Shown here: in pieces, positions 1 through 64,000 of the stretch
How positions within the stretch are numbered: position 1 is the first letter of the stretch
Layout: each line of letters begins with the position of its first letter
Origin: an uncultured Verrucomicrobiae bacterium
GTDB taxonomy: Bacteria > Verrucomicrobiota > Verrucomicrobiia > Chthoniobacterales > JAFAMB01
Length of the DNA: 64,000 bases
Reading direction: 5' to 3'
NCBI GenBank assembly: GCA_963762565.1
Contig: CAVXLD010000003.1
Location: 448,001-512,000 of the forward strand
The notes under the pieces: model-generated
The model's input: only the letters and a program-made list of their open reading frames with translations
Database searches by the model: none
What the model was told of the DNA's origin: nothing
Made by a program: the position numbers and the translations under genes

Positions 1-1302
1 ACCGACGACGGATGGGAAGTCGGTGTTCACATCGCCGACGTATCGCATTATGTCAGGCCGCACTCCGCGTTGGACCAGGAAGCCTATCAGCGTGGCAATA
101 GCGTCTATTTACCTGATCGGGTGATTCCGATGTTGCCGGAGCGATTATCCAACGGTGTTTGTAGCTTGCGCCCGGACGAAGATCATCTCACGAAGAGTGT
201 ACTGGTCTACTTTGACCGGACGGGGAAACCGAAAGGACACAAATTTGCTGCAACCGTCATTCGGAGCGGAAGCCGGTTAACATACGGAGAAGCGTATGAA
301 CGCTTAAACGGCCACCACAAAGATGAGTTAACCCGGAACTTGAAACAGGCTTGGGAGCTGGCGTCGAAGTTGCGTCAAAAACGGTTTCAGAACGGCGCTC
401 TCGACCTGGATATGCCGGAGGTCAGAGTGAAGGTTGATGCGAACGGGCGCGGGGTCGGCGTGATCCAGGAGGTCAACGACATCTCTCACCAGTTGATCGA
501 AGAATTCATGCTCCTGGCCAATGAGATCGTCGGGCGTGAGACCAAGATTCATAAGACTGTTAGCGTCTATCGAGTGCATGATGATCCGGATCCGGACAAA
601 TTGATGGAGTTTCGCGAATTTCTCCTATCGCACGGGATCCAGGCCGGAGATCTGAGCCAGCGAACCGAGATGCAAAAGCTGTTGAAGAAGATTGAGGGGC
701 GAGAAAATGAGGCAGCTTTGAAAGTGAATTTACTTCGGAGCCTTAAAAAAGCTGGTTATTCGCCATTACCACTAGGACACTACGGATTAGCTAAATCCGA
801 TTACAGCCATTTCACGAGCCCGATTCGGCGGTATGCAGACCTGCTGACTCACCGGGCATTTAACGTTTTACTTGGACGCCGAAACGGGAGTTGGATCGTA
901 GAAAATGCTGGGAAACAGTTAGTGCGTTCGAATCAGTTAGAGTCAGTGTGCGAACATCTGGCTTTGACTGAGCGGTTGGCAGCGGAAGCGGAACGGGAAG
1001 CGACGCGCTTAAAAAAACTAGAATTTCTAGAATCACTAGTTAGGAAACCGCATCGATTTGCTGGTATCGTATCTGAAGTTCGTAACTATGGACTGTTAGT
1101 AGAAGTGCCGGAGATCTTGATGACCGGGCTCGTTCACGTCAGCTCACTAGAAGACGATTTTTTCAGGTTTGATGCTGTTCGGCGGCGATTAGTGGGCCGA
1201 AATCGGCAGCGCATCTACCAAGCTGGAGATCATATTTGGGTAAGAGTTTCGCGAGTAGACCGATTTAAACAACAGATCGACTTCACGGTAGTGAGCGACT
1301 GA
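1..1302 (+). CDS. rnr: Ribonuclease R, 5'-truncated by window edge
   Basis: Open frame from base 1 (GVHIADVSHYV); RNB motifs SVYLPDRVIPMLPERLSNGVCSL, LIEEFMLLAN, HFTSPIRRYADL; C-terminal S1 domain (GLVHVSSL...IDF). Confidence 0.95.
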   Translation, partial: TDDGWEVGVHIADVSHYVRPHSALDQEAYQRGNSVYLPDRVIPMLPERLSNGVCSLRPDEDHLTKSVLVYFDRTGKPKGHKFAATVIRSGSRLTYGEAYERLNGHHKDELTRNLKQAWELASKLRQKRFQNGALDLDMPEVRVKVDANGRGVGVIQEVNDISHQLIEEFMLLANEIVGRETKIHKTVSVYRVHDDPDPDKLMEFREFLLSHGIQAGDLSQRTEMQKLLKKIEGRENEAALKVNLLRSLKKAGYSPLPLGHYGLAKSDYSHFTSPIRRYADLLTHRAFNVLLGRRNGSWIVENAGKQLVRSNQLESVCEHLALTERLAAEAEREATRLKKLEFLESLVRKPHRFAGIVSEVRNYGLLVEVPEILMTGLVHVSSLEDDFFRFDAVRRRLVGRNRQRIYQAGDHIWVRVSRVDRFKQQIDFTVVSD

Positions 1303-1446
1303 GGCGTAAAGTCGAATTCGTTACATATTTGCTATTTACGTAGCTCAGATTTTGTGGCACTTAAGAAGATTCTCTAAAACAAGCTTTGGTTTCAGTCCAA
1401 GGCGCCAAATGGTGTAATGGTATCGGTATCCCTCCAAAAAAATGTC

Positions 1447-1662
1447 ATGGACAATGTCATCGTAACCAGAGAGTTGCAGGTTGAGCGTAAGCATTTCTAT
1501 ATAGAGTTCCGAGAGAACGAACGCGGCCGGTTTATGCGGATTACTGAAGAAGCGCATGGCAGGCGTAATACGATCATCATTCCGAGTACGGGTTTGGACG
1601 ACTTTATGTCCGCCGCGGGCGAAGTGATTCAATCGGCGGATCGAGTTCCGGCAGCTTCCTGA
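1447..1662 (+). CDS. PUR-alpha-like (PurA/DUF3276-type) single-stranded nucleic-acid-binding protein
   Basis: 71 aa from ATG 1447; TRELQVERKHFYIEFRENERGRFMRITE...RNTIIIP matches the single bacterial PUR repeat pattern. Confidence 0.8.
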   Translation: MDNVIVTRELQVERKHFYIEFRENERGRFMRITEEAHGRRNTIIIPSTGLDDFMSAAGEVIQSADRVPAAS

Positions 1663-1710
1663 TAACTCTCTGCAGGCGTGTGAGCGCCTGAAAAAAGAAG
1701 ATTCCCCCCA

Positions 1711-1758
1711 AGCCTGCATCGCTTAAAAATGCTGAGACATTTTTAAGCGATGCAGGCT
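1711..1758. terminator. Perfect 21-bp stem hairpin downstream of the PUR gene (terminator-like or repeat)
   Basis: AGCCTGCATCGCTTAAAAATG-ctgaga-CATTTTTAAGCGATGCAGGCT. Confidence 0.55.
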
Positions 1759-1995
1759 ACGGCAAAAATACACTGGCTAACGCCAGCATATTTTTGCTTC
1801 TTTCACGGGCCCTTATTCAATCCGCTCTGAGGGGTTTTCGTGTCTGTGAACGACCCATGACGCCGTCTTCAAGACGACTGCGCTGCGTGAGTCTTCGACC
1901 GCTGCCGCAGAATGGCCCGGCGGTAGCGGACCATTCTGCGGCCATAGCCCGCGCCGGTCTCAAATGACGGATCCATTTGAGACCGGCGCGGGCCA

Positions 1996-2023
1996 TTGAC
2001 ACACCCCGACGCTTCGTTAGTTT
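1996..2023 (+). promoter_or_regulatory. Putative sigma70 promoter of ppdK
   Basis: TTGACA-16 nt-TAGTTT about 65 nt upstream of ATG 2090. Confidence 0.4.
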
Positions 2024-2089
2024 GACCGTTCTGACGGCGAGGAACGGCCCCGCGTCAGCCTGTATTCGTCACCGACCCCTAATCTTTTT

Positions 2090-4870
2090 ATGGCAAGAAA
2101 ACTCAAGAAAAGGCCCGCTCTCAAGGAGCAGCGCTCGAGCAAGAAAAAGGCTGAAAAAACTGCATCCACCAAAAAGACCCGCTACGTTTACTACTTTGGT
2201 GATGGCAAGGCGGACGGCAACGGCTCGATGAAGCCTTTGCTCGGAGGGAAAGGAGCCAATCTGCATGAGATGACTCGTATCGGGCTGCCGGTTCCTCCGG
2301 GTTTTACCATTACGACCGAAGTCTGCACTTATTTCTACGACAACAAGAAGACCTATCCTTCTGAGCTCGAGGACCAGGTTGCTTCGTCATTGCGCAAGAT
2401 CGAGAAGTCGGTCGGCAAGAAACTGGGTGATCGTGACAATCCGCTGTTGCTGTCTGTCCGTTCCGGCGCACGCGACTCGATGCCGGGGATGATGGACACG
2501 ATTTTGAACCTGGGGATGAATGACGAAGTGGTGGAGATCGTCGCCGAGAAGAGCGGTAACCCCCGTTTCGCTTGGGATTCTTATCGCCGTTTCCTGCAGA
2601 TGTATGGAGACGTGGTCATGGGAGTGCAAAAAGGCCCGGACGAAGACCACGAACCGTTCGAGACAGTGATCGAAGAGGTTAAACATGAGGCCGGTGCAGA
2701 GAAAGACACCGACCTGTCGGTTGAAGATCTGCAAACCTTGGTCGAACGCTTTAAGCAACTCATTAAAGAGCGCACTGGGAAGACATTTCCGCAGGATCCG
2801 CAGCAACAACTCTGGGGCTCGATTGGAGCTGTGTTTGGTTCCTGGAACAATGACCGGGCGATCGTCTACCGCCGGAAATACGGGATTCCTCACGAATGGG
2901 GAACCGCAGTGAACGTGCAGACGATGGTGTTTGGAAATCGGGGCGAGAACAGTGCGACCGGGGTTGCGTTTACCCGGGATCCGGCCAGCGGAGAGAAAGT
3001 CTTCTACGGTGAATACCTGATCAACGCTCAGGGTGAAGATGTGGTGGCAGGTGTGCGAACGCCGCACCCGGTGGCGCACCTGGCGAAGGAGATGCCGGCT
3101 GCCCATAAAGAACTGCTCAAAGTACGCAGCACTCTGGAGCACCATTTCCGGGACATGCAGGACCTCGAGTTCACGGTCGAAGAAAACAAGCTTTACATTC
3201 TGCAAACCCGAAACGGCAAACGCACCGGCTTGGCGGCCGTGCGGATTGCGACCGACATGGTAGCGGAGAAGTTAATTAAGAAGGAGGAAGCGGTAGCTCG
3301 CATTCCGGCTGATTCTCTCTCGCATCTTTTGGCGCCGATTTTCGACCGAAACAGCGTCAAACAAGCCAAAAAAATTGCGACTGGTCTACCGGCTGGTCCC
3401 GGTGCAGCGACGGGGCGGTTGGTGTTCAACGCGAAGGACGCGGTTGATATGGCGCACAAAGGCGAACCCGTGATTCTCGCACGTATTGAAACCTCACCTG
3501 AGGATTTGCGTGGAATGATTGCGGCAGAAGGGATTCTAACGGCGCGCGGCGGGGTTTCGTCGCACGCTGCGCTGGTGGCGCGTCAGATGGGTAAAGTGTG
3601 CGTGTGCGGCGCCTCGGCTCTGCGCATCGATTACACCGCCCAAACGCTGACCGCGGGAGACCTGACCTTAAAGCAAGGCGATTTCATCTCCATCGACGGT
3701 ACCGTCGGTGAGGTCTATGCGGGTGAGGTGAAGACCGCCGCTTCCGAAGTTGTACAAGTGCTGGTCGAAAAGAAACTCGATCCGAAGAAGAGCCAGGTCT
3801 ATCAGGAATTCTCGTCGTTGATGAGCTGGGCGGACAAGCTCCGCAAGCTCGATGTCCGGACCAATGCAGACACTCCTGAACAGGTAGCGACCGCAATCGC
3901 GTTTGGCGCCAAAGGGATTGGACTTTGCCGAACCGAGCACATGTTCTTCGAAGGAGATCGTATCGATGCGATGCGGGAGATGATCCTGGCGCAGACACTG
4001 GAAGAACGAAAAGAGGCCTTGGAAAAACTGCTGCCGTATCAGAAGGAAGACTTTGTCGGTATTTTCAAAGAGTTGAAGGGTCTACCGGCCACAATCCGTC
4101 TGTTGGATCCGCCATTGCATGAGTTTTTACCGCACACGGAAGCTCAGCAAGCGGACCTGGCCAAGAAGCTCGGAGTGCCGGCGGAGCGGATCGCTCGTCG
4201 AGTTGAGGAACTCCATGAATTCAATCCGATGCTCGGACATCGTGGCTGCCGTCTCGGAATTAGTTTCCCTGAGGTGACCGAGATGCAGGCGCGGGCGATC
4301 TTTCAAGCCGCGGTCGAAGTCCAAAAGTCCGGGATCAAAGTAAAACCGGAAGTCATGATTCCGTTGGTCGGTTTCCCGAAGGAGCTAGCGCTTCAGCTGG
4401 AGATTGTTCATCGGGTCGCCGCGGAAGTATCGAAGGCGAATAAGGTGAAGCTGAACTACTTAGTCGGCACCATGATTGAGATCCCGCGTGGCGCGATCGT
4501 GGCCGATGAAATCGCGAAGGATGCGCAATTCTTCAGCTTTGGTACGAACGACCTGACCCAGACCACGCTTGGTATGAGCCGGGACGATTCTGGCAGTTTC
4601 TTGCCCCATTATCAGGAGCTCGAGATCGTCAAGAACAATCCGTTTGCCACTATCGACCGAAGCGGCGTTGGGAAGCTCATGGAGATCGCGCGGGATCAAG
4701 GTCGTAAGACCCGGCCGGACATCAAGCTCGGCATCTGTGGCGAACACGGCGGCGATCCGAACAGCGTTAAATTCTGCCATACGCTTGGCCTGGATTATGT
4801 GAGCTGCAGCCCGTTCCGGATTCCGGTGGCTCGCTTGGCCGCAGCCCAGGCTGCGCTCGAAAAGAAGTGA
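2090..4870 (+). CDS. ppdK: Pyruvate, phosphate dikinase
   Basis: [35 protein letters not shown] (phospho-His), [29 protein letters not shown]. Confidence 0.97.
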
Positions 4871-5372
4871 TTGGTGATTGGTGGACGCCGTCGGCGTCGA
4901 TCGATCGCGGATCGGTGTGCCCGCTTGGGCACGCCGGTTAGGGTGGTAAGCTGTCGAAGGTTGACCAAGTTTGCTGGGGCGAGGCTCCCGAACGGCCGAC
5001 TGGCTTTCGCGGCACCGTCGGCTTGGCTTGACAAATAGCGAGCAAGGTCGATCGCGTGCCGAGCCGCGAAAAGCCCAGCGTTTATTTTCGGTTCAAGGGT
5101 TGTGCGGAGATGTAACAATCGATCTGGGCGACGGCGTCGTGTTTGGGTGGACGTGCATCAGGGGTCGGCGGCTCGGCAGTCACTCGGCCCGGTTCTCGTC
5201 CCAGCGGCAACCGATGATCCTCGCTGCGAACAGGGCAGGGTCGTTCGGGAGCCCGCCTACGCCAAGCCTACGGCGCGGCAGGCCCTCGCCCCACCAATCA
5301 GGGACCCTGCGGACCCAGCGCCAATCTGCTATCTGCTATTTGTCATTCCGGCCGAGCCTAAGGCGAGGCCGG

Positions 5373-6302
5373 CTAGTCGCCCGCTCGATGCAAAATGTGG
5401 TGATCGAGGGCGCTCTCAAGATGCGTAGTGACCTTAGCTTTCGGGGTTACTTTGGAGCCAAGCACGTCTTCAATCTCGGTTGCGATCCGGTGGGCATCGC
5501 TTAGTAGCACGCCGGCTGGAAACACCAGGTGAAATTCTACCCATTGCGTATCGCCTAAATCACGGTGGCGCAGGTTGTGATAGGAAATACGCCGGCGCTC
5601 AGTTTCTCGATCCAGGATTTCGATGATGAATTTCTGCACCTTTGGATCGGCCTCATCCATCAGGCCGGAGAAACTGGAATGGACTAACCTGATACCGGTC
5701 ACCACGATGTTCGTCGCGACCAGGATACCGATGATCGGGTCCAGCCAGGTCCAGTGAAGGATTCCGGCTAGAAACAGGGTCGCGAGAACGGCGAGAGAGG
5801 TCCAACAGTCGGCGAACGTATGTTTACCGTTGGCCTCTAAAATCAAAGAATGGTGCCGTTTCGCTACTCGTAACAGAGCGAGCCCGAGAAGACCATTTCC
5901 GGCAGCCGCGATGCCGCTCAGCAAGAGACCAGCGGGAATGTGGGTCAACGGCTCAGGTTGTACCAGTTTTCCAATGGATTCGTCGTAGATGAAGAGAGCG
6001 GCGACCACAATCATGGTCCCTTCAACGCCGGCGGAAAAGAAACCGATTTTAGCGTGACCATAACGATGGGTCTCATCGGCCGGTTTATGCGAGAGGCGGA
6101 GGCTGTAAGCTGCGAATAGGACCCCCACGATATGGACAACGGCTTCTGCAGCGTCGCCCAGCACCGCGGCCGAATTCGTCAGCAGGTAGCCAGCGACTTT
6201 CATCAGAACCATGCCGACGCTGACGCCGACAGACCAACGCATCGCGACATCAACTGGCAGTTCAGTCTGATTTTTGGCCACGGCTTTCCTCTTCCTCAGC
6301 AT
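5373..6302 (-). CDS. Cation diffusion facilitator (FieF-like) transporter; start uncertain
   Basis: TM helices, PADETHRYGHAK motif, H..AD metal site, C-terminal HRIATEIE...VTTHLE dimerisation domain. Confidence 0.88.
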   Translation of the reverse strand: MLRKRKAVAKNQTELPVDVAMRWSVGVSVGMVLMKVAGYLLTNSAAVLGDAAEAVVHIVGVLFAAYSLRLSHKPADETHRYGHAKIGFFSAGVEGTMIVVAALFIYDESIGKLVQPEPLTHIPAGLLLSGIAAAGNGLLGLALLRVAKRHHSLILEANGKHTFADCWTSLAVLATLFLAGILHWTWLDPIIGILVATNIVVTGIRLVHSSFSGLMDEADPKVQKFIIEILDRETERRRISYHNLRHRDLGDTQWVEFHLVFPAGVLLSDAHRIATEIEDVLGSKVTPKAKVTTHLESALDHHILHRAGD

Positions 6303-6996
6303 CTTTGAGCCGTATTTTGATCTGTCTAGATAAAAGCCAGCGAACACCGAACATATCGATGGTCGCGCGGAGGGCGCGATTTCCGAAAGTGTACTTGCTG
6401 GCGCCGTGGCGCCGCGGCCGATGATTGACCGGAATTTCCACCAGTTTGTAACCCATCCCTTTGATCAATGCCGGCAAAAATCGGTGCATACCATAGAACG
6501 GAATCAACGCTTCCCGGCATTCTCGTCGCATCGCCTTTAAGGTACAGCCGGTATCGCGGACCCCGTCTTTTGTAAACCGGCTCCGAATTCCGTTAGCAAT
6601 CGTACTTTGGAGTTTTTTGAACCAGTTATCCTGCCGTTTAGCTCGGTAGCCGCAAACGAGGTCGGCACCCTTCTCGATTTCCTCCAGTAGGCGCGGGATA
6701 TCATTAGGATCGTTCTGCAGATCGCTATCCAGGAGAACAAGGACGCGGCCGCGCGCCATGGCTAATCCTGCGTAGATAGCGGCGCTCTGGCCACAATTGC
6801 TCACAAATTGGAGCACGCGAATGCGCGGCGATCGCTGGATTTGCTTGGCTGAATCATCGGTCGACCCGTCATCGACGAACAGGAATTCATGGTCGTAATC
6901 CCGCATCACCGAAAAGAGCTCGGCCTGAAGCTGCGGCAAGCTGGCGGCCTCATTGTAGACCGGGACAATGATGGAGATCTCCGGGCTTTGGTTCAC
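6262..6996 (-). CDS. Glycosyltransferase family 2 (polyprenol-phosphate glycosyltransferase, ArnC/DPM1-like)
   Basis: SIIVPVYNE, VDDGSTD, LDSDLQNDP, HRFLPAL, VNHRPRRHGASKY; GTG 6996 overlaps the upstream stop (GTGA). Confidence 0.9.
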   Translation of the reverse strand: MNQSPEISIIVPVYNEAASLPQLQAELFSVMRDYDHEFLFVDDGSTDDSAKQIQRSPRIRVLQFVSNCGQSAAIYAGLAMARGRVLVLLDSDLQNDPNDIPRLLEEIEKGADLVCGYRAKRQDNWFKKLQSTIANGIRSRFTKDGVRDTGCTLKAMRRECREALIPFYGMHRFLPALIKGMGYKLVEIPVNHRPRRHGASKYTFGNRALRATIDMFGVRWLLSRQIKIRLKDAEEEESRGQKSD

Positions 6997-8618
6997 AGCG
7001 GCAGCGTCTGGTATTGATAGCACGCAAAGATACGAAACTCGTGCAACGGTTCGTTTCGTCGATTGACTTGGAAATGATCAACTAACTCCCAACGGGTAAA
7101 CGAATTTTGCAAATTCTGAGGAGGTGTTTCCTCAGGCGCGTCGGTGATATAGAGGGCGGTGCGATTAATAAATGGGTTCACTCCGGCTTGTTCGCTAAAA
7201 AGCGAGTTTATCTCTGATTTATCCGCCGGCTCAACAAACTCATCGTATCGGGGCCAAAAAGAAAACTCGTTCTCAATATTTTGCGACTCCGGAATGTAGA
7301 TCGGCGGATGACCGGGATCTTCGGCCCTCGGATCCGGCAAATAAAAGGACACCGCAGCTGCCGTTTGATAACGGTTACCGATCAAGAACACCTGCTCGCC
7401 CAGCTTTTGTTCAAAGGCCCTCCTGAATCGTCCGATCTCTGTCCCGGCGGTTTTCCAGCCATGGAGGCCGGCCGTGGGATCGGATGAATAAGCGAAATTG
7501 ATACCGGTAATTCGGAGTAAATCGGTGTCCAAAGCCAGCAACGAACTACCTGCTGCGGTTACTAATGCAACCACCGCAACGATGCGGAGGATTCTGTTCG
7601 GCGGGGGTACATCGAGCCACCAGGCAACCGCCAGCACGCTCAAACTCACAAATCCGAGGGCTATCCAGGAGGGTTGAGTCAAATGTTGAAGGATCACAAT
7701 CAAACCGATGAGCAGGATCGGCCAACCGAAGCTTAAAAGAAAAGAGACCTTAGTACTGCGGAGCGCTCTCGGTATCGAGGCGATCACGGCTGTGATCAAG
7801 GCGACCAAAAAGAGCGGTGACCAAAGCAGCAGTTGATGTCCGATAACTTGGAAGACAGCGCATAAGCGAGCCGGTAGATGCGCACGGGATCCAATCTCGC
7901 TCGATAACGGAACGAGTCCGATCCAGTCGTGCCGCAGGTTCCAAATGATCGGCGCGGCCAGGAATAAGCAAAACACGCCAAACAGAACGTAAACGCCGGG
8001 TCGTCGGAATTCGCGGCGATGTTTTGCGGAGGTAAGCAAAAAAATGAGGACCGAGATCAGCTCAAAAGCGTTTTGGTAGTTAGAAAGAAAACCACAGCCA
8101 ATAAGAAATCCGGTTAGTGCCCAAAATGGGAGGCGATTTGAGCGCTCTTGAACCGCTGACCAGAAGGTTGCCACGGCTGCGGTCCAGAAAAAGAGTGAGA
8201 GGGAATCTATGCCGATGAAACTCGCTTGCAGGTTGAAGAACGGCGTGAGATTGAGAAGGACTACCAGCCAGAACGCAATGCGCTCTCGGTAGAGTTGGCG
8301 GGCTAGGAAATAGAGAAGTAACGAGGTCCCAAAAGCCAACCAAGGGCTCAACAATCGAACGCCTAGCTCGGAATGCCCTAAGATCGAGGCGCTAAGAAGA
8401 ATGGACAAAGCAACGCCAGGTCCATTGGAGTAATAGCAAACGTTCGGGTGTTGCGCCCACAAGTAATAATAGGCTTCATCAGGCGAAAGCTCAGAGTAGG
8501 CGCCCCAGACGAGTCTGGCGCATGTAAGAGCGAGCAGAAACGAGAAGAGAATCCAGCTTGTCCGACGAAGCATATGGAGGTTCAAACGAAAGAGCGAAGT
8601 CGCCGACCGCGACGTCAT
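6993..8618 (-). CDS. ArnT/PMT-family (GT-C) membrane glycosyltransferase
   Basis: ELSPDEAYY..W, GHSELGVRL, many TM segments, large C-terminal periplasmic domain. Confidence 0.85.
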   Translation of the reverse strand: MTSRSATSLFRLNLHMLRRTSWILFSFLLALTCARLVWGAYSELSPDEAYYYLWAQHPNVCYYSNGPGVALSILLSASILGHSELGVRLLSPWLAFGTSLLLYFLARQLYRERIAFWLVVLLNLTPFFNLQASFIGIDSLSLFFWTAAVATFWSAVQERSNRLPFWALTGFLIGCGFLSNYQNAFELISVLIFLLTSAKHRREFRRPGVYVLFGVFCLFLAAPIIWNLRHDWIGLVPLSSEIGSRAHLPARLCAVFQVIGHQLLLWSPLFLVALITAVIASIPRALRSTKVSFLLSFGWPILLIGLIVILQHLTQPSWIALGFVSLSVLAVAWWLDVPPPNRILRIVAVVALVTAAGSSLLALDTDLLRITGINFAYSSDPTAGLHGWKTAGTEIGRFRRAFEQKLGEQVFLIGNRYQTAAAVSFYLPDPRAEDPGHPPIYIPESQNIENEFSFWPRYDEFVEPADKSEINSLFSEQAGVNPFINRTALYITDAPEETPPQNLQNSFTRWELVDHFQVNRRNEPLHEFRIFACYQYQTLPL

Positions 8619-9271
8619 CTTGGGACTGGAGGAACTAACTCTGGATGGAGCGAATGAAATCTGGGAAACCAGCGAGCGGTTACCTTACGATAAAAATAAG
8701 TCAGAAGGGTGAAACAGGTTAGTGCGAAACCTACCCCTGCGAACACGGAAATTAGGATATCCGAAGGCCAATGAGAGCCACAATAGATGCGAGAGTAGCA
8801 GATCAAGGCGGCTGGAAAGATGTAAAGGGCGCCCAAGCGTCCGAAGAATAGGATCGCGAGCGTGGCGAGCAGGGAATTATTAACGGCATGTCCGGAAGGG
8901 AACGACCGGCCAGTGATCTGCTCGCTCGGATCCGGGGAGAAGAGAACATCCGGAGCTCTAAAAACGGCGAGTACCTGCGGATGGGTCCGAACGAGAGCGA
9001 CTTCTCGGACGTCTGCTAGCGCTTGCACAGGGCGTGGGCGGTCCACCAAGTGCTTAGTGATTTGGGTGAAGATCCCGTCGGCTACGCCCAGAGTAATCAA
9101 GGTTGCAAAGATGAAGGCTCGCCAGCGAAACCCGCCCCGCCACAATAGCAAGGGGATTAAAATGAACAGAAGCGGCCGCCACAGGTCGAAGTTGGACATT
9201 ATGGCCATCAGCCAGTCTAGGAATGGGTTTGTCCATTGTCTGTTGATGAGAAAAAGAAGCTTGGTGTCCAT
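8615..9271 (-). CDS. PAP2-family phosphatase (undecaprenyl-PP/lipid phosphatase-like)
   Basis: K..VDRPRP, SFPSGHA, SRIYCGSHWPSD catalytic motifs; 4-nt overlap with the next gene. Confidence 0.9.
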   Translation of the reverse strand: MDTKLLFLINRQWTNPFLDWLMAIMSNFDLWRPLLFILIPLLLWRGGFRWRAFIFATLITLGVADGIFTQITKHLVDRPRPVQALADVREVALVRTHPQVLAVFRAPDVLFSPDPSEQITGRSFPSGHAVNNSLLATLAILFFGRLGALYIFPAALICYSRIYCGSHWPSDILISVFAGVGFALTCFTLLTYFYRKVTARWFPRFHSLHPELVPPVPR

Positions 9272-9348
9272 CTCTGGTCAGCCTGCATCGGCCATCCACG
9301 TTCGCCATTTTGCGAGCGGAGCGAGCGTAAGCTAAGGATTGGTTATTG

Positions 9349-10026
9349 ATGAAACAAGTAAAGAAATTGGCTCTGGGCCTTCTCGCGGTTGTGTTGATCA
9401 GCCAGAGCGTAGCTCGCGCGGATGAACAAGCGGCCCAGATCTTAAGCGGGATTCGGTTGGCTGATATCTCTCAGGAGCTAGACGGACGTCTACGTAAACA
9501 AGATGGAACCACTGTTCTGTTCAAGCTGCGAGCGGGAAGCGATGAATTGATTTTTAGTTTCAGCAACCCGACCGAAGTATTGCGGCTCACCCTGAATGAT
9601 AACGGATCAAACCTGACTTTGCAGTCCGGGGACAGGGAACGCACCATCAGCGGTGCAAGATTGAACGATTCCGTCCGCGGGACTGATATCACCTATCAGG
9701 ATTTAGCTTTGCGCTTCTTGTATTGGAAAAATTCCCGGGTCGAAGGTGAACAGAACATCCGGACGTTTCCGTGTTGGATGATTTTGTTGCAGCAGAATAA
9801 CCCCGCCATCGCCTACGCTTCTGTTAGAGTCTGGGTCGCCAAGGAAAGTGGTGCGCTGTTGCGCGCAGAAGCCTTCGATACGCAGGGTCGGGTGCTAAAA
9901 AAATTTGAGGTGATTTCAGGCCAGAAAATCGAGGGCAAATGGTTCCTGAAACAGATGCGAATCGAACGATACGATCCGGCGAGCGGGAATCTCGCTTCGC
10001 GGACGTACTTGGAGATAAGCGGGTGA
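9349..10026 (+). CDS. Outer-membrane lipoprotein-sorting (LolA-like) periplasmic protein
   Basis: Signal peptide; GTDITYQDL and YASVRVWVAK...EAFD..GRVLK pattern of the LolA-like family. Confidence 0.65.
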   Translation: MKQVKKLALGLLAVVLISQSVARADEQAAQILSGIRLADISQELDGRLRKQDGTTVLFKLRAGSDELIFSFSNPTEVLRLTLNDNGSNLTLQSGDRERTISGARLNDSVRGTDITYQDLALRFLYWKNSRVEGEQNIRTFPCWMILLQQNNPAIAYASVRVWVAKESGALLRAEAFDTQGRVLKKFEVISGQKIEGKWFLKQMRIERYDPASGNLASRTYLEISG

Positions 10027-10086
10027 AGCGGCTTGGGAATGCTGTGAGAGGGTGATTGGTGATTGGTGATTGGTTGGGCGAGGTGA

Positions 10087-10347
10087 GGGGTCGCCACCCG
10101 TGGAGCGCTGCCTCGCTTGCGAGGCCGTGGTGAGCAGGGAGATTTCGTCAGGTGCTGTCCTTTTGAGCGCAGCGCTCTATTGTTTAGCAATTGAGAACAG
10201 CGACGAAGTTAGGAGACATCGTGTTCGCATGCAGGATCGGGTACCGGTTTCAACCAGCGCGAGACAGAGCGTAGATAGGTGAACGGCCTGCCCGATGGTA
10301 TCCCCTTGCTCACCACGGCCTCGCAAGCGAGGCGCGCTCCACGGGTG
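10087..10347. repeat. REP-like family R1 inverted doublet
   Basis: CCACCCGTGGAGCGCTGCCTCGCTTGCGAGGCCGTGGTGAGCA at ~10094-10137 and its inverse at ~10304-10347; further copies at ~12023-12083 and 30722-30937. Confidence 0.85.
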
Positions 10348-10410
10348 CCGACCGCAGGGTTGACATCCCTCTCCCACTCAATAGTTTAGCAAACCTTTTT
10401 TTGTACGGTC

Positions 10411-11229
10411 ATGAGGACCCCCGGGTTGTTTTTGCAGATATTTTTTGGATTGGTCGTTACCTCGAACTCCCAGCCGGCAGCGCAAGGAGGAGCTGAGACA
10501 CCGAATAGCTTTATCGATAACGCAATGAAGCTGCGGGAAGAAGTGCTCTTCAAATTGGAGCCAGGCGGCTTCCAACGCGGCCTTGCCGATACGAATACCG
10601 GCAAATATTTTTGGCACACCGATATCGTCACCACGACCTTCTGGATCGGCGAGACGTCGAGCGGAAATAATCCAGTACCGAATGAAGCAAGCGCCTGGGA
10701 TTTGAATTGGTCGCGTAACTACGGGGGACTGGATCTCCCTCAGAGCGGCGACCGCCAGGGATTTTTGCCGGTGAAATTTGTTCCCCGGCAAAACCCGTTT
10801 TACATCGCGCTGCCGTACAATGATGTAGCCGGTGGAAAAACCAAACCGGAGGCCCCAAAAATAATTCCTTGGTTCAAAGCGACGTTTGTCAGGTCGGGAC
10901 AGACGGTATTGAAAGGACGCTGGCTGGCGGTGCGAAAAGGAAACCGGACATGCTATGCCCAATGGGAAGATGTAGGTCCGTTTCAGACCGACCATTGGGA
11001 ATATGTGTTCGGGAATGATCGACCTCGGCCCAACCTCAATCGGGGAGCCGGGCTGGATATATCACCGGCCGTGCGGGATTATCTTCACGGGCAACCGACC
11101 GACATGACAGATTGGAAGTTTGTCGAATCGGCAGAAGTTCCCCCTGGTCCGTGGACTCTCTACGGCGACAACAACACTTTCGTGATCGACCGGCGCAAGC
11201 GCGAACAAGAGATCGCGAGGCGGCAGTAG
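10411..11229 (+). CDS. Secreted conserved hypothetical protein, possible RlpA/double-psi-beta-barrel fold
   Basis: Signal-like N-terminus; IALPY...WLAVRKGNRTCYAQWEDVGP...GLDISPAV resembles the DPBB (D.GP...LDLS) signature. Confidence 0.55.
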   Translation: MRTPGLFLQIFFGLVVTSNSQPAAQGGAETPNSFIDNAMKLREEVLFKLEPGGFQRGLADTNTGKYFWHTDIVTTTFWIGETSSGNNPVPNEASAWDLNWSRNYGGLDLPQSGDRQGFLPVKFVPRQNPFYIALPYNDVAGGKTKPEAPKIIPWFKATFVRSGQTVLKGRWLAVRKGNRTCYAQWEDVGPFQTDHWEYVFGNDRPRPNLNRGAGLDISPAVRDYLHGQPTDMTDWKFVESAEVPPGPWTLYGDNNTFVIDRRKREQEIARRQ

Positions 11230-11317
11230 GGTGCGAAACGGCGAAGGGGCGAGTGGGCGAAAGGGCGAGTCTCTTCTGGAGCGCGGCTTGACGATGTGCG
11301 TGTGGCAGGTCCCTGAC

Positions 11318-11436
11318 GTGGAAGGGCGCGCGTCCTCGCGCGCCGCGAATGGGTCTGTATCGTTGAAATACCGAACGCCTTGCTTGGTCTGCGCTCGGCT
11401 TCGCGAAAAACGGATCGCGGGGACGCGATCCCTCCC
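11318..11436. repeat. REP-like family R3 doublet
   Basis: GG(A/G)AGGGCGCGCGTCCTCGCGCGCCG paired with GGGACGCGATCCCTCCC; also at 18546-18677, 26239-26342, 32109-32137 and 41240-41343. Confidence 0.8.
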
Positions 11437-11507
11437 CTGAACGATACGCGGCAATCGTAACTCGCAACCCGCAACGCCTAACCCATAACTCCTAACCGCA
11501 CCCCGCC

Positions 11508-11825
11508 CTAGTATCCCCAAAAGCGGATCGTGTCGCCTTCTTCGTAAACTCTCTGGAAACGACCTCTCGGCGTATCGATCACCAGATTGAGGTATTTCGT
11601 CTCGCCTTTATAGGGGTCAAACCCGAAAGTTTTGTTTTCCACGTCCATCTCGGCGGCGGGCAACACGTAGCGACGTACGATTCCGGTTACGTCGACGTAG
11701 TGGCCGTAGACGCCATAGGATGCGCTGACGACTCGACCGACCGGGGCCCATACATCGGCTCGACCAATCGCCGGTGTGGTCATCGCCACCACTAAAAACA
11801 GGGATAGGAACCAACTTCTCTGCAT
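11508..11825 (-). CDS. Small secreted protein, DUF3395-like domain
   Basis: Signal peptide then SASYG...VDVT..VR...FG.DPY.G..KYL pattern. Confidence 0.55.
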   Translation of the reverse strand: MQRSWFLSLFLVVAMTTPAIGRADVWAPVGRVVSASYGVYGHYVDVTGIVRRYVLPAAEMDVENKTFGFDPYKGETKYLNLVIDTPRGRFQRVYEEGDTIRFWGY

Positions 11826-11904
11826 AGGGAAAACTAAATTCCAATCTGCAAAAATCACGCCTAGAACGCGTAGCGGTCAAAAGTGTATACGTGCGGTAGC
11901 CGTG

Positions 11905-12083
11905 ACGGGTTACCGGTTGCGAAAGGGCGGCTGTTGCCTCGGAACACATTGCGTCTCGGTCTCGGTCGCCGTTCTTAACCGATAAATAATAAAGCGCTGC
12001 ACGAGGAAGGACAGCATAGAAGAAATCTCCTTGCTTACCACGGCCTCGCAAGCGAGGCAGCGCTCCACGGGGTGGCGACCCCT
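11905..12083 (-). repeat. Second, inverted copy of the R1 element with internal sequence
   Basis: Reverse complement aligns with 10087-~10260 (R1 arm plus GCTGTCCT...GCAGCGCT.TATT internal part); left boundary approximate. Confidence 0.7.
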
Positions 12084-12164
12084 CTTTCCACCAATCACCA
12101 ATCACTTCTCACTTCTCACACGAGGAGTCGCCTCGTTATAGTCCGGGTCGGCATGCGCCTTATT

Positions 12165-12827
12165 ATGGACATTGAGCCTCTAGACAACATAGGGAGTTCG
12201 ACGCGTGAGCGCGTCTGTGGGTCTGCTTGGCCGGGGATAATCTCCGGAGTTTTTTCGTTGGTACTATTTGGTTGGTCCAGCTTTGAGAGAGCTGAAGCTC
12301 AGGGCACGCCGGCAGCTCAAGCCACGCCGGCCCCCACCCACGAAGCGAAGCCGAGTAGCACACCGGCTCAAGCAGGTACCGCTCATCCCGAAAAAGCGGA
12401 ACTCCCGCCGGGTCAAAATATCAAGGTCCAGACGAGTCCCAAGGTGACCGAAGTGTTGAACAGCCCGCCTCTCATCATTAAGGACGACGACACCCAGCTG
12501 ATTCGCCTCAAGAAAATGCGATTCAACATGGCGCTCACCGAGGCGAAAGATCGCTATACTTTGTTCAAGAAAGGCCTGATCAAGCTTTATGACCTGATCG
12601 ATGTGGGCCAGCGGGTTCTAGCTGCGCAGGCGGATTTAGCACAAAGCCCGGAAGGACGGGCGGACGTTCTGCAGAAGCAACTCGAGATTTACGCGGAAGC
12701 CGAAGACAACTTGGAGAAGCAAATCAAGGAAGGCAAAGGGGAGAACGCCGATTTAGATCACTTGCGCTACCAGCGGCTTGGTGTGGAAATTGATCTGGAA
12801 ATTCTTCGGCGCGGTCTGGCCGAATGA
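12165..12827 (+). CDS. Hypothetical exported protein with helical C-terminal domain
   Basis: Hydrophobic segment, Pro/Ala-rich linker, amphipathic helical C-terminus; start uncertain. Confidence 0.6.
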   Translation: MDIEPLDNIGSSTRERVCGSAWPGIISGVFSLVLFGWSSFERAEAQGTPAAQATPAPTHEAKPSSTPAQAGTAHPEKAELPPGQNIKVQTSPKVTEVLNSPPLIIKDDDTQLIRLKKMRFNMALTEAKDRYTLFKKGLIKLYDLIDVGQRVLAAQADLAQSPEGRADVLQKQLEIYAEAEDNLEKQIKEGKGENADLDHLRYQRLGVEIDLEILRRGLAE

Positions 12828-12870
12828 GGCTATTCCCATTTTTCACAACGAAACATTCTTGAACATCACC

Positions 12871-13770
12871 ATGAAACCGCACCGACTTTTGTTCCTCCTC
12901 CTTAGCGTTTGCTGCCTCTCGATTCCGGTTCTAGGTCAGGAAAAACCGGGTGGAACTTTGCAGAAGATCAAAGATGCCGGCGTGATCGTGATCGGCACCC
13001 GCGAATCGTCCATTCCGTTCTCGTACTACGATGAGAACAACCAGGTGGTCGGCTACTCCCAAGACCTGGCTAATCTGGTAGTGGCAGCGGTGAAACAGAA
13101 GCTGAATCTGCCAAACCTGCGCGTAAAACTCGTCCCGGTCACCTCGCAAACGCGCATCCCGCTGATACAAAACGGTTCGATTGATCTGGAGTCGGGCTCG
13201 ACGACGAACAACCTCGAGCGGGAACAGCAGGTTAGTTTTTCGGACACATTTTTCATGATCAGCACCCGGTTGCTCGTCAACAAGAACTCCGGTATCAAGG
13301 ATTTTTCCGATCTGAAGGGCAAGAACGTAGTGGTGACGGCAGGGACGACATCGGAAAAGTTGATCCGGGAAATGAACGATAAGGACAACATGGGAATGCA
13401 AATCATCGCCGCCAAAGACCATGGGGAATCCTTTCTGATTCTTCAGAGCGGACGAGCAGCCGCTTTTATGCTGGATGACGCGTTGTTGGCGGGGGAACGC
13501 GCTAAGGCTCGGAATCCAAGCGACTGGATGATCGTGGGCACTCCGCAGTCCAGAGAAGCCTATGGAATGATGCTAAAGAAGGACGACACGGAATTTAAGG
13601 CGGTGGCGGATGCCGCGATCGCGGAAGCGGAAAAAAACGGAACTGCAGCAACTCTTTATAATAAGTGGTTCATGTCGCCGATCCCGCCGAAGGGGCTCAA
13701 TCTGAATCTCCCGATTAGCGACGACATGAAGGCGCTCTTTGAGAATCCGAACGATAAACCTCTTCAGTGA
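12871..13770 (+). CDS. gltI: Glutamate/aspartate ABC transporter substrate-binding protein
   Basis: TLQKIKD.G.I..G.RESSIPFSY, VTSQTRIPL, GSTTNN.ER, KDHGESF, DDALLAGE. Confidence 0.92.
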   Translation: MKPHRLLFLLLSVCCLSIPVLGQEKPGGTLQKIKDAGVIVIGTRESSIPFSYYDENNQVVGYSQDLANLVVAAVKQKLNLPNLRVKLVPVTSQTRIPLIQNGSIDLESGSTTNNLEREQQVSFSDTFFMISTRLLVNKNSGIKDFSDLKGKNVVVTAGTTSEKLIREMNDKDNMGMQIIAAKDHGESFLILQSGRAAAFMLDDALLAGERAKARNPSDWMIVGTPQSREAYGMMLKKDDTEFKAVADAAIAEAEKNGTAATLYNKWFMSPIPPKGLNLNLPISDDMKALFENPNDKPLQ

Positions 13771-13894
13771 GAAGTGAGAAGTGAGAGGTGAGATGTGAGA
13801 AGTGAGAGGTGAACGACGCCGTCCTTCGATCGCGATCAAGGATGGCAATGATCTCGCTCCGAGGCCCAAGTATTAACTTTTTAACTCCTCTATC

Positions 13895-14731
13895 TTGCAC
13901 ACCCTGGTTCTTACTTCATTTGGCGCGTTTACGGCCTTGTCGCAGGCCAATCACTTCTCACTTCTCACCTCTCACTTCTCACCGTCGGCGCTGATAGCCG
14001 CGTTCGACTTCAACGTCTTCCTGCAGCCGAGTCCGGAAGGCGCAATAAATAACCTGACCTATCTGTTGTTCGGCCTAGGCTGGAGTTTACTTTTGGCCTT
14101 GGCCAGCTGGGTGGTGGCCTTTGTGGTTGGATCGATCGTGGGCGTGATGCGGACACTACCAGGCCGAGTCTTACCAAGCATCGGAACTTGCTACGTTGAG
14201 CTCTTTAGAAATGTGCCCTTGTTGGTGCAACTGTTTGTTTGGTTCTTCGTGATTCCTGATCTCACGCCGATTCTCGGTGATTGGTTCAAACAACAATTGA
14301 CGCCCGTGTGGCAGGAATTCGCGAGCGGCACGGCTTGTCTTGGGCTATTCACCGCAGCTCGAATTGCGGAACAAGTTCGTTCCGGGATCGGAGCACTTGG
14401 GCCTGGCCAGCTGGGAGCGGGTCTGGCGCTCGGTTTGCGCAGAAGACAGGTCTACGTCCTGGTTTTACTTCCGGTTGCGTACCGCATTCTAATCCCGACG
14501 CTGACCTCCGAGTTTTTGAACCTGATAAAGAACACCGCGGTCGCCTCCACCATCGGATATGTCGAGCTAGCCCAACGCAGCGCCACCATGGCCGATATGA
14601 CGTCGAGGATTTATGAAGCGTTCACTGCCGCTACTGTGTTGTATGCAGCGCTCAATCTGGTGGTGATGCTGGCTGCGCGAATCTTGGAGCGATCCACGGC
14701 TTTACCCGGTTTCCTGGGGGGCCGGAAATAG
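13895..14731 (+). CDS. gltJ: Glutamate/aspartate ABC permease; true start unclear
   Basis: YVELFRNVPLLVQLF, GLFTAARIAEQVRSGI, LTSEFLNLIKN; position between gltI and gltK. Confidence 0.88.
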   Translation: MHTLVLTSFGAFTALSQANHFSLLTSHFSPSALIAAFDFNVFLQPSPEGAINNLTYLLFGLGWSLLLALASWVVAFVVGSIVGVMRTLPGRVLPSIGTCYVELFRNVPLLVQLFVWFFVIPDLTPILGDWFKQQLTPVWQEFASGTACLGLFTAARIAEQVRSGIGALGPGQLGAGLALGLRRRQVYVLVLLPVAYRILIPTLTSEFLNLIKNTAVASTIGYVELAQRSATMADMTSRIYEAFTAATVLYAALNLVVMLAARILERSTALPGFLGGRK

Positions 14732-14732
14732 T

Positions 14733-15407
14733 ATGCCTTTTGACTGGAGCTCGATTTCTCGCTCCCTGCCTTTTCTTTGGCAGGGCATGGTAACCACCCT
14801 TCAGATTACCCTGATCGCTGTACTCATCGCCATCCTCATCGGCACCCTGCTGGCAATGATGCGATTGTCGGCCAACCGGCTTCTTTCGTGGCTAGCTGCC
14901 GGTTATGTGACGGTCTTCCGCTCAATCCCATTGGTGATGGTTTTATTCTGGTTCCATCTAATCTTGATTCCCCTGGTCGCCGGTCTGCTTTTTCCCGGTA
15001 AGCAATTGGAATTGCGGTTTCTTACCGCGCTCACCGCTTTCTCGCTTTTTGAGGCTTCGTATTATGCCGAGATTATCCGGGCCGGGATCTTGAGCGTGAC
15101 CGAAGGGCAATTCAATGCCGCTTTAGCGCTCGGCATGAGCCGGGGTCAAGTGATGCGATTGGTGATCATTCCCCAGGCTTTGCGCCGCATGACACCGCTC
15201 CTATTGACCCAGGCAATTATTCTTTTTCAGGATACGACGCTCGTCTATGTCATCAGCCTGGATGATTTTTTTCGGAGGGCCTATAACATTGGAAACCGCG
15301 ACGGCACCCTCAATGAGCTCATTCTTTTTGCGGGAGCAGTCTATCTCGTGATTTGTACGTGTGCGTCCGGTTGTGTCCGGCAAATGCAGAAGAAGCTAGC
15401 TTCTTAA
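14733..15407 (+). CDS. gltK: Glutamate/aspartate ABC permease
   Basis: FDWSSI..SLP, FRSIPLVMVL, FEASYYAEIIRAGI, IILFQDT.LVYV. Confidence 0.92.
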   Translation: MPFDWSSISRSLPFLWQGMVTTLQITLIAVLIAILIGTLLAMMRLSANRLLSWLAAGYVTVFRSIPLVMVLFWFHLILIPLVAGLLFPGKQLELRFLTALTAFSLFEASYYAEIIRAGILSVTEGQFNAALALGMSRGQVMRLVIIPQALRRMTPLLLTQAIILFQDTTLVYVISLDDFFRRAYNIGNRDGTLNELILFAGAVYLVICTCASGCVRQMQKKLAS

Positions 15408-15426
15408 CCGTGAATGTTCCTGAAAC

Positions 15427-16182
15427 ATGATTCAAAGCGACCAGCAAAGCGGCACGATATCGATCCGGAACGTTTCGAAATGGTATGGTGAGTTCCAGGC
15501 TTTGAACAAATGTTCAACTGAGGTTCAGAAGGGCGAGGTGGTCGTCATCTGCGGGCCTTCGGGCTCAGGTAAATCGACCTTAATCAAGTGCGTGAATGGG
15601 CTGGAGACAATCCAAGAGGGTGAGATTTTCGTGGATGGTCTTTCCGTGTCAGCTCGAAAGACCGATTTACCAAAACTAAGAGCACGCGTTGGGATGGTGT
15701 TTCAGCATTTCGAGCTTTTTCCTCATCTAACCATTTTGAACAATATCACGCTCGCTCAATGCCGGGTGCTGGGTAGATCCAAGCAGCAAGCGGTAGATAA
15801 GGCGGTTCAGTTACTCGAGATGGTAGGACTGGCGGAGCAACGGCCGAAATTTCCGGCTCAGCTTTCCGGCGGGCAGCAACAACGAGTCGCGATTGCGCGG
15901 GCACTGGCGATGGACCCGGTCGCGATGCTATTTGATGAACCAACTTCAGCTTTGGATCCGGAAATGATTAACGAGGTCTTGGATGTGATGGTGAATTTAG
16001 CTCAATCCGGGATGACCATGCTAGTGGTCACTCACGAGATGGGCTTCGCTAAGCGAGTCGCCGATCGGGTGATCTTCATGGATCGCGGTGAAATAGTGGA
16101 GGACCAGCCGAAACAAACGTTCTTCGAAAATCCTGCTACCGATCGTGCGCGACAATTTTTGTCGAAGATACTGACGCATTAG
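15427..16182 (+). CDS. gltL: Glutamate/aspartate ABC ATP-binding protein
   Basis: Walker [37 protein letters not shown]. Confidence 0.92.
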
Positions 16183-16191
16183 GTTGCGGTG

Positions 16192-16508
16192 GTAGGGCGA
16201 GGCTCCACTGCGACCGAAATGCCTCGCAAGGTCTGTAAAACAATCTGATTCGTGATGTGCCACGTCCGGCACTGCCGAGCCGAGATCCCAGGACGCCACA
16301 ATACACGATGACGTTTCTGTATCGCAGAGTGCACGAGGGAACCCAACCACGAATGCGCGAAATAAGCACGAATCAAGAGTAGGGTGCCTTTTCGCTTCGG
16401 TTGGATCATGGGCGGCGGCTCGGCGGTCTGTTCGAGCTGCAGATCAGGGATTCGCCTGAGCCATTACCCTTGCGGCTTCTTTGGGTTGTACGGGAGCCTC
16501 GCCGTACC
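16192..16508. repeat. REP-like family R4 inverted doublet
   Basis: GTAGGGCGAGGCTCC ... GGGAGCCTCGCCGTAC; similar doublets at 4975-5292, 32186-32393 and 38042-38247. Confidence 0.75.
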
Positions 16509-16529
16509 AAGTCGGACCCCGATTCAGTC

Positions 16530-16557
16530 TTGACCTACCGGATGGTTGATACATAAT
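16530..16557 (+). promoter_or_regulatory. Putative sigma70 promoter of the MFS gene
   Basis: TTGACC-16 nt-CATAAT about 100 nt upstream of ATG 16661. Confidence 0.45.
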
Positions 16558-16660
16558 CACCACCCAAGCTGACCGGAGACGAGGCCTTGGGACCAATCCG
16601 GAATCCTTCGGAATCGTTCCCAGAGACTCGCTAACGGGAAAGCGGACCCCCCAGAAAATT

Positions 16661-18376
16661 ATGTCAACTTCTGACGCTGTTTCGCAGTCGAATGGTGAAC
16701 TTCAAGCCAAACATCGGTTGGTCATCATCGCCTCATCTCTCGGTACTGTTTTCGAATGGTACGATTTTTATCTTTACGCGGTTCTGGCGCTGTTTTTTAG
16801 CGGCTTATTTTTTCCCTCCGGCAATCCGGTCGCCTCGAATCTGGCTGCGTTAGCGACATTCGGCGCAGGATTTGGTGTGAGGCCGTTTGGCGCGATTGTG
16901 TTCGGACGGATTGGTGACATCGTCGGGCGCAAATACACGTTTCTAATCACGATCGTGGTCATGGGTCTATCCACGGCGTTGGTTGGACTTTTGCCGACTT
17001 ATGCGCCGGCAGGTGGTTGGCCCGGGATCGGTATTTGGGCGCCGATTCTATTAGTAACCCTGCGTCTCGCGCAAGGTCTGGCGCTCGGCGGCGAGTATGG
17101 TGGTGCGGCCACGTACGTGGCGGAACATGCCCCGAAGGGGAAGAGAGGACTGTTCACCAGCTGGATTCAAACCACTGCTACCATTGGTTTTTTCCTGGCA
17201 TTGGTGATTATTTTGATCCTGAGGAGGTCGCTTGCGGAAGCCGATTTCAAGGCGTGGGGATGGCGTATTCCATTCCTCTTGTCGGTCATTCTCCTAGGTA
17301 TCTCCGTTTATATCCGCTTGAAACTGCAGGAGTCGCCAATCTTTGCCGAGATTAAGGCCCAGGGGAGAGCCTCTAAAACCCCGTTGCGCGATAGTTTCTT
17401 TACCCAACCCAATGCGCGTTATGTTTGGTTAGCCCTATTTGGAGCTACCGCCGGCCAGGGAGTCATTTGGTACACCGGCCAGTTCCAAGCCCTTTTCTTT
17501 TTGACCGGCGTCCTGAAACTTAACTACGAGATCGCTTATTACTTGATCGGGTTCTCGTTGCTGGTCGCATTCCCGCTTTTCTTATTTTTCGGTTGGCTGT
17601 CGGATCGTATCGGCCGCAAACCGATTATGCTGGCGGCTTGCCTACTGGCGGTGGTTACGTACATCCCGCTTTTTCATGCCCTAACTGGTTGTGTGAACCC
17701 GGCGCTGGAAGCGGCGCAGCAGAAATCGCCGGTCGTACTACATACCAGCGAGTTTAGCGGGTTCGGAAATAAGATTTGGGTAACGATCGTCGACGCGTTC
17801 CAACAGTATCAGCCGACGGGTGACGCGGCTGTGAGCGCCAAAGCGCGAGTCTATCTGGCCAAGCGCGGTGTTCCCTTCGAAATACAACCGGCTCTACCGG
17901 ACGCTCCGGTTTCGTTAACGGTAGGCGACAAAGCTTTGACCGGATTCAAAGATGCCGACTACGAAGCGGCGGTAACCGCAGCGGGCTATCCAAAGGCGGC
18001 AAATCCGGCTGAGGTTAATTACATTGGCGCTGAGCTCGTTCTCCTGGTGTTCATCGTCTATGTGACCATGGTTTACGGACCGATTGCCGCGTTTTTGGTT
18101 GAACTGTTTCCGACCAGGATCCGCTACACGTCAATGTCGTTCCCGTACCATATTGGTAACGGCTGGTTTGGTGGATTTTTGCCTTTGATCATCGCGTCGA
18201 TTACGGCAGCCACCGGCAACATTTATGCGGGCTTCTGGTATCCGATCGGGGTAGCGTTGATGACGCTGATCATTGGTGGAGTGTTCATTCGGGAGACCAA
18301 GAACCGCGATATCCGCAGCGAGACCACCGGAGCAGAGGAGGCGGTGCCAGAAGGGCCAGATCCTGCGTTGGCCTGA
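16661..18376 (+). CDS. MFS transporter, metabolite:H+ symporter (MHS) family
   Basis: SSLGTVFEWYDF, RPFGAIVFGRIGD, LRLAQGLALGGEYGGA, ELFPTRIRYT; inserted periplasmic loop. Confidence 0.92.
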   Translation: MSTSDAVSQSNGELQAKHRLVIIASSLGTVFEWYDFYLYAVLALFFSGLFFPSGNPVASNLAALATFGAGFGVRPFGAIVFGRIGDIVGRKYTFLITIVVMGLSTALVGLLPTYAPAGGWPGIGIWAPILLVTLRLAQGLALGGEYGGAATYVAEHAPKGKRGLFTSWIQTTATIGFFLALVIILILRRSLAEADFKAWGWRIPFLLSVILLGISVYIRLKLQESPIFAEIKAQGRASKTPLRDSFFTQPNARYVWLALFGATAGQGVIWYTGQFQALFFLTGVLKLNYEIAYYLIGFSLLVAFPLFLFFGWLSDRIGRKPIMLAACLLAVVTYIPLFHALTGCVNPALEAAQQKSPVVLHTSEFSGFGNKIWVTIVDAFQQYQPTGDAAVSAKARVYLAKRGVPFEIQPALPDAPVSLTVGDKALTGFKDADYEAAVTAAGYPKAANPAEVNYIGAELVLLVFIVYVTMVYGPIAAFLVELFPTRIRYTSMSFPYHIGNGWFGGFLPLIIASITAATGNIYAGFWYPIGVALMTLIIGGVFIRETKNRDIRSETTGAEEAVPEGPDPALA

Positions 18377-18455
18377 CGAGTTTATAGTTGACGGTTTGTG
18401 GTTTGTCGCTGGCGGGTTGACGGCTTGCAGCTAAAAAAGGTTGTTGGTTCTAGTT

Positions 18456-18490
18456 CGGGCCCGCGGGTAACGCGGGCCCGTTTGTTTTCT
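18456..18490 (+). terminator. Rho-independent terminator
   Basis: CGGGCCCGCG-ggtaa-CGCGGGCCCG followed by TTTGTTTTCT. Confidence 0.75.
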
Positions 18491-18865
18491 AGGCATCATT
18501 GCCAGGGATGCGGGTTGCCTAGATTGCGCGAGGGGGTGTAATTCGGGGAGGGCGCGCGTCCTCGCGCGCCGCGAGGACGTGTTTAGAACCCGAACGTGTA
18601 TTGTCATCCTGGATTACAAAACGTGCTGGGCATGGGCAACAATCCCGCGGCCGCGGGACGGGGACGCGATCCCTCCCATGCGTAGAGCCTGCCCGTGATA
18701 CAGACTTGGCGCGAATTATTCTATCGTAGCGCGATTGTATCGGAAGGCGATATGCGCTTGTATATCTGCAATTGATTAGTTCAGTGTACCTCCCAGGTAA
18801 CACGTTGTGTGCAAAAGCGTTATCGCAACGGCTTTTTCGGCCCCTGCGGACAGCTAACTTTCCCA

Positions 18866-19008
18866 CACTCCGCGTGGCCGGATTCGAGGACAGCCTGTCC
18901 GACGAAGCCTATGCTCTATGTTGCCAACCGCTCGAAGTCGGCCTCGCAAGCGAGGCGCGCTCCACAACCAGGCGTTGGCGAAGGCGGAAGGACGACGACG
19001 AGGACGAG
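18866..19008. repeat. Dispersed ~140-bp repeat R2 containing the R1 core palindrome
   Basis: Near-identical inverted copy at 41042-41182 and partial copy at 42425-42532; all contain GGCCTCGCAAGCGAGGCGCGCTCCAC. Confidence 0.85.
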
Positions 19009-19080
19009 AAACGAAGCCCTTGCATCCACCAAAAAGACTTGATAAGCAGCCGCAAAGAAGCGACCTGAAAGGAACTCCCC

Positions 19081-21177
19081 ATGCCAGACAAACCCACGCC
19101 CGATGAAGAAGTCAGTGAAGCCCAAATTGCGGTTCATTGGAAGGAAGAAGAATATTACCGACCCTCGCCTAAATTCGTGGGACAGGCGAACCTGAACGAC
19201 CCCGCAGTTAACGAGCGATTCAGTTTGGATAAGTTTCCAGAATGCTTCAAAGAGTATGCCGACATGCTTACGTGGGACCAGTATTGGCACACCACGTTGG
19301 ACACGAGTAACGCACCATTCTGGAAGTGGTTTGTGGGCGGTAAGCTTAACGCTTGCTACAATTGCGTGGACCGCCACCTGGCTAAATACAAGAATAAGGC
19401 CGCGTTGATCTTCGTGCCCGAACCTGAAGAGGAGGGGCACGAAGCCATCACCTATCAGGAGCTTTGGCAGCGGGTCAACGAGGTTGCGGTGATGCTGCGG
19501 GATTTTGCCGGCCTGAAGACCGGCGATAGGGTAACGCTGCATCTTCCCATGGTGCCCGAACTGCCGATCACAATGTTGGCGTGCGCGCGTCTCGGCATCA
19601 TCCATTCGGAAGTATTTGGCGGATTCAGCGGCGAGGCTTGTGGAGTGCGGATCGAGGATTCACAAAGCCGGGTGCTGATCACCATGGATGGTTATTACCG
19701 GAGTGGAAAAGTGATCGACCACAAGGTGAACGCGGACATCGCAGTGAAGACGGCCGAGGCGGCCGGACAGAAGGTCGACAAGGTTCTGGTATGGAGACGG
19801 TTTAAAGACAAAAGCGCTACCTCCACTCCGTTTGTTGCCGGTCGTGATTATGACCTGCGCGAAGTCATGAAGGATTTCGTTGGCAAGAAGGTCGCCCCGG
19901 TATCGATGCCTGCGGAAGCGCCTTTGTTCCTCATGTACACGAGCGGGACGACTGGACGACCGAAAGGTTGCCAGCACGGAACGGGAGGATACCTATCCTA
20001 TGTGGCGGGCACCTCAAAGTATATCCAGGACATCCATCCTGAAGATGTCTACTGGTGTATGGCGGACATCGGCTGGATTACCGGGCACTCCTATATTGTA
20101 TACGGTCCCTTGGCCTTAGCGGCCACAAGCGTGGTCTTTGAGGGAGTGCCTGTCTATCCCGACGCCGGGCGTCCTTGGCGAATCGCGGAACGGCTAAATG
20201 TGAACATTTTCCACACCTCGCCGACTGCGGTCCGGATGCTGCGGAAAGCAGGCCCGGACGAGCCCGCCAAATACAACTATCATTTCAAACACATGACCAC
20301 GGTGGGCGAGCCCATCGAGCCCGACGTATGGCGCTGGTATTATGACGTGGTCGGGAAAAAAGAAGCCGTTATCGTAGACACCTGGTGGCAAACGGAAAAC
20401 GGGGGCTTTCTGTGCAGTACTAAGCCTGGCTTGGATCCGATGAAGCCGGGTTCAGCCGGGCCGCCATTGCCGGGGATTTTCCCTGTGATCTTAGACGAGA
20501 ACGGAGACGAAGTACCGGCTGGTTCAGGTCGGGCAGGGAACATTTGCATAAAGAACCCGTGGCCGGGAATCTTCCAAACGGTCTGGCGAGATCCGGATCG
20601 GTTCGTTGCGACTTATTACAAGAAATATTGCAAGAATAAGGAGAGCAAGGATTGGCGCGATTGGCCCTATTTTGCCAATGACGGTGCATTGCTAGCATCA
20701 GACGGGTACTTCCGAATTCTCGGCCGTATTGATGACGTGATCAACGTCGCTGGACACCGTCTCGGAACCAAGGAACTCGAATCGGCCTGCCTTAGTGTAG
20801 ACGAAGTCGCTGAAGCGGCCGTTGTGCCGGTTGTGGACGATGTCAAAGGCCGAGTGCCGGAGGTATACATTTCGCTTAAGAAAGGCGTGCAGCCGAACAA
20901 GGCCATTCAAGAGAAGCTGGTCCATACAATCGAGACTTCTATCGGCAAGATCGCGCGACCCAAGGCCGTCCGGGTGGTTCCCGATATGCCGAAGACGCGC
21001 TCTGGTAAGATCATGCGCCGCGTCTTGGCCGCCATCTCCAACCACATGGATACCGGTGACGTCAGTACCCTGGCAAACCCGGAGGTCGTTGAACAGATCC
21101 GCGTCATGGTTCAAGGCGAGGGGAAAACGGCGGCCAAGACTGCTCCCGACGATATCAAAAAGTTCGGGCAAGAGTGA
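19081..21177 (+). CDS. acs: Acetyl-CoA synthetase
   Basis: YTSGTTGRPKG, ADIGWITGHSY, DTWWQTE, GRIDDVINVAGHRLG, PKTRSGKIMRR. Confidence 0.96.
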   Translation: MPDKPTPDEEVSEAQIAVHWKEEEYYRPSPKFVGQANLNDPAVNERFSLDKFPECFKEYADMLTWDQYWHTTLDTSNAPFWKWFVGGKLNACYNCVDRHLAKYKNKAALIFVPEPEEEGHEAITYQELWQRVNEVAVMLRDFAGLKTGDRVTLHLPMVPELPITMLACARLGIIHSEVFGGFSGEACGVRIEDSQSRVLITMDGYYRSGKVIDHKVNADIAVKTAEAAGQKVDKVLVWRRFKDKSATSTPFVAGRDYDLREVMKDFVGKKVAPVSMPAEAPLFLMYTSGTTGRPKGCQHGTGGYLSYVAGTSKYIQDIHPEDVYWCMADIGWITGHSYIVYGPLALAATSVVFEGVPVYPDAGRPWRIAERLNVNIFHTSPTAVRMLRKAGPDEPAKYNYHFKHMTTVGEPIEPDVWRWYYDVVGKKEAVIVDTWWQTENGGFLCSTKPGLDPMKPGSAGPPLPGIFPVILDENGDEVPAGSGRAGNICIKNPWPGIFQTVWRDPDRFVATYYKKYCKNKESKDWRDWPYFANDGALLASDGYFRILGRIDDVINVAGHRLGTKELESACLSVDEVAEAAVVPVVDDVKGRVPEVYISLKKGVQPNKAIQEKLVHTIETSIGKIARPKAVRVVPDMPKTRSGKIMRRVLAAISNHMDTGDVSTLANPEVVEQIRVMVQGEGKTAAKTAPDDIKKFGQE

Positions 21178-21441
21178 CGCGGAGAAGTGATTGGTGATTA
21201 GTGATTAGTGATTGGTGGGCCGGTGACATGCCGGGCCCATTAGTGTCCGCTCGCGACGCGCGGGAAAAGAGGTGTCCCAAAGCCGAGTCGGAGGGGCGTT
21301 GCGTTCCGTGTCTTAGTTCATACGGATGTCGACGCCTCAGATTGCTGCAGTTATGCCGTTTGGATAGACGCGACGCCCAGGGAACGGTCCCTGATTTGCT
21401 ATCGACGCGGGCGTTGAGAATCTCTTTCTCGCGGCCGAGAA

Positions 21442-21516
21442 TGGCTCCGGAGGTAGGATTCGAACCTACGACCAATCGGTTAACAGCCGACCGCTCTACC
21501 ACTGAGCTACTCCGGA
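21442..21516 (-). tRNA. tRNA-Asn(GTT)
   Basis: TCCGGAGTAGCTCAGTGGTAGAGCGGTCGGCT-GTT-AACCGATTGGTCGTAGGTTCGAATCCTACCTCCGGAGCCA; cloverleaf with encoded CCA. Confidence 0.97.
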
Positions 21517-22189
21517 TTCTATCAGTGGGCGGAGAACGTAGCCCGCACGCCCTCTGATTCAAGCGAAAAACGCAACCGTTACGGTTCCGCATCACTTAAC
21601 GTCTAGGATGATGCAAATCAAGGGCCATTCCCGGGCGTCGCGTCTATCCAAGTGGCGGAGCGAAGAGCGTTTTGGTTGTGAGAGTCGCGAGAGCAGATGA
21701 ATAGCCGCAAAACTTGTCGCGCCGTAGGCCTTGCGAAGGCGGAAGAGCGCAAAGAACGCAAAAAAAGACGAACCGCAAGATTGACGCAGATATACGCAGA
21801 TGTGGTCGTCGGCTTCGATCACACTGCTGATCGATTGAAAGCCATATTCGTCAGTAACGGTACCTCTTGCTCTTTCGTGCAATTCGTCCCTAGAAAATAA
21901 TCTGCGTAAATCTGCGTCCATTTCACCCCGGAGAATTTCGGGGCTGCGGTTGAGTTTTTATTCGCGTGCGTTCGCATGCATTCGCGGTTGTTTTTTTGGC
22001 GTTCTTTGCGCTCTTCCGCCTTCGCAAGGCCTACGGCGCGACAAGTTTTGCGGCTATTTTTGTCTTCTCTTGGCGCCTTTGCGTCCCTGGCCGACGAAGC
22101 TAAAGGGTGAGATGGGGCGAAGTCTGCTTTGCGTGAGATTTTTCTCCGAGTTGCGATTATCGCTTTGAACCCGATCTTTGCGGTGCTCG

Positions 22190-23371
22190 ATGGCAAAGCC
22201 AGATCTTGTTCGACATATCAACCAGGCTCGCGCCTTGAGGCTGCTTAAGGAGCAGGGGACCCTTTCTCGAGCGGAGCTGGCGCGTTTTCTTAGTCTAAAC
22301 CGATCAACTTTAACGTTTGTGACCGGTGAGTTGCTAAAACAGGAGCTCATCATGGAAGCCGGTGAACCTTTCGTGACCCAAGCAACCGGCCGTCCGGGTA
22401 CTGGCTTAAAGCTGAATCCTGAAGGCGCCTATTTTCTCGGGGCCGAGATCGGCGCGGAGCGGGTTCATTTGGTCCTGATCAACCTTGAGGGATCGATCAC
22501 ACATCGGCAGACGGCTAAGTTGCGGTCCAGCGAACCTGGCGCCGTCTCGAAGGTGCTGATCGATCTGGTGCACCGCGTGTGGCGCGATGAGCTTAGAAAC
22601 TCGACTCGGCTTCAGGGGATCGGCGTCGCTGTCTCCGCCCTCGTTGACGCTCAAGGTGTGATTCGGATAGCCCCAACGCTTGGCTGGGACCGGGTGGATC
22701 TCAAGGGGATGCTGCAGCCGCACCTGGATATTCCGGTGTTCGTGGAAAATGACGCTAAGGGAGCGGCCCTAGCCGAGCTCTCATTCGGCAGGCGGGCAGG
22801 CCAGAGTGATATTTGCTTACTTTTTCTCGACGTTGGGGTAGGCGCCGGGGTGATTGTCGATCGCAAGGTCTTCAGAGGAAGTAACGGTTTAGCCGGCGAA
22901 ATTGGGCATCTCACTTTGGATCCGGCGAAGAACCGGAGAGATGAAAGGATGGGATTCCTCGAGACTCAACTGGGCCGGGACGGTCTGCTGTCGGCTTATC
23001 GGCGAGCAGGCGGAGAGGCACAAAACTTGGGTGCGCTGTTCCGCGATCTTAGAAAAGGAGACCCGTTAGCGAAAAAGACCATAAAAACCTGGGGAGAATG
23101 GCTGACCCTGGCGATTCGGAATCTAGGCGATCTCTTTAACCCGAGACTGGTGGTATTGGCCGGCGCGCTTTCCGAGCTCTTCCCGTTTGTCGAGCAGGAC
23201 GTCAGACATCGTTTAGCCGAACGGCATTTCCCTACGGTCGAGGATCTCGAAATAACGGTTTCTGGATTTGGGAGAGACAGTTCAGCGTTGGGCGGAGCGG
23301 CGCTGGTGTATGATCGAATCTTCAGTGTGCCGAACGTAGATTTTCTAGAAGATCTGGAGAAAATCGGTTGA
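22190..23371 (+). CDS. ROK-family transcriptional regulator (NagC/XylR-like)
   Basis: N-terminal HTH (LSRAELAR...GRP), PVFVENDA, GVGAG, G.AGEIGH. Confidence 0.92.
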   Translation: MAKPDLVRHINQARALRLLKEQGTLSRAELARFLSLNRSTLTFVTGELLKQELIMEAGEPFVTQATGRPGTGLKLNPEGAYFLGAEIGAERVHLVLINLEGSITHRQTAKLRSSEPGAVSKVLIDLVHRVWRDELRNSTRLQGIGVAVSALVDAQGVIRIAPTLGWDRVDLKGMLQPHLDIPVFVENDAKGAALAELSFGRRAGQSDICLLFLDVGVGAGVIVDRKVFRGSNGLAGEIGHLTLDPAKNRRDERMGFLETQLGRDGLLSAYRRAGGEAQNLGALFRDLRKGDPLAKKTIKTWGEWLTLAIRNLGDLFNPRLVVLAGALSELFPFVEQDVRHRLAERHFPTVEDLEITVSGFGRDSSALGGAALVYDRIFSVPNVDFLEDLEKIG

Positions 23372-23628
23372 CTTTGTTGCGGGTTACAACAAACTAAGCG
23401 TGCCTGCCTGCCCTTCCCCCAAATCTTCACCACAAAGGCACAAAGGAAACGAATACGAACCTAAACCGCGAATGAACGCGAATAAAAAAGTGACCGCAGA
23501 TGGATGCTGGCCTTCGACGACGCCGGTGACTCTAATCTGCGTATATCTGCGTCAATCTGTGGTTCGCTTTCCTTTTTCGCGTCTATTCGTGTCCATTCGC
23601 GGTTGATCCCCGTTTGTTGCGCCCGCTT

Positions 23629-24654
23629 ATGAAAGCGATCGTTTACGATTCTCCCCGGAAATTCGAATATCGCGAGGTTGATGTCCCTCAGATCGCTTCG
23701 GACGAAGTCTTGTTGCGCGTGGATGCGTGCGGGGTCTGCGGGACTGATCTTCACGTACACGAAGGAGAATTCGGAGCTCGATTTCCGCTGATACCCGGGC
23801 ACGAATTTTCTGGTGAGATTGTTGAGCTGGGTTCTGAGGTGAAAGGCTTCAGCAAAGGGCAACGCGCGACGGCCAGCACAACCCAGGCCTGCGGTTACTG
23901 CTTTTATTGTAAGCGCGGCGATTTCCTGCTTTGCGAGAATCTCGGCGGAATCGGAGTCGAGATTAACGGGGCGTTTGCTGAGTACATCAAAGTGAAAGGC
24001 GATCTGGCGTTTCCCGTCAACAAGCTTTCAGTTCGGGAAGCGGCGATGATCGAGCCAACGGCTTGCGCCGTTCACGGCATGGAAGTGCTAGCGGTGAAGC
24101 CTGGAAGCAGTGTTCTCCTGTTTGGCGCCGGGCCGACCGGGCAAGTGTTAGCCCAGCTGCTTAAGCTCAACGGCGCGGCAAAACTAACGGTGGCGGCTCC
24201 GGCGGGACTAAAACTCGACCTTATCGGCCGGTTGGCTGCTGACGAAGTAGTGCCTGTCGATCGTAAAGATCCAGAGGTCCACCGACGCCGGTTGGATGAG
24301 CTTAGCCCGAATGGATTCGATTACGTCGTGGAAGCGACCGGAGCGGCCCCCATGGCGGAAGATGCCATGAGGTTCGTACGCCGCCGTGGAACCATCCTGA
24401 TTTACGGAGTTTATCCTGACGACGCGCTGGGTCGCTTCAGGCTGGCTGAGATTCAGCGTCGCGAACTCGCGATCAAGGGGTCTTTTGCGCAAATCGACTG
24501 TTTTCCGCGAGCCCTAGACTACCTCGAGAGCGGCAAGGTTAAGGTCGATCAGCTCGTTACCCATGAGTTTCCCCTAAAGGACTATCAAGAAGCGCTTGAG
24601 CTGGCCTGGTCGCGGCAGGGGATTAAGACGATTATCATTCCCCCAAAAAACTAA
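23629..24654 (+). CDS. Zinc-dependent (MDR) polyol/sugar-alcohol dehydrogenase
   Basis: CGVCGTDLH, PGHEFSG, structural Zn CGYCFYC..G...LC, GAGPTG. Confidence 0.9.
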   Translation: MKAIVYDSPRKFEYREVDVPQIASDEVLLRVDACGVCGTDLHVHEGEFGARFPLIPGHEFSGEIVELGSEVKGFSKGQRATASTTQACGYCFYCKRGDFLLCENLGGIGVEINGAFAEYIKVKGDLAFPVNKLSVREAAMIEPTACAVHGMEVLAVKPGSSVLLFGAGPTGQVLAQLLKLNGAAKLTVAAPAGLKLDLIGRLAADEVVPVDRKDPEVHRRRLDELSPNGFDYVVEATGAAPMAEDAMRFVRRRGTILIYGVYPDDALGRFRLAEIQRRELAIKGSFAQIDCFPRALDYLESGKVKVDQLVTHEFPLKDYQEALELAWSRQGIKTIIIPPKN

Positions 24655-24699
24655 GTCCCACAAATCAACCCAACCCCCGAACGAGAAATCTCCCAACTA

Positions 24700-25008
24700 G
24701 TGCCCTGTCCCATAAATAACATGGCTTTCATTGCGATCAAAATTGGCCGCCGGCAAGACGGTCCGAGCCGGACTTGCGGTAAGAGCGGAGCATAACTTGA
24801 TCGATACGTGACCGACGAGCAACGCAGCCGCCGGCCCATTTTCATCGCAACCCTCCGGGCCGGGGTCAGTTGGCTGTTTTTCCGCGTTGCTCGCTCCTCA
24901 CGTATCAATTTAGATATGCTCGTCGTTAGCGCCAGTGCGGCTCGCACCGCCTTGAAAAACAGCCAACTCACCGACGGCGAAAGCCATGCTATTTGTGGGA
25001 CAGGGCAC
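24700..25008. mobile_element. MITE-like non-coding element with 30-bp terminal inverted repeats
   Basis: GTGCCCTGTCCCATAAATAACATGGCTTTC (24700-24729) vs GAAAGCCATGCTATTTGTGGGACAGGGCAC (24979-25008), 2 mismatches; internal inverted repeats. Confidence 0.7.
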
Positions 25009-25218
25009 GAGGATTACTCGTAATATTCTAGTTTATTATTGACGGGTCCAAGATAAGGACTCTTTTAGTAGGCTGAAATTAAACCCCCAATTCCCTTGAG
25101 CTAGAAAAACTGGTGCTGGTTTCATCGTTTGAACCCTCTTGCTGCTGGTAGTGAGCCAGGCGACGAACGTTCCGAGATCCCCGGTTTTTTTGGTGAGAGA
25201 ATATTCCCACCCCCCTCT

Positions 25219-26205
25219 ATGAAACGTTGGCAAACTAAAGCTAGCCTCCTTGCGAGCACGCTCCTCCTTTTTGCCGGATGGAACGATCCCGCTTCCGCAG
25301 CCGATAAGAAGTATACCATCGCGCTAATTCCGGGTCTCACGACCGATGCCTTTTATATCACCATGCACAAAGGCGCTCAGGCGGCTGCCGACGCTTTGGG
25401 AGTAAACCTTGTGTTCCAAGGTGCGTCCGATTTCAACCCAGTCACCCAAGTTCCGGTGTTGAACGCCATCATTGGCCGTAAACCCGATGCGATTTTGATC
25501 GCGCCGACCGACAAAGTTCAGCTCGTTAGCCCGCTAAAGAAGGCATCGGACAGCGGTATTTCCGTTATCACGGTTGATACCTTCATCGGAACTGGACACT
25601 ACCAGACCGGCACCGGAGACGCTGATTTTCCGCTCTCCTACATTGCCTCGGACAACATTGGGGGTGGACAGATTGCCGCCAGAGCTTTGGCCAAAGCGAT
25701 TGGCGAAAAAGGAAAAGTCTATGTCTCGAATGTAAAGCCCAATATCTCCACCACGGACCAGCGTGAAGAAGGGTTCAAAGAGGAGATGAAGAAGTACCCG
25801 AATATTACGGTGCTGGAGACCCAGTTTAACGACGACGACGCCAACAAAGCGGCCGCCCAATTTCAATCGGTGTACGCCCGGAACTCGGACTTAGCGGGGG
25901 TGTTTGGAGCTAACCTCTTCTCTGCCACCGGTGCTGCCAACGGCGTCAAACAGGCAAATGCCCAAGGCAAGATCAAAGTGGTGGCTTTTGATGCACCGCA
26001 ATCGATCGTGTCGGATATCAAAGCCGGCAACATCGACATTGCGATTGCCCAACACCCGGCTGAGATCGGCTTTTACGGGGTGGTTACTGCTTACGCGCAC
26101 CTAACTGGCCAATCTGTTCCTCCGCTGATTGGCACCGGGTTTACGGTGATCGATAAGAGCAACGTTGATGACCCCAACGTGAAGAAGTTCATTTATTCCG
26201 ACTAG
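25219..26205 (+). CDS. Sugar ABC transporter substrate-binding protein (RbsB-like)
   Basis: Signal peptide; PDAILIAP.D, VITVD, IASDN..GG, VVAFD, IAQHP..IG. Confidence 0.9.
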   Translation: MKRWQTKASLLASTLLLFAGWNDPASAADKKYTIALIPGLTTDAFYITMHKGAQAAADALGVNLVFQGASDFNPVTQVPVLNAIIGRKPDAILIAPTDKVQLVSPLKKASDSGISVITVDTFIGTGHYQTGTGDADFPLSYIASDNIGGGQIAARALAKAIGEKGKVYVSNVKPNISTTDQREEGFKEEMKKYPNITVLETQFNDDDANKAAAQFQSVYARNSDLAGVFGANLFSATGAANGVKQANAQGKIKVVAFDAPQSIVSDIKAGNIDIAIAQHPAEIGFYGVVTAYAHLTGQSVPPLIGTGFTVIDKSNVDDPNVKKFIYSD

Positions 26206-26434
26206 GGTCTAGGAGTTGACCCGCCCTTCAGGACGAAGGGGAGGGATCGCGACCCCGCGATCCGTTGGTTCCGACCAGGGGTTTTTAAAATGTCCAATGG
26301 CGAGGCAACACGGTGACGGCGCGCGGGGACGCGCGCCCTCCCTATTTTCGAGAACGAGGACGACGAGGACGAGACCGCCGAACGCCAAACGCCAAACGCC
26401 AAACGCCAAACGCCGAACGCCAAACGCGCACCGA

Positions 26435-27511
26435 ATGAGCCAACTGCCAACGACTAACGGCAAACCGGAAACAGTAAACCACGGAGATGAGCCGGCCTCG
26501 GAACGGACAACCTGGGCCGCCTCGTTCCGCACCTGGGTGACCTCGATGCGGGCCTGGATTTTTCTCGGTTTCTTGCTGGTCGGGTTCGAGGTTTGGGCGC
26601 GAATCGCCTACAATACAACCTTTCTATTCAACCCCTTTAACTTGTCTTCGATTGCGGTGTTCACCGTCGGCCCGCTTCTCTTGGCTTTGGGCCAAACGTT
26701 TGTGGTCATTTCCGGCGGCATCGATCTTTCCGTTGGCTTTACCATGGGCTTAGCGGCGGTCGTTTTTTCCCAGATTCTCAACCTCAGCACCGGCGTGCTT
26801 TGGGACCCGCTGGCCATGGTCGTGGCTGCGGTTGTGGCCTTGCTTGCTTCGGCGATACCAGGGTTGATCAATGGGCTACTGATTGCGAAACTACGGATCC
26901 CGCCTTTTATCGGTACTCTGGGAATGTATGGAGTAGCTCGAGGGGTCGCTTATCTACTCGCCCGCGGCACCACGGTTCCGATCTCTAACCCCGTGGTGAC
27001 CTACATCGGCAACGAGTCGTTGCTTTCTATTCCTATTACCGTCTTGATCACGATTGCCTTGACTTGTGGTATGATGTTTATGCTCTCGCAAAGCCGGTTC
27101 GGCCAGCACGTGTACGCCATCGGCGGGAGCCGGCAGGCTTCACTGCGAGCGGGGATCAATGTTTCTCGCAATACGATCGCGCTTTACATTCTTTCTTCCC
27201 TGGCTGCCGGCATTGGCGGAATCCTTTACACAGCTCGATTTACCGCCGGGGCAGCTCAAGCCGGTGAACCGCTGTTGTTGGATAGCATCGCGGCGGTGGT
27301 TATCGGCGGAGCCAGTCTTTTCGGCGGCTCAGGAACGATCACCGGGACCGTGATTGGCGCATTAATTATCGCGGTTATTCAATACGGTTTGGTCTTTGTG
27401 AACGTGGAACCGTTTTGGCAATTTGTAGCAGTCGGAATTGTGATTATTATCTCAGTGCTGGTCGATCAGACAACGCAGAAACAATTAAGCGGAGGCAGGT
27501 CCGATGAGTGA
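26435..27511 (+). CDS. Sugar ABC transporter permease (RbsC-like)
   Basis: GQTFVVISGGIDLSVG, IPPFIGTLG, GQHVYAIGG, LDSIAAVVIGG.SL.GG.G; the ORF extension upstream of ATG 26435 is repeat DNA. Confidence 0.92.
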   Translation: MSQLPTTNGKPETVNHGDEPASERTTWAASFRTWVTSMRAWIFLGFLLVGFEVWARIAYNTTFLFNPFNLSSIAVFTVGPLLLALGQTFVVISGGIDLSVGFTMGLAAVVFSQILNLSTGVLWDPLAMVVAAVVALLASAIPGLINGLLIAKLRIPPFIGTLGMYGVARGVAYLLARGTTVPISNPVVTYIGNESLLSIPITVLITIALTCGMMFMLSQSRFGQHVYAIGGSRQASLRAGINVSRNTIALYILSSLAAGIGGILYTARFTAGAAQAGEPLLLDSIAAVVIGGASLFGGSGTITGTVIGALIIAVIQYGLVFVNVEPFWQFVAVGIVIIISVLVDQTTQKQLSGGRSDE

Positions 27512-28244
27512 ACAACCCATTCTACAAGTCGAATCTGTTTCCAAACGCTTCGGAGGAGTCCACGCTCTCGAAAATGTATCGATGGATTTGTTTCCCGGCG
27601 AAGTGCTGGCTTTGGCGGGGGACAACGGCGCCGGTAAATCGACGCTGATCAAAGTAATCTCCGGAGTCCATCACGCGGACGAAGGAAAGATCCGGTACAA
27701 CGGCGCCGAGGTCACGTTCGAGAACCCGCAAAAAGCCCGGGAACAAGGAATCGAGACCATCTATCAGGACTTGGCGTTAGCGGATAATCTTGATGTAGGA
27801 GCGAATGTATTCCTTGGGCGAGAACCGATGAAACGGGTGTTCGGTTTACCCGTACTAGATCGGAAAAAGATGAGTAGGGAAGCGGCGGATGCGATTCGGG
27901 TTCTCGATATCCGAATCAACCGTTTCGATTTACCACTGCGTTCGATGTCCGGCGGACAACGTCAAGCGGTTGCTATCGGCCGGGCGATTCATTGGAAGGC
28001 CAAGGTATTGATCATGGACGAACCAACGGCTGCGCTCGGTGTGCCCGAACAACGTAAAGTGATCGCCTTGATCAAGAGCCTGAAACAGAGCGGGGTAGGG
28101 GTGATCTTTATCTCCCATAACCTGATCGATATCTTCGCGGTGAGCGATCGAATCGTCGTCTTGCGTCGCGGGAAAAAAGTTGGTGAAGCCGCAGCCCAAT
28201 CCACGAATTCGGATGAGATCGTGCGCTGGATGGTCGGCGGCTGA
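27504..28244 (+). CDS. Sugar ABC transporter ATP-binding protein (single domain)
   Basis: GDNGAGKSTL, IETIYQDLAL, MSGGQRQAVAI, MDEPTAALG. Confidence 0.92.
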   Translation: MSEQPILQVESVSKRFGGVHALENVSMDLFPGEVLALAGDNGAGKSTLIKVISGVHHADEGKIRYNGAEVTFENPQKAREQGIETIYQDLALADNLDVGANVFLGREPMKRVFGLPVLDRKKMSREAADAIRVLDIRINRFDLPLRSMSGGQRQAVAIGRAIHWKAKVLIMDEPTAALGVPEQRKVIALIKSLKQSGVGVIFISHNLIDIFAVSDRIVVLRRGKKVGEAAAQSTNSDEIVRWMVGG

Positions 28245-28387
28245 CCGGAGTCGCCTTAGGCTCCTCCGGTATAGCCAATAGCCGATAGCCAATAGCCAAG
28301 GGAAACTCGGCCGAACCCAGCGCTGGGTCGGAGGGGTGATTTCTATTGGCTATCGGCTATTGGCTATTGGCTATTCCCGGAGGAGCC

Positions 28388-28690
28388 TCAGGCGAGTCCG
28401 GGGGGCAAACCTAACCCTGCGGTCATCTTGCCCATTTCGGATTGGGCCAGGCCTTTGCCTTTCTCAATAGCTTGTTTGACGCCGGTCAGGATCAAATCTT
28501 CGAGCATCTCGACGTCTTCGGGATCGACAACCTGTTTGGAGATTTTGATAGCAAGAATATCCCCTAGGCCGTTCGCCGTAACGGTAACGTTGCCGCCGCC
28601 GACATTCACATCCACCGTCTTAGTGGCTAGGGCTGCAGTTAATTCCTCCTGCATTTTGGCAGCCTGCTTCATCATTTTTTGGATATTCAT
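28388..28690 (-). CDS. ybaB: YbaB/EbfC nucleoid-associated protein
   Basis: MNIQKMMKQA..MQ, GGG.VTVT.NG, DPEDVEMLEDLI; directly downstream of dnaX. Confidence 0.93.
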   Translation of the reverse strand: MNIQKMMKQAAKMQEELTAALATKTVDVNVGGGNVTVTANGLGDILAIKISKQVVDPEDVEMLEDLILTGVKQAIEKGKGLAQSEMGKMTAGLGLPPGLA

Positions 28691-28692
28691 TG

Positions 28693-30612
28693 TTAGTCAG
28701 CAGCCTGTATCTCAGCCTGGAAGATTTCCAGAGCTTTTTGAATTAAGGGATCATTTTTGAAATTGTCCTCGGCATTGGTTGCCGGCTCGGTTTTCTCCGG
28801 GAAAACGATCGGAACTAAATCATCCCGAGTCTCTCCTTTGATACTCGTTGGTTCGCCTAATCTCTCGGTTAACAGTTGTTCGATGTATTTACGGTTGTTT
28901 GGCCTTAACAACGTCTCCATCGCCATGCCATGCTGAGAGGCGAACCCTAGCCGGAGCTCATGATGTAACAGGCTTACCGGTACCGCGACGGTGAAATACT
29001 CTTGGATCAAGGGCCGGCTTTTGCGCACTTCCGTTACAATGTCGATCCAGAGCCGATTAAGATCCGGCGCCCCCGTTGCGGACGCGGTAGGGATGAGCTT
29101 GTGCTCATCCGCTTTTGGGTCGACGGTTTGCGGTCCCGACTCCGACGAGCCGGAGCTGGTCCCTGCTATTTCTGGTTCAATCACAGGCGCCTCAGGCGTC
29201 CGTACCGCTTCGACGGCTGTGTTCTCATCGGTAGTCGCCGCGCGTTTTTCCGATACGGGTTCATGCTGAGCCTTCACGGCGCCGGCGTTCTCGCTCGTTC
29301 CCGGCCTGCCCGACGTAGCCTCCCGGCTTGCCGGAGGTAGCCTCTCGGAGTCTAAACGACGAGGCGAAGTCTGGAGTTTCGAAGACGGGGCGAAGTCTGG
29401 TGTTTCCAGGGTGCGCGCAGGTTCAATCACCAGGGGGGCCGTTTTGCTCTTTCCGCTGGAGGGCGGATTTGAGGGCCCCTGCCGCAACTCTTCCAGTGCG
29501 TCCAGGACCTGATCAAAGCCAACCTCGGCCAGACTTTGGACTGCTCGGATTATTGCTAGCTCCAGGTGTAGCTTTTTGTTAGTCGCCCATTTCAGGGTCG
29601 GTTCGACCTCAGAGAGAATCTCCATCAACCTCAGGAGCTGCCCTGTGCTCAGCTTCGCTTTCAGGCTGGTGGTGACCGCTTTCGCTTTCTCACTCTGCTC
29701 GTCTTGTAAGCTGCCGGCATCAACTTGAGCGATCAACAGCGAGCGCAAAAAATTCAGCAGATCCGATAACAGCTTGGAAAGGTCTTTACCGGCTTCTTGC
29801 TGCGCTTGGATCAGGTGCAATGCTTTTGTGGATTCGCGGGTAATGATGGCTTGGGTGAGATCGAGCACGACTTGCTCAGCGGTGAGGCCGAAAACCTCCA
29901 GTACCTGTTCCTCGGCAATGGACGCCCCGCAAAATGCCACCAACTGATCCAGCATGGACTCGGCATCCCGCAGCCCACCATCGGCAGCGGCGGCGATGGC
30001 ATTGGAAGCAGCAGTGGCCAAGGTGACGCCTTCCTGGATCGCGATGAAATTCAAATGCTCGGCAATAATCCGAGGCGGAATCCGGTGAAGATCGAATCGC
30101 TGGCAACGGCTCAGGATCGTCGGTAGAACCTTGTGTGGTTCGGTCGTGGCAAACACGAAAATCACGTGTTGCGGCGGTTCCTCCAGGGTTTTCAGCAGGG
30201 CGTTGAAAGCCTGCTGGGTGAGCATGTGGACCTCATCGATGATATAGACCTTGTAACGCCCTCGGACAGGGGCGAACCGGACGTTGTCCCGAAGCTCCCG
30301 CACTTGATCGACGCTGTTATTGCTCGCGCCGTCGATCTCGAGGACATCCAAGCTGATACCTAACGCGATTTCCCGGCAAGAATCGCAAACGCCGCACGGG
30401 GTCGGGGTAGGGCCGTGTACGCAATTCAGTGCTTTTGCCAAGATCCTGGCCGTCGAGGTCTTTCCCGTCCCTCTCGGACCAACAAACAAATAAGCGTGGG
30501 CCAGTCGACGCTGTTGGATCGCGTTCTTCAAAGTCTGCACCACATGGTCTTGACCCAAAACATCGTCAAAGATCTGTGGCCGATATTTGCGCGCAAAAAC
30601 CTGATAACTCAC
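28693..30612 (-). CDS. dnaX: DNA polymerase III subunit gamma/tau
   Basis: ARKYRPQ.F, GPRGTGKT, EIDGASNNSVD, IIDEVHML, FNALLKTLEEPP, TILSRCQRF. Confidence 0.97.
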   Translation of the reverse strand: MSYQVFARKYRPQIFDDVLGQDHVVQTLKNAIQQRRLAHAYLFVGPRGTGKTSTARILAKALNCVHGPTPTPCGVCDSCREIALGISLDVLEIDGASNNSVDQVRELRDNVRFAPVRGRYKVYIIDEVHMLTQQAFNALLKTLEEPPQHVIFVFATTEPHKVLPTILSRCQRFDLHRIPPRIIAEHLNFIAIQEGVTLATAASNAIAAAADGGLRDAESMLDQLVAFCGASIAEEQVLEVFGLTAEQVVLDLTQAIITRESTKALHLIQAQQEAGKDLSKLLSDLLNFLRSLLIAQVDAGSLQDEQSEKAKAVTTSLKAKLSTGQLLRLMEILSEVEPTLKWATNKKLHLELAIIRAVQSLAEVGFDQVLDALEELRQGPSNPPSSGKSKTAPLVIEPARTLETPDFAPSSKLQTSPRRLDSERLPPASREATSGRPGTSENAGAVKAQHEPVSEKRAATTDENTAVEAVRTPEAPVIEPEIAGTSSGSSESGPQTVDPKADEHKLIPTASATGAPDLNRLWIDIVTEVRKSRPLIQEYFTVAVPVSLLHHELRLGFASQHGMAMETLLRPNNRKYIEQLLTERLGEPTSIKGETRDDLVPIVFPEKTEPATNAEDNFKNDPLIQKALEIFQAEIQAAD

Positions 30613-30721
30613 GCTGGCAAGTTAAGCTAAAATGGCGTGGTAAGCCAAGCCGGAGTGGGGGGCGAAAAGGGGTGGCGTGAGAGTAAGCGGTAAGCGGTAA
30701 GCAGTAAGCAGTATCGGAGCT

Positions 30722-30937
30722 AGGGGGGTCGCCACCCGTGGAGCGCTGCCTCGCTTGCGAGGCCGTGGTGAGCAAGGGACCTGGCAAACGCGTACCTTGG
30801 TGTCGGCAGGCGCTCTGTATCGCACAACGTAGGCCTATCACCCGAAAGAGCGTGGGCCGACGATCCGCATGTCACCTTATGAGCCTTGCTCACGACGGCC
30901 TCGCAAGCGAGGCAACGCTCCACGGGTGGCGGCCCCC
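30722..30937. repeat. R1 inverted doublet flanked by inverted heptamer arrays
   Basis: R1 arms at ~30722-30778 and ~30885-30937; (GTAAGC[G/A])n at 30682-30710 and (CTTACT[G/T])n at 30953-30995. Confidence 0.85.
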
Positions 30938-31069
30938 TGCTCGCTCCCAAACCGCTTACTGCTTACTGCTTACTTCTTACTTCTTACTTCTTACTTTCGC
31001 GCCACCTCACGGCGCTCACCACCCCAATTCTGGCTTTCCTTTTCCCGGCGAATGCTGATCATTTGTCGC

Positions 31070-31261
31070 ATGCTCCCCACGGTCTTTCGTCTTTTGGCCT
31101 GGTTTATTGTTTTCTTGGGAGCCACCTTTTGTTGGATTGTCTTGATCGAGCATGGGCCGGATGACTTCGCTGAGGGGTGTAAGATTGAGGCCGCGAATTT
31201 CAAAGCGATTGTGACTCGTCTGGTTACCCCGCACTCAACAATTCAAGGTTTTAGGTTATAA
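31070..31261 (+). CDS. Small hypothetical membrane protein
   Basis: One hydrophobic segment followed by EHGP..F..G; directly upstream of the BtuF-like gene. Confidence 0.5.
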   Translation: MLPTVFRLLAWFIVFLGATFCWIVLIEHGPDDFAEGCKIEAANFKAIVTRLVTPHSTIQGFRL

Positions 31262-31271
31262 GTTTCAGGTT

Positions 31272-32069
31272 GTGCGGATTGTTTGTTTGAGCGCTGAGGC
31301 GGCCGACATCTGCTTTCGGCTAGGAGCCGAGGGGGATGTGGTCGGTGTCTCCTCCTTTGCTCCAAAGAAGCCCGAAAAACCGATCGTCTCCGGGTTTTCA
31401 CGGGGCAACATCGAAAACATCATTCGAGTGGATCCTGAGCTGGTGATCACGTTTTCCGATGTTCAGGCTGGTTTAGCGGAGGATCTGATCCGGGCTGGGG
31501 TACCGGTATTAGCATTGAATCATTTCACGGTAGCTGGAGTAGCGGACTCAGTTCGGTTATTGGGCCGAGTGCTCGGCCGGGTAGAGGCAGGTAAACAGCT
31601 GGCGGACCGATTCCTTACAGAACTGCTGGAGCGGACCTATTCTCCGGCGATCCGGCCCCGGATTTATTTCGAGGAATGGGACCGGCCGATGATTTCGGGA
31701 ATCCCCTGGATTTCGGAAATCATCCACATGGCAGGCGGCAACGATATTTTTGCCGGCCGTTCGGCAAAGAAAGCTGAGCAACGGACTGTAGAGATAAGAG
31801 ACGTGGTGGCGGCGAACCCACAGATTATCTTGGCTAGCTGGTGTGGCAAACCGGTCGACATCGACTCGATCCGCGCTCGAGAGGGATTTGAGGCGATCGA
31901 TGCCGTGCGCGATGGCCACATTTATGAGTTAGCGCCGGAGATCATCTTGCAAGCGGGTCCCAGTTTGGTCTCAGGGTTGGAGGCGATCGGAGCGATTGTT
32001 CGGGCGTGGGAGGGATCGCGTCCTCGTCCGGCAGCTGCCGGATCGTTCGCGGAGCCGACCGCCCTTTGA
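31272..32069 (+). CDS. BtuF-like helical-backbone metal/cobalamin-binding protein
   Basis: MRIVCLS, VVGVS, PRIYFEEW..P.ISGI.W, NPQIILASWCGK; no signal peptide apparent. Confidence 0.8.
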   Translation: MRIVCLSAEAADICFRLGAEGDVVGVSSFAPKKPEKPIVSGFSRGNIENIIRVDPELVITFSDVQAGLAEDLIRAGVPVLALNHFTVAGVADSVRLLGRVLGRVEAGKQLADRFLTELLERTYSPAIRPRIYFEEWDRPMISGIPWISEIIHMAGGNDIFAGRSAKKAEQRTVEIRDVVAANPQIILASWCGKPVDIDSIRAREGFEAIDAVRDGHIYELAPEIILQAGPSLVSGLEAIGAIVRAWEGSRPRPAAAGSFAEPTAL

Positions 32070-32441
32070 TATCGCGGATTTACATACGTTCACAGGGGAG
32101 GAACATCTTCGCGGCGCGCGAGGACGCGCGCCCTCCCAGTCAGGGCGTTATCCCCGTTTCGCCCATTCGCCCCCTGGCTTTCTTTGGTGGGGCGAGGTTC
32201 CCGCAGAATGTTGCGATTTCGCGGAGGATTAGATTTTGAGCGGGCAACATTGCGGCTAGGTCGGTAAGCGCGCCGAGCCGCGGTCCAGCGCTGGGCCCGG
32301 CTCGGCGCGCTTATCCCCATAGCCAGACGCCTTGTTGCCGCGAGCTTAATCTCTCCGCCAAGCCCGCAAGGTCGTTCGGGAGCCTCGCCCCACCAAATTG
32401 CTTCGCCCATCGCTCCGCTCCCGGCGCTGTCGGCGTTGTCA

Positions 32442-32470
32442 TTGACGCTATTCAAGTCCATCGGTAATTT
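32442..32470 (+). promoter_or_regulatory. Putative sigma70 promoter of rex (possibly leaderless)
   Basis: TTGACG-17 nt-TAATTT, 6 nt before GTG 32477. Confidence 0.5.
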
Positions 32471-32476
32471 TCAGGC

Positions 32477-33097
32477 GTGCCGAAGTTGGTCATACCGCGC
32501 AAGGCTGTCTATCGTCTGTCGCTTTACTATCGGGTATTGGAACGCCTCAATCAGAACCGAATTGAGACAGTTTCGTCGGACGCGTTAGCGAAAGCAGCCG
32601 GTGTGAAGCCGACTCAACTCCGCAAAGATCTGACCTATTTCGGCCAATTCGGGACTCGTGGACTGGGTTATAAGGTCGATTCTTTGCTGGCGAAGCTTAC
32701 CGGCGTCTTAAGAACCACCCGGTTTCAACCGGTGATCCTCGTCGGGGCCGGGAACCTTGGTTCCGCTTTGTTGCGCTATGACGGGTTCGCCAAGGAGGGG
32801 TTCGAAATCGTAGCCGCTTTTGATAGCCGGCCCGAGGGAGTAAAAACCGATAATTGCAAGGTGCCGATTCAGCCCGTCGAACAAATGAAAGAGTTCGTCC
32901 GGGAACACAGTATCAAATTAGCGATTTTAGCGGTCCCAGGGGTTGCGGCACAAGAGGTGACCAATCAGCTGGTGGAAGCGGGGATACAAGCTATTCTGAA
33001 CTTCTCGCCGTTGATCTTGCAGGTTCCGCCGCATGTGGTGGTCAACAACGTGAACCTGGCGATCGAGTTGGAAAATCTCACGTACTTTATTACTTAG
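32477..33097 (+). CDS. rex: Redox-sensing transcriptional repressor Rex
   Basis: IP...RLSLYYR.L, QLRKDLTYFGQFGTRGLGY, VGAGNLGSAL, AILNFSP. Confidence 0.95.
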   Translation: MPKLVIPRKAVYRLSLYYRVLERLNQNRIETVSSDALAKAAGVKPTQLRKDLTYFGQFGTRGLGYKVDSLLAKLTGVLRTTRFQPVILVGAGNLGSALLRYDGFAKEGFEIVAAFDSRPEGVKTDNCKVPIQPVEQMKEFVREHSIKLAILAVPGVAAQEVTNQLVEAGIQAILNFSPLILQVPPHVVVNNVNLAIELENLTYFIT

Positions 33098-33281
33098 ATT
33101 GGACTTTGTGGGGTGGTAGAGGGGTGGGCGTGCGTTTCGCAATCTGGGTGGTGGCGGAGGCGAAACGGCGAATGGGCGACACGGCGATGGGGCGATTTCG
33201 CCGGCGCGCCCATTCGCCGAGTCGCCGTTTCGCCCCTTCGCGGCATCGGAGCTGCACGCTAATAACGTTCGGGCAGGAGCG

Positions 33282-33845
33282 TTACACCCCTAATCGCGGT
33301 CCCGTGTGGCCGAGAATTTTCACCGTTTGATTGAGCTGATCGATCTTTAAAGGCTTCTTCAAAACGGTGACTGGGCTAATCTGCAAGATGCGATCAAGAA
33401 CCTCGGAATCCGGATACCCAGTGATCACAATCACATTAAGGTCGGGATCAATCTGCTTGGCGTTCCGATAAACTTGGTCTCCTGGTGCATCAGGAAGCTG
33501 GAGGTCCAAGAACATCAGATCAAATTTCTGTTTTTTCAGGCTGGCAATCGCGTCCTTGGCTGTGCCGACCACGACCCGGCTAAACCCAACTTTCTTCAGG
33601 AAATTTCGGAATAGCTCTTGTAACCCGGGATCGTCGTCCACCACGAGAACGGTGGGTTGTCCCTGCTTATCCTGGTGCAAGATATCGCGATCCAGCGACG
33701 ATTTCTTAATCCGCCATCGTCCTCCGATCTGAATTGCCGGGATCTGACCTCGCTGGACCAAGTAGTAAACGGTTGGGAGAGGGATTCTTAGGTATTCCGC
33801 TGTTTCTTTAACCGTCAGCAGATTATGGTTCGGGGGCTCGCTCAC
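33282..33845 (-). CDS. Response regulator with N-terminal excisionase-type HTH
   Basis: LLTVKETAEYLRI...GQIPAIQIGGRWRI (HTH_17) followed by a receiver domain (VLVVDDD, FLDLQLPD, ITGY, KP). Confidence 0.85.
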   Translation of the reverse strand: MSEPPNHNLLTVKETAEYLRIPLPTVYYLVQRGQIPAIQIGGRWRIKKSSLDRDILHQDKQGQPTVLVVDDDPGLQELFRNFLKKVGFSRVVVGTAKDAIASLKKQKFDLMFLDLQLPDAPGDQVYRNAKQIDPDLNVIVITGYPDSEVLDRILQISPVTVLKKPLKIDQLNQTVKILGHTGPRLGV

Positions 33846-34109
33846 AAATATCGGCTTAGCAGATCCAGTTGAATTTGAATGTAGGATTGTTATGAGATTA
33901 CGACAGGTTCGTCAATAGAACGTTTTTTGGCCGCGATACAGGCGGACTCGCCCTGAAGCTCGTCCGCATGACAAATGACAGATGACGGATGACAAATGTC
34001 AGAGATAGACTGCAGGTGACCGAAGGATCTCCGAATCTGTGATTTGTCATCTGTCATTTGCCATTTCTAGTGAGCCTAAGGCGAATTCGGAAAACAGGAC
34101 GCTAAACTA

Positions 34110-35519
<1,410 letters not shown>

Positions 35520-35791
35520 CCTGTGCTCGGCTTAGCCTAGCACTGTGAGAAGTGAGAGGTGAGAGGTGAGAAGTGATTGGTAACGCTCTCGCGCAGGTCA
35601 CGCTGCAACCGCTTGCGTCCGTCCCATAAGTCCCATCTGTCCCATAGAGCCTGTCGCGCCGTAGGCTTGGCGGAGGCGGATCCCATTTGTGGCTGGCTCC
35701 CGGACTCTCACTTTGCGGGCGACTCGCCATCACCCAACACCCAACCACTTCTCACCTCTCACCAATCACCTCTCACTTCTCACGTGCGAGG

Positions 35792-36556
35792 CTAACCGAG
35801 CACAATCTCGACCGCTCGCTGAATAGCCGCAGCATGCGCTTGTACCCGTGAGCTTAACTCATATTCAGACGGCGTTTCGAAGGTAATCGTGTGGTGACTA
35901 TGATTGAAGGCGAGATAGGCGGCCTCGGGCATCACTGGATATTGTTTTACCCGGATGCGACGTTTGATCGAGCCTTGGAGGGCCCTACGGCCCTCGATCT
36001 TTTTCCGGAGATCGATCGGCACGTAATAGCCGGCCGCAGTGAGTAATTCGAGGCCGATAGGACGGTCAGCCGATCCTCCCTGCCTGACTTCGTACAGATA
36101 AACTCCCTGAGCGTCATAGTCCTCATGCAAACACATGGACAGGGAAAAAGAGTAACCTTTTAACAATTCCTTCTGAGCCTTGATCTCGGGGACGTTGTCC
36201 AAGTGATAGCTACGATTAAGGTCACGGCCGTCAGCGTCGACTCGAGTGTTATGAACCAGGCCCCAAGGATTTAAACAAGGCAGAAGGAACAACGGCAAAC
36301 GGCGAAGGTACTTCAGGTTCAATTCGGCCCACAGATAGAGACCTTCGGTGGAAGCGGGTTCATCGCCGTGAATCCCGGCCGAGAGATAGATTCCCTCCGT
36401 GGTTTCAAGCGCAGGGGAGCGGACACAGAGAAGTTCGTACTGGTCGGAAGTGGCGAAAGACTCGCAACCGAGCTGCGCCCTGCGCGCCAAGCTCTTCCAC
36501 CGACGAGCAAGATAGAGATAATCGTGAGCGCGATGGGTTTGAAAATCGAACGTCAT
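35792..36556 (-). CDS. M14-family zinc peptidase (MpaA/succinylglutamate desuccinylase-like)
   Basis: SAGIHGDEPA, CLNPWG, RDLNR, CLHED, TFETPS; 4-nt overlap with the mpl stop. Confidence 0.85.
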   Translation of the reverse strand: MTFDFQTHRAHDYLYLARRWKSLARRAQLGCESFATSDQYELLCVRSPALETTEGIYLSAGIHGDEPASTEGLYLWAELNLKYLRRLPLFLLPCLNPWGLVHNTRVDADGRDLNRSYHLDNVPEIKAQKELLKGYSFSLSMCLHEDYDAQGVYLYEVRQGGSADRPIGLELLTAAGYYVPIDLRKKIEGRRALQGSIKRRIRVKQYPVMPEAAYLAFNHSHHTITFETPSEYELSSRVQAHAAAIQRAVEIVLG

Positions 36557-37956
36557 CCAGCGGCTAATTCTTTCAGCAACTTATCGTGGATACCGCCGAA
36601 GCCGCCATTACTAAATACCACTACCGCGTCACCAGAGCTGGCCAATGGTTTGACCCGTTTTACGATTTCATCGACGCCGGCCTCGCAAAAAGCTGGCTTA
36701 CCGGCGTCTTTGATCGTCTGGATCACTTTAGCCGGGTCTAACCGCTCATTAACCGGTAGTTGATCGAGCCGGGCTACCGGCGCCATGATCACTCCGTCCG
36801 CCAGACCGAGCGCCGCTGCTAATTCAGACTGAAACACCGCCCGCCGCGTGGTGTTAGTTCTGGGTTCAAAGATGGCCCAAAGCCGGCCCTTGGGATAGCG
36901 GCAACGCAACGCAAGCAGGGTCTCTTTAATCGCGGTTGGATGATGCCCGAAATCGTCGATAACCTTGATTCCGTTTACTTCTCCACGCACGTCCTGCCTC
37001 CTGGCCACCCCGCTGAAACTCCTGACGGCTTTTTGAATGACCTCCGTTGGAATCCCGTAAGTCCGCGCAACCGAGATCGCCATCGTAGCATTACGGACGT
37101 TGAATGCACCCAACAGTTGCATTTCAAACCTGTCAGCGCCCAGCGTGAAAGCCGAGCCGTACTCATGATATTCAACGTTTGTTATCCGAATGTTAGCCGA
37201 TTCCGCCAACCCAACGGTATAGACAGGAGCGAATGAATGATCGGTAACCGCGGCGCAGCGCGGGTCATCCCCGTTGATGAAAATCCGGCCGCTGTGCGGG
37301 ACTATGTTTACCAGACGTCGGAAGCTGACCAGGATCTCCTCTAAGTTCTGAAAGATGTCTGCGTGATCGAACTCGACGTTATTGATTACTAACGTTTGAG
37401 GTAAGTAATGCAAAAACTTTGAGCGCTTGTCGAAAAAGGCGGTGTCGTATTCGTCACCTTCAATCACGAAATAGGGAGAATCAGGGAACGCCGCGCCCTG
37501 TCCCAAGTCCTTCGCGATCCCACCGATTAGGAAACCTGGATCCAAATCAGCCGTCCGAAAAATCCAGGTTAGTAACGAAGTCGTGGTCGTTTTCCCGTGG
37601 GTTCCGGTGACCACAACGTTTTGTTTTCCCTGCAAAAAGAATTCTTTTAGCGTCTCCGGAAGTGACCGGTACAAAAGGTTCCGATCTAGGACCGCTTCCA
37701 GTTCCGGGTTCCCTCTCGAGATCGCATTACCGATTATCACTAAGTCGACATCGGGAGGCAGATTCTCCGGACGAAACCCGCTGGCAATTGGGATCTCCTT
37801 TGTGGCCAGGAAGGTTGACATTGGAGGATAGACATTGTCGTCGGAGCCGGAGACAACGTACCCACGATCACGGATGGCGGCAGCGACCGCTCCCATAGCG
37901 GTTCCGCAGATACCAATAAAATGAATTCGCCGGACAGGTTTCAGCATTAAATACAA
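36553..37956 (-). CDS. mpl: UDP-MurNAc:L-Ala-gamma-D-Glu-meso-DAP ligase
   Basis: IHFIGICGTAMG, YPPMST, GTHGKTTT, EGDEYDTAFFDKRSKF, DDFGHHPTAI, SNGGFGGIH. Confidence 0.93.
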   Translation of the reverse strand: MYLMLKPVRRIHFIGICGTAMGAVAAAIRDRGYVVSGSDDNVYPPMSTFLATKEIPIASGFRPENLPPDVDLVIIGNAISRGNPELEAVLDRNLLYRSLPETLKEFFLQGKQNVVVTGTHGKTTTTSLLTWIFRTADLDPGFLIGGIAKDLGQGAAFPDSPYFVIEGDEYDTAFFDKRSKFLHYLPQTLVINNVEFDHADIFQNLEEILVSFRRLVNIVPHSGRIFINGDDPRCAAVTDHSFAPVYTVGLAESANIRITNVEYHEYGSAFTLGADRFEMQLLGAFNVRNATMAISVARTYGIPTEVIQKAVRSFSGVARRQDVRGEVNGIKVIDDFGHHPTAIKETLLALRCRYPKGRLWAIFEPRTNTTRRAVFQSELAAALGLADGVIMAPVARLDQLPVNERLDPAKVIQTIKDAGKPAFCEAGVDEIVKRVKPLASSGDAVVVFSNGGFGGIHDKLLKELAAG

Positions 37957-38261
37957 AGTGCCTGATAGTTACGTGCCTGCAGATCGGACCCCGACACTAT
38001 GCCGAAGGTCGGCGGAAGCGAAAGGGGAAAAAGGGGAGCTGGTAGGGCGAGGCTCCCGAACGACCTTAATAGGTTCGCGGAGCGACCGACGCGCTCTGAC
38101 CGGACGATCCTTCTATACCGTTAAGCCTGCCGAGCCGGGATCCGCGCAAACCACGGCTCGGCGGGCGCATTGGCCTAGCAGCACCACGTGCATCGGTAAG
38201 TTTATTCCTTCGCGAACCGTCAAAGGTCATTCGGGAGCCTCGCCCTAACAGCGTAAATTAA

Positions 38262-38606
38262 TTACTTTGGCTCCAGCATCTCAATTAATGCCTGATCGCC
38301 GTTGAGCAGGTAAAACGCGACGAAGGTCATCGATTCTGAGTTGGAGGCATTTCCGAAATTCGCAATGATGGCGCCCGCAGGCTCATGGAAGGCAGACCCG
38401 GCAGGTAGAATTTGCTCGCGTTCACCCTCGATCTGGTAGGTGGCGGTTCCTTCTACGATATATCCTAATACGGCGCAGGGGTGCAGATGACGCCCCGACT
38501 GTTGTCCCGGTTGCAACCGGATTTCACGCACATCCGCCGAAGTGAAAACGCCGTTTTTGAAAACCGCTTTCAGAAGTTCTTTTCGTTCAATCGGTGGTTG
38601 GCTCAT
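38262..38606 (-). CDS. Cupin-domain protein
   Basis: PGQQSGRHLHP...GYIVEG...AGSAFHEP cupin motifs. Confidence 0.8.
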   Translation of the reverse strand: MSQPPIERKELLKAVFKNGVFTSADVREIRLQPGQQSGRHLHPCAVLGYIVEGTATYQIEGEREQILPAGSAFHEPAGAIIANFGNASNSESMTFVAFYLLNGDQALIEMLEPK

Positions 38607-38699
38607 GGGACGAAAATAGCAAATAGCAGATGTCGCTTTACGTGGTTCATCATTTTTGTTCTTCTCCAAGGGCTGTGACGCGAGAAGCCAGCCTCCGAA

Positions 38700-39038
38700 T
38701 TGGAAAATCTTCTGGGATGGGTCGCCTTTGAGATAGTTGCCGGAGTTGCCGGCATTGCTCTTTTGAATCAACTCGGTCAGGGGCGTTTCGGTCTGCCCTG
38801 GCTAGGGCTCGTTGTCGGTGTTCATTTCTTTGGCATGGGCGCCGCTTTTCATACGTCGATCCATCATTGGGTGGGGGCCGCCATGTGTTTGGTGGCCCTC
38901 GTTTCACTGATTTGGTTGCCGTCAAAGCAAGCTGGCGCCGGCACGGTTAGGGTTTCTGACTTGGTAGCGGGGATAGGTTGTGCGGTGACTCTTTGGGGTT
39001 TCGTTCTGATCAGTTCTCGAAGTGGAGCTAGGAGGTAG
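38700..39038 (+). pseudogene. Probably 5'-truncated membrane protein
   Basis: Four hydrophobic segments including LVVGVHF; weak TTG start crowded against the divergent cupin gene. Confidence 0.4.
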
Positions 39039-39410
39039 AAGGGGTACGCGGGGAATAACCCAGCGCGATGCATCTGCCCTAACGGCTTCGGTTCATTGTG
39101 GACCCAGGCCAGGTATAACTGCAAACCCCTGGGTCGTTCCCGGGAGCCGCCTGTTTTCACACGTTCCGGTTGGGCTACCGCTGAGCCAAATATCGCGGGA
39201 CCGGCTGAGGTACGCGCTAAAGCGGCTCCCCTCCAGACGTTGGGCGACAATACGCCGCATCGACGTGCCGGCCTCTTCCGAGGACGAGGACGACGACGAG
39301 GACGAGAACGATTCCTGCAGGTCAGCCTCTCCTAGCTCCTCCACTGCTTACTGCTTACTGCTTACTGATTACCGCTTGCGGCTGACCCGTCCCCGGTCTC
39401 CTTTCTCCCC

Positions 39411-40895
39411 ATGGACCCCTATCAAAAGCTTTTGGAACGGTTTAAGGAGGCACGCCTACTCACTTCGACCTCATCGATCCTCAATTGGGACGAAGAGACG
39501 TACTTACCGAAAAAAGGCGTTCGATATCGAGCGGAGCAGCTCAGTTATTTAGCTTCCAAAGCCCATGTGCTTAGCACGGCTCCGGAGGTGGGGGAATGGC
39601 TGAGTGCGTGCGAACAGGCCGGTTATCCTAAGGACTCGGATGAGGAGGCCAATGTTTATAATTGGCGGCATGATTACGATTTAGCCACTAAGTTGCCGGT
39701 TAGTTTCGTTGAAGACTTCGAACGGTCCGCCGCTCTGGCCCGGGAAGCGTGGAAAGAGGCTCGTCTGGCCGGCAATTTCGCCGGGTTCCAACCGCACTTG
39801 CAGAAGATGGTGGATCTGAACAAACAGAAGGCCGACCTGTTCGGCTATAAAGCGTCCCCGTACGACGCTTTGTTGGACCAGTTCGAGGCGGGTGCGACGG
39901 TCAGTTACATCCGGCCGCTGTTCGCGGAATTGAAATCGGCTCTGGTGGACCTGGTCCGAGCGATCGGCTCAGAAGCTTCTGACCATGAGCCACTTGCTGG
40001 CCATTACCCTGTCGCTGAGCAACAAGCGTTTAACCAACTGATTTCGTCGGCGCTTGGTTACGATTTTGATGGTGGCCGGATCGATACCACCACTCATCCT
40101 TTTGCCACGACGCTAGGGCCGGACGATCAGAGAATCACGACCCGGTACAATGAAAATCTGTTCCAGATGTCGCTTTACGGGATCATGCATGAGACCGGGC
40201 ACGCTCTTTACGAGCAAGGACTACCGAAGGAAGCTTTTGGAACCCCTTTAGGAAGTGCGGTGTCGCTCGGTATCCATGAATCCCAATCGCGGCTTTGGGA
40301 AAATCACGTGGGCCGCAGCGCTTCCTTTTGGGACCGTTGGTATCCGGAAGCGGTCCGTTGTTTAACGGATCTGAAGCGATTCGACCCAGCAACGGTTATA
40401 CGAGGAGTACAACAAGTCCGTCCGTCGCTTATCCGAGTGGAAGCGGACGAAGTCACTTACGACCTCCATATCCTCTTACGGTTTGAGATCGAAGTCGGTC
40501 TGATTGAAGGGACCATCGCCGTACCCGATCTGCCGGCGCTTTGGAACGAACGCTTCGCCGAGTTTTTTGGGATCAAGGTCCCGAACGATCGAGTCGGCGT
40601 ACTGCAAGATATCCATTGGAGCATGGGCATGCTCGGTTATTTCCCGACGTACACCTTGGGAAATCTCAATGCCGCCCAATTGATGAATCGTGCTTCCACC
40701 GATATCGCCGGATTGAACGATGCGTTGGTCCGCGGTGAATACCGTCCATTGTTGGATTGGCTCCGGAACAATGTCCACCGGTATGGCCGCCGTTATTTGC
40801 CGAATGACCTGATGACCCGCGCCACCGGTGAACCGACCAAAGCGAAGTACCGGATTGAGTATTTGCGGGCGAAGTACGGCGGCGCTTCGCGGTGA
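39411..40895 (+). CDS. Carboxypeptidase M32 (Taq-type)
   Basis: HPF, RITTRY, HETGHALYEQG (HEXXH), HESQSR, IRVEADE, LQDIHW, GYFPTY. Confidence 0.95.
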   Translation: MDPYQKLLERFKEARLLTSTSSILNWDEETYLPKKGVRYRAEQLSYLASKAHVLSTAPEVGEWLSACEQAGYPKDSDEEANVYNWRHDYDLATKLPVSFVEDFERSAALAREAWKEARLAGNFAGFQPHLQKMVDLNKQKADLFGYKASPYDALLDQFEAGATVSYIRPLFAELKSALVDLVRAIGSEASDHEPLAGHYPVAEQQAFNQLISSALGYDFDGGRIDTTTHPFATTLGPDDQRITTRYNENLFQMSLYGIMHETGHALYEQGLPKEAFGTPLGSAVSLGIHESQSRLWENHVGRSASFWDRWYPEAVRCLTDLKRFDPATVIRGVQQVRPSLIRVEADEVTYDLHILLRFEIEVGLIEGTIAVPDLPALWNERFAEFFGIKVPNDRVGVLQDIHWSMGMLGYFPTYTLGNLNAAQLMNRASTDIAGLNDALVRGEYRPLLDWLRNNVHRYGRRYLPNDLMTRATGEPTKAKYRIEYLRAKYGGASR

Positions 40896-41556
40896 GAAGT
40901 GATTGGTGATTGGTGAGAGGTGATTGGTAGGGCCGAGGAGGAGGCGCGAAGCGTTTAGCGCTCACAAGGCGCTTCGTTCTCCCGACTTCGCTGGCGAACA
41001 GGGGTTGCAGCTTACAGACAACAAGCTACGACGGGCAGGCTGTCCTCGTCGTCGTCCTTCCGACTTCGCCAACGTCCCGGTTGTGGAGCGCGCCTCGCTT
41101 GCGAGGCCGACTTCGAGCGGTTGGCAACATAGTCCATGGGCTTCGTCGGACAAGCTGTCCTCGAATCCGGCCACGCGGAGTGATGCCCACCCGCATCGCT
41201 ACGCGAAGCGTTGCGGGTGGGGAGTGTGGGAGTGTTGCCGGGAGGGATCGCGTCCTCGCGATCCGTTGTGATAGAAACCGCGAACGTGTTTTGATCGCGG
41301 GTGGGTGGCAGGTCCTCGCGGCGCGCGGGGACGCGCGCCCTCCCCGAAAAGCATCCGCCTTGGCGGATTGGAGATGCTGAAGGCGCGACAGAAAATCGGC
41401 CACCGAGTTCAAGGAGCAGACGGCGTCAAGCGTCTGCGAGTGCCGCGCCGGAGGATGATAGATCCCTGACCTCAGGATTCTTGAACTCCTCGAACTCCTT
41501 GAACTCCTTTTTTGAACAGTTGTTGCCCCGAGCGAAGTAAAGTATCCTGCACAGCT

Positions 41557-42369
41557 GTGTACCGCCGCATCGGAGTCGCCACCACTTTTTCCCCGCGTTT
41601 CCTAGCTGTTTTAGCAGAAGCAGCCAGGATCAGTCGATTATTCGATAGCCCGTTGCATCTCATTCATGCAGCGGAAGAAACGCCGGAGAAATTGTCCCGA
41701 TTCAAAGCGGCGCTGCAAGTGCTGGACTTGCCTTCCGGGTCACCAATCCATTTCGAAAGTGGGGAAGCGTCCGAAGCAATTTTACGGGTTCAAAGCGAAA
41801 ATCAGATTGATTTGCTGATTGCGGGTGCACTGGAACATGAAAGTTTACACCGGAATTTTACCGGTGATGTTGCCCGCAAGTTGCTGGTTCAGGCGCCCTG
41901 CGATCTCTTGCTCTTTGTGGCGCCTGAGGAACAAGCCGTACAACCGGCACAGATCTTTGTTGCCATCCCGGATTTTAGTCCGTTCAGCCGGGAGACATTT
42001 CTTCGGAGTACAGAGTTTGCCGAGAAAATCGGGGCCCAAGAAGTGACTCTCCTGCATGTACAGAGCACGTTCGCCGAAGCTAAGGAGAAAGCGCTCGGGA
42101 ACGAACTCCCGGCGGTAGAAGATGCGTTGACTGAATGGATAGGCGACCGGCAAACCGGCGTGAGCCTGGATAGCCGTTCGGTGCGCGGTAACACCGGGTT
42201 TACCGCCTGCGAATTCATCCAATCGAGCGAAGCGAACCTGCTGGTTTTACCGTCTCATGTCGGTCACCCAAACCTACCGGTATTCGCTCCGGTCCTGGAC
42301 TGGATTATTCAGGTTATCCCGACCAATCTCTGGGTGATGCGCCAGGTCGGCGCCGCCGTCTCGGTGTAA
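41557..42369 (+). CDS. Universal stress protein (tandem USP domains)
   Basis: YRRIGVAT.FSP, IDLLIAGA...F.GDVARKLL..APCDLL; GTG start inferred. Confidence 0.8.
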   Translation: MYRRIGVATTFSPRFLAVLAEAARISRLFDSPLHLIHAAEETPEKLSRFKAALQVLDLPSGSPIHFESGEASEAILRVQSENQIDLLIAGALEHESLHRNFTGDVARKLLVQAPCDLLLFVAPEEQAVQPAQIFVAIPDFSPFSRETFLRSTEFAEKIGAQEVTLLHVQSTFAEAKEKALGNELPAVEDALTEWIGDRQTGVSLDSRSVRGNTGFTACEFIQSSEANLLVLPSHVGHPNLPVFAPVLDWIIQVIPTNLWVMRQVGAAVSV

Positions 42370-43018
42370 CCGAATCGTCCTCCCGCCTCCGCCAAGCCTA
42401 CCGCGCGGCAGGCCGTGCTCGTGCTTCCGACTTCGCCAGCGTCCAGGTTGTGGAGCGCGCCTCGCTTGCGAGGCCGACCTCGAGCGGATGGCAACCTAGA
42501 CCATGGGCTTCGTCGGACAGGCTGTGCTCGAAAAGCGCCACGAAGCCCAAGATAAAATCTCGCGCCGAGTACGCAAAGGACGCCAAGACGCAGAATTACA
42601 GAGACACAGAGAACACGGAGGTTGGAGACAGAGGTTAGGTAAAAGTTGAGCTGGGACGGCGCCGCATCCCCGGTCTCCACTCCTTTGGGGACACTAAACT
42701 GAAAATTTTCACAGCAAAGGTCTCAAAGGCCACAAAGATCGAATTTTAAACAGGGGCTAACAGAGGTAACGGGGTAGCTGGAATCGAGATTTGCCCGATA
42801 GCAGATCGTCTACCTTTGTTACCGTTCGGCTGAGCTCAGGTCGAAGCCTCCCTTTCCTCCTGTTCAAGGTGTCCGATCTTTGAGACCTTTGCTGTGAAAA
42901 TTTAGGTTTGCCGAGTCCCGTGTACTGGAGGTCGGAGAATCCGGTAAAGCCCACGATCAAATCCAAGCAAGGTCTTCTCCAAACTCTGTGTTCTCTGTGT
43001 CTCTGTGGTGAATTTTTT

Positions 43019-43047
43019 TTGACGGGGTTTCTCACCGACCCTATTGT
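43019..43047 (+). promoter_or_regulatory. Putative sigma70 promoter of tRNA-Arg
   Basis: TTGACG-17 nt-TATTGT, 11 nt before the tRNA. Confidence 0.6.
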
Positions 43048-43058
43048 CAAAACCTGCC

Positions 43059-43132
<74 letters not shown>

Positions 43133-43205
43133 GTGACAACGCCGTCAGCGCCGGGAAGATGATGTAGGGATATAGCGGTGGTCGCCCTTGCTTGGCGACA
43201 AGGCC

Positions 43206-43946
43206 ATGAAAAAGCAAGCACGCAATCACATCAACCGCAAGCTGAGTGAGTCCGACGGAGCGCCCGCCCAGCCCACCGGCGCAGTCTCGGGAGAGTTTGA
43301 CACCGACATGCTCGACTACGACGGAGGAAGGCAGGTCACGGTGTACGTTCCACCGGACCCACCCGAAGCAATCGTCTTCGCCGGTGACGGTCAGGAAATC
43401 TCGAAGTGGGGCCGGTTGCTCGAGAAGGCCAACGTACCGTCCACAATGATCGTCGGTGTACATGGGGTGACTGATCAGACGCTTCGGCTCCATGAGTACT
43501 CACCGGGCTTTGAGCCGGACCGGTTCGCGGCACATGAGAAGTTCTTCGTCGAGGACGTTCGCCGATGGACGGAGTCGCGGTTTGGCGTGGCGCTGCCCGC
43601 TGAACGTATCGCAGTGTTCGGCGTCTCGGCGGGTGGAGAGCTGGCCCTCGCTCTTGGGATTCGGCATCCACATGTCTACGGTGCGGTCTTGTGCGCCTCG
43701 CCTGGCGGCGGTTACAAGCCGCCTGGCATTATGCCGAGTCCGCTTCCGCGCACATACTTTGTCGCTGGCACACAGGAGCCGTTCTTCCTGGAGAATGCAA
43801 GGAGGTGGGCGAAGGCGCTGAGCGATGCAGATGCGGATGTCGTCATGAATGAGCGAACTGGGTCGCACGGTGGCGCATTCTGGCGAGAAGAGTTCCCGCT
43901 GATGGTGGCGTGGGCATTCGGTAATCACAACGAGGGTCGCGTCTAA
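43206..43946 (+). CDS. Alpha/beta-hydrolase, putative esterase (Fes-like)
   Basis: RQVTVYVPP, nucleophile motif GVSAGG, GTQE, GSHGGAFW. Confidence 0.8.
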   Translation: MKKQARNHINRKLSESDGAPAQPTGAVSGEFDTDMLDYDGGRQVTVYVPPDPPEAIVFAGDGQEISKWGRLLEKANVPSTMIVGVHGVTDQTLRLHEYSPGFEPDRFAAHEKFFVEDVRRWTESRFGVALPAERIAVFGVSAGGELALALGIRHPHVYGAVLCASPGGGYKPPGIMPSPLPRTYFVAGTQEPFFLENARRWAKALSDADADVVMNERTGSHGGAFWREEFPLMVAWAFGNHNEGRV

Positions 43947-43949
43947 ATC

Positions 43950-45562
43950 GGGGCTGTTGCCCAATAGCGCCTAATTAGTATGAGAATTTTGGGTTAGTAA
44001 TTGGAAGGTTTGGCGAAGGGTTAGCTTGGCAAGAAGGAGGTTGAAATCGGGTGAAGGAGCCGGGTGAGCCAGCGGAGCAACTGAGTAAGGCGATAGGCTA
44101 GCGCAGGGTTGGTTTGGGAGAGATGCCTGAGGAGTTTTCTCAGGTTCTGTACCGTAGCAATGAGTAAGTCTTGGATAGCTTGCTTCCAAAGTCCACGCCA
44201 ACGAGAACGCTTGAGCCCATGACGATTGGCGGCGTCGGCAAAGCTCCTTTCCATGAGATGTTGGCGGCGTTTAAGGTCGGCTTTAGCAGCCTTGGAGTTA
44301 GCAATTTTGCGAGCCTTTTCTAACCAGGCTTGATCCCGATGGCGGTGAATGGTGCGTCCGGTGCGGGAACGAGTGCACAAGGCGCGCAGCTTGCACACTA
44401 AACAGGTCCCCTTGGCGGTGACATATTCCCAGGTCAAGCGCTTGGGGTGTAAGCGCCTGGCTTTCATGATCTGCTTGGCGGGACAGAGGTAGGTATTAGT
44501 CTGTGCATCGTATCTAAAATGCTCGTCGGAATAAATGCCCTCGCTTCGTCCCTTACCTCGGATCGACTCCCCCAGCAGCTTCACATGGGCTTTAATCCCC
44601 GCTTTTTGACAGCTAATCAGGTTGCTGACGCTGCCGTAACGCGCATCAGCAATCACAGTTCGCACTGCTTGATCGGTAGTATCTTCATGAGCTTCAATGA
44701 GCCTCAACAGTTGCGAGGCTTCGTCGACCGCACCGGTGGTGGTCTCTACGGCGGTGATGATCTCATGGGCATCGTCGACTACTCGATGAGTCTTATAGCG
44801 TAAGCGGCTCTTTAGGCCGGCGTGTCGAACTAGAGTCGCATCCGGGTCGGTCGTACTGCGGAACTGGCGATTGGTTTTGGAGTATTGGCCAATGGCAGAA
44901 CCGCCGCTGCCGCTGTCCCCTGATGGCGGATCTTGGTCTTGGTCGGGTTCATCGAGCTTTTGCACTTGCTCTTTGGCAGTTTGCTCGATGGCATTGAGCG
45001 TCTCCGCAGACAGGGGCTTAACTGAACCCAGATTGGCATCGGCCTCCACTAGGCTCGCATCCACGTGGATCTTACGGCCTTCTACCAGACCAGCCTCCAC
45101 GCACTGCTGCACTACCCGGCTAAATAGCGAGACAAACACTTCTTTACCCCAGCGCTTGCGCGCCTTGCTCAACACACTGTGGTCGGGAATCTGATCGTCT
45201 AGCCCATAGCCAAGAAACCAAAGGTAATCCAGCCGTTCAGGGATGATGCGCATCAGCTCCCGCTCGCTCTTGATATCATCCAAGAATAACAACAACATCA
45301 TCCGGACAATCACTTCGGGCGGAACCGACTTGTTGCCTCTTCGCCCATAAGTGTGCGCTACCTCCTTACGCACAAAACTCAAATCTAACGCCGCCCTGAT
45401 CCGCCGCAGTGGATGATCGTCCCGCACCCGCTTATCTAAATTGACCCGATAGCTCCAGATCGGAACCTGCGAGTCTTCTTCGTCCATCATGGGAACAATA
45501 CACTATCAAATCTGTAACCAGCAAAGCAATACTATAATGGTTATTAATTGGGCAACACGCCC
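43950..45562 (-). mobile_element. IS1182-family insertion sequence
   Basis: 16-bp imperfect IRs GGGGCTGTTGCCCAAT (43950-43965) and ATTGGGCAACACGCCC (45547-45562); 6-bp target duplication TAAATC on both sides. Confidence 0.9.
44021..45490 (-). CDS. IS1182-family DDE transposase
   Basis: DHPLR.I, G..SVPPE, IKSERELM, PDHSVLS, VDASLVEADA, STTDPDA, ADARYG, CPA...C..CKLRALCT, ERSFADA. Confidence 0.93.
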   Translation of the reverse strand: MMDEEDSQVPIWSYRVNLDKRVRDDHPLRRIRAALDLSFVRKEVAHTYGRRGNKSVPPEVIVRMMLLLFLDDIKSERELMRIIPERLDYLWFLGYGLDDQIPDHSVLSKARKRWGKEVFVSLFSRVVQQCVEAGLVEGRKIHVDASLVEADANLGSVKPLSAETLNAIEQTAKEQVQKLDEPDQDQDPPSGDSGSGGSAIGQYSKTNRQFRSTTDPDATLVRHAGLKSRLRYKTHRVVDDAHEIITAVETTTGAVDEASQLLRLIEAHEDTTDQAVRTVIADARYGSVSNLISCQKAGIKAHVKLLGESIRGKGRSEGIYSDEHFRYDAQTNTYLCPAKQIMKARRLHPKRLTWEYVTAKGTCLVCKLRALCTRSRTGRTIHRHRDQAWLEKARKIANSKAAKADLKRRQHLMERSFADAANRHGLKRSRWRGLWKQAIQDLLIATVQNLRKLLRHLSQTNPALAYRLTQLLRWLTRLLHPISTSFLPS

Positions 45563-45648
45563 TAAATCTTCAACACATTAACAAGCCTTACAGCGGCCTG
45601 GCAAAGGGTCGCTGACTTCAAGTCTCACATCTTGACGGGTAATGCGGA

Positions 45649-45682
45649 CCCGCCGGATGCATATACAACGCCGTCAGCACCG
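45649..45682 (+). repeat. Direct repeat of tRNA-Arg 3' end plus trailer (att-like)
   Basis: CCCGCCGGATGCA-tat-ACAACGCCGTCAGC-a-CCG vs 43120-43153 CCCGCCGGATGCA-gtg-ACAACGCCGTCAGC-g-CCG. Confidence 0.75.
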
Positions 45683-45734
45683 TCAGCGCGTCAGGCGGCT
45701 GCCGGACCGGCAACGGACGCAGGCGCAAAGACTT

Positions 45735-45947
45735 CTAGTCTTCCGGAACGAGCTGGACTCCGTAGAAGGTGCTGCCACCGTTGAGCGTGGCGCTTGCCGG
45801 GATCACCCCGTTGGCGTTGATCCCTGAGGTATAAGCAACGTGGTATCCGTCCGTGGAACTGTGCAGCTTATCTAAAATGTACCAATGACCGTCCTGACAA
45901 AGGTAACCATTCGCAGTGGCGTAGTCGTTATCTTTGCCCGCAGGGCC
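45735..45947 (-). pseudogene. 3' fragment of an extracellular HAF-repeat-like protein
   Basis: Open frame without start: GPAGKDNDYATANGYLCQDGHWYILDKLHSSTDGYHVAYTSGINANGVIPASATLNGGSTFYGVQLVPED*; begins exactly at repeat site A. Confidence 0.55.
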
Positions 45948-46126
45948 AAAAGGGGTCAGTCAACAATTTCTGACAGTTTGACTTCGTGTTCGTACTCGGC
46001 GAGCAAGTTGATCCGGCCGAGGTCAGGTTCTCAGCATTTCAGAATCGGCATTGTCGCCTAAAACGCCGGCGCCCCGATCAGTTAATCGGGATCCGACGGA
46101 TTCTGTCAGAATTTGTTGACTGACCC
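45948..46126. mobile_element. Site A: mini-element with RAYT-type inverted ends
   Basis: AAAAGGGGTCAGTCAACAATTTCTGACAG ... CTGTCAGAATTTGTTGACTGACCC. Confidence 0.8.
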
Positions 46127-46785
46127 ATTGGTCAACCAGGTGTCGGTTGTCATCGTCTTCTCCAAAGCTGGAACAATCTCAGCAACGGTTCACACTAACC
46201 TTCTTCGTGGATCAAAGCCGTCTGCCTTTGAGCGAGCGGATTTCAGTGCTGGCGGCGGCACTTCTATCATGGCACCGCAAATCAGATGGACCGTCTTGTT
46301 AGTAGGTAACGCTGTCGGGAGGCGTGCGGCAGCTAGGTTTTCACGATGACAGCGCTCTGGCCGGTGGCTCTAGGAACGACCGCAGGCTACGGCACGATAG
46401 GCGGGACCTCGACAAAAAGAAAATCCCTAGCGACTTTGTGGGGCCAGGGAGGGGGTTTCTGTAGCGGCTGACCGACTACAAATTCCACGCACCACCTATC
46501 TCGTCAGGCTCTTACTGACAAATGTACCGGACGGGCCATAGTGATTTGCCCACCCTCAATTAAGATAGCACGAACGGGTCTATAACTGTTTCGAACTCTC
46601 CGCATTCATTTAATCGAGCAACACAATCGAAATTGCCTGAACAGAAATCCTTTAAAGCATCGACGGCTAATTCTCGAAATGGGCCACAGTATTTTTTCAC
46701 GAAAGAGTCGGATATGTCCCAAAACAGTACGACTCGTTCGTCAATGTGTTCTTTATAGTAAATTCGCGCATCATCACCTGAATAG

Positions 46786-47394
46786 GTGTTCGATGTGCCT
46801 TGGCGTGATGGTGTCGACATCACCAGCCAGACCATCTTGGAGCGGCGAGCATTGTTAGAACGCATCATAAGGCCGGGGCCTGGAATCCAGCTTGGCACTT
46901 ATGTCCAGAATGAAGGAAAAGCGCTGTTTCAACTGGTTAAAGAGAAGGGGATGGAAGGTATAATTGCCAAACGAAAAGAAAGCATTTACCGCCCAGGGAA
47001 GCGAAGCCCCGATTGGCTTAAGATCAAAGCTCGGTTACAACAGGAATTCGTTGTCGGTGGATTTACAGCACCCAAAGGCAGCCGAAAGCATCTAGGCGCG
47101 GTCGTTATCGGCGCTTACACTGGAGGAAAGCTCCGGCATTATGGCTATGCTGGCTCCGGCTTCAGCGAAAAGGGATTGAAGGAAGCCGTTGAGCGAATGA
47201 ACCCCTACTTCACTGATAAGTCTCCATTCGTAAATCCTCCAAACATCAAAGAGAAAATCCAATGGGTGCAGCCCAAGCTTGTTTGTGAAATTGAGTACGC
47301 AGAATTGACGGATGATGAGCAGTTGCGACAGACAACGTTCTTGGGCTGGCGGGACGATAAGAAGCCTAAAGAGGTAGTGCTGGAACGCCCGTAA
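46786..47394 (+). pseudogene. LigD-type ATP-dependent DNA ligase, N-terminally truncated
   Basis: Retains FD...ERR..L, EGIIAKR..S.Y.PG.RS.DWLKIK and the OB domain (WVQPKLVCEIEY), but lacks the adenylation motif KxDG. Confidence 0.8.
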
Positions 47395-47546
47395 TCGCTT
47401 TTAGTGCTGAGTGACAGCGCCAGCCGAAGTCTGCCTCCTTACCGAATACCGACCGTGCGGCCGTTGCCAGCTTCCCCAGGCCTGTCACGCCACTCGCATC
47501 ACAGACCCAGTGAGCAGATTACGATCATGTTCGCGGCTCCCTACAG

Positions 47547-47684
47547 TTAATCGCTTAAACGAATGCCTGCTTCCTGAACTTCTTGGTATGGCAATAGCCA
47601 CATTAGGGACTCGTCGTGAAGGTCGACCACATCAATCCGATTATTGAACGAGTCGCGAAAAGCGCACCGAAATCCGGGAATTAG
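47547..47684 (-). pseudogene. Duplicated 3' fragment of the VOC gene
   Basis: 138 bp with 3 mismatches vs 57960-58097; ends 3 nt before site B. Confidence 0.9.
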
Positions 47685-47687
47685 AGT

Positions 47688-47813
47688 GAGACAAAAGGGG
47701 GCAGTCAACAATTTCTGACAGTTTGACTTCGTGTTCGTACTCAGCGAGCAAGTTGATCCGGCCGAGGTCGGGTTCTGTCAGAAATTGTTGACTGACCCCT
47801 TTCGCTTTCTGCA
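47688..47813. mobile_element. Site B: shorter mini-element with RAYT-type ends
   Basis: GAGACAAAAGGGGGCAGTCAACAATTTCTGACAG ... CTGTCAGAAATTGTTGACTGACCCCTTTCGCTTTCTGCA; internal sequence shared with site A. Confidence 0.85.
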
Positions 47814-48756
47814 GTTTCTGCGTATTGAAACGTTTGACGATTACCAGGCGGGGAATGGTGTTGTGCAGGTTCTGTTTCGGAATGCTGACGAGGAAAATCC
47901 TTATATCGTGACGATCAACACCACAAGAGGAACGCAAACGAGCGTTGCCTCACGTATCCAAGGCGAGCTTTCCGAAGGGAGTAATGATTCGATTTTGATC
48001 AAGCCAAATATGATGCCTATGTGACCGGTAGTATCTTCTAGCTGCCGTCTTTCTTGATCAATTTCCCGGCGACGTAACCGAACGCTAGCACCGGATACAA
48101 CTGCGCTCTTAAACGATTCTAGAGCGTTGGTGAGCTCGTCTAGGGGAACGTGTGAAAACGAGTGACGACTTCGCCCACTTACAGCACCAGCCTTGGCTTC
48201 GGATCAAAAGCGAAGGCATTTGCGTACCTATCGACTGATGCCAACCACACTTTCCTGCGCTCCCCGGCCCATTGCAGGTTGTTGGCTATCTGAATTGCCA
48301 AACCTAAGATATCGACCGCTGGCCTACCGCTAGTGCCGATACTGTAGGGTAAGGCTTTGAATTCTCCGCTCGTCACTCCACTAGAATAGCCCAAGCCTCG
48401 ATCTTTAGCTAAGGACTTTGCGATTTGAATGTTCGCTCACGGAATTAAAAATCAAAGGGTACTGAACTAGCTGGTCCAGCATCTCTTTGGAGACTTCTAA
48501 AAATCGAGGCTCTCAAATACCTTTCTCCGTAGCTCTTCGTTGAGCCGATCCAGGTCGTCACGCTGGCCTTCAAAGATTAGCTGCATCAACGTCTTAGGTT
48601 CTGCCGTTACCGGCAGCCGATGTCTTCAAGTTCGACGTGAACCAGAGTGATTTCACGCAAGGGTTTGTCGCGTGCGTCTGTGATCGTGCTGGCCAAGTGG
48701 ATTAAAAACCCAATCTGGAATTCAGCGCCTAATCGACGACCGGCTGCGATCTTTGG

Positions 48757-49284
48757 GTGATGCGTGCCGGGTTTTCCCTTTATCGTTACGTAATACCTGT
48801 AATTGCCGTCTGTTTTGCCGTCATTAGCACGCTATGGCTAGGGCCAGCGCTAAAGTATAGTTCCGCTATCTTCTTTTGCTCCGTGATGTTGAGCAGCTGG
48901 TATGGTGGGCTTTTGCCTGGTCTTTTTGCCGCCGTGCTATCATGGCTCGCTCTGGATTATTATTTCATCCCACCGATTGGTTCCCTTGCCATGAAGCCGG
49001 AGGAAGTGCCTACGATGATCATCTTTGGCGCTGCGGCTTGTTTCATCAGTTGGCTAAATAGCGGTGCCAGGAGGGTGAGAGAGCCGCTTCGACAGGACCG
49101 AGAAATTGAATCCGGCCTGCTGGGTATTGTGGTAAAATTCACCCTAGCTGTCTTACTATCAGTGGCATCCTGCGCCGCAGCCGTCACGACATCGATTCGA
49201 TCCGACTTCTGGCTGACTATTAGTTTCGCCAGCTGTTGCTCAGCCGTCTTTTTAATCATTTTGGCATCCCGAGATTTGCTCTAG
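48757..49284 (+). CDS. Membrane protein with DUF4118 (KdpD TM-like) domain
   Basis: YRY.I...VMLSSWYGGLLPGLFAAVLS.LALDYYFIPP.GSL pattern; no kinase domain follows. Confidence 0.7.
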   Translation: MMRAGFSLYRYVIPVIAVCFAVISTLWLGPALKYSSAIFFCSVMLSSWYGGLLPGLFAAVLSWLALDYYFIPPIGSLAMKPEEVPTMIIFGAAACFISWLNSGARRVREPLRQDREIESGLLGIVVKFTLAVLLSVASCAAAVTTSIRSDFWLTISFASCCSAVFLIILASRDLL

Positions 49285-49695
49285 CTGTTTCTTGATGAGG
49301 CTGCGGTCTCGATCAATCAAGCCAGTCCCCCCGGATTTTCGCTTTAGGAAATCATTGATGTTAGCCACGCTCTCCTTCCGGCCAAAGCGCTGTGGTGTCA
49401 TGAGCAGAAACGCAACATCCTGAAACGATGTTTGCAGCCCAGAGTGCTCGAAAGGTCGGGTTGCGTAATGCAAACCAAGTTGACGTTCTAATCATAGAAA
49501 CAGCTCAGACGCTTTTAAAGTCAATCCCTTTACCTCAGTCATGAGAGGGCGTTTGAAAAGTCTTAAGCTGGGCAGGCTTTTTTGGGGTCAGATCATTCCT
49601 TACCGAGATCCAGAATTAGAGTGCTATGGCGATGCTAGCTTTGGTTTTGGGGCAAGGTCAACTTGAGCCTATGAGTACATTGGAGGCGCAACGGT

Positions 49696-49824
49696 ATGAG
49701 TGGACGGTTCCCTGTCGTCTTTCTGGTCGATGTGGACAATACCTTGCTCGATAACGACCACATTCAAAACAACCTTTGGGAGCATCTCGAACGCGAGTTC
49801 GGCGCAGCTTGTCGGGACCGTTAC
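49696..49824 (+). pseudogene. N-terminal fragment of a HAD-superfamily hydrolase
   Basis: VFLVDVDNTLLDND (HAD motif I), then EREFG...RDRY; downstream sequence loses HAD character. Confidence 0.6.
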
Positions 49825-50507
49825 TGCGTCAACAGCATCAAACTAGCGCATAGTGAGCCATCCCCAGCTCATTCATCGCGAATTCTTAGTCGACCCGTGG
49901 CACTTCAAGCCTGCCTTTCGTACTCTGAAAACCGGGAACGGCGACGACAGGCAACCCGAAGATGTTGTCCATCGTTGGATTCGATACACGATGGGGCTTG
50001 GCCAATTGTAGTGCCTTGGTGCCTAAAATAGCGTCCCTCCGCCATCGGGCTCTAGAGTCAGCGCTATCTTAGTGTGCCCAAATCATCGCGCTTGCATGCA
50101 TCGCAAACATGTCGGCAAACTTCTTGGCGTGCGCGTCATCGGTAATGCCGTGGTTCTTGGCAGCCAGAAGTTACTGCTGGCGGCAGCACCGAACCGTTTC
50201 GGCGTACCACGGACAACGCGGATAGCTCCAAAGCAGGAACTAGGGCGATAAATTCACGGTTACACCGCAACAGATGCTTGACCACTTAGTGCGCGATCGC
50301 CAGCGAACCGAGGAAAAGCTAGCTATTCAGCGGCAAATAAACACTGAGAGAAAGCGAGCGCTTAAAGCGCGGATTGAACTGGCTGCGGCTAAGAAAGAAA
50401 GTTTGTTCTCAACCAAGTTTTCGTCTCGCCGGCCAGCCTCTGCTCGCAACTTTCTGGCCGTTACCGCGTCGACGCGAAATCGCGATGGTTTTCTCGCGCT
50501 TGCCAGG

Positions 50508-50771
50508 TTAAGGCGGGTAATGCTCTGCATCGTACCCTTCCGCGTAGCGCATCGCCTGTATGATAGGGTCGGCCTCTTCGGTTGGATCGAAAAACTTGTG
50601 CTTCGGATGATCGTCAGGAAAAATGTCTAATACCACTCCACCGCCTGCTATGAGAGTGATCTGGTATTTTGGCGTGTTCCCGGCTTGTCGATACGAACAG
50701 AGCCGTTCGCCATCCCTGTCGCCCTGATACCAAAATGCGTCGTTGACAACAATTTGAAGGTGTTTTGCCAT
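50508..50771 (-). CDS. Hypothetical protein
   Basis: 87-aa ORF from ATG with GGGGG upstream; protein-like composition. Confidence 0.5.
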   Translation of the reverse strand: MAKHLQIVVNDAFWYQGDRDGERLCSYRQAGNTPKYQITLIAGGGVVLDIFPDDHPKHKFFDPTEEADPIIQAMRYAEGYDAEHYPP

Positions 50772-51227
50772 AATGCCCCCAAGAGAATCGGCGTCAGTGA
50801 TGGTTAAAGTCGCTGACGCTTTAGCGTGCAAAATACTGGCACAGAAGAGGGAGCGCAACGGAGGAGGTGAGTTGTTCCATACTACTTCCGCTAGCCATAA
50901 TTACAATAGCTTCGTAACCTCCTAGTTTCGTGCACCTTTTTTTGCTTGCAGAGGCAATTCGAGGGAGAAAAACAAGTAAACTAGCACCATACATTATTTT
51001 TGTTATGAGTTTTCTGCCTTGCAATTCTGGAGTTTATCAGAATTATAGGCAAGCCAAATCACTCGGTCAGCGCGCTCGTTCTTCCGGCACAAGAAAAAGG
51101 AAGAAAAAGAAAGCAAAGGGAATAATAAACGATAAAAAACAAGCAAAATAAAGAAACGTTATCTTATTGTGTTGTTACTTCTCGTGCAATCGCCCTTAAG
51201 TTAACGAACACGGAGCGGAGTGAACGT

Positions 51228-51260
51228 GAAAGGGGTCAGTCAAATTGACTGACCCCTTTC
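51228..51260. repeat. Site C: empty 33-bp palindrome
   Basis: GAAAGGGGTCAGTCAA-A-TTGACTGACCCCTTTC. Confidence 0.9.
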
Positions 51261-51369
51261 GCAGTCAATACGCCGAGTGACGTACAGGTGGAACGTTGAG
51301 CGAGGCAGGAGAAATCTCGACACGTCCATTCTAGTTATGATAAACAGGCTGGCTCGGTCGCCATCCAGA

Positions 51370-52038
51370 ATGAGATTCTATCAATATATCTCGGATTCCA
51401 AGGTTGACATGTTGCTGCCGCAGATCCCGCTGAAGGCGAAACAAAAGATCACCGCTGAAATCGGTTTTGATATCAAGATTTTGACGGCAAAACTAAAGAC
51501 TGAACGCGATAGCCTGGATGATCGGGTTAGCCGCCTTCTCGTGGTAGAGCGATATTTGAGAGAGAGCCAACGAATAGGCTCATTGATTGAGCCGGCTCCC
51601 TGGGTTTCTGGTGCCGAAGAGGTGTCTGTTACAATGCCCGCTCCTGGTGCGGTTGTGTTCGTCGGCGACAAAGGAGATGCCTATTTTCTGCTAACTGGCT
51701 CCGCCGACCATCTCATTGGTTCTAAACCGGACCGTGACTTCGGAGGTTCTTCGTTCTCAATGTTGGCTATGATTCTTCATCACGTTATGTTGGATTGGCA
51801 CGACTTTATTGTCCACGATATCGAGGGAAAGGAAGAGAAGAAACCCCTGATTGAAACTTCGTCTCGGACAGAACGGGAGATTCTTGAGCGTGTCGCTGAA
51901 CGCTTTCCCATAGGAAATGTTCGAACGCGAGTAGAGTTTCTGGTGCGAAGACTATTGGTGGGAACGATTGACGGTAAGGAAGTGTTTGTAGGAACTCCAC
52001 TCTACGTCGCCCAGACGGACGACGACTACGTACACTGA
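51370..52038 (+). CDS. Hypothetical protein, DUF7019/SAVMC3_10250-like
   Basis: MRFYQYISDSKVDMLLPQIP...LLTGSADHLIG...EFLVRRL...VGTPLYVA pattern recalled for this family. Confidence 0.65.
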   Translation: MRFYQYISDSKVDMLLPQIPLKAKQKITAEIGFDIKILTAKLKTERDSLDDRVSRLLVVERYLRESQRIGSLIEPAPWVSGAEEVSVTMPAPGAVVFVGDKGDAYFLLTGSADHLIGSKPDRDFGGSSFSMLAMILHHVMLDWHDFIVHDIEGKEEKKPLIETSSRTEREILERVAERFPIGNVRTRVEFLVRRLLVGTIDGKEVFVGTPLYVAQTDDDYVH

Positions 52039-52090
52039 ACTTCGTCGGCGCGCCGAATCGGTCAAACATAACCGGTTAGCGGAGGAGAAC

Positions 52091-52133
52091 AAAAGGGGTC
52101 AGTCAATTTGACTGACCCCTTTCGCTTTCTGCA
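52091..52133. repeat. Site D: empty palindrome with right flank
   Basis: AAAAGGGGTCAGTCAA-T-TTGACTGACCCCTTT-CGCTTTCTGCA. Confidence 0.9.
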
Positions 52134-52135
52134 CC

Positions 52136-52456
52136 CTACGGCTTTTCGATCATGTAGTAAGACTTAAGGCGGCCATCTACGAACTCAAAACGATAGAATT
52201 GTTTGCTAAGATTCAAAGATCGTAGCATGCCGCTGTACATCGCGGCCCGAACTTGATCAGTTGCCAAATCGTAGATCAAAATCTCAGCGCCATCGTGAAG
52301 TTCCCTGCCATAGGGTTCGCCAAGAATGCTTATAACTTCGTCCTCGCTCATTCCGGCATGCACCGTCCCCAGGCTTGTGACAGGTGTCGCGCACCCTGTC
52401 AGGATCACCAGAGCAAAAGGCAACGCCAAGAACGGTAAGCGCAAGAGCGTTTTCAT
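52136..52456 (-). CDS. Small lipoprotein, SmpA/BamE-like domain
   Basis: Lipobox LTGC after a hydrophobic leader; GMSEDEVISILGEP motif. Confidence 0.75.
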   Translation of the reverse strand: MKTLLRLPFLALPFALVILTGCATPVTSLGTVHAGMSEDEVISILGEPYGRELHDGAEILIYDLATDQVRAAMYSGMLRSLNLSKQFYRFEFVDGRLKSYYMIEKP

Positions 52457-52540
52457 ACGATCCTGACATCGTACCAAGTTCGAAGCCTGCTTGTCGCGCT
52501 CTTCCTTTCCCAACGTTAAGTGCTTGGCTGCAGCAAAAGT

Positions 52541-52586
52541 GAGACAAAAGGGGTCAGTCAAATTGACTGACCCCATTCGCTTTCTG
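52541..52586. repeat. Site E: empty palindrome with both flanks
   Basis: GAGACAAAAGGGGTCAGTCAA-A-TTGACTGACCCCATT-CGCTTTCTG. Confidence 0.9.
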
Positions 52587-52783
52587 TTTTGCAAAACGGA
52601 CAACGCCGCGGCTTGGCAATCCCTCGCCGACTAACCATTTGCCATACGCAGAAACTGTTACAACTGTTCGCAATACATATTGGAGACCGTGCCCTGTTAG
52701 CGAAATACTTCCCAAGGATTAGTAGGGCGGATGCGAGCATCTCAGCGCTCGCCGGACTTCTAGACCTTGGCCGGCGAGCGTCT

Positions 52784-53017
52784 TTATTTTGAGGAGGCAA
52801 AAGCCCACTCCTCAGACCTCCAACAACGCCGCGCACGCTTGATGCGATCCGGTCGCGCCGGCCGGCTGGCATGCGAAAGCCACGCATAGAGCGTCTGGGC
52901 TCTTACGCCAAGCCTGCGAGCCAGTTCGGTCGTCGTGTTGTAGTCGAGGCGAAGAAAATCACAGAGACGCCCGACAACCGCGTCTCGTTCGTCCTTCGTG
53001 TTCCGTTTCCGCGGCAC
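52784..53017 (-). CDS. Small Cro/CI-like HTH protein (C-terminus possibly degraded)
   Basis: TTTELARRLGVRAQTLYAWL....RP helix-turn-helix. Confidence 0.55.
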   Translation of the reverse strand: MPRKRNTKDERDAVVGRLCDFLRLDYNTTTELARRLGVRAQTLYAWLSHASRPARPDRIKRARRCWRSEEWAFASSK

Positions 53018-53062
53018 GATTCGGGCGAATTCTTGGATAACTTGGAACGAAAATCAAGAAAT

Positions 53063-53107
53063 GACCGGCGGAAAGGTTCCTGCTCACCTTATCCGCCGGT
53101 CTTTTTT
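53063..53107 (+). terminator. Terminator-like hairpin
   Basis: GACCGGCGGA...TCCGCCGGTC followed by TTTTTT; the loop is long. Confidence 0.45.
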
Positions 53108-53479
53108 GGGTGGATAGGGCTTCTGCGACCTACCTATGGCTCCGTTCATTAGAGCCTGCAATTACACCTCGGTACTAACGGACTAGTGCTTTGGGGCTAG
53201 GAGAGGGTGTTCCGCGCCTACAAAATCGGCGTCCTGCATTTAGCGCTCATACCGCCGCGCGGCGGCCTCGTCCGACCCCAACCAAACGCCAATCCTTTAA
53301 CCTTTGCGCCGGAGAAAGACCGGTTGCTGAAGGTTGCGGAGGCCGTGGCCTACTGCCATGTGTCGCGCACGTGGATCGACGCCGCGCTGACAACCAAACG
53401 AGCTCCGACACGTCAAGCTTGGGCCGAATACGCGCCGGATCCCGGTACAGGCGGAATAAGCCCAAAACTTGCATCCGAC

Positions 53480-54593
53480 AAAAGGGGTCAGTCAACAAAT
53501 CTTGACAAATGGTATCATGTGACGAACTGAGGGGGTAATGCCGAGACAGGTTCGAGTTGAGTATCCTGGAGCCTTTTATCATGTGATGGCGCGAGGGGAC
53601 CGAGGCGAGAGCATCTTTGTGGATGACAAGGACCGAGAGCAGATCCTGCGAAGTTTGGGCCAAGTCTGCGCGAAGACGGGATGGCGGATCCATGCCTGGG
53701 TGTTAATGAGTAACCACTACCACTGGCTAGTGGAAACGCCGCAACCCAACTTGGTCGCAGGAATGCGCTGGGTACAGAACACCTATACCCGGCGGCTAAA
53801 TCATCGGCATAAGCTCTGGGGTCATGTCTTTGGCGGCCGCTATAAAGCGGTTCTGATCGAGAACGACCTGGATTCAGACTACTTTGCAAACCTTTGGGAT
53901 TATATCCATCTAAACCCAGTTCGAGCCAGGTTGGTCGATCCGAAGGAAGGGGTAGGTTTATTGGACTATCCCTGGAGCAGCCTTACCCAGGTGTATTCCG
54001 CCGGGCCCAATCGCCGGCCAGCATGGTGCGCGACTGAGCGCTCTTTTGCCGCCTTCGGCCTCAAAGACACCGTCAGTGGGCGAAAAGCATTAATTGAGCG
54101 TTTGGAGCAACGCGCCATCGCTGAGGAGGCAGAAAAGTGCGGTTGGATAGTGCGAGATGGTCAGTCGCTGAATAGTACGCTGCGTCGTGGCTGGTACTGG
54201 GGCGGTGAAGCGTTTAGGCAAAAGCTGTTGGATTTGGCGGCAGAACCATTGAGCAGGCTACGTAATCGCAACCGGCGTGCCACTCGTCAATGGCGCGATC
54301 ACGCCCAAGTTAGCGCCAGCGACTTAATTCGCCAGGGACTCGAGGCGCTTGGCCTGAGCGAGGACCAACTTAAAGCCAGTAAAGGCAGCGAAACCCGGAA
54401 GGTGAGTCTCGCATGGGCGATAGCCCGTTCGACCACGATGAGTCAAAGCTGGATTGCCGATCGCCTTAACATGCGCAGCGCGGCAAATGTTAGCCAGCAG
54501 GTGCGGCGATTCGAAAGAGAGCTGAAAGGTCAGAGCGACTCGCGAATTAAAGGATGGGTCAAGATTGTCAAGAATTGTTGACTGACCCCTTTT
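53480..54593 (+). mobile_element. RAYT element bounded by 29-bp inverted repeats (sites F and G)
   Basis: AAAAGGGGTCAGTCAACAAATCTTGACAA (53480-53508) vs TTGTCAAGAATTGTTGACTGACCCCTTTT (54565-54593), 1 mismatch. Confidence 0.85.
53538..54581 (+). CDS. REP-associated tyrosine transposase (RAYT; HUH Y1, IS200-like fold) with C-terminal HTH-like extension
   Basis: MPR..R.EYPGAFYHVMARG, HUH motif LMSNHYH, GHVFGGRYKA, catalytic YIHLNPVRA, YPWSS; C-terminal WIADRLNMRSAANVSQ. Confidence 0.92.
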   Translation: MPRQVRVEYPGAFYHVMARGDRGESIFVDDKDREQILRSLGQVCAKTGWRIHAWVLMSNHYHWLVETPQPNLVAGMRWVQNTYTRRLNHRHKLWGHVFGGRYKAVLIENDLDSDYFANLWDYIHLNPVRARLVDPKEGVGLLDYPWSSLTQVYSAGPNRRPAWCATERSFAAFGLKDTVSGRKALIERLEQRAIAEEAEKCGWIVRDGQSLNSTLRRGWYWGGEAFRQKLLDLAAEPLSRLRNRNRRATRQWRDHAQVSASDLIRQGLEALGLSEDQLKASKGSETRKVSLAWAIARSTTMSQSWIADRLNMRSAANVSQQVRRFERELKGQSDSRIKGWVKIVKNC

Positions 54594-54601
54594 GACCCCT
54601 T

Positions 54602-54729
54602 GGTGCGGCGATTCGAAAGAGAGCTGAAAGGTCAGAGCGACTCGCGAATTAAAGGATGGATCAAGATTGTCAAGAATTGTTGACTGACCCCTTTTCCTGT
54701 GACTGACCCCTTTTCCTGTGCTTTTCCTG
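54602..54729 (+). repeat. Tandem duplication of the RAYT 3' end with stuttered end motifs
   Basis: 54602-54695 repeats 54500-54593 (94 bp, 1 mismatch); then TGACTGACCCCTTTTCCTG twice and CTTTTCCTG. Confidence 0.9.
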
Positions 54730-54869
54730 GGTCCCCTTAGTTCGCGAAGGAAAGGACGAGACCCGGATAGAGAGCGGGAATGCGGTGCAACCAGAGTGCA
54801 CTAGGCTAATTTGGTGCAGCTCGACATCTGCCTAATTCTTCCACGTGAGCTGCGCTTACAGAGACTGCC

Positions 54870-57641
54870 CTAATCTCTTGGCGCCAATTCAGCTAACAGT
54901 GTTTTATATCGTGGATCCTCACGTAGAGGATCCCACATGGGATCGAGCTTCAAATTGCTGTAGTAAATGCCGCTCGGCGTTTTCGTCAACGAACTTAACG
55001 TTTCAAAAGCGAGGTCAGGCTCACCGGTCCAAGCATAAACAACCGCTAAATTTATCAGAAGACCCGGCCCATCCACTGCGTCCCTGCTGATCGGCAACAT
55101 ATCTACGGCACGTTTGCCTTCCGCAGTCGCGTCTTGTTTCTTCCCCAAGAGAGCATCGACCACAGCCAATTGGGTGAGCAACTTAGCTTTCGCATCCCCT
55201 TGTGACTCCTGGACCCTCTGATTTAATTGTTCCCGTGTTTCCGCAAAGCCAAAATTGTCGTCCGGCTGTTGTCCCTGCATTCGGGCAATAAGAATGAGAT
55301 AACACCCAGCCGGAACCGGCACCTCCATATAAGCAAAACCACCTTCGTCATCACCGCCCTTCAACTCCTCGACCAGTCTAATTGCCTGGTGCCAATCACG
55401 ATCATATAACGCGCAGCCCAGGCGCCAGGTGACAACATCCCGATCCTCTGCTATCGACAGCGGAAGCGCCGCAAGCGCCGAACGCAACGCAGTACCGTCT
55501 CCTGTGTTGGCTAAGGTTACATAATACGCCTTTAGAACCTTGAGTTCTGGGTGATCGGGAGCGAGATCGATCGCCCGATCGTACGCCTCTCCGGCGGCAG
55601 AAAGCTGACGCGCCATCTGAAGCGAATTTGGCAACTCAGTCATCGGATTGCGTGGGTCGAGAGTGATCGCTGCTTTCAATTCCTGAATTGCTTTTTCAAA
55701 GTTGCCCTGCCGGCGATCCATCAATGCCTGGAGAGTCATCACCTCAGTGTTATTGGGCATACCGCGCCTGGCGATGGCTAGCTGCACGCGCGCCCTTTCG
55801 TAATCACGATAGCTGACATAAAGGTGGTGGGCATACGCATAGTGCACTTCTGGAAGGTCGGGTTGCAAGCGCAGCGCGTTGTTCACCGCTGTATCTCCCA
55901 AGGAGCGTCGATTAGGAGTCGGATCGTGCCTATAAAGACCATCGTGCACGTAAGCCTCCGCGCAGTAGGCGAGCGTGAACTTCGGGTCGAGTTGTACCGC
56001 CTGATCAAGTAAATTTATCGCATCGCGAAGTGGCTTTTCATAGCCCGTCAGGACAGCGTTAACATCTGCATAGTCGATCAATTCCTTTGCCCGTAGGTAA
56101 AGATCGTACGCTTCGAGATTTTCTGTTAGCTTCGCTTCAATGCTCTGCTTCTCTTGCGGAGAAAGCGTAGCGGTCAACTTGGTGGCGATGGTCTGAGCTA
56201 CTTCGCTCTGAATGGCGAAAATATCAGTCAGATCCCGGTCATAGCTCTCGGACCAGAGAGCTTGGTCTGTTAGAGCATTGACAAGCCGAATTGTAATTCG
56301 AACGCGATTATCTTCTCTTCTCACGGTACCCTCGACAACATTAGCTACTCCGAGCACGCGAGCGATTGACCGCAGGTCCCGCGCTCCAGTAGGGCGAAAT
56401 GTCATTACCGAGGTCCGACTGATTACCTTGAGTTGGGATACTTTGGCGAGGCTGGATAGAATCTCGTCGTGAATACCGTCTGCAAAGTAACTGTTGCGGG
56501 GACCGCGGCTAAGCGTCTCAAATGGCAAAACGGCAATACTTCTCTTTCGAGCTCTGGGTACAGGCTGTTCTTTTGCTTGAGAGCCAAGCCTTTGCGTAGG
56601 ACTCGCCAACAGCTTTCGTCGTCCAATAGTGCGCCTACCCTTCGCGGACGTTTTCGATAGCGCGTTCGAGAGTTCTTTCGGGGTCTGAAAGCGCTTTGTA
56701 GGATCTTTCTCAAGAAGCCTCTCGATGAGATCAACCACCGGACCGTGGAACGCGGCAAGTTGCTCAATGGGGAAGCGTTTGTATAGATGTTGGTACATAA
56801 GCTCAGGCACAGATCCCGTAAATGGAACTTTGTCGGTGAGCATGTTCCAAAGCACTATGCCCAGCGAATAAAGGTCAGAACGGATATCTACTGCGAGGCC
56901 GGCAAATTGCTCTGGACTTGCGAACGCTGGTGTTCCAATAAAAGCGCCCGCCGTGGAAACAACTGCATCGGCTGGCTCGATAGCTACCTTGGCGAGGCCA
57001 AGGTCGATAATCTTCGCACTGGTAGATCCCCCGTTCTTCATTGCAACCATGACATTGCTAGGTTTGATGTCGCGGTGAACGAGACCTCTTTCATGGATCG
57101 CGCCCAAACCTGCTGCGACTTGAGTTGCGATTTCCAATGCGAGCTTTACTTCAAGCCTGCCAGAGCGTTTGATGAGATTCTCCAGAGTCTCACCCTCTAC
57201 AAACTCCATCGCGTAGAAGTAGCTAGTGACGCTCTTTCCGAGGTGAAATACAGAAGCAACGTTCGGATGCCGTACACTTGCCGCCGCCCGTGCCTCTCGT
57301 ACGAATCGTCGCCGGGCTGATTCGTCGCCAAGAAGCCGCGAGTTGATCACCTTCAACGCCACGACGGTTTGGAGATTCACATCGATCGCCTTATAGGTCA
57401 CTCCCATAGCGCCTCGACCTAGTTCAAGCGGCTTTCCATCCTCGCGAGTAACAAGCTGGTAGTGTTCAAACCGAAAATCCGGCGACAAACCAGTCGGGTC
57501 TAAATGTAACTCGGTGGTCGCGGCTTGGTCGGCGAGGGCACCCCGGAAAGCGCAAACCGGACAAAGCCCTAAGCCGTCGACAATTTGCGCCCCACAAATG
57601 GGGCAGACGCGTCTCGATTCTTGTTCCACAAACTCAACCAC
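54870..57641 (-). CDS. Hanks-type Ser/Thr protein kinase with TolB-like/FlgO and TPR regions
   Basis: N-terminal CPICG..CPVC, LGRGAMG.TY, VALK, HRDIKPSN, DLGLAK, GTPAFASPEQ, SIAVLPF..., TPR-like helices. Confidence 0.92.
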   Translation of the reverse strand: MVEFVEQESRRVCPICGAQIVDGLGLCPVCAFRGALADQAATTELHLDPTGLSPDFRFEHYQLVTREDGKPLELGRGAMGVTYKAIDVNLQTVVALKVINSRLLGDESARRRFVREARAAASVRHPNVASVFHLGKSVTSYFYAMEFVEGETLENLIKRSGRLEVKLALEIATQVAAGLGAIHERGLVHRDIKPSNVMVAMKNGGSTSAKIIDLGLAKVAIEPADAVVSTAGAFIGTPAFASPEQFAGLAVDIRSDLYSLGIVLWNMLTDKVPFTGSVPELMYQHLYKRFPIEQLAAFHGPVVDLIERLLEKDPTKRFQTPKELSNALSKTSAKGRRTIGRRKLLASPTQRLGSQAKEQPVPRARKRSIAVLPFETLSRGPRNSYFADGIHDEILSSLAKVSQLKVISRTSVMTFRPTGARDLRSIARVLGVANVVEGTVRREDNRVRITIRLVNALTDQALWSESYDRDLTDIFAIQSEVAQTIATKLTATLSPQEKQSIEAKLTENLEAYDLYLRAKELIDYADVNAVLTGYEKPLRDAINLLDQAVQLDPKFTLAYCAEAYVHDGLYRHDPTPNRRSLGDTAVNNALRLQPDLPEVHYAYAHHLYVSYRDYERARVQLAIARRGMPNNTEVMTLQALMDRRQGNFEKAIQELKAAITLDPRNPMTELPNSLQMARQLSAAGEAYDRAIDLAPDHPELKVLKAYYVTLANTGDGTALRSALAALPLSIAEDRDVVTWRLGCALYDRDWHQAIRLVEELKGGDDEGGFAYMEVPVPAGCYLILIARMQGQQPDDNFGFAETREQLNQRVQESQGDAKAKLLTQLAVVDALLGKKQDATAEGKRAVDMLPISRDAVDGPGLLINLAVVYAWTGEPDLAFETLSSLTKTPSGIYYSNLKLDPMWDPLREDPRYKTLLAELAPRD

Positions 57642-57959
57642 GGTTTTTCGGACAGGAGAGTAATATATTCCCGTTTATCTACCGTCCTTCCAATCCGTAC
57701 TCGGTTCGTCCGAAATCTTCAAAGCTGATCAAGAGACAACGCGTTCTAGACGAGAAAAGCTGCAAATGTCGTTTTTGATGGTCGCATTTTCGTTTCAAGC
57801 GCTGTTTGCTACGGAAAACGGCAAAGACTCTTACAACCAAATAGAACTGGCTGCTCTGATCAGGGAGGAAGAGGGCCAAGATATGGACAAACTTCCCGTG
57901 CCTGGCGAAGTGGAGCGTTATACTGGTATTCGGTTTGATCTCGGATGCCTGCGTAAAGC

Positions 57960-58370
57960 TTAATCGCTGAAACGAATGCCTGCTTCCTGAACTTCTTGGT
58001 ATGGCAATAGCCACACTAGGGACTCGTCGTGAAGGTCGACCACATCAATCCGATTATTGAACGGGTCGCGAAAAGCGCACCGAAATCCGGGAATTAGTTG
58101 TAACCCGTATTTCTGCGTGACTTTGTCTCTCACCTCCGCGAGTTGCCGCTCATCCCGAACAATTAGGCCAAAATGCCAGCCGCCCTTGTCGCGAACCTGA
58201 TCAACCTGGGTCATAGCGAGAAACTGATGATTCCCGAGCTTGAAAAACGCATTACCTTCGCCACGCGACTTAAGTTTAAGTTCGAAGACGTCCTCGTAAA
58301 ACGCTTGCGCCTTTGCAAGATCATCAACCTCGATCGCCACGTGATTGCACCCATAGACTTGAACGCTCAT
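57960..58370 (-). CDS. VOC/glyoxalase-family protein
   Basis: NHVAIEVDDL.KA.AFYEDVF, HFGL, FRDPFNNRID. Confidence 0.88.
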   Translation of the reverse strand: MSVQVYGCNHVAIEVDDLAKAQAFYEDVFELKLKSRGEGNAFFKLGNHQFLAMTQVDQVRDKGGWHFGLIVRDERQLAEVRDKVTQKYGLQLIPGFRCAFRDPFNNRIDVVDLHDESLVWLLPYQEVQEAGIRFSD

Positions 58371-58422
58371 AATCCTGCATTCTGCGCCAATGGCTCTTTG
58401 ATCTCCATGCTTTTGAGTTAGC

Positions 58423-58536
58423 GAGACAAAAGGGGCCAGTCAACGATTTCTGACAGTTTGACTTCGTGTTCGTACTCGGCGAGCAAGTTGATCCGCCCGA
58501 GGTCAGGTTCTGGGCATTTCAGAATCGGCATTGTCG
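58423..58536. mobile_element. Site H: one-ended copy of the mini-element
   Basis: GAGACAAAAGGGGCCAGTCAACGATTTCTGACAG followed by the same internal sequence as 45948-46056; no right end seen. Confidence 0.85.
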
Positions 58537-58721
58537 ATCAAGCATCGCAGGCATTTTTGTCGCCAGAGCGAGATTCAAGGCGAGGGCGCAGGCGAATATC
58601 GGAAGCCGAGGTTGAAAGCGTTCCAGCCGTTGCCCATCGACGAGCGATCTCAATAAGGCCGGTCAGGCAAGGAGTAGCGAACCTTGCTGAGGGCTTCCTG
58701 GACTAACGCGGAGTAGTACTT

Positions 58722-58988
58722 ATGATCATCACGCTTTTTGAAGGACAGCGCTCTGAGACCTACGAAAGCCTCTCTGAGGCCGCCGATGCCGCCAAGAAGT
58801 GGTATTCAGATTTAGGGGAAGACGCTCCTCCGTGGGATTATGAGATTCAAACCTATGATGATTTGCTCGAAGCGATAGAAGAACACAAGAAGCGAGTTGC
58901 TTCTTGGGTGGCGAATAGGGACGACTATTACCCGAAGCCTCGGCTGACAGTTATTGGTATCGACGGCACTCCAGCAAAAGGTCGGTAA
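58722..58988 (+). CDS. Hypothetical protein
   Basis: GGAG SD-like motif upstream of ATG; acidic 88 aa; 3 nt from the next ORF. Confidence 0.6.
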   Translation: MIITLFEGQRSETYESLSEAADAAKKWYSDLGEDAPPWDYEIQTYDDLLEAIEEHKKRVASWVANRDDYYPKPRLTVIGIDGTPAKGR

Positions 58989-58991
58989 TTA

Positions 58992-59294
58992 ATGGGTGAA
59001 ACCGCAGAAGCCATAGTAATGACCTGTATAGAAAACCCTCACAGCGAAGTGGAGGGCCTGGAATCCCGAACATTTTCAGTTCACGCAGTGCTATGCGTGC
59101 CCAAGGGCTTCGAAGAAATATATGTGACCAAAATTATTGAGCCGAACGAGATCGCGAGACTCGTGGCTGCGGAACCAATCCTAATGGAACGCGATGAGTT
59201 CTACTTTAAGACGAAAGCCAAAGTCGAACCGGATACCAAACTTAAGATCGAGATTTCTCTAGCCGGGGAATCCGATCAGCCGTCATCGAACTGA
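58992..59294 (+). CDS. Hypothetical protein
   Basis: 100-aa ORF closely spaced after the upstream ORF. Confidence 0.55.
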   Translation: MGETAEAIVMTCIENPHSEVEGLESRTFSVHAVLCVPKGFEEIYVTKIIEPNEIARLVAAEPILMERDEFYFKTKAKVEPDTKLKIEISLAGESDQPSSN

Positions 59295-59476
59295 TACCTA
59301 AGTCTCCTTGGTAGGAACACATTTGCGCGGCACTCAGAGTATTAAGCTATTCCGAACTCAGAACGTTGACTGGGTGAACGAATTTTGGTCTGTAGACTCA
59401 AACAGAGCCGCGGCAGCTCCAACGGCCGCCTCTCCTGTTATCATCGATCCTTCGGGGATCGATTTGTTTTCACACG

Positions 59477-59749
59477 TTAATCGTGTATTTCAATCTTGAT
59501 CTTGTGACCGGTCTGGAGATCGCGGTAGGTTGCTTTGTCACGGTCTCCCTTGAGCAAATGGTACCGCGTGCCGATCGCACGGATCCCGTCCTGGTTTATA
59601 ATAATCTGAGATGGCACTGTCTTGATCGTCGTGGTCGTAACCACTTGTCCAATCGGCTGCATCGTAGATTGGATCTCGTCTCCTCTACTCACTGTGAAAA
59701 AGCAAAGGCTGAGGACGGCTATTGCTATGAAGTGACTTACTCTGTTCAT
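59477..59749 (-). CDS. Small secreted hypothetical protein
   Basis: Signal peptide-like N-terminus followed by a beta-rich domain. Confidence 0.55.
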   Translation of the reverse strand: MNRVSHFIAIAVLSLCFFTVSRGDEIQSTMQPIGQVVTTTTIKTVPSQIIINQDGIRAIGTRYHLLKGDRDKATYRDLQTGHKIKIEIHD

Positions 59750-59945
59750 AATATTCGAGTGTTTGAAAGAGCCCTAGCGTGTCGGCGTAGAAAACCTACA
59801 CCTCCATTCGGGCGTTCGCTTTCAAACCGCAGGCTGGATTTACGGCCTTGACGCGAAATAAACCTGGGCGCTCTTTTCGGCGTCGCATTTTCCTAGGGAA
59901 ACGCTGCGGATTGCACCCATTTGCTATCGGAACCCGATTTCCAAG

Positions 59946-60089
59946 GGCGCAAAGACTTCTAGTCTTCGGGCACGAGCTGGACTCCGTACAAGGTGCTGCC
60001 ACCGTTCAGCGTGGCGCTTGCCAGGATCACCCCGTTGGCGTTGGTCCCTGATGTATAAGCAACGTGGTATCCGTCCGCGGAACTGTGCA
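59946..60089 (-). pseudogene. Second copy of the HAF-like 3' gene fragment
   Basis: 144 bp with 8 mismatches vs 45722-45865. Confidence 0.85.
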
Positions 60090-60176
60090 TCCGACCAATG
60101 CTTCTTTTGCGGTTTGAACCTTTGAAGGCAGTCAGAACGAGGGGCAATTTACTGGCTCGCAATTATTACCGGCTGT

Positions 60177-60437
60177 TTGTTAGCATTCCAAACGATGCCA
60201 ATTCGTTATAGAGAAGTTCTTGAGCACATGAAGGGCTTTCTAGCCGCGTACCCTTTAGGTTTTCAGGCTGATGAGACCGGCCAGCGAAACATTGTCGCGG
60301 ACAGAAACGGTTACCGGCTCGGAGAATCGGTCGATCCAAAGGTAGTCGAAGAAATGGTTAAAGGCGAAAACGAGGCTTTCACGAATAGCATGGAGCGTAA
60401 ATCTTTTCGCCAATTGCTCGCAATGTTTGCTGGATGA
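60177..60437 (+). CDS. Hypothetical protein
   Basis: Protein-like 80-86 aa ORF; no motif recognised. Confidence 0.4.
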   Translation: MLAFQTMPIRYREVLEHMKGFLAAYPLGFQADETGQRNIVADRNGYRLGESVDPKVVEEMVKGENEAFTNSMERKSFRQLLAMFAG

Positions 60438-60504
60438 CGAGCCATCATCTTCCAGCCAATTGCTTATTCGTTCCCAGATAAAGAACGGGAAACAGAGGGC
60501 CGTT

Positions 60505-60525
60505 GAGACAAAAGGGGTCAGTCAA
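60505..60525. repeat. Site I: left half site
   Basis: GAGACAAAAGGGGTCAGTCAA with no inverted partner. Confidence 0.85.
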
Positions 60526-60633
60526 GGGATCAGTACTGCGACCAATACGGTCATCGCGACCGTAGGATAATCATTGACAGGATCGAGTCTTAACCAGCAA
60601 CAGATTTTCGCGATGTTTGTTCGCCTACCGTTC

Positions 60634-60980
60634 TCACCGCATCCTGGCCCGATAACAGAAGCCGATGATGATAATGACTAAGGGCAAGAACAACGCGACC
60701 GGCGTCCACACATGCATCATCGTGAGCACAATCTGGTTGAGGACAAAAAGCGCGCAGTAAAGATAAAGGCCCCACAGCCGCATCAACCAGAAGCCGATGA
60801 GCGAAACCAGTCCTACTAACGTGCTAACCGCCAGAAGGGTGGATACCAAGAGCCGATCTGCGACGCGTAGCTGGAAAAAACCAGAGGAATAGCAAATAGG
60901 ACACCGATAAAGGCGAGGATACAGATAATCGTAATTATGACAGGCCGGCCCTTCGCGGCCGCAGAGGGAGATTCACTCAT
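60634..60980 (-). pseudogene. Frameshifted small membrane protein
   Basis: MSESPSAAAKGRPVIITIICILAFIG...QIGSWYPPF continues as LAVSTLVGLVSLIGFWLMRLWG... in another frame; span is 347 nt, one short of a codon multiple. Confidence 0.65.
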
Positions 60981-61065
60981 GAGCTGGTAATAGGTATTGA
61001 AGGGGACTAGGCTCGAGGAATTAACAGGTGCGCTCTCTCGTGGCGAGCCTTTTCCGAGCCGTCCA

Positions 61066-61209
61066 AGCGGCGGTCAAAATGCAATCGGGACAGGCACCAT
61101 CGGGGGTATGCTTTCCGCCACGGTCTTGGCCATCTTTTTTGTGCCGCTCTTTTTCGTCGCCACTTTGCGGTTGTTGAGAGTGAAACCGAAGACACTTACT
61201 AGCAAGTAA
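61066..61209 (+). pseudogene. C-terminal fragment of an AcrB-type RND transporter
   Basis: [31 protein letters not shown] matches the last TM helix of HAE1 pumps. Confidence 0.8.
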
Positions 61210-61232
61210 CCGGGGTGAGGCCTCGCAGACTC

Positions 61233-61619
61233 AGCCTAGCAGACTGTCGAAAAACGCAGGTGTCCGTCCCGGAGGGACAAGGTAATAGCAGCCTGGCCTG
61301 GAGGGGAGCCGCTTTGGAACGAGCCTAAAGATCTCGTGATATTCTATCCATTGCGAGGAACGCAAAATAGGGTGTTAAACAGGCGGCTCCCGGGAATTAC
61401 CGCACGAATGTTTTGTCCATAGTTCCGTTCGGAGATTGTTCATCCGGGCGTCGTGCCAACAAACCTAACGCGCGTTGAAACGTTCCCGGGAGCCGCCTGT
61501 TTAAGGAGATTTCCGGTCATGCACGCGTCCAGGCAAATATCGCGGGGTCTTCTGTTACGTGCCAAAGCGGCTCCCCTCCAGGCCAGCAGACATGCGTTTT
61601 TTCAACAGTTTGCTAGGCT
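61233..61619. mobile_element. MITE-like element with nested inverted repeats
   Basis: AGCCTAGCAGACTGTCGAAAAACGCA ... TGCGTTTTTTCAACAGTTTGCTAGGCT ends; internal IR pairs GGCCTGGAGGGGAGCCGCTTTGG and TAAACAGGCGGCTCCCGGGAA. Confidence 0.75.
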
Positions 61620-61673
61620 AAAATCTATCAGCCCCGAAATGCTTCGGGGTAAACGCTTCGCGCCTTTGAGATA

Positions 61674-61689
61674 ATTGGGCAACAGCCCC
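61674..61689. repeat. Solo IS1182 terminal repeat
   Basis: ATTGGGCAACAGCCCC is the exact reverse complement of 43950-43965. Confidence 0.65.
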
Positions 61690-61873
61690 GACGTTTGCCG
61701 GCGAAAGCAAGAATATCCGATGCGAACCGGCTTCCATTAGGTCTAAGAAAAAATATAATTTTTTGAGTATATGTTCCTTTGGTCGGCATCTCTAAGGAAA
61801 AGCTCAGACGGTGATGATCCTCTGTCTGTGCAACCTGAATACCCATAGAAAGCGTCGATTTGGCGCGTGTGAC

Positions 61874-62932
61874 ATGAAAAACTCCGAAAAAATCAGATTG
61901 TATCTGCCTCTCAATCTTAACCTCGCCGCCATCACGTTCGCTCTGTTAATCATTTCTTCCGCTATGACGCCGGTATGGGCGCAGGACCAATCCGGCGGAC
62001 CTTTGGTTACAAGGCTGCCGATGAACAAGGTCATCGCCACCGTGCCCGTTGGCAGTGCTCCCCAGGGAATCGTGGTTACCCCCAATACCAGCTTTGTCTA
62101 CGTTGCCAACGGTGGTTCAATCTCACTTTCCGAAATAGACACTAAGACCAATACCGTTGCGCTTAATGTGCCTTTGAACAACTCGCCAGGCGCTCTAGCG
62201 ATCAAACCAGATGGGAGTACGCTGTACATCGCCAATTACTATGCCTCAAGCGTTTCTGTATTCGATACTGCGAGCAACACCGTTACGCAGGACTTAGCTT
62301 TAAGCGAGGGGCCAAGCTATCTGGCAATGAGCCCGGACGGAACCCAGCTCTATGTCCTCTGCAATTACGAAGAGGGTAATGGGATAATCGCGATTATAGA
62401 TACTCAAACCAATCAGGTTTTGTCGACCACGATCAATGTAGGCGGGTTTCCCCAGTCGCTCGTATTCACAGCGGATGGCAACCACGCCTACGAAGTGAAC
62501 GATCCAGCTACCGCAGTTACTGTGATCGACACAACGACCCAAAGCATATCCGGTACCTTGGCTACTTCCCAGCTCCATGCCGGAGGTCTTGCGCTCCTAC
62601 CCAACGGCGCAAAATTGTTTGTTACCGGTGATAGTACCTACATACAGGTCCTTTTTACGAGTGGAACGGGAAAAAGAAAGATCACACTACCGGAATCCAG
62701 TGGATTTAATACCCCAGCGCTAACCCCAAACGGTCTCTATCTGTATTTACCTATTTTTACTGGTGGCAGCACCACCGTGCTGATGATCGATACTAGGACA
62801 AGTCAAGTTACCGGAAACCCAATTACGGTGGGTCTCCAACCGTATGCCATCGCGATTTCGTCGAATGCCAGACGGGCATACGTTTCTAACTATGCCGATG
62901 GCACAGTCTCGGTGATTAATATTGCTCTCTGA
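61874..62932 (+). CDS. YncE/YVTN-repeat beta-propeller secreted protein
   Basis: Signal/TM segment; repeats VG.P.GI..TP...VYVAN...S.S.IDT.TNTV. Confidence 0.88.
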   Translation: MKNSEKIRLYLPLNLNLAAITFALLIISSAMTPVWAQDQSGGPLVTRLPMNKVIATVPVGSAPQGIVVTPNTSFVYVANGGSISLSEIDTKTNTVALNVPLNNSPGALAIKPDGSTLYIANYYASSVSVFDTASNTVTQDLALSEGPSYLAMSPDGTQLYVLCNYEEGNGIIAIIDTQTNQVLSTTINVGGFPQSLVFTADGNHAYEVNDPATAVTVIDTTTQSISGTLATSQLHAGGLALLPNGAKLFVTGDSTYIQVLFTSGTGKRKITLPESSGFNTPALTPNGLYLYLPIFTGGSTTVLMIDTRTSQVTGNPITVGLQPYAIAISSNARRAYVSNYADGTVSVINIAL

Positions 62933-62940
62933 GGCGCTGT

Positions 62941-64000
62941 CTACTTGCCGATCGTTTCCAAATTGATTCCAGCGGTCTCGATCTGGAAAGCCCGGGTGAC
63001 CGCCGCACCCAACAAAGATGTTCCGACCAGGATATAAAGTAGCGTCTGGGTTCCTATATCAGCCAGCAGGATTGGAAACAGGAACGCGGTCATGACAGCG
63101 CCGATCTTGGCAAACGCAGCGGCGAATCCCGCGCCCATCCCGCGCACAGGCGTCGGGAAGACCTCACCAGCTAGCAAGTAGGTCTGCGCGTTCGGACCGA
63201 GATTGGTCATGAAGTTGAACAACATGAAGCCGAGAAAGATCAGCAGAACATGCAGTTCTCCGGTGCAAAAGCCGGAAAACGAGGCCAGCAACAGACCGGC
63301 GGCGCAGCCAGCAAAGCCGATTATCTGCAGCCGGATCCTGCCGACTCGATCGGCGAGCAGGATGGCGCAAATAACGCCCACGATCAGCAAGATGTCGATC
63401 AGGGCCGCGCCTCTCGCGGCCAGGATGTCGTTGTTGATGAGCTCGGCCAGGTTGCGCACATACTTAGTCTTGTGACCGATTGAGGCTGCGAGGATCGCGG
63501 GTGTAAAGATCCCGATTCCATAAGTCCCGAGATCCTGTAAGAACCAAGGCACCGACGCCAGGATCGTCGCGCGCCGGTTGTGCTTGCTGAATAGAGCCCC
63601 GTAGCCGCGGTTTTGCCTATGATCCCCGGTGGCTTGTCTATAACCGCCGCCCAGCGTAACACCGCGGGGGTAAGGAGGGGTGCGCCGCAGCAGCCGAGCT
63701 GTCTGCTGCTTAGCCAACTCGATTTTACCGCGCGCGAGTAGCCAGTGCGCACTTTCGGTAATGGAAAGACGGCCAACGGTGACCACGAGCCCCGGTACGA
63801 TTGCCGTCGCATACATCCAGCGCCAAGCGCCGATCTGAGGGAGGTTCTTTAGGATAACGTAGCCTACTGCCGTGCCGGTTAGCGCACCGAGCGCCTGGAA
63901 TCCGAAGGCAGCCAGCACTAGTCGACCGCGCAGGCTGCTGGGAATACTTTCGGAAATGATCAAGTGCGCGGTCGGGTAGTCGCAGCCGAGAGCAACGCCG
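62941..64000 (-). CDS. MFS transporter (sugar-porter/PHS-like), 5' end beyond the window
   Basis: GCDYPTAH.IISE.IP...RGRL, WRWM, ESAHWL, ADRVGR, GP...TYLL.GEVFPT..RG.GAG. Confidence 0.88.
   Translation of the reverse strand, partial: GVALGCDYPTAHLIISESIPSSLRGRLVLAAFGFQALGALTGTAVGYVILKNLPQIGAWRWMYATAIVPGLVVTVGRLSITESAHWLLARGKIELAKQQTARLLRRTPPYPRGVTLGGGYRQATGDHRQNRGYGALFSKHNRRATILASVPWFLQDLGTYGIGIFTPAILAASIGHKTKYVRNLAELINNDILAARGAALIDILLIVGVICAILLADRVGRIRLQIIGFAGCAAGLLLASFSGFCTGELHVLLIFLGFMLFNFMTNLGPNAQTYLLAGEVFPTPVRGMGAGFAAAFAKIGAVMTAFLFPILLADIGTQTLLYILVGTSLLGAAVTRAFQIETAGINLETIGK

Follow-up and report, generated by a model that had tools for sequence, protein, structure and literature searches.

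The 64,000-nt stretch of DNA analysed here (the window) contains a short palindromic motif that recurs around a RAYT-type transposase gene and between unrelated small genes, which raises the question whether an HUH enzyme and its hairpin sites built an integron-like array of gene cassettes, as the original prediction proposed, or whether the motif belongs to a mobile element and its derivatives.

Distribution and structure of the repeats

A search for the 15-mer AAAGGGGTCAGTCAA with up to two mismatches gave 16 matches in the window, every one inside 45949–60525, whereas shuffled sequence gave 0.11 on average and never more than 1. As predicted, the first 45.9 kb contained no match at this threshold, and an 11-mer scan (≤2 mismatches) gave no convincing sites beyond those of the 15-mer. 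All predicted positions of the motif held to within a few bases (Table 1), with the two at the ends of the transposase gene found at 53481 and 54578. Genome-wide, 38 half-site matches (≤2 mismatches) were present in the 6.12-Mb assembly, eight of which were isolated two-mismatch matches (approximately 11 are expected by chance, by arithmetic). The remaining matches make up approximately 16 elements: eight in the window, three at 630–636 kb on contig C7, two at 289.6–291.7 kb on contig C5, and single elements on contigs C1 and C10 and at the end of contig C2. The eight elements in the window lie within 14.6 kb around the only intact transposase gene, so that the expected clustering near the gene was borne out, but not a confinement to the window, as other contigs carry elements too. 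The three elements on C7 form a cluster that lacks a transposase gene, and nearness to the gene can therefore be only part of the story. Close pairs or groups of elements were also present in genomes G012, G016 and G020.

The elements in the window are of four structural kinds rather than one kind of site: the 1.1-kb transposase element, the MITE-like elements A, B and H, the 31-bp palindromes C, D and E, and the 21-bp solo end I. Judged by sequence, the seven gene-less copies (A, B, C, D, E, H and I) are cognate non-autonomous derivatives of the transposase element. Element A is 84% identical to a full MITE at C7:636202–636398, and identical 31-bp palindromes are present on contigs C1, C3 and C7 in unrelated contexts, with a G+C-rich stem of 12–15 bp between an A-run and a T-run at all loci seen. 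As single-stranded DNA (ssDNA), element B is predicted to fold into a long hairpin (−36.4 kcal/mol, z −7.3), and site D also gave a stable predicted fold (−17.1 kcal/mol, z −5.7). Element copies were 95–97% identical to each other with none identical, so that recent movement is only a possibility, and no target-site duplication was visible by eye at the element ends.

Table 1. Positions of the elements, genes and gene fragments in the window
Feature	Position	Strand	Description
tRNA-Arg(CCG)	43059..43132	+	ARAGORN, Rfam
DDE insertion sequence	43944..45566	-	Pfam DDE_Tnp_1_6 and DUF772
Element A	45944..46130	+	Full-length 187-bp MITE-like element; motif from 45949; both arms, right arm degenerate
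VOC/glyoxalase gene 3′ fragment	47547..47684	-	98% copy of 57960–58097; stops exactly at left terminus of B
Element B	47685..47813	+	129-bp internally deleted MITE, termini AGTGAGACA...CGCTTTCTGCA; motif 47694, GAGAC 47688
Gene a′	47814..48024	+	5′-truncated, ~20 codons missing; cut exactly at right terminus of B
Site C	51229..51259		Perfect 31-bp palindrome made of both outer arms joined at a 1-nt centre
DUF7019 gene	51277..52038	+	Between C and D; Pfam E 1.9e-41; NCBIfam SAVMC3_10250
Site D	52086..52132	+	31-bp palindrome (motif 52092), flanks GAGAACA and CGCTTTCTGCA
Small lipoprotein gene	52136..52459	-	Between D and E; lipobox LTGC by eye in translation
Site E	52541..52586	+	31-bp palindrome (motif 52547), flanks GAGACA (from 52541) and CGCTTTCTG
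TIRtron	53481..54592	+	~28-bp terminal inverted repeats (53481–53508, 54565–54592) around TIRYT gene
TIRYT gene	53538..54581	+	347-aa predicted Y1 HUH transposase; Pfam Y1_Tnp E 1.5e-9
Duplicated right end	54602..54713	+	Tandem duplicate of last 94 bp of TIRtron (54500–54593 matches 54602–54695) and one more stuttered end (54699–54713)
VOC/glyoxalase gene	57960..58370	-	Intact; element H lies 50 bp upstream of the gene
Element H	58420..58536	+	Left 117 bp of MITE, cut internally; motif 58429
Site I	60505..60525	+	21-bp solo left end GAGACAAAAGGGGTCAGTCAA; motif 60511

The transposase gene and its element

The gene within the cluster is predicted to encode an intact RAYT-type Y1 HUH transposase (TIRYT), in agreement with the enzyme family proposed originally. 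Its HUH motif (H60-Y-H62) and tyrosine motif (Y122-x3-N126-P127) were invariant in an alignment of 12 homologues with 34–83% identity, and a Foldseek search with the AF2 model (pLDDT 82) returned E. coli TnpA-REP as best match (4er8_A, E 6.4e-8, TM 0.73), followed by ISDra2 and IS608 TnpA. The NCBIfam model transpos_IS200 scored 18.4 bits, below its cutoff of 55. The C-terminal part of the protein is helical with a conserved HTH-like block; Pfam detected no Bac_DnaA_C, HTH_23 or HTH_28 in this part, the sole match being a weak MarR_2 (E 0.003, below cutoff).

The motif forms both ends of the element, as had been predicted, and the stop codon of the gene sits within the right terminal repeat. 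The element is a TIRtron encoding TIRYT, with inverted ends that begin with GGGGTCAG. Inverted GGGGTCAGTCAACAA(A/T)TCTTGACA(G/A) ends flank the gene both in the window and on C5 and also flank homologues with 35–83% identity in genomes G012, G038, L053 and L055, with variant ends flanking homologues in L007, L008 and L010, so that the same ends accompany homologues of the gene across genera. On C5, the second copy of the gene is 97% identical and broken by an inverted piece, and a relative with 83% identity was found in a MAG whose label gives a different phylum, which together place the gene nearer to an insertion sequence than to a domesticated gene. Taken in isolation, the two ends of the full element gave weak folds as ssDNA (z 0.5 and −2.0), and hairpin recognition at these ends is therefore an assumption. 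We know of no published activity test of any TIRYT, and none appeared in the two papers that use this name.

Orientation of the elements

The sites with asymmetric flanks (B, D, E, H and I) are all co-oriented with the transposase gene, as the original prediction had noted, with GAGACA on the left of B, E, H and I, GAGAACA on the left of D, and CGCTTTCTG on the right of B, D and E. Copies at the three orientable loci (C3, C5 and C7) also lie alike relative to GC skew. Co-orientation is based on five flank-sharing sites, possibly of shared descent, and on three loci where the skew is weak (0.007–0.05). Insertion of IS608 is described as targeting the lagging-strand template and stalled forks (PMC5027513), and the co-orientation and clustering seen here fit fork-coupled local single-strand transposition combined with recombination between repeats.

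The accessory region

Synteny with five genomes of the same genus (78–86% identity) reached the tRNA-Arg gene and did not continue beyond it in any of the five, and because conserved synteny stops there, we take this gene as the point where the accessory region begins on the left; no direct repeat of it was found in the next 40 kb. The assemblies of these congeners (70–86% identical) break at this locus, and in two of the five, DNA orthologous to a stretch located ~30 kb off in the genome analysed here (G000) follows the tRNA-Arg gene within ~2 kb. The accessory region has a GC content of 50–52%, versus 54–56% in the flanking core, and the region past the tRNA-Arg gene is imported, low-GC, fragment-rich and scrambled DNA. 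The DDE insertion sequence, present in at least five copies of 99–100% identity, belongs to the context and is not what mobilised the sites, its terminal repeat GGGCTGTTGCCCAAT being unrelated to the motif.

Between the sites lie unrelated small genes and gene fragments, as described originally: the DUF7019 gene and the small lipoprotein gene, neither of which had a homologue in the 40 relatives searched, a piece of LigD from its C-terminal part, a TPR-containing Ser/Thr kinase, the VOC/glyoxalase gene and a weak HTH match (HTH_Tnp_1, E 2.8e-4, below cutoff). The inter-site segments range from 0.4 to 3.7 kb; some contain no gene and others several, with genes on both strands, and there are gene fragments as well. 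Gene fragments in the region derive from LigD, DUF4118, AcrB and VOC, and among the truncations examined only the two at B have their breakpoint at an element terminus, those of the VOC fragment and of gene a′ (with an intact paralogue at C7:626531–626838 and a homologue in G004). Neither the fragments of LigD, DUF4118 and AcrB nor the points at which H and I themselves are cut lie at termini. Internal duplications link 45722–45865 with 59946–60089 and 47547–47684 with 57960–58097, and the duplicated flank-plus-element units consist of the VOC fragment with a MITE and of a DUF3466-like piece near A and I. Exact bracketing of a gene or gene pair by two palindromes was seen at C–D, D–E and C7:630220–631559.

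Origin of the array

We propose, with a probability of about 0.72, that the locus represents a TIRtron and its gene-less derivatives in imported DNA, and that its cassette-like look is a by-product and not the work of a capture system. By analogy with IS608 TnpA and TnpA-REP, TIRYT would nick and rejoin ssDNA at hairpin ends, and its copies would land mainly between genes, so that they may end up bracketing single genes. The near-palindromic copies could then become substrates of deletion, inversion and duplication, which would have scrambled the region, possible examples being the joining of B to two unrelated truncated genes, the truncated H and I, and the duplicated flank-plus-element units. 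One point against this explanation is that the two genes exactly bracketed in the window lack homologues in the 40 relatives, as a capture model predicts.

Alternatively, the elements may be inert relics, with the cluster resulting mainly from segmental duplication and from homologous or slipped-strand recombination between the palindromic repeats in dispensable DNA, and with little or no recent input from the transposase. The duplication of flanks and elements as units, the non-terminal truncation of H and I and the 3–5% divergence between copies are in line with such an origin, as are the end stutters and tandem end duplications, which suggest slippage. However, the sequence common to D and E is limited to 43 bp, and the surrounding and intervening DNA is unique, which indicates separate insertions and not a tandem duplication, and both the intact transposase gene with every catalytic residue conserved and the identical palindromes in unrelated contexts make this explanation unlikely.

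Slightly less likely again is that TIRYT uses the palindromes as paired ends, the genes between them being composite ssDNA transposons or cassettes that are excised, shuffled and reinserted to give an array. Each palindrome does contain a left plus a right arm, and the exact bracketing of single genes or gene pairs, the two bracketed genes without homologue, the shared direction of oriented sites and gene, and the precise breakpoints at both termini of B would all be accommodated. Yet no inter-site segment was found to have a second, site-flanked copy in the genome, the segments are heterogeneous in size and content with genes on both strands, and most fragments end away from the sites. Contigs from four soil runs showed the same arrangement as the window, and no site-to-site junction appeared among the 15 joints listed of 33 in these contigs, which drop rare forms. 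Elsewhere, the palindrome nearly always stood alone: 10 of the 12 metagenome loci with the palindrome had that one palindrome and nothing else of the family. None of 400 other genomes sampled across the phylum contained it. The family as published is described without any need for cargo (PMC3733652).

Retention of the palindromes as bidirectional transcription terminators or insulators that separate unrelated, imported genes, with selection and not insertion preference accounting for their intergenic position, is compatible with the other readings and agrees with the G+C-rich stem between A-run and T-run, the convergent genes on either side of D and the terminator-like appearance of E on both strands, but is very improbable as an explanation of the array, as only E passed a simple terminator scan (17 sites in total versus a shuffle mean of 18.8) and the MITE forms and truncated ends are left unexplained.

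Comparison with known systems

The locus resembles integrons and CALINs (attC arrays) in having folded ssDNA palindromic sites, some of them co-oriented, between unrelated small accessory genes. In contrast to integrons, the ORFs examined at 43–64 kb included no gene for a tyrosine recombinase, and the locus differs further in its four structural kinds of site, their irregular spacing, the genes on both strands and the lack of any sign of cassette exchange found. The proposal that enzyme and sites built an integron-like array is not supported, given the heterogeneous segments, the restriction of exact gene breakpoints at termini to B and the absence of a repeated segment; the locus looks like an integron-style array of cassettes, but there is no sign that it functions in that way.

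With the IS200/IS605 family (IS608, ISDra2) the system shares the Y1 HUH fold and, by eye, the absence of target-site duplication, and its orientation and clustering fit the lagging-strand and stalled-fork targeting reported there (PMC5027513). It differs in having inverted-repeat ends instead of two similarly oriented subterminal hairpins, a Y---NP tyrosine motif and a protein more than twice as long. The REP/REPIN-RAYT systems (TnpA-REP, PDB 4ER8; Pseudomonas REPINs, Bertels and Rainey 2011; PMC5581495) provide the best structural match to the catalytic domain, and are described as also having inverted hairpin-forming repeats around one functional gene and non-autonomous doublets that fold into long hairpins, whereas the repeat described here lacks the GTAG foot and has ~16 clustered copies versus hundreds of dispersed ones.

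Quentin et al. (2018, PMC6006769) equate subclass 2.1 of TnpA-Y1 with TIRYT, and the TIRYT described here matches this subclass by the features given in that description, as opposed to the authors' profiles: a long protein with a Y---NP tyrosine motif, a helix-turn-helix-type C-terminal extension, few copies and the absence of a classical REP beside the gene. The C-terminal extension here differs in giving the weak MarR_2 match alone, without the three Pfam domains listed above. The original prediction knew of no description of such an arrangement, but a Y1 gene with inverted ends and dispersed end-repeats was published as TIRtron/TIRYT, together with TIR repeat families with the end motif GGGGWSAS, by Di Nocera et al. 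(2013, PMC3733652). As described there, TIRtrons have a RAYT-like Y1 gene within long terminal inverted repeats that are not GTAG REPs, encode a protein longer than RAYT, and are accompanied by moderate numbers of dispersed end-repeats that are single, dimeric or grouped; the published GGGGWSAS fits the GGGGTCAG of the repeat found here. Three of the copies described here differ in being minimal 31-bp fused-end palindromes. The kind of element is thus already known as TIRtron, and what sets this locus apart is that half of the genome's copies are concentrated in the 15 kb surrounding the gene.

Terminal inverted repeats frame a TIRYT gene

The transposase of the window has a Y1 core (Pfam Y1_Tnp, E 1.5e-9, 38.5 bits against a cutoff of 23), and it scored under the cutoffs of the NCBIfam models REP_Tyr_transpos (68.9 bits, cutoff 80) and transpos_IS200 (18.4 bits, cutoff 55). 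Across 12 aligned homologues (34-83% identity) the motifs N59-H60-Y-H62 and Y122-I-H-L-N-P were invariant, and a C-terminal block, WIAxRLxMRSAANVSQQ (W305, A307 and neighbours), was conserved. The AlphaFold model (mean pLDDT 82.1) displayed a helical C-terminal part at residues 261-340 (pLDDT ~87-92), for which Pfam gave MarR_2 as sole match (E 0.003, under the cutoff), with no Bac_DnaA_C, HTH_23 or HTH_28. The best Foldseek match of the model was the E. coli TnpA-REP bound to its REP hairpin (4er8_A, E 6.4e-8, TM 0.73 on the target, rmsd 2.3 Å), followed by the ISDra2 and IS608 transposases; by sequence alone, 4er8 was matched weakly (E 0.33). Of the inverted repeats that frame the gene, the left reads AAAGGGGTCAGTCAACAAATCTTGACAA and the right its near-complement, with no GTAG in either, and GGGGTCAG forms the outer end of every arm in the family. 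The part of the original prediction that concerns a RAYT and its cognate sites was right, and can be sharpened to a TIRtron encoding a TIRYT.

A second copy of the TIRtron is located on contig C5, its gene being 97% identical over 873 bp, of which a protein search recovered only pieces. Within this copy, 86 bp close to the 5′ end of its gene are inverted, the inverted joint being present in contigs of all four soil sequencing runs, and the window thus holds the only intact gene copy in the assembly. An extra solo right end was also found 1 kb upstream of the C5 copy.

Kinds and numbers of repeats

All 16 window matches to the 15-mer AAAGGGGTCAGTCAA (up to 2 mismatches) fell within 45949-60525, compared to a mean of 0.11 in shuffled sequence, and a looser 11-mer scan of the window gave no further convincing sites; this re-scan confirmed the site coordinates and flanks first proposed. 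Full TIRtron, MITE form, minimal fused-end palindrome and solo end thus lie side by side within 15 kb. Genome-wide (6.12 Mb, 15 contigs, of which C3 contains the window at 448001-512000) there were 38 half-site matches, eight of which were lone two-mismatch matches (~11 expected by chance from simple arithmetic), with the remaining 30 making up ~16 elements that include solo ends, fused-end palindromes and MITE-like doublets, grouped on C3 and C7. Half of these 30 half-sites lie in the 15-kb stretch, and, given the position of the C2 element, a copy could have been lost to a gap in the assembly.

In single-stranded DNA the palindrome is predicted to fold with -17.1 kcal/mol (z -5.7) and B with -36.4 kcal/mol (z -7.3), and the ends of the full element, taken in isolation, fold only weakly. 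Direct repeats indicative of target-site duplication were not apparent by eye beside the arms of A, C, the C7 and C1 copies or both gene copies, the termini of which are approximate. Four sites (B, H, D and C7:630220) have a TTAG at 8-16 nt to their left, which the others lack, and no consistent target site could be derived from the site flanks.

Right ends were often stuttered, with TTGACTGACCC followed directly by TTGACTGACCCC, and in the relative G038 five left and six right ends are arranged in tandem around one locus. Such stuttering could be a mark of the nicking and rejoining position, or result from replication slippage.

Locations of the repeat elements and of other features (positions without contig name are window positions; C-numbers followed by digits are contigs of the source genome, G- and L-numbers other genomes and their loci)
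Feature	Position	Description
tRNA-Arg(CCG)	43059-43132 (+)	
TIRtron	53481-54592	transposase element; final 94 bp tandemly duplicated, then one more stuttered end
TIRtron ends	53481-53508; 54565-54592	~28-bp inverted repeats
TIRYT ORF	53538-54581	347 aa
A		MITE-like copy, complete, 187 bp
B		MITE-like copy, 129 bp, internal deletion
H		MITE-like copy, left 117 bp only
C, D, E		31-bp perfect palindromes, two outer 15-nt arms fused around one central base
I		solo left end, 21 bp
Elements, window		8
Elements, C7	C7:630-636 kb	3
Elements, C5	C5:289.6-291.7 kb	2, including second gene copy
Elements, single	C1; C10; C2 (very end of contig)	1 each
Second TIRtron copy	C5:290633-291697	
Extra solo right end	C5:289636-289708	
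Palindrome pair on C7	C7:630220; C7:631559	around DUF3466-like ORFs
Stuttered right ends	54680-54713; C7:630236-630262; C10:258326-258354; L051 (G003) 5780-5814; L046 (G016) 3441-3477; L047 (G038) 6973-8546	
Closest TIRYT outside the source genome	L053 1654-2694	on a 7.7-kb contig
DDE IS	43944-45566; C1:1112277; C1:1137779; C5:294000; C3:514415; C8:90453	
114-bp repeat	42419-42532	just upstream of tRNA-Arg
~290-390-bp repeat	61233-61620	variable modules at 61316-61380 and 61499-61563
150-bp repeat	53047-53199; C7:634415-634566; C7:635083-635220; C4:1750-1881	four copies, 74-94% identity
TIR half-site past tRNA-Arg of G005	L060 (G005:C234) 8514	

Homologues and repeats in other genomes

The same inverted ends flank homologous genes in G012, of the same family and another genus (75% identity), in G038 (48%), in L055 from another Verrucomicrobiota MAG (74%) and in L053 from a MAG labelled Acidobacteriaceae (83%), and in more distant homologues the ends take the form of GGGGTCAGTCC variants. 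Doublets of ~90 bp and MITEs of ~190-200 bp bearing the same ends occur in G012 and L055, and fused-end palindromes were detected in G016, G003 and G005. Half-site counts in 40 closer relatives ranged from 0 to 30: G038 and G026, both with homologous genes at 48% identity, clearly exceeded their controls with 13 and 30 half-sites versus 1, and G012, with its 75% homologue, 12 versus 5 in its control. Local grouping was also seen elsewhere, with three places in G012 having 2-3 elements within 5 kb, 4/5 elements of G016 within 68 kb, and two elements of G020 lying 5 kb apart. The exact 25-nt palindrome core, present six times in the source genome, was absent from a sample of 400 other genomes spanning the phylum, and was found at 12 metagenome loci representing ~8 distinct places as judged from their flanks; at 10/12 of these loci the palindrome was the sole family copy on its contig, including contigs of 9.3 and 15.5 kb. 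A search for plasmid carriage gave only distant homologues among 23 records, the best with 37.9% identity over 67% of the query.

The closest TIRYT outside the source genome is that of L053, which shares the left end and is closer (83%) than the same-family Verrucomicrobia copies (74-75%), as would result from a transfer between phyla or from an error in binning.

Accessory DNA beyond tRNA-Arg

Synteny with all five same-genus genomes (78-86% identity) continued up to tRNA-Arg and stopped there. These genomes, 70-86% identical and consisting of 350-790 contigs each, have contigs that end or diverge just past the tRNA, and in two of them (G003:C363 and G005:C234) the orthologue of C3:521382-521699 is located within ~2 kb after the tRNA, compared to ~30 kb in the source genome. 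From A to I the DNA has 50-52% GC, versus 54-56% in the core. The stretch contains gene pieces (the C-terminal portion of a LigD, part of a DUF4118 gene and the final 30 or so residues of an AcrB-type pump), a VOC gene with a duplicated 3′ fragment, a kinase-TPR gene, several small family-less ORFs and a multi-copy DDE IS. Similar DNA, with HisKA_3 and other pieces, surrounds the C7 cluster, and three segments at 84-94% identity are common to both regions. The intergenic DNA around the C1 and C10 copies was too diverged among congeners for empty-site comparison.

Several other repeats were noted in these surroundings. At least five copies of the DDE IS are 99-100% identical, indicating recent activity; one of them is separated by 2.3 kb from the second TIRtron, and another lies within the same ~30-kb accessory stretch, outside the window. 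The 114-bp repeat has ~100 genomic copies at 80-92% identity, and is a different, high-copy REPIN-like family. The ~290-390-bp repeat has three copies at >95% in the source genome and dozens at 75-87% in 5/5 same-genus genomes, with variants in the run contigs swapping its 27-30-nt internal modules for other sequence. The 150-bp repeat contains a terminator-like hairpin (GACCGGCGGA...TCCGCCGGTC, then a T-run) and had no match in Rfam. Just past the tRNA-Arg of G005, positions 1-9000 of L060 contain homologues of the C7:627.5-628.9 kb repeat-cluster genes, together with a TIR half-site and a copy of the segment that borders the C1 palindrome on its left. A second species thus has related, junk-rich DNA with these repeats next to this tRNA.

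Orientation and origin of the cluster

Both flanks are common to B, D and E, and the left flank to H and I. Partial complementarity between the flanks in the fold of D suggests that they are a degenerate continuation of the repeat and belong to the mobile unit. All five flank-bearing sites in the window face the same way as the gene, and the C5 gene copy and the single C7 copy that has a flank share this direction relative to GC skew, which is weakly positive (0.007-0.05) at all three loci. According to PMC5027513, IS608 inserts into the lagging-strand template and at stalled forks. Members of this enzyme family are therefore known to give one orientation throughout a replichore, and local pile-ups. 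The most likely account, to which we give a probability of roughly 0.7, is that non-autonomous derivatives of the TIRtron spread locally and coupled to replication forks inside imported, dispensable DNA, after which the near-palindromic copies would have recombined with each other. By slowing forks, the hairpin-rich DNA may in addition draw in more copies.

Sites facing the same way might also be expected if the TIRYT ends were more than passengers, with pairs of palindromes allowing the Y1 enzyme to move the intervening gene as a single-strand composite unit and so helping to assemble islets of orphan accessory genes. The 15-kb stretch would then be a worn example of a cargo-carrying, integrase-free cassette system, and this would represent a new route to accessory gene islet assembly. 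In its favour are the co-orientation of the sites, the orphan status of the two bracketed genes in the window, and three exact gene brackets, two of them neat single-gene ones in the window (C-DUF7019-D and D-lipoprotein-E) and a third on C7. Homologues of the bracketed DUF7019 and lipoprotein genes were absent from the 40 relatives, and such orphans fit either imported DNA or captured cargo and do not discriminate between them. We consider cargo mobilisation improbable, as cargo movement was not apparent in reads, paralogous copies or other loci.

The integron-like cassette array of the original prediction was not supported. Segments between sites span 0.4-3.7 kb and are heterogeneous, with zero to several genes on both strands plus gene fragments, and none recurs elsewhere in the genome. 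Among the gene truncations compared, breakpoints coincide clearly with a site only at B, the left terminus of which (AGTGAGACA...) adjoins a 138-bp copy of the VOC gene 3′ end, and the right terminus (...CGCTTTCTGCA) gene a′ at about codon 20, a gene with an intact paralogue on C7 and a homologue in G004. None of the LigD, DUF4118 and AcrB fragments has its end at a site, and the truncations of H and I fall elsewhere than at the termini. The four soil runs, all from one study, contained 72-88% of sampled words, and their Logan contigs reproduced the layout, bridging E, H and I and breaking at repeats, as expected for 31-mers. None of the 15 listed joints, out of 33 in the four runs, connected site to site, in contigs that would miss rare circles or deletions; the sole listed joint inside the system (53637/53724, opposite strands) was the rearranged C5 copy.

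Three further candidates were rejected. An integrase-type island would lack both a tRNA direct repeat (none of at least 16 nt in the 40 kb downstream) and an integrase or recombinase domain, none being found by Pfam in 53 distinct ORFs at 43-64 kb (the longest non-overlapping ORFs of at least 70 aa plus a few others); Rfam found only the tRNA. A defence island was not supported, PADLOC matching only the kinase domain, to PD-T4-6 models, and the DDE IS is discarded as mobiliser of the sites since its terminal repeat is unrelated.

The region illustrates, clearly and at unusual density, single-strand DNA transposase elements of a class that has received little study, and the 15-kb stretch is a convenient source of substrates for a first biochemical test of a TIRYT. 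It also serves as a caution that near-palindromic repeats can give imported DNA the look of a cassette array.

Comparison with known systems

Integrons combine an IntI-type tyrosine recombinase with an attI site, and in CALINs each attC site of the array follows one co-oriented promoterless ORF, whereas here no recombinase domain was found in the ORFs scanned, genes lie on both strands and an inter-site segment holds zero to several of them. Among the papers listed on HUH enzymes with integron, gene cassette and IS200, none described an HUH-built cassette array in its title or abstract opening. The IS200/IS605 elements differ in their small TnpA (~130-150 aa, compared to 347 aa here) and in subterminal hairpins that are not mutual inverted repeats, unlike the ends found here; they insert without target-site duplication, and here, with termini approximate, no direct repeats were seen by eye. 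The REP-RAYT systems (REPtrons) have high-copy, dispersed, extragenic REPs, in contrast to only 30 half-sites with half of them in one 15-kb stretch, and the repeat described here lacks their GTAG (GT[AG]G) foot, with the REP_Tyr_transpos score of the protein also falling short.

The names TIRYT and TIRtron were found by full-text search only in the works of Di Nocera et al. 2013 and Quentin et al. 2018, which report no biochemical test of a TIRYT. In Di Nocera et al. 2013 (PMC3733652), TIRtrons are RAYT-like genes with long terminal inverted repeats, of which the majority type shares the end motif GGGGWSAS, with "moderately abundant" repeat families present as single, dimeric or grouped copies. 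According to Quentin et al. 2018 (PMC6006769), 20/26 of those TIRYTs belong to subclass 2.1, which comprises long proteins with a Y---NP motif and a C-terminal helix-turn-helix extension related to Bac_DnaA_C, HTH_23 or HTH_28; the C-terminal part here is helical in the model, with only the sub-threshold MarR_2 match. The element shares with TIRtrons a Y1 core with HUH motif and RAYT-type tyrosine (Y---NP), a gene framed in both copies by inverted repeats rather than GTAG-tagged REPs, a GGGGTCAG end matching GGGGWSAS, and end-repeats that also occur away from the gene as solo, fused, doublet and grouped elements.
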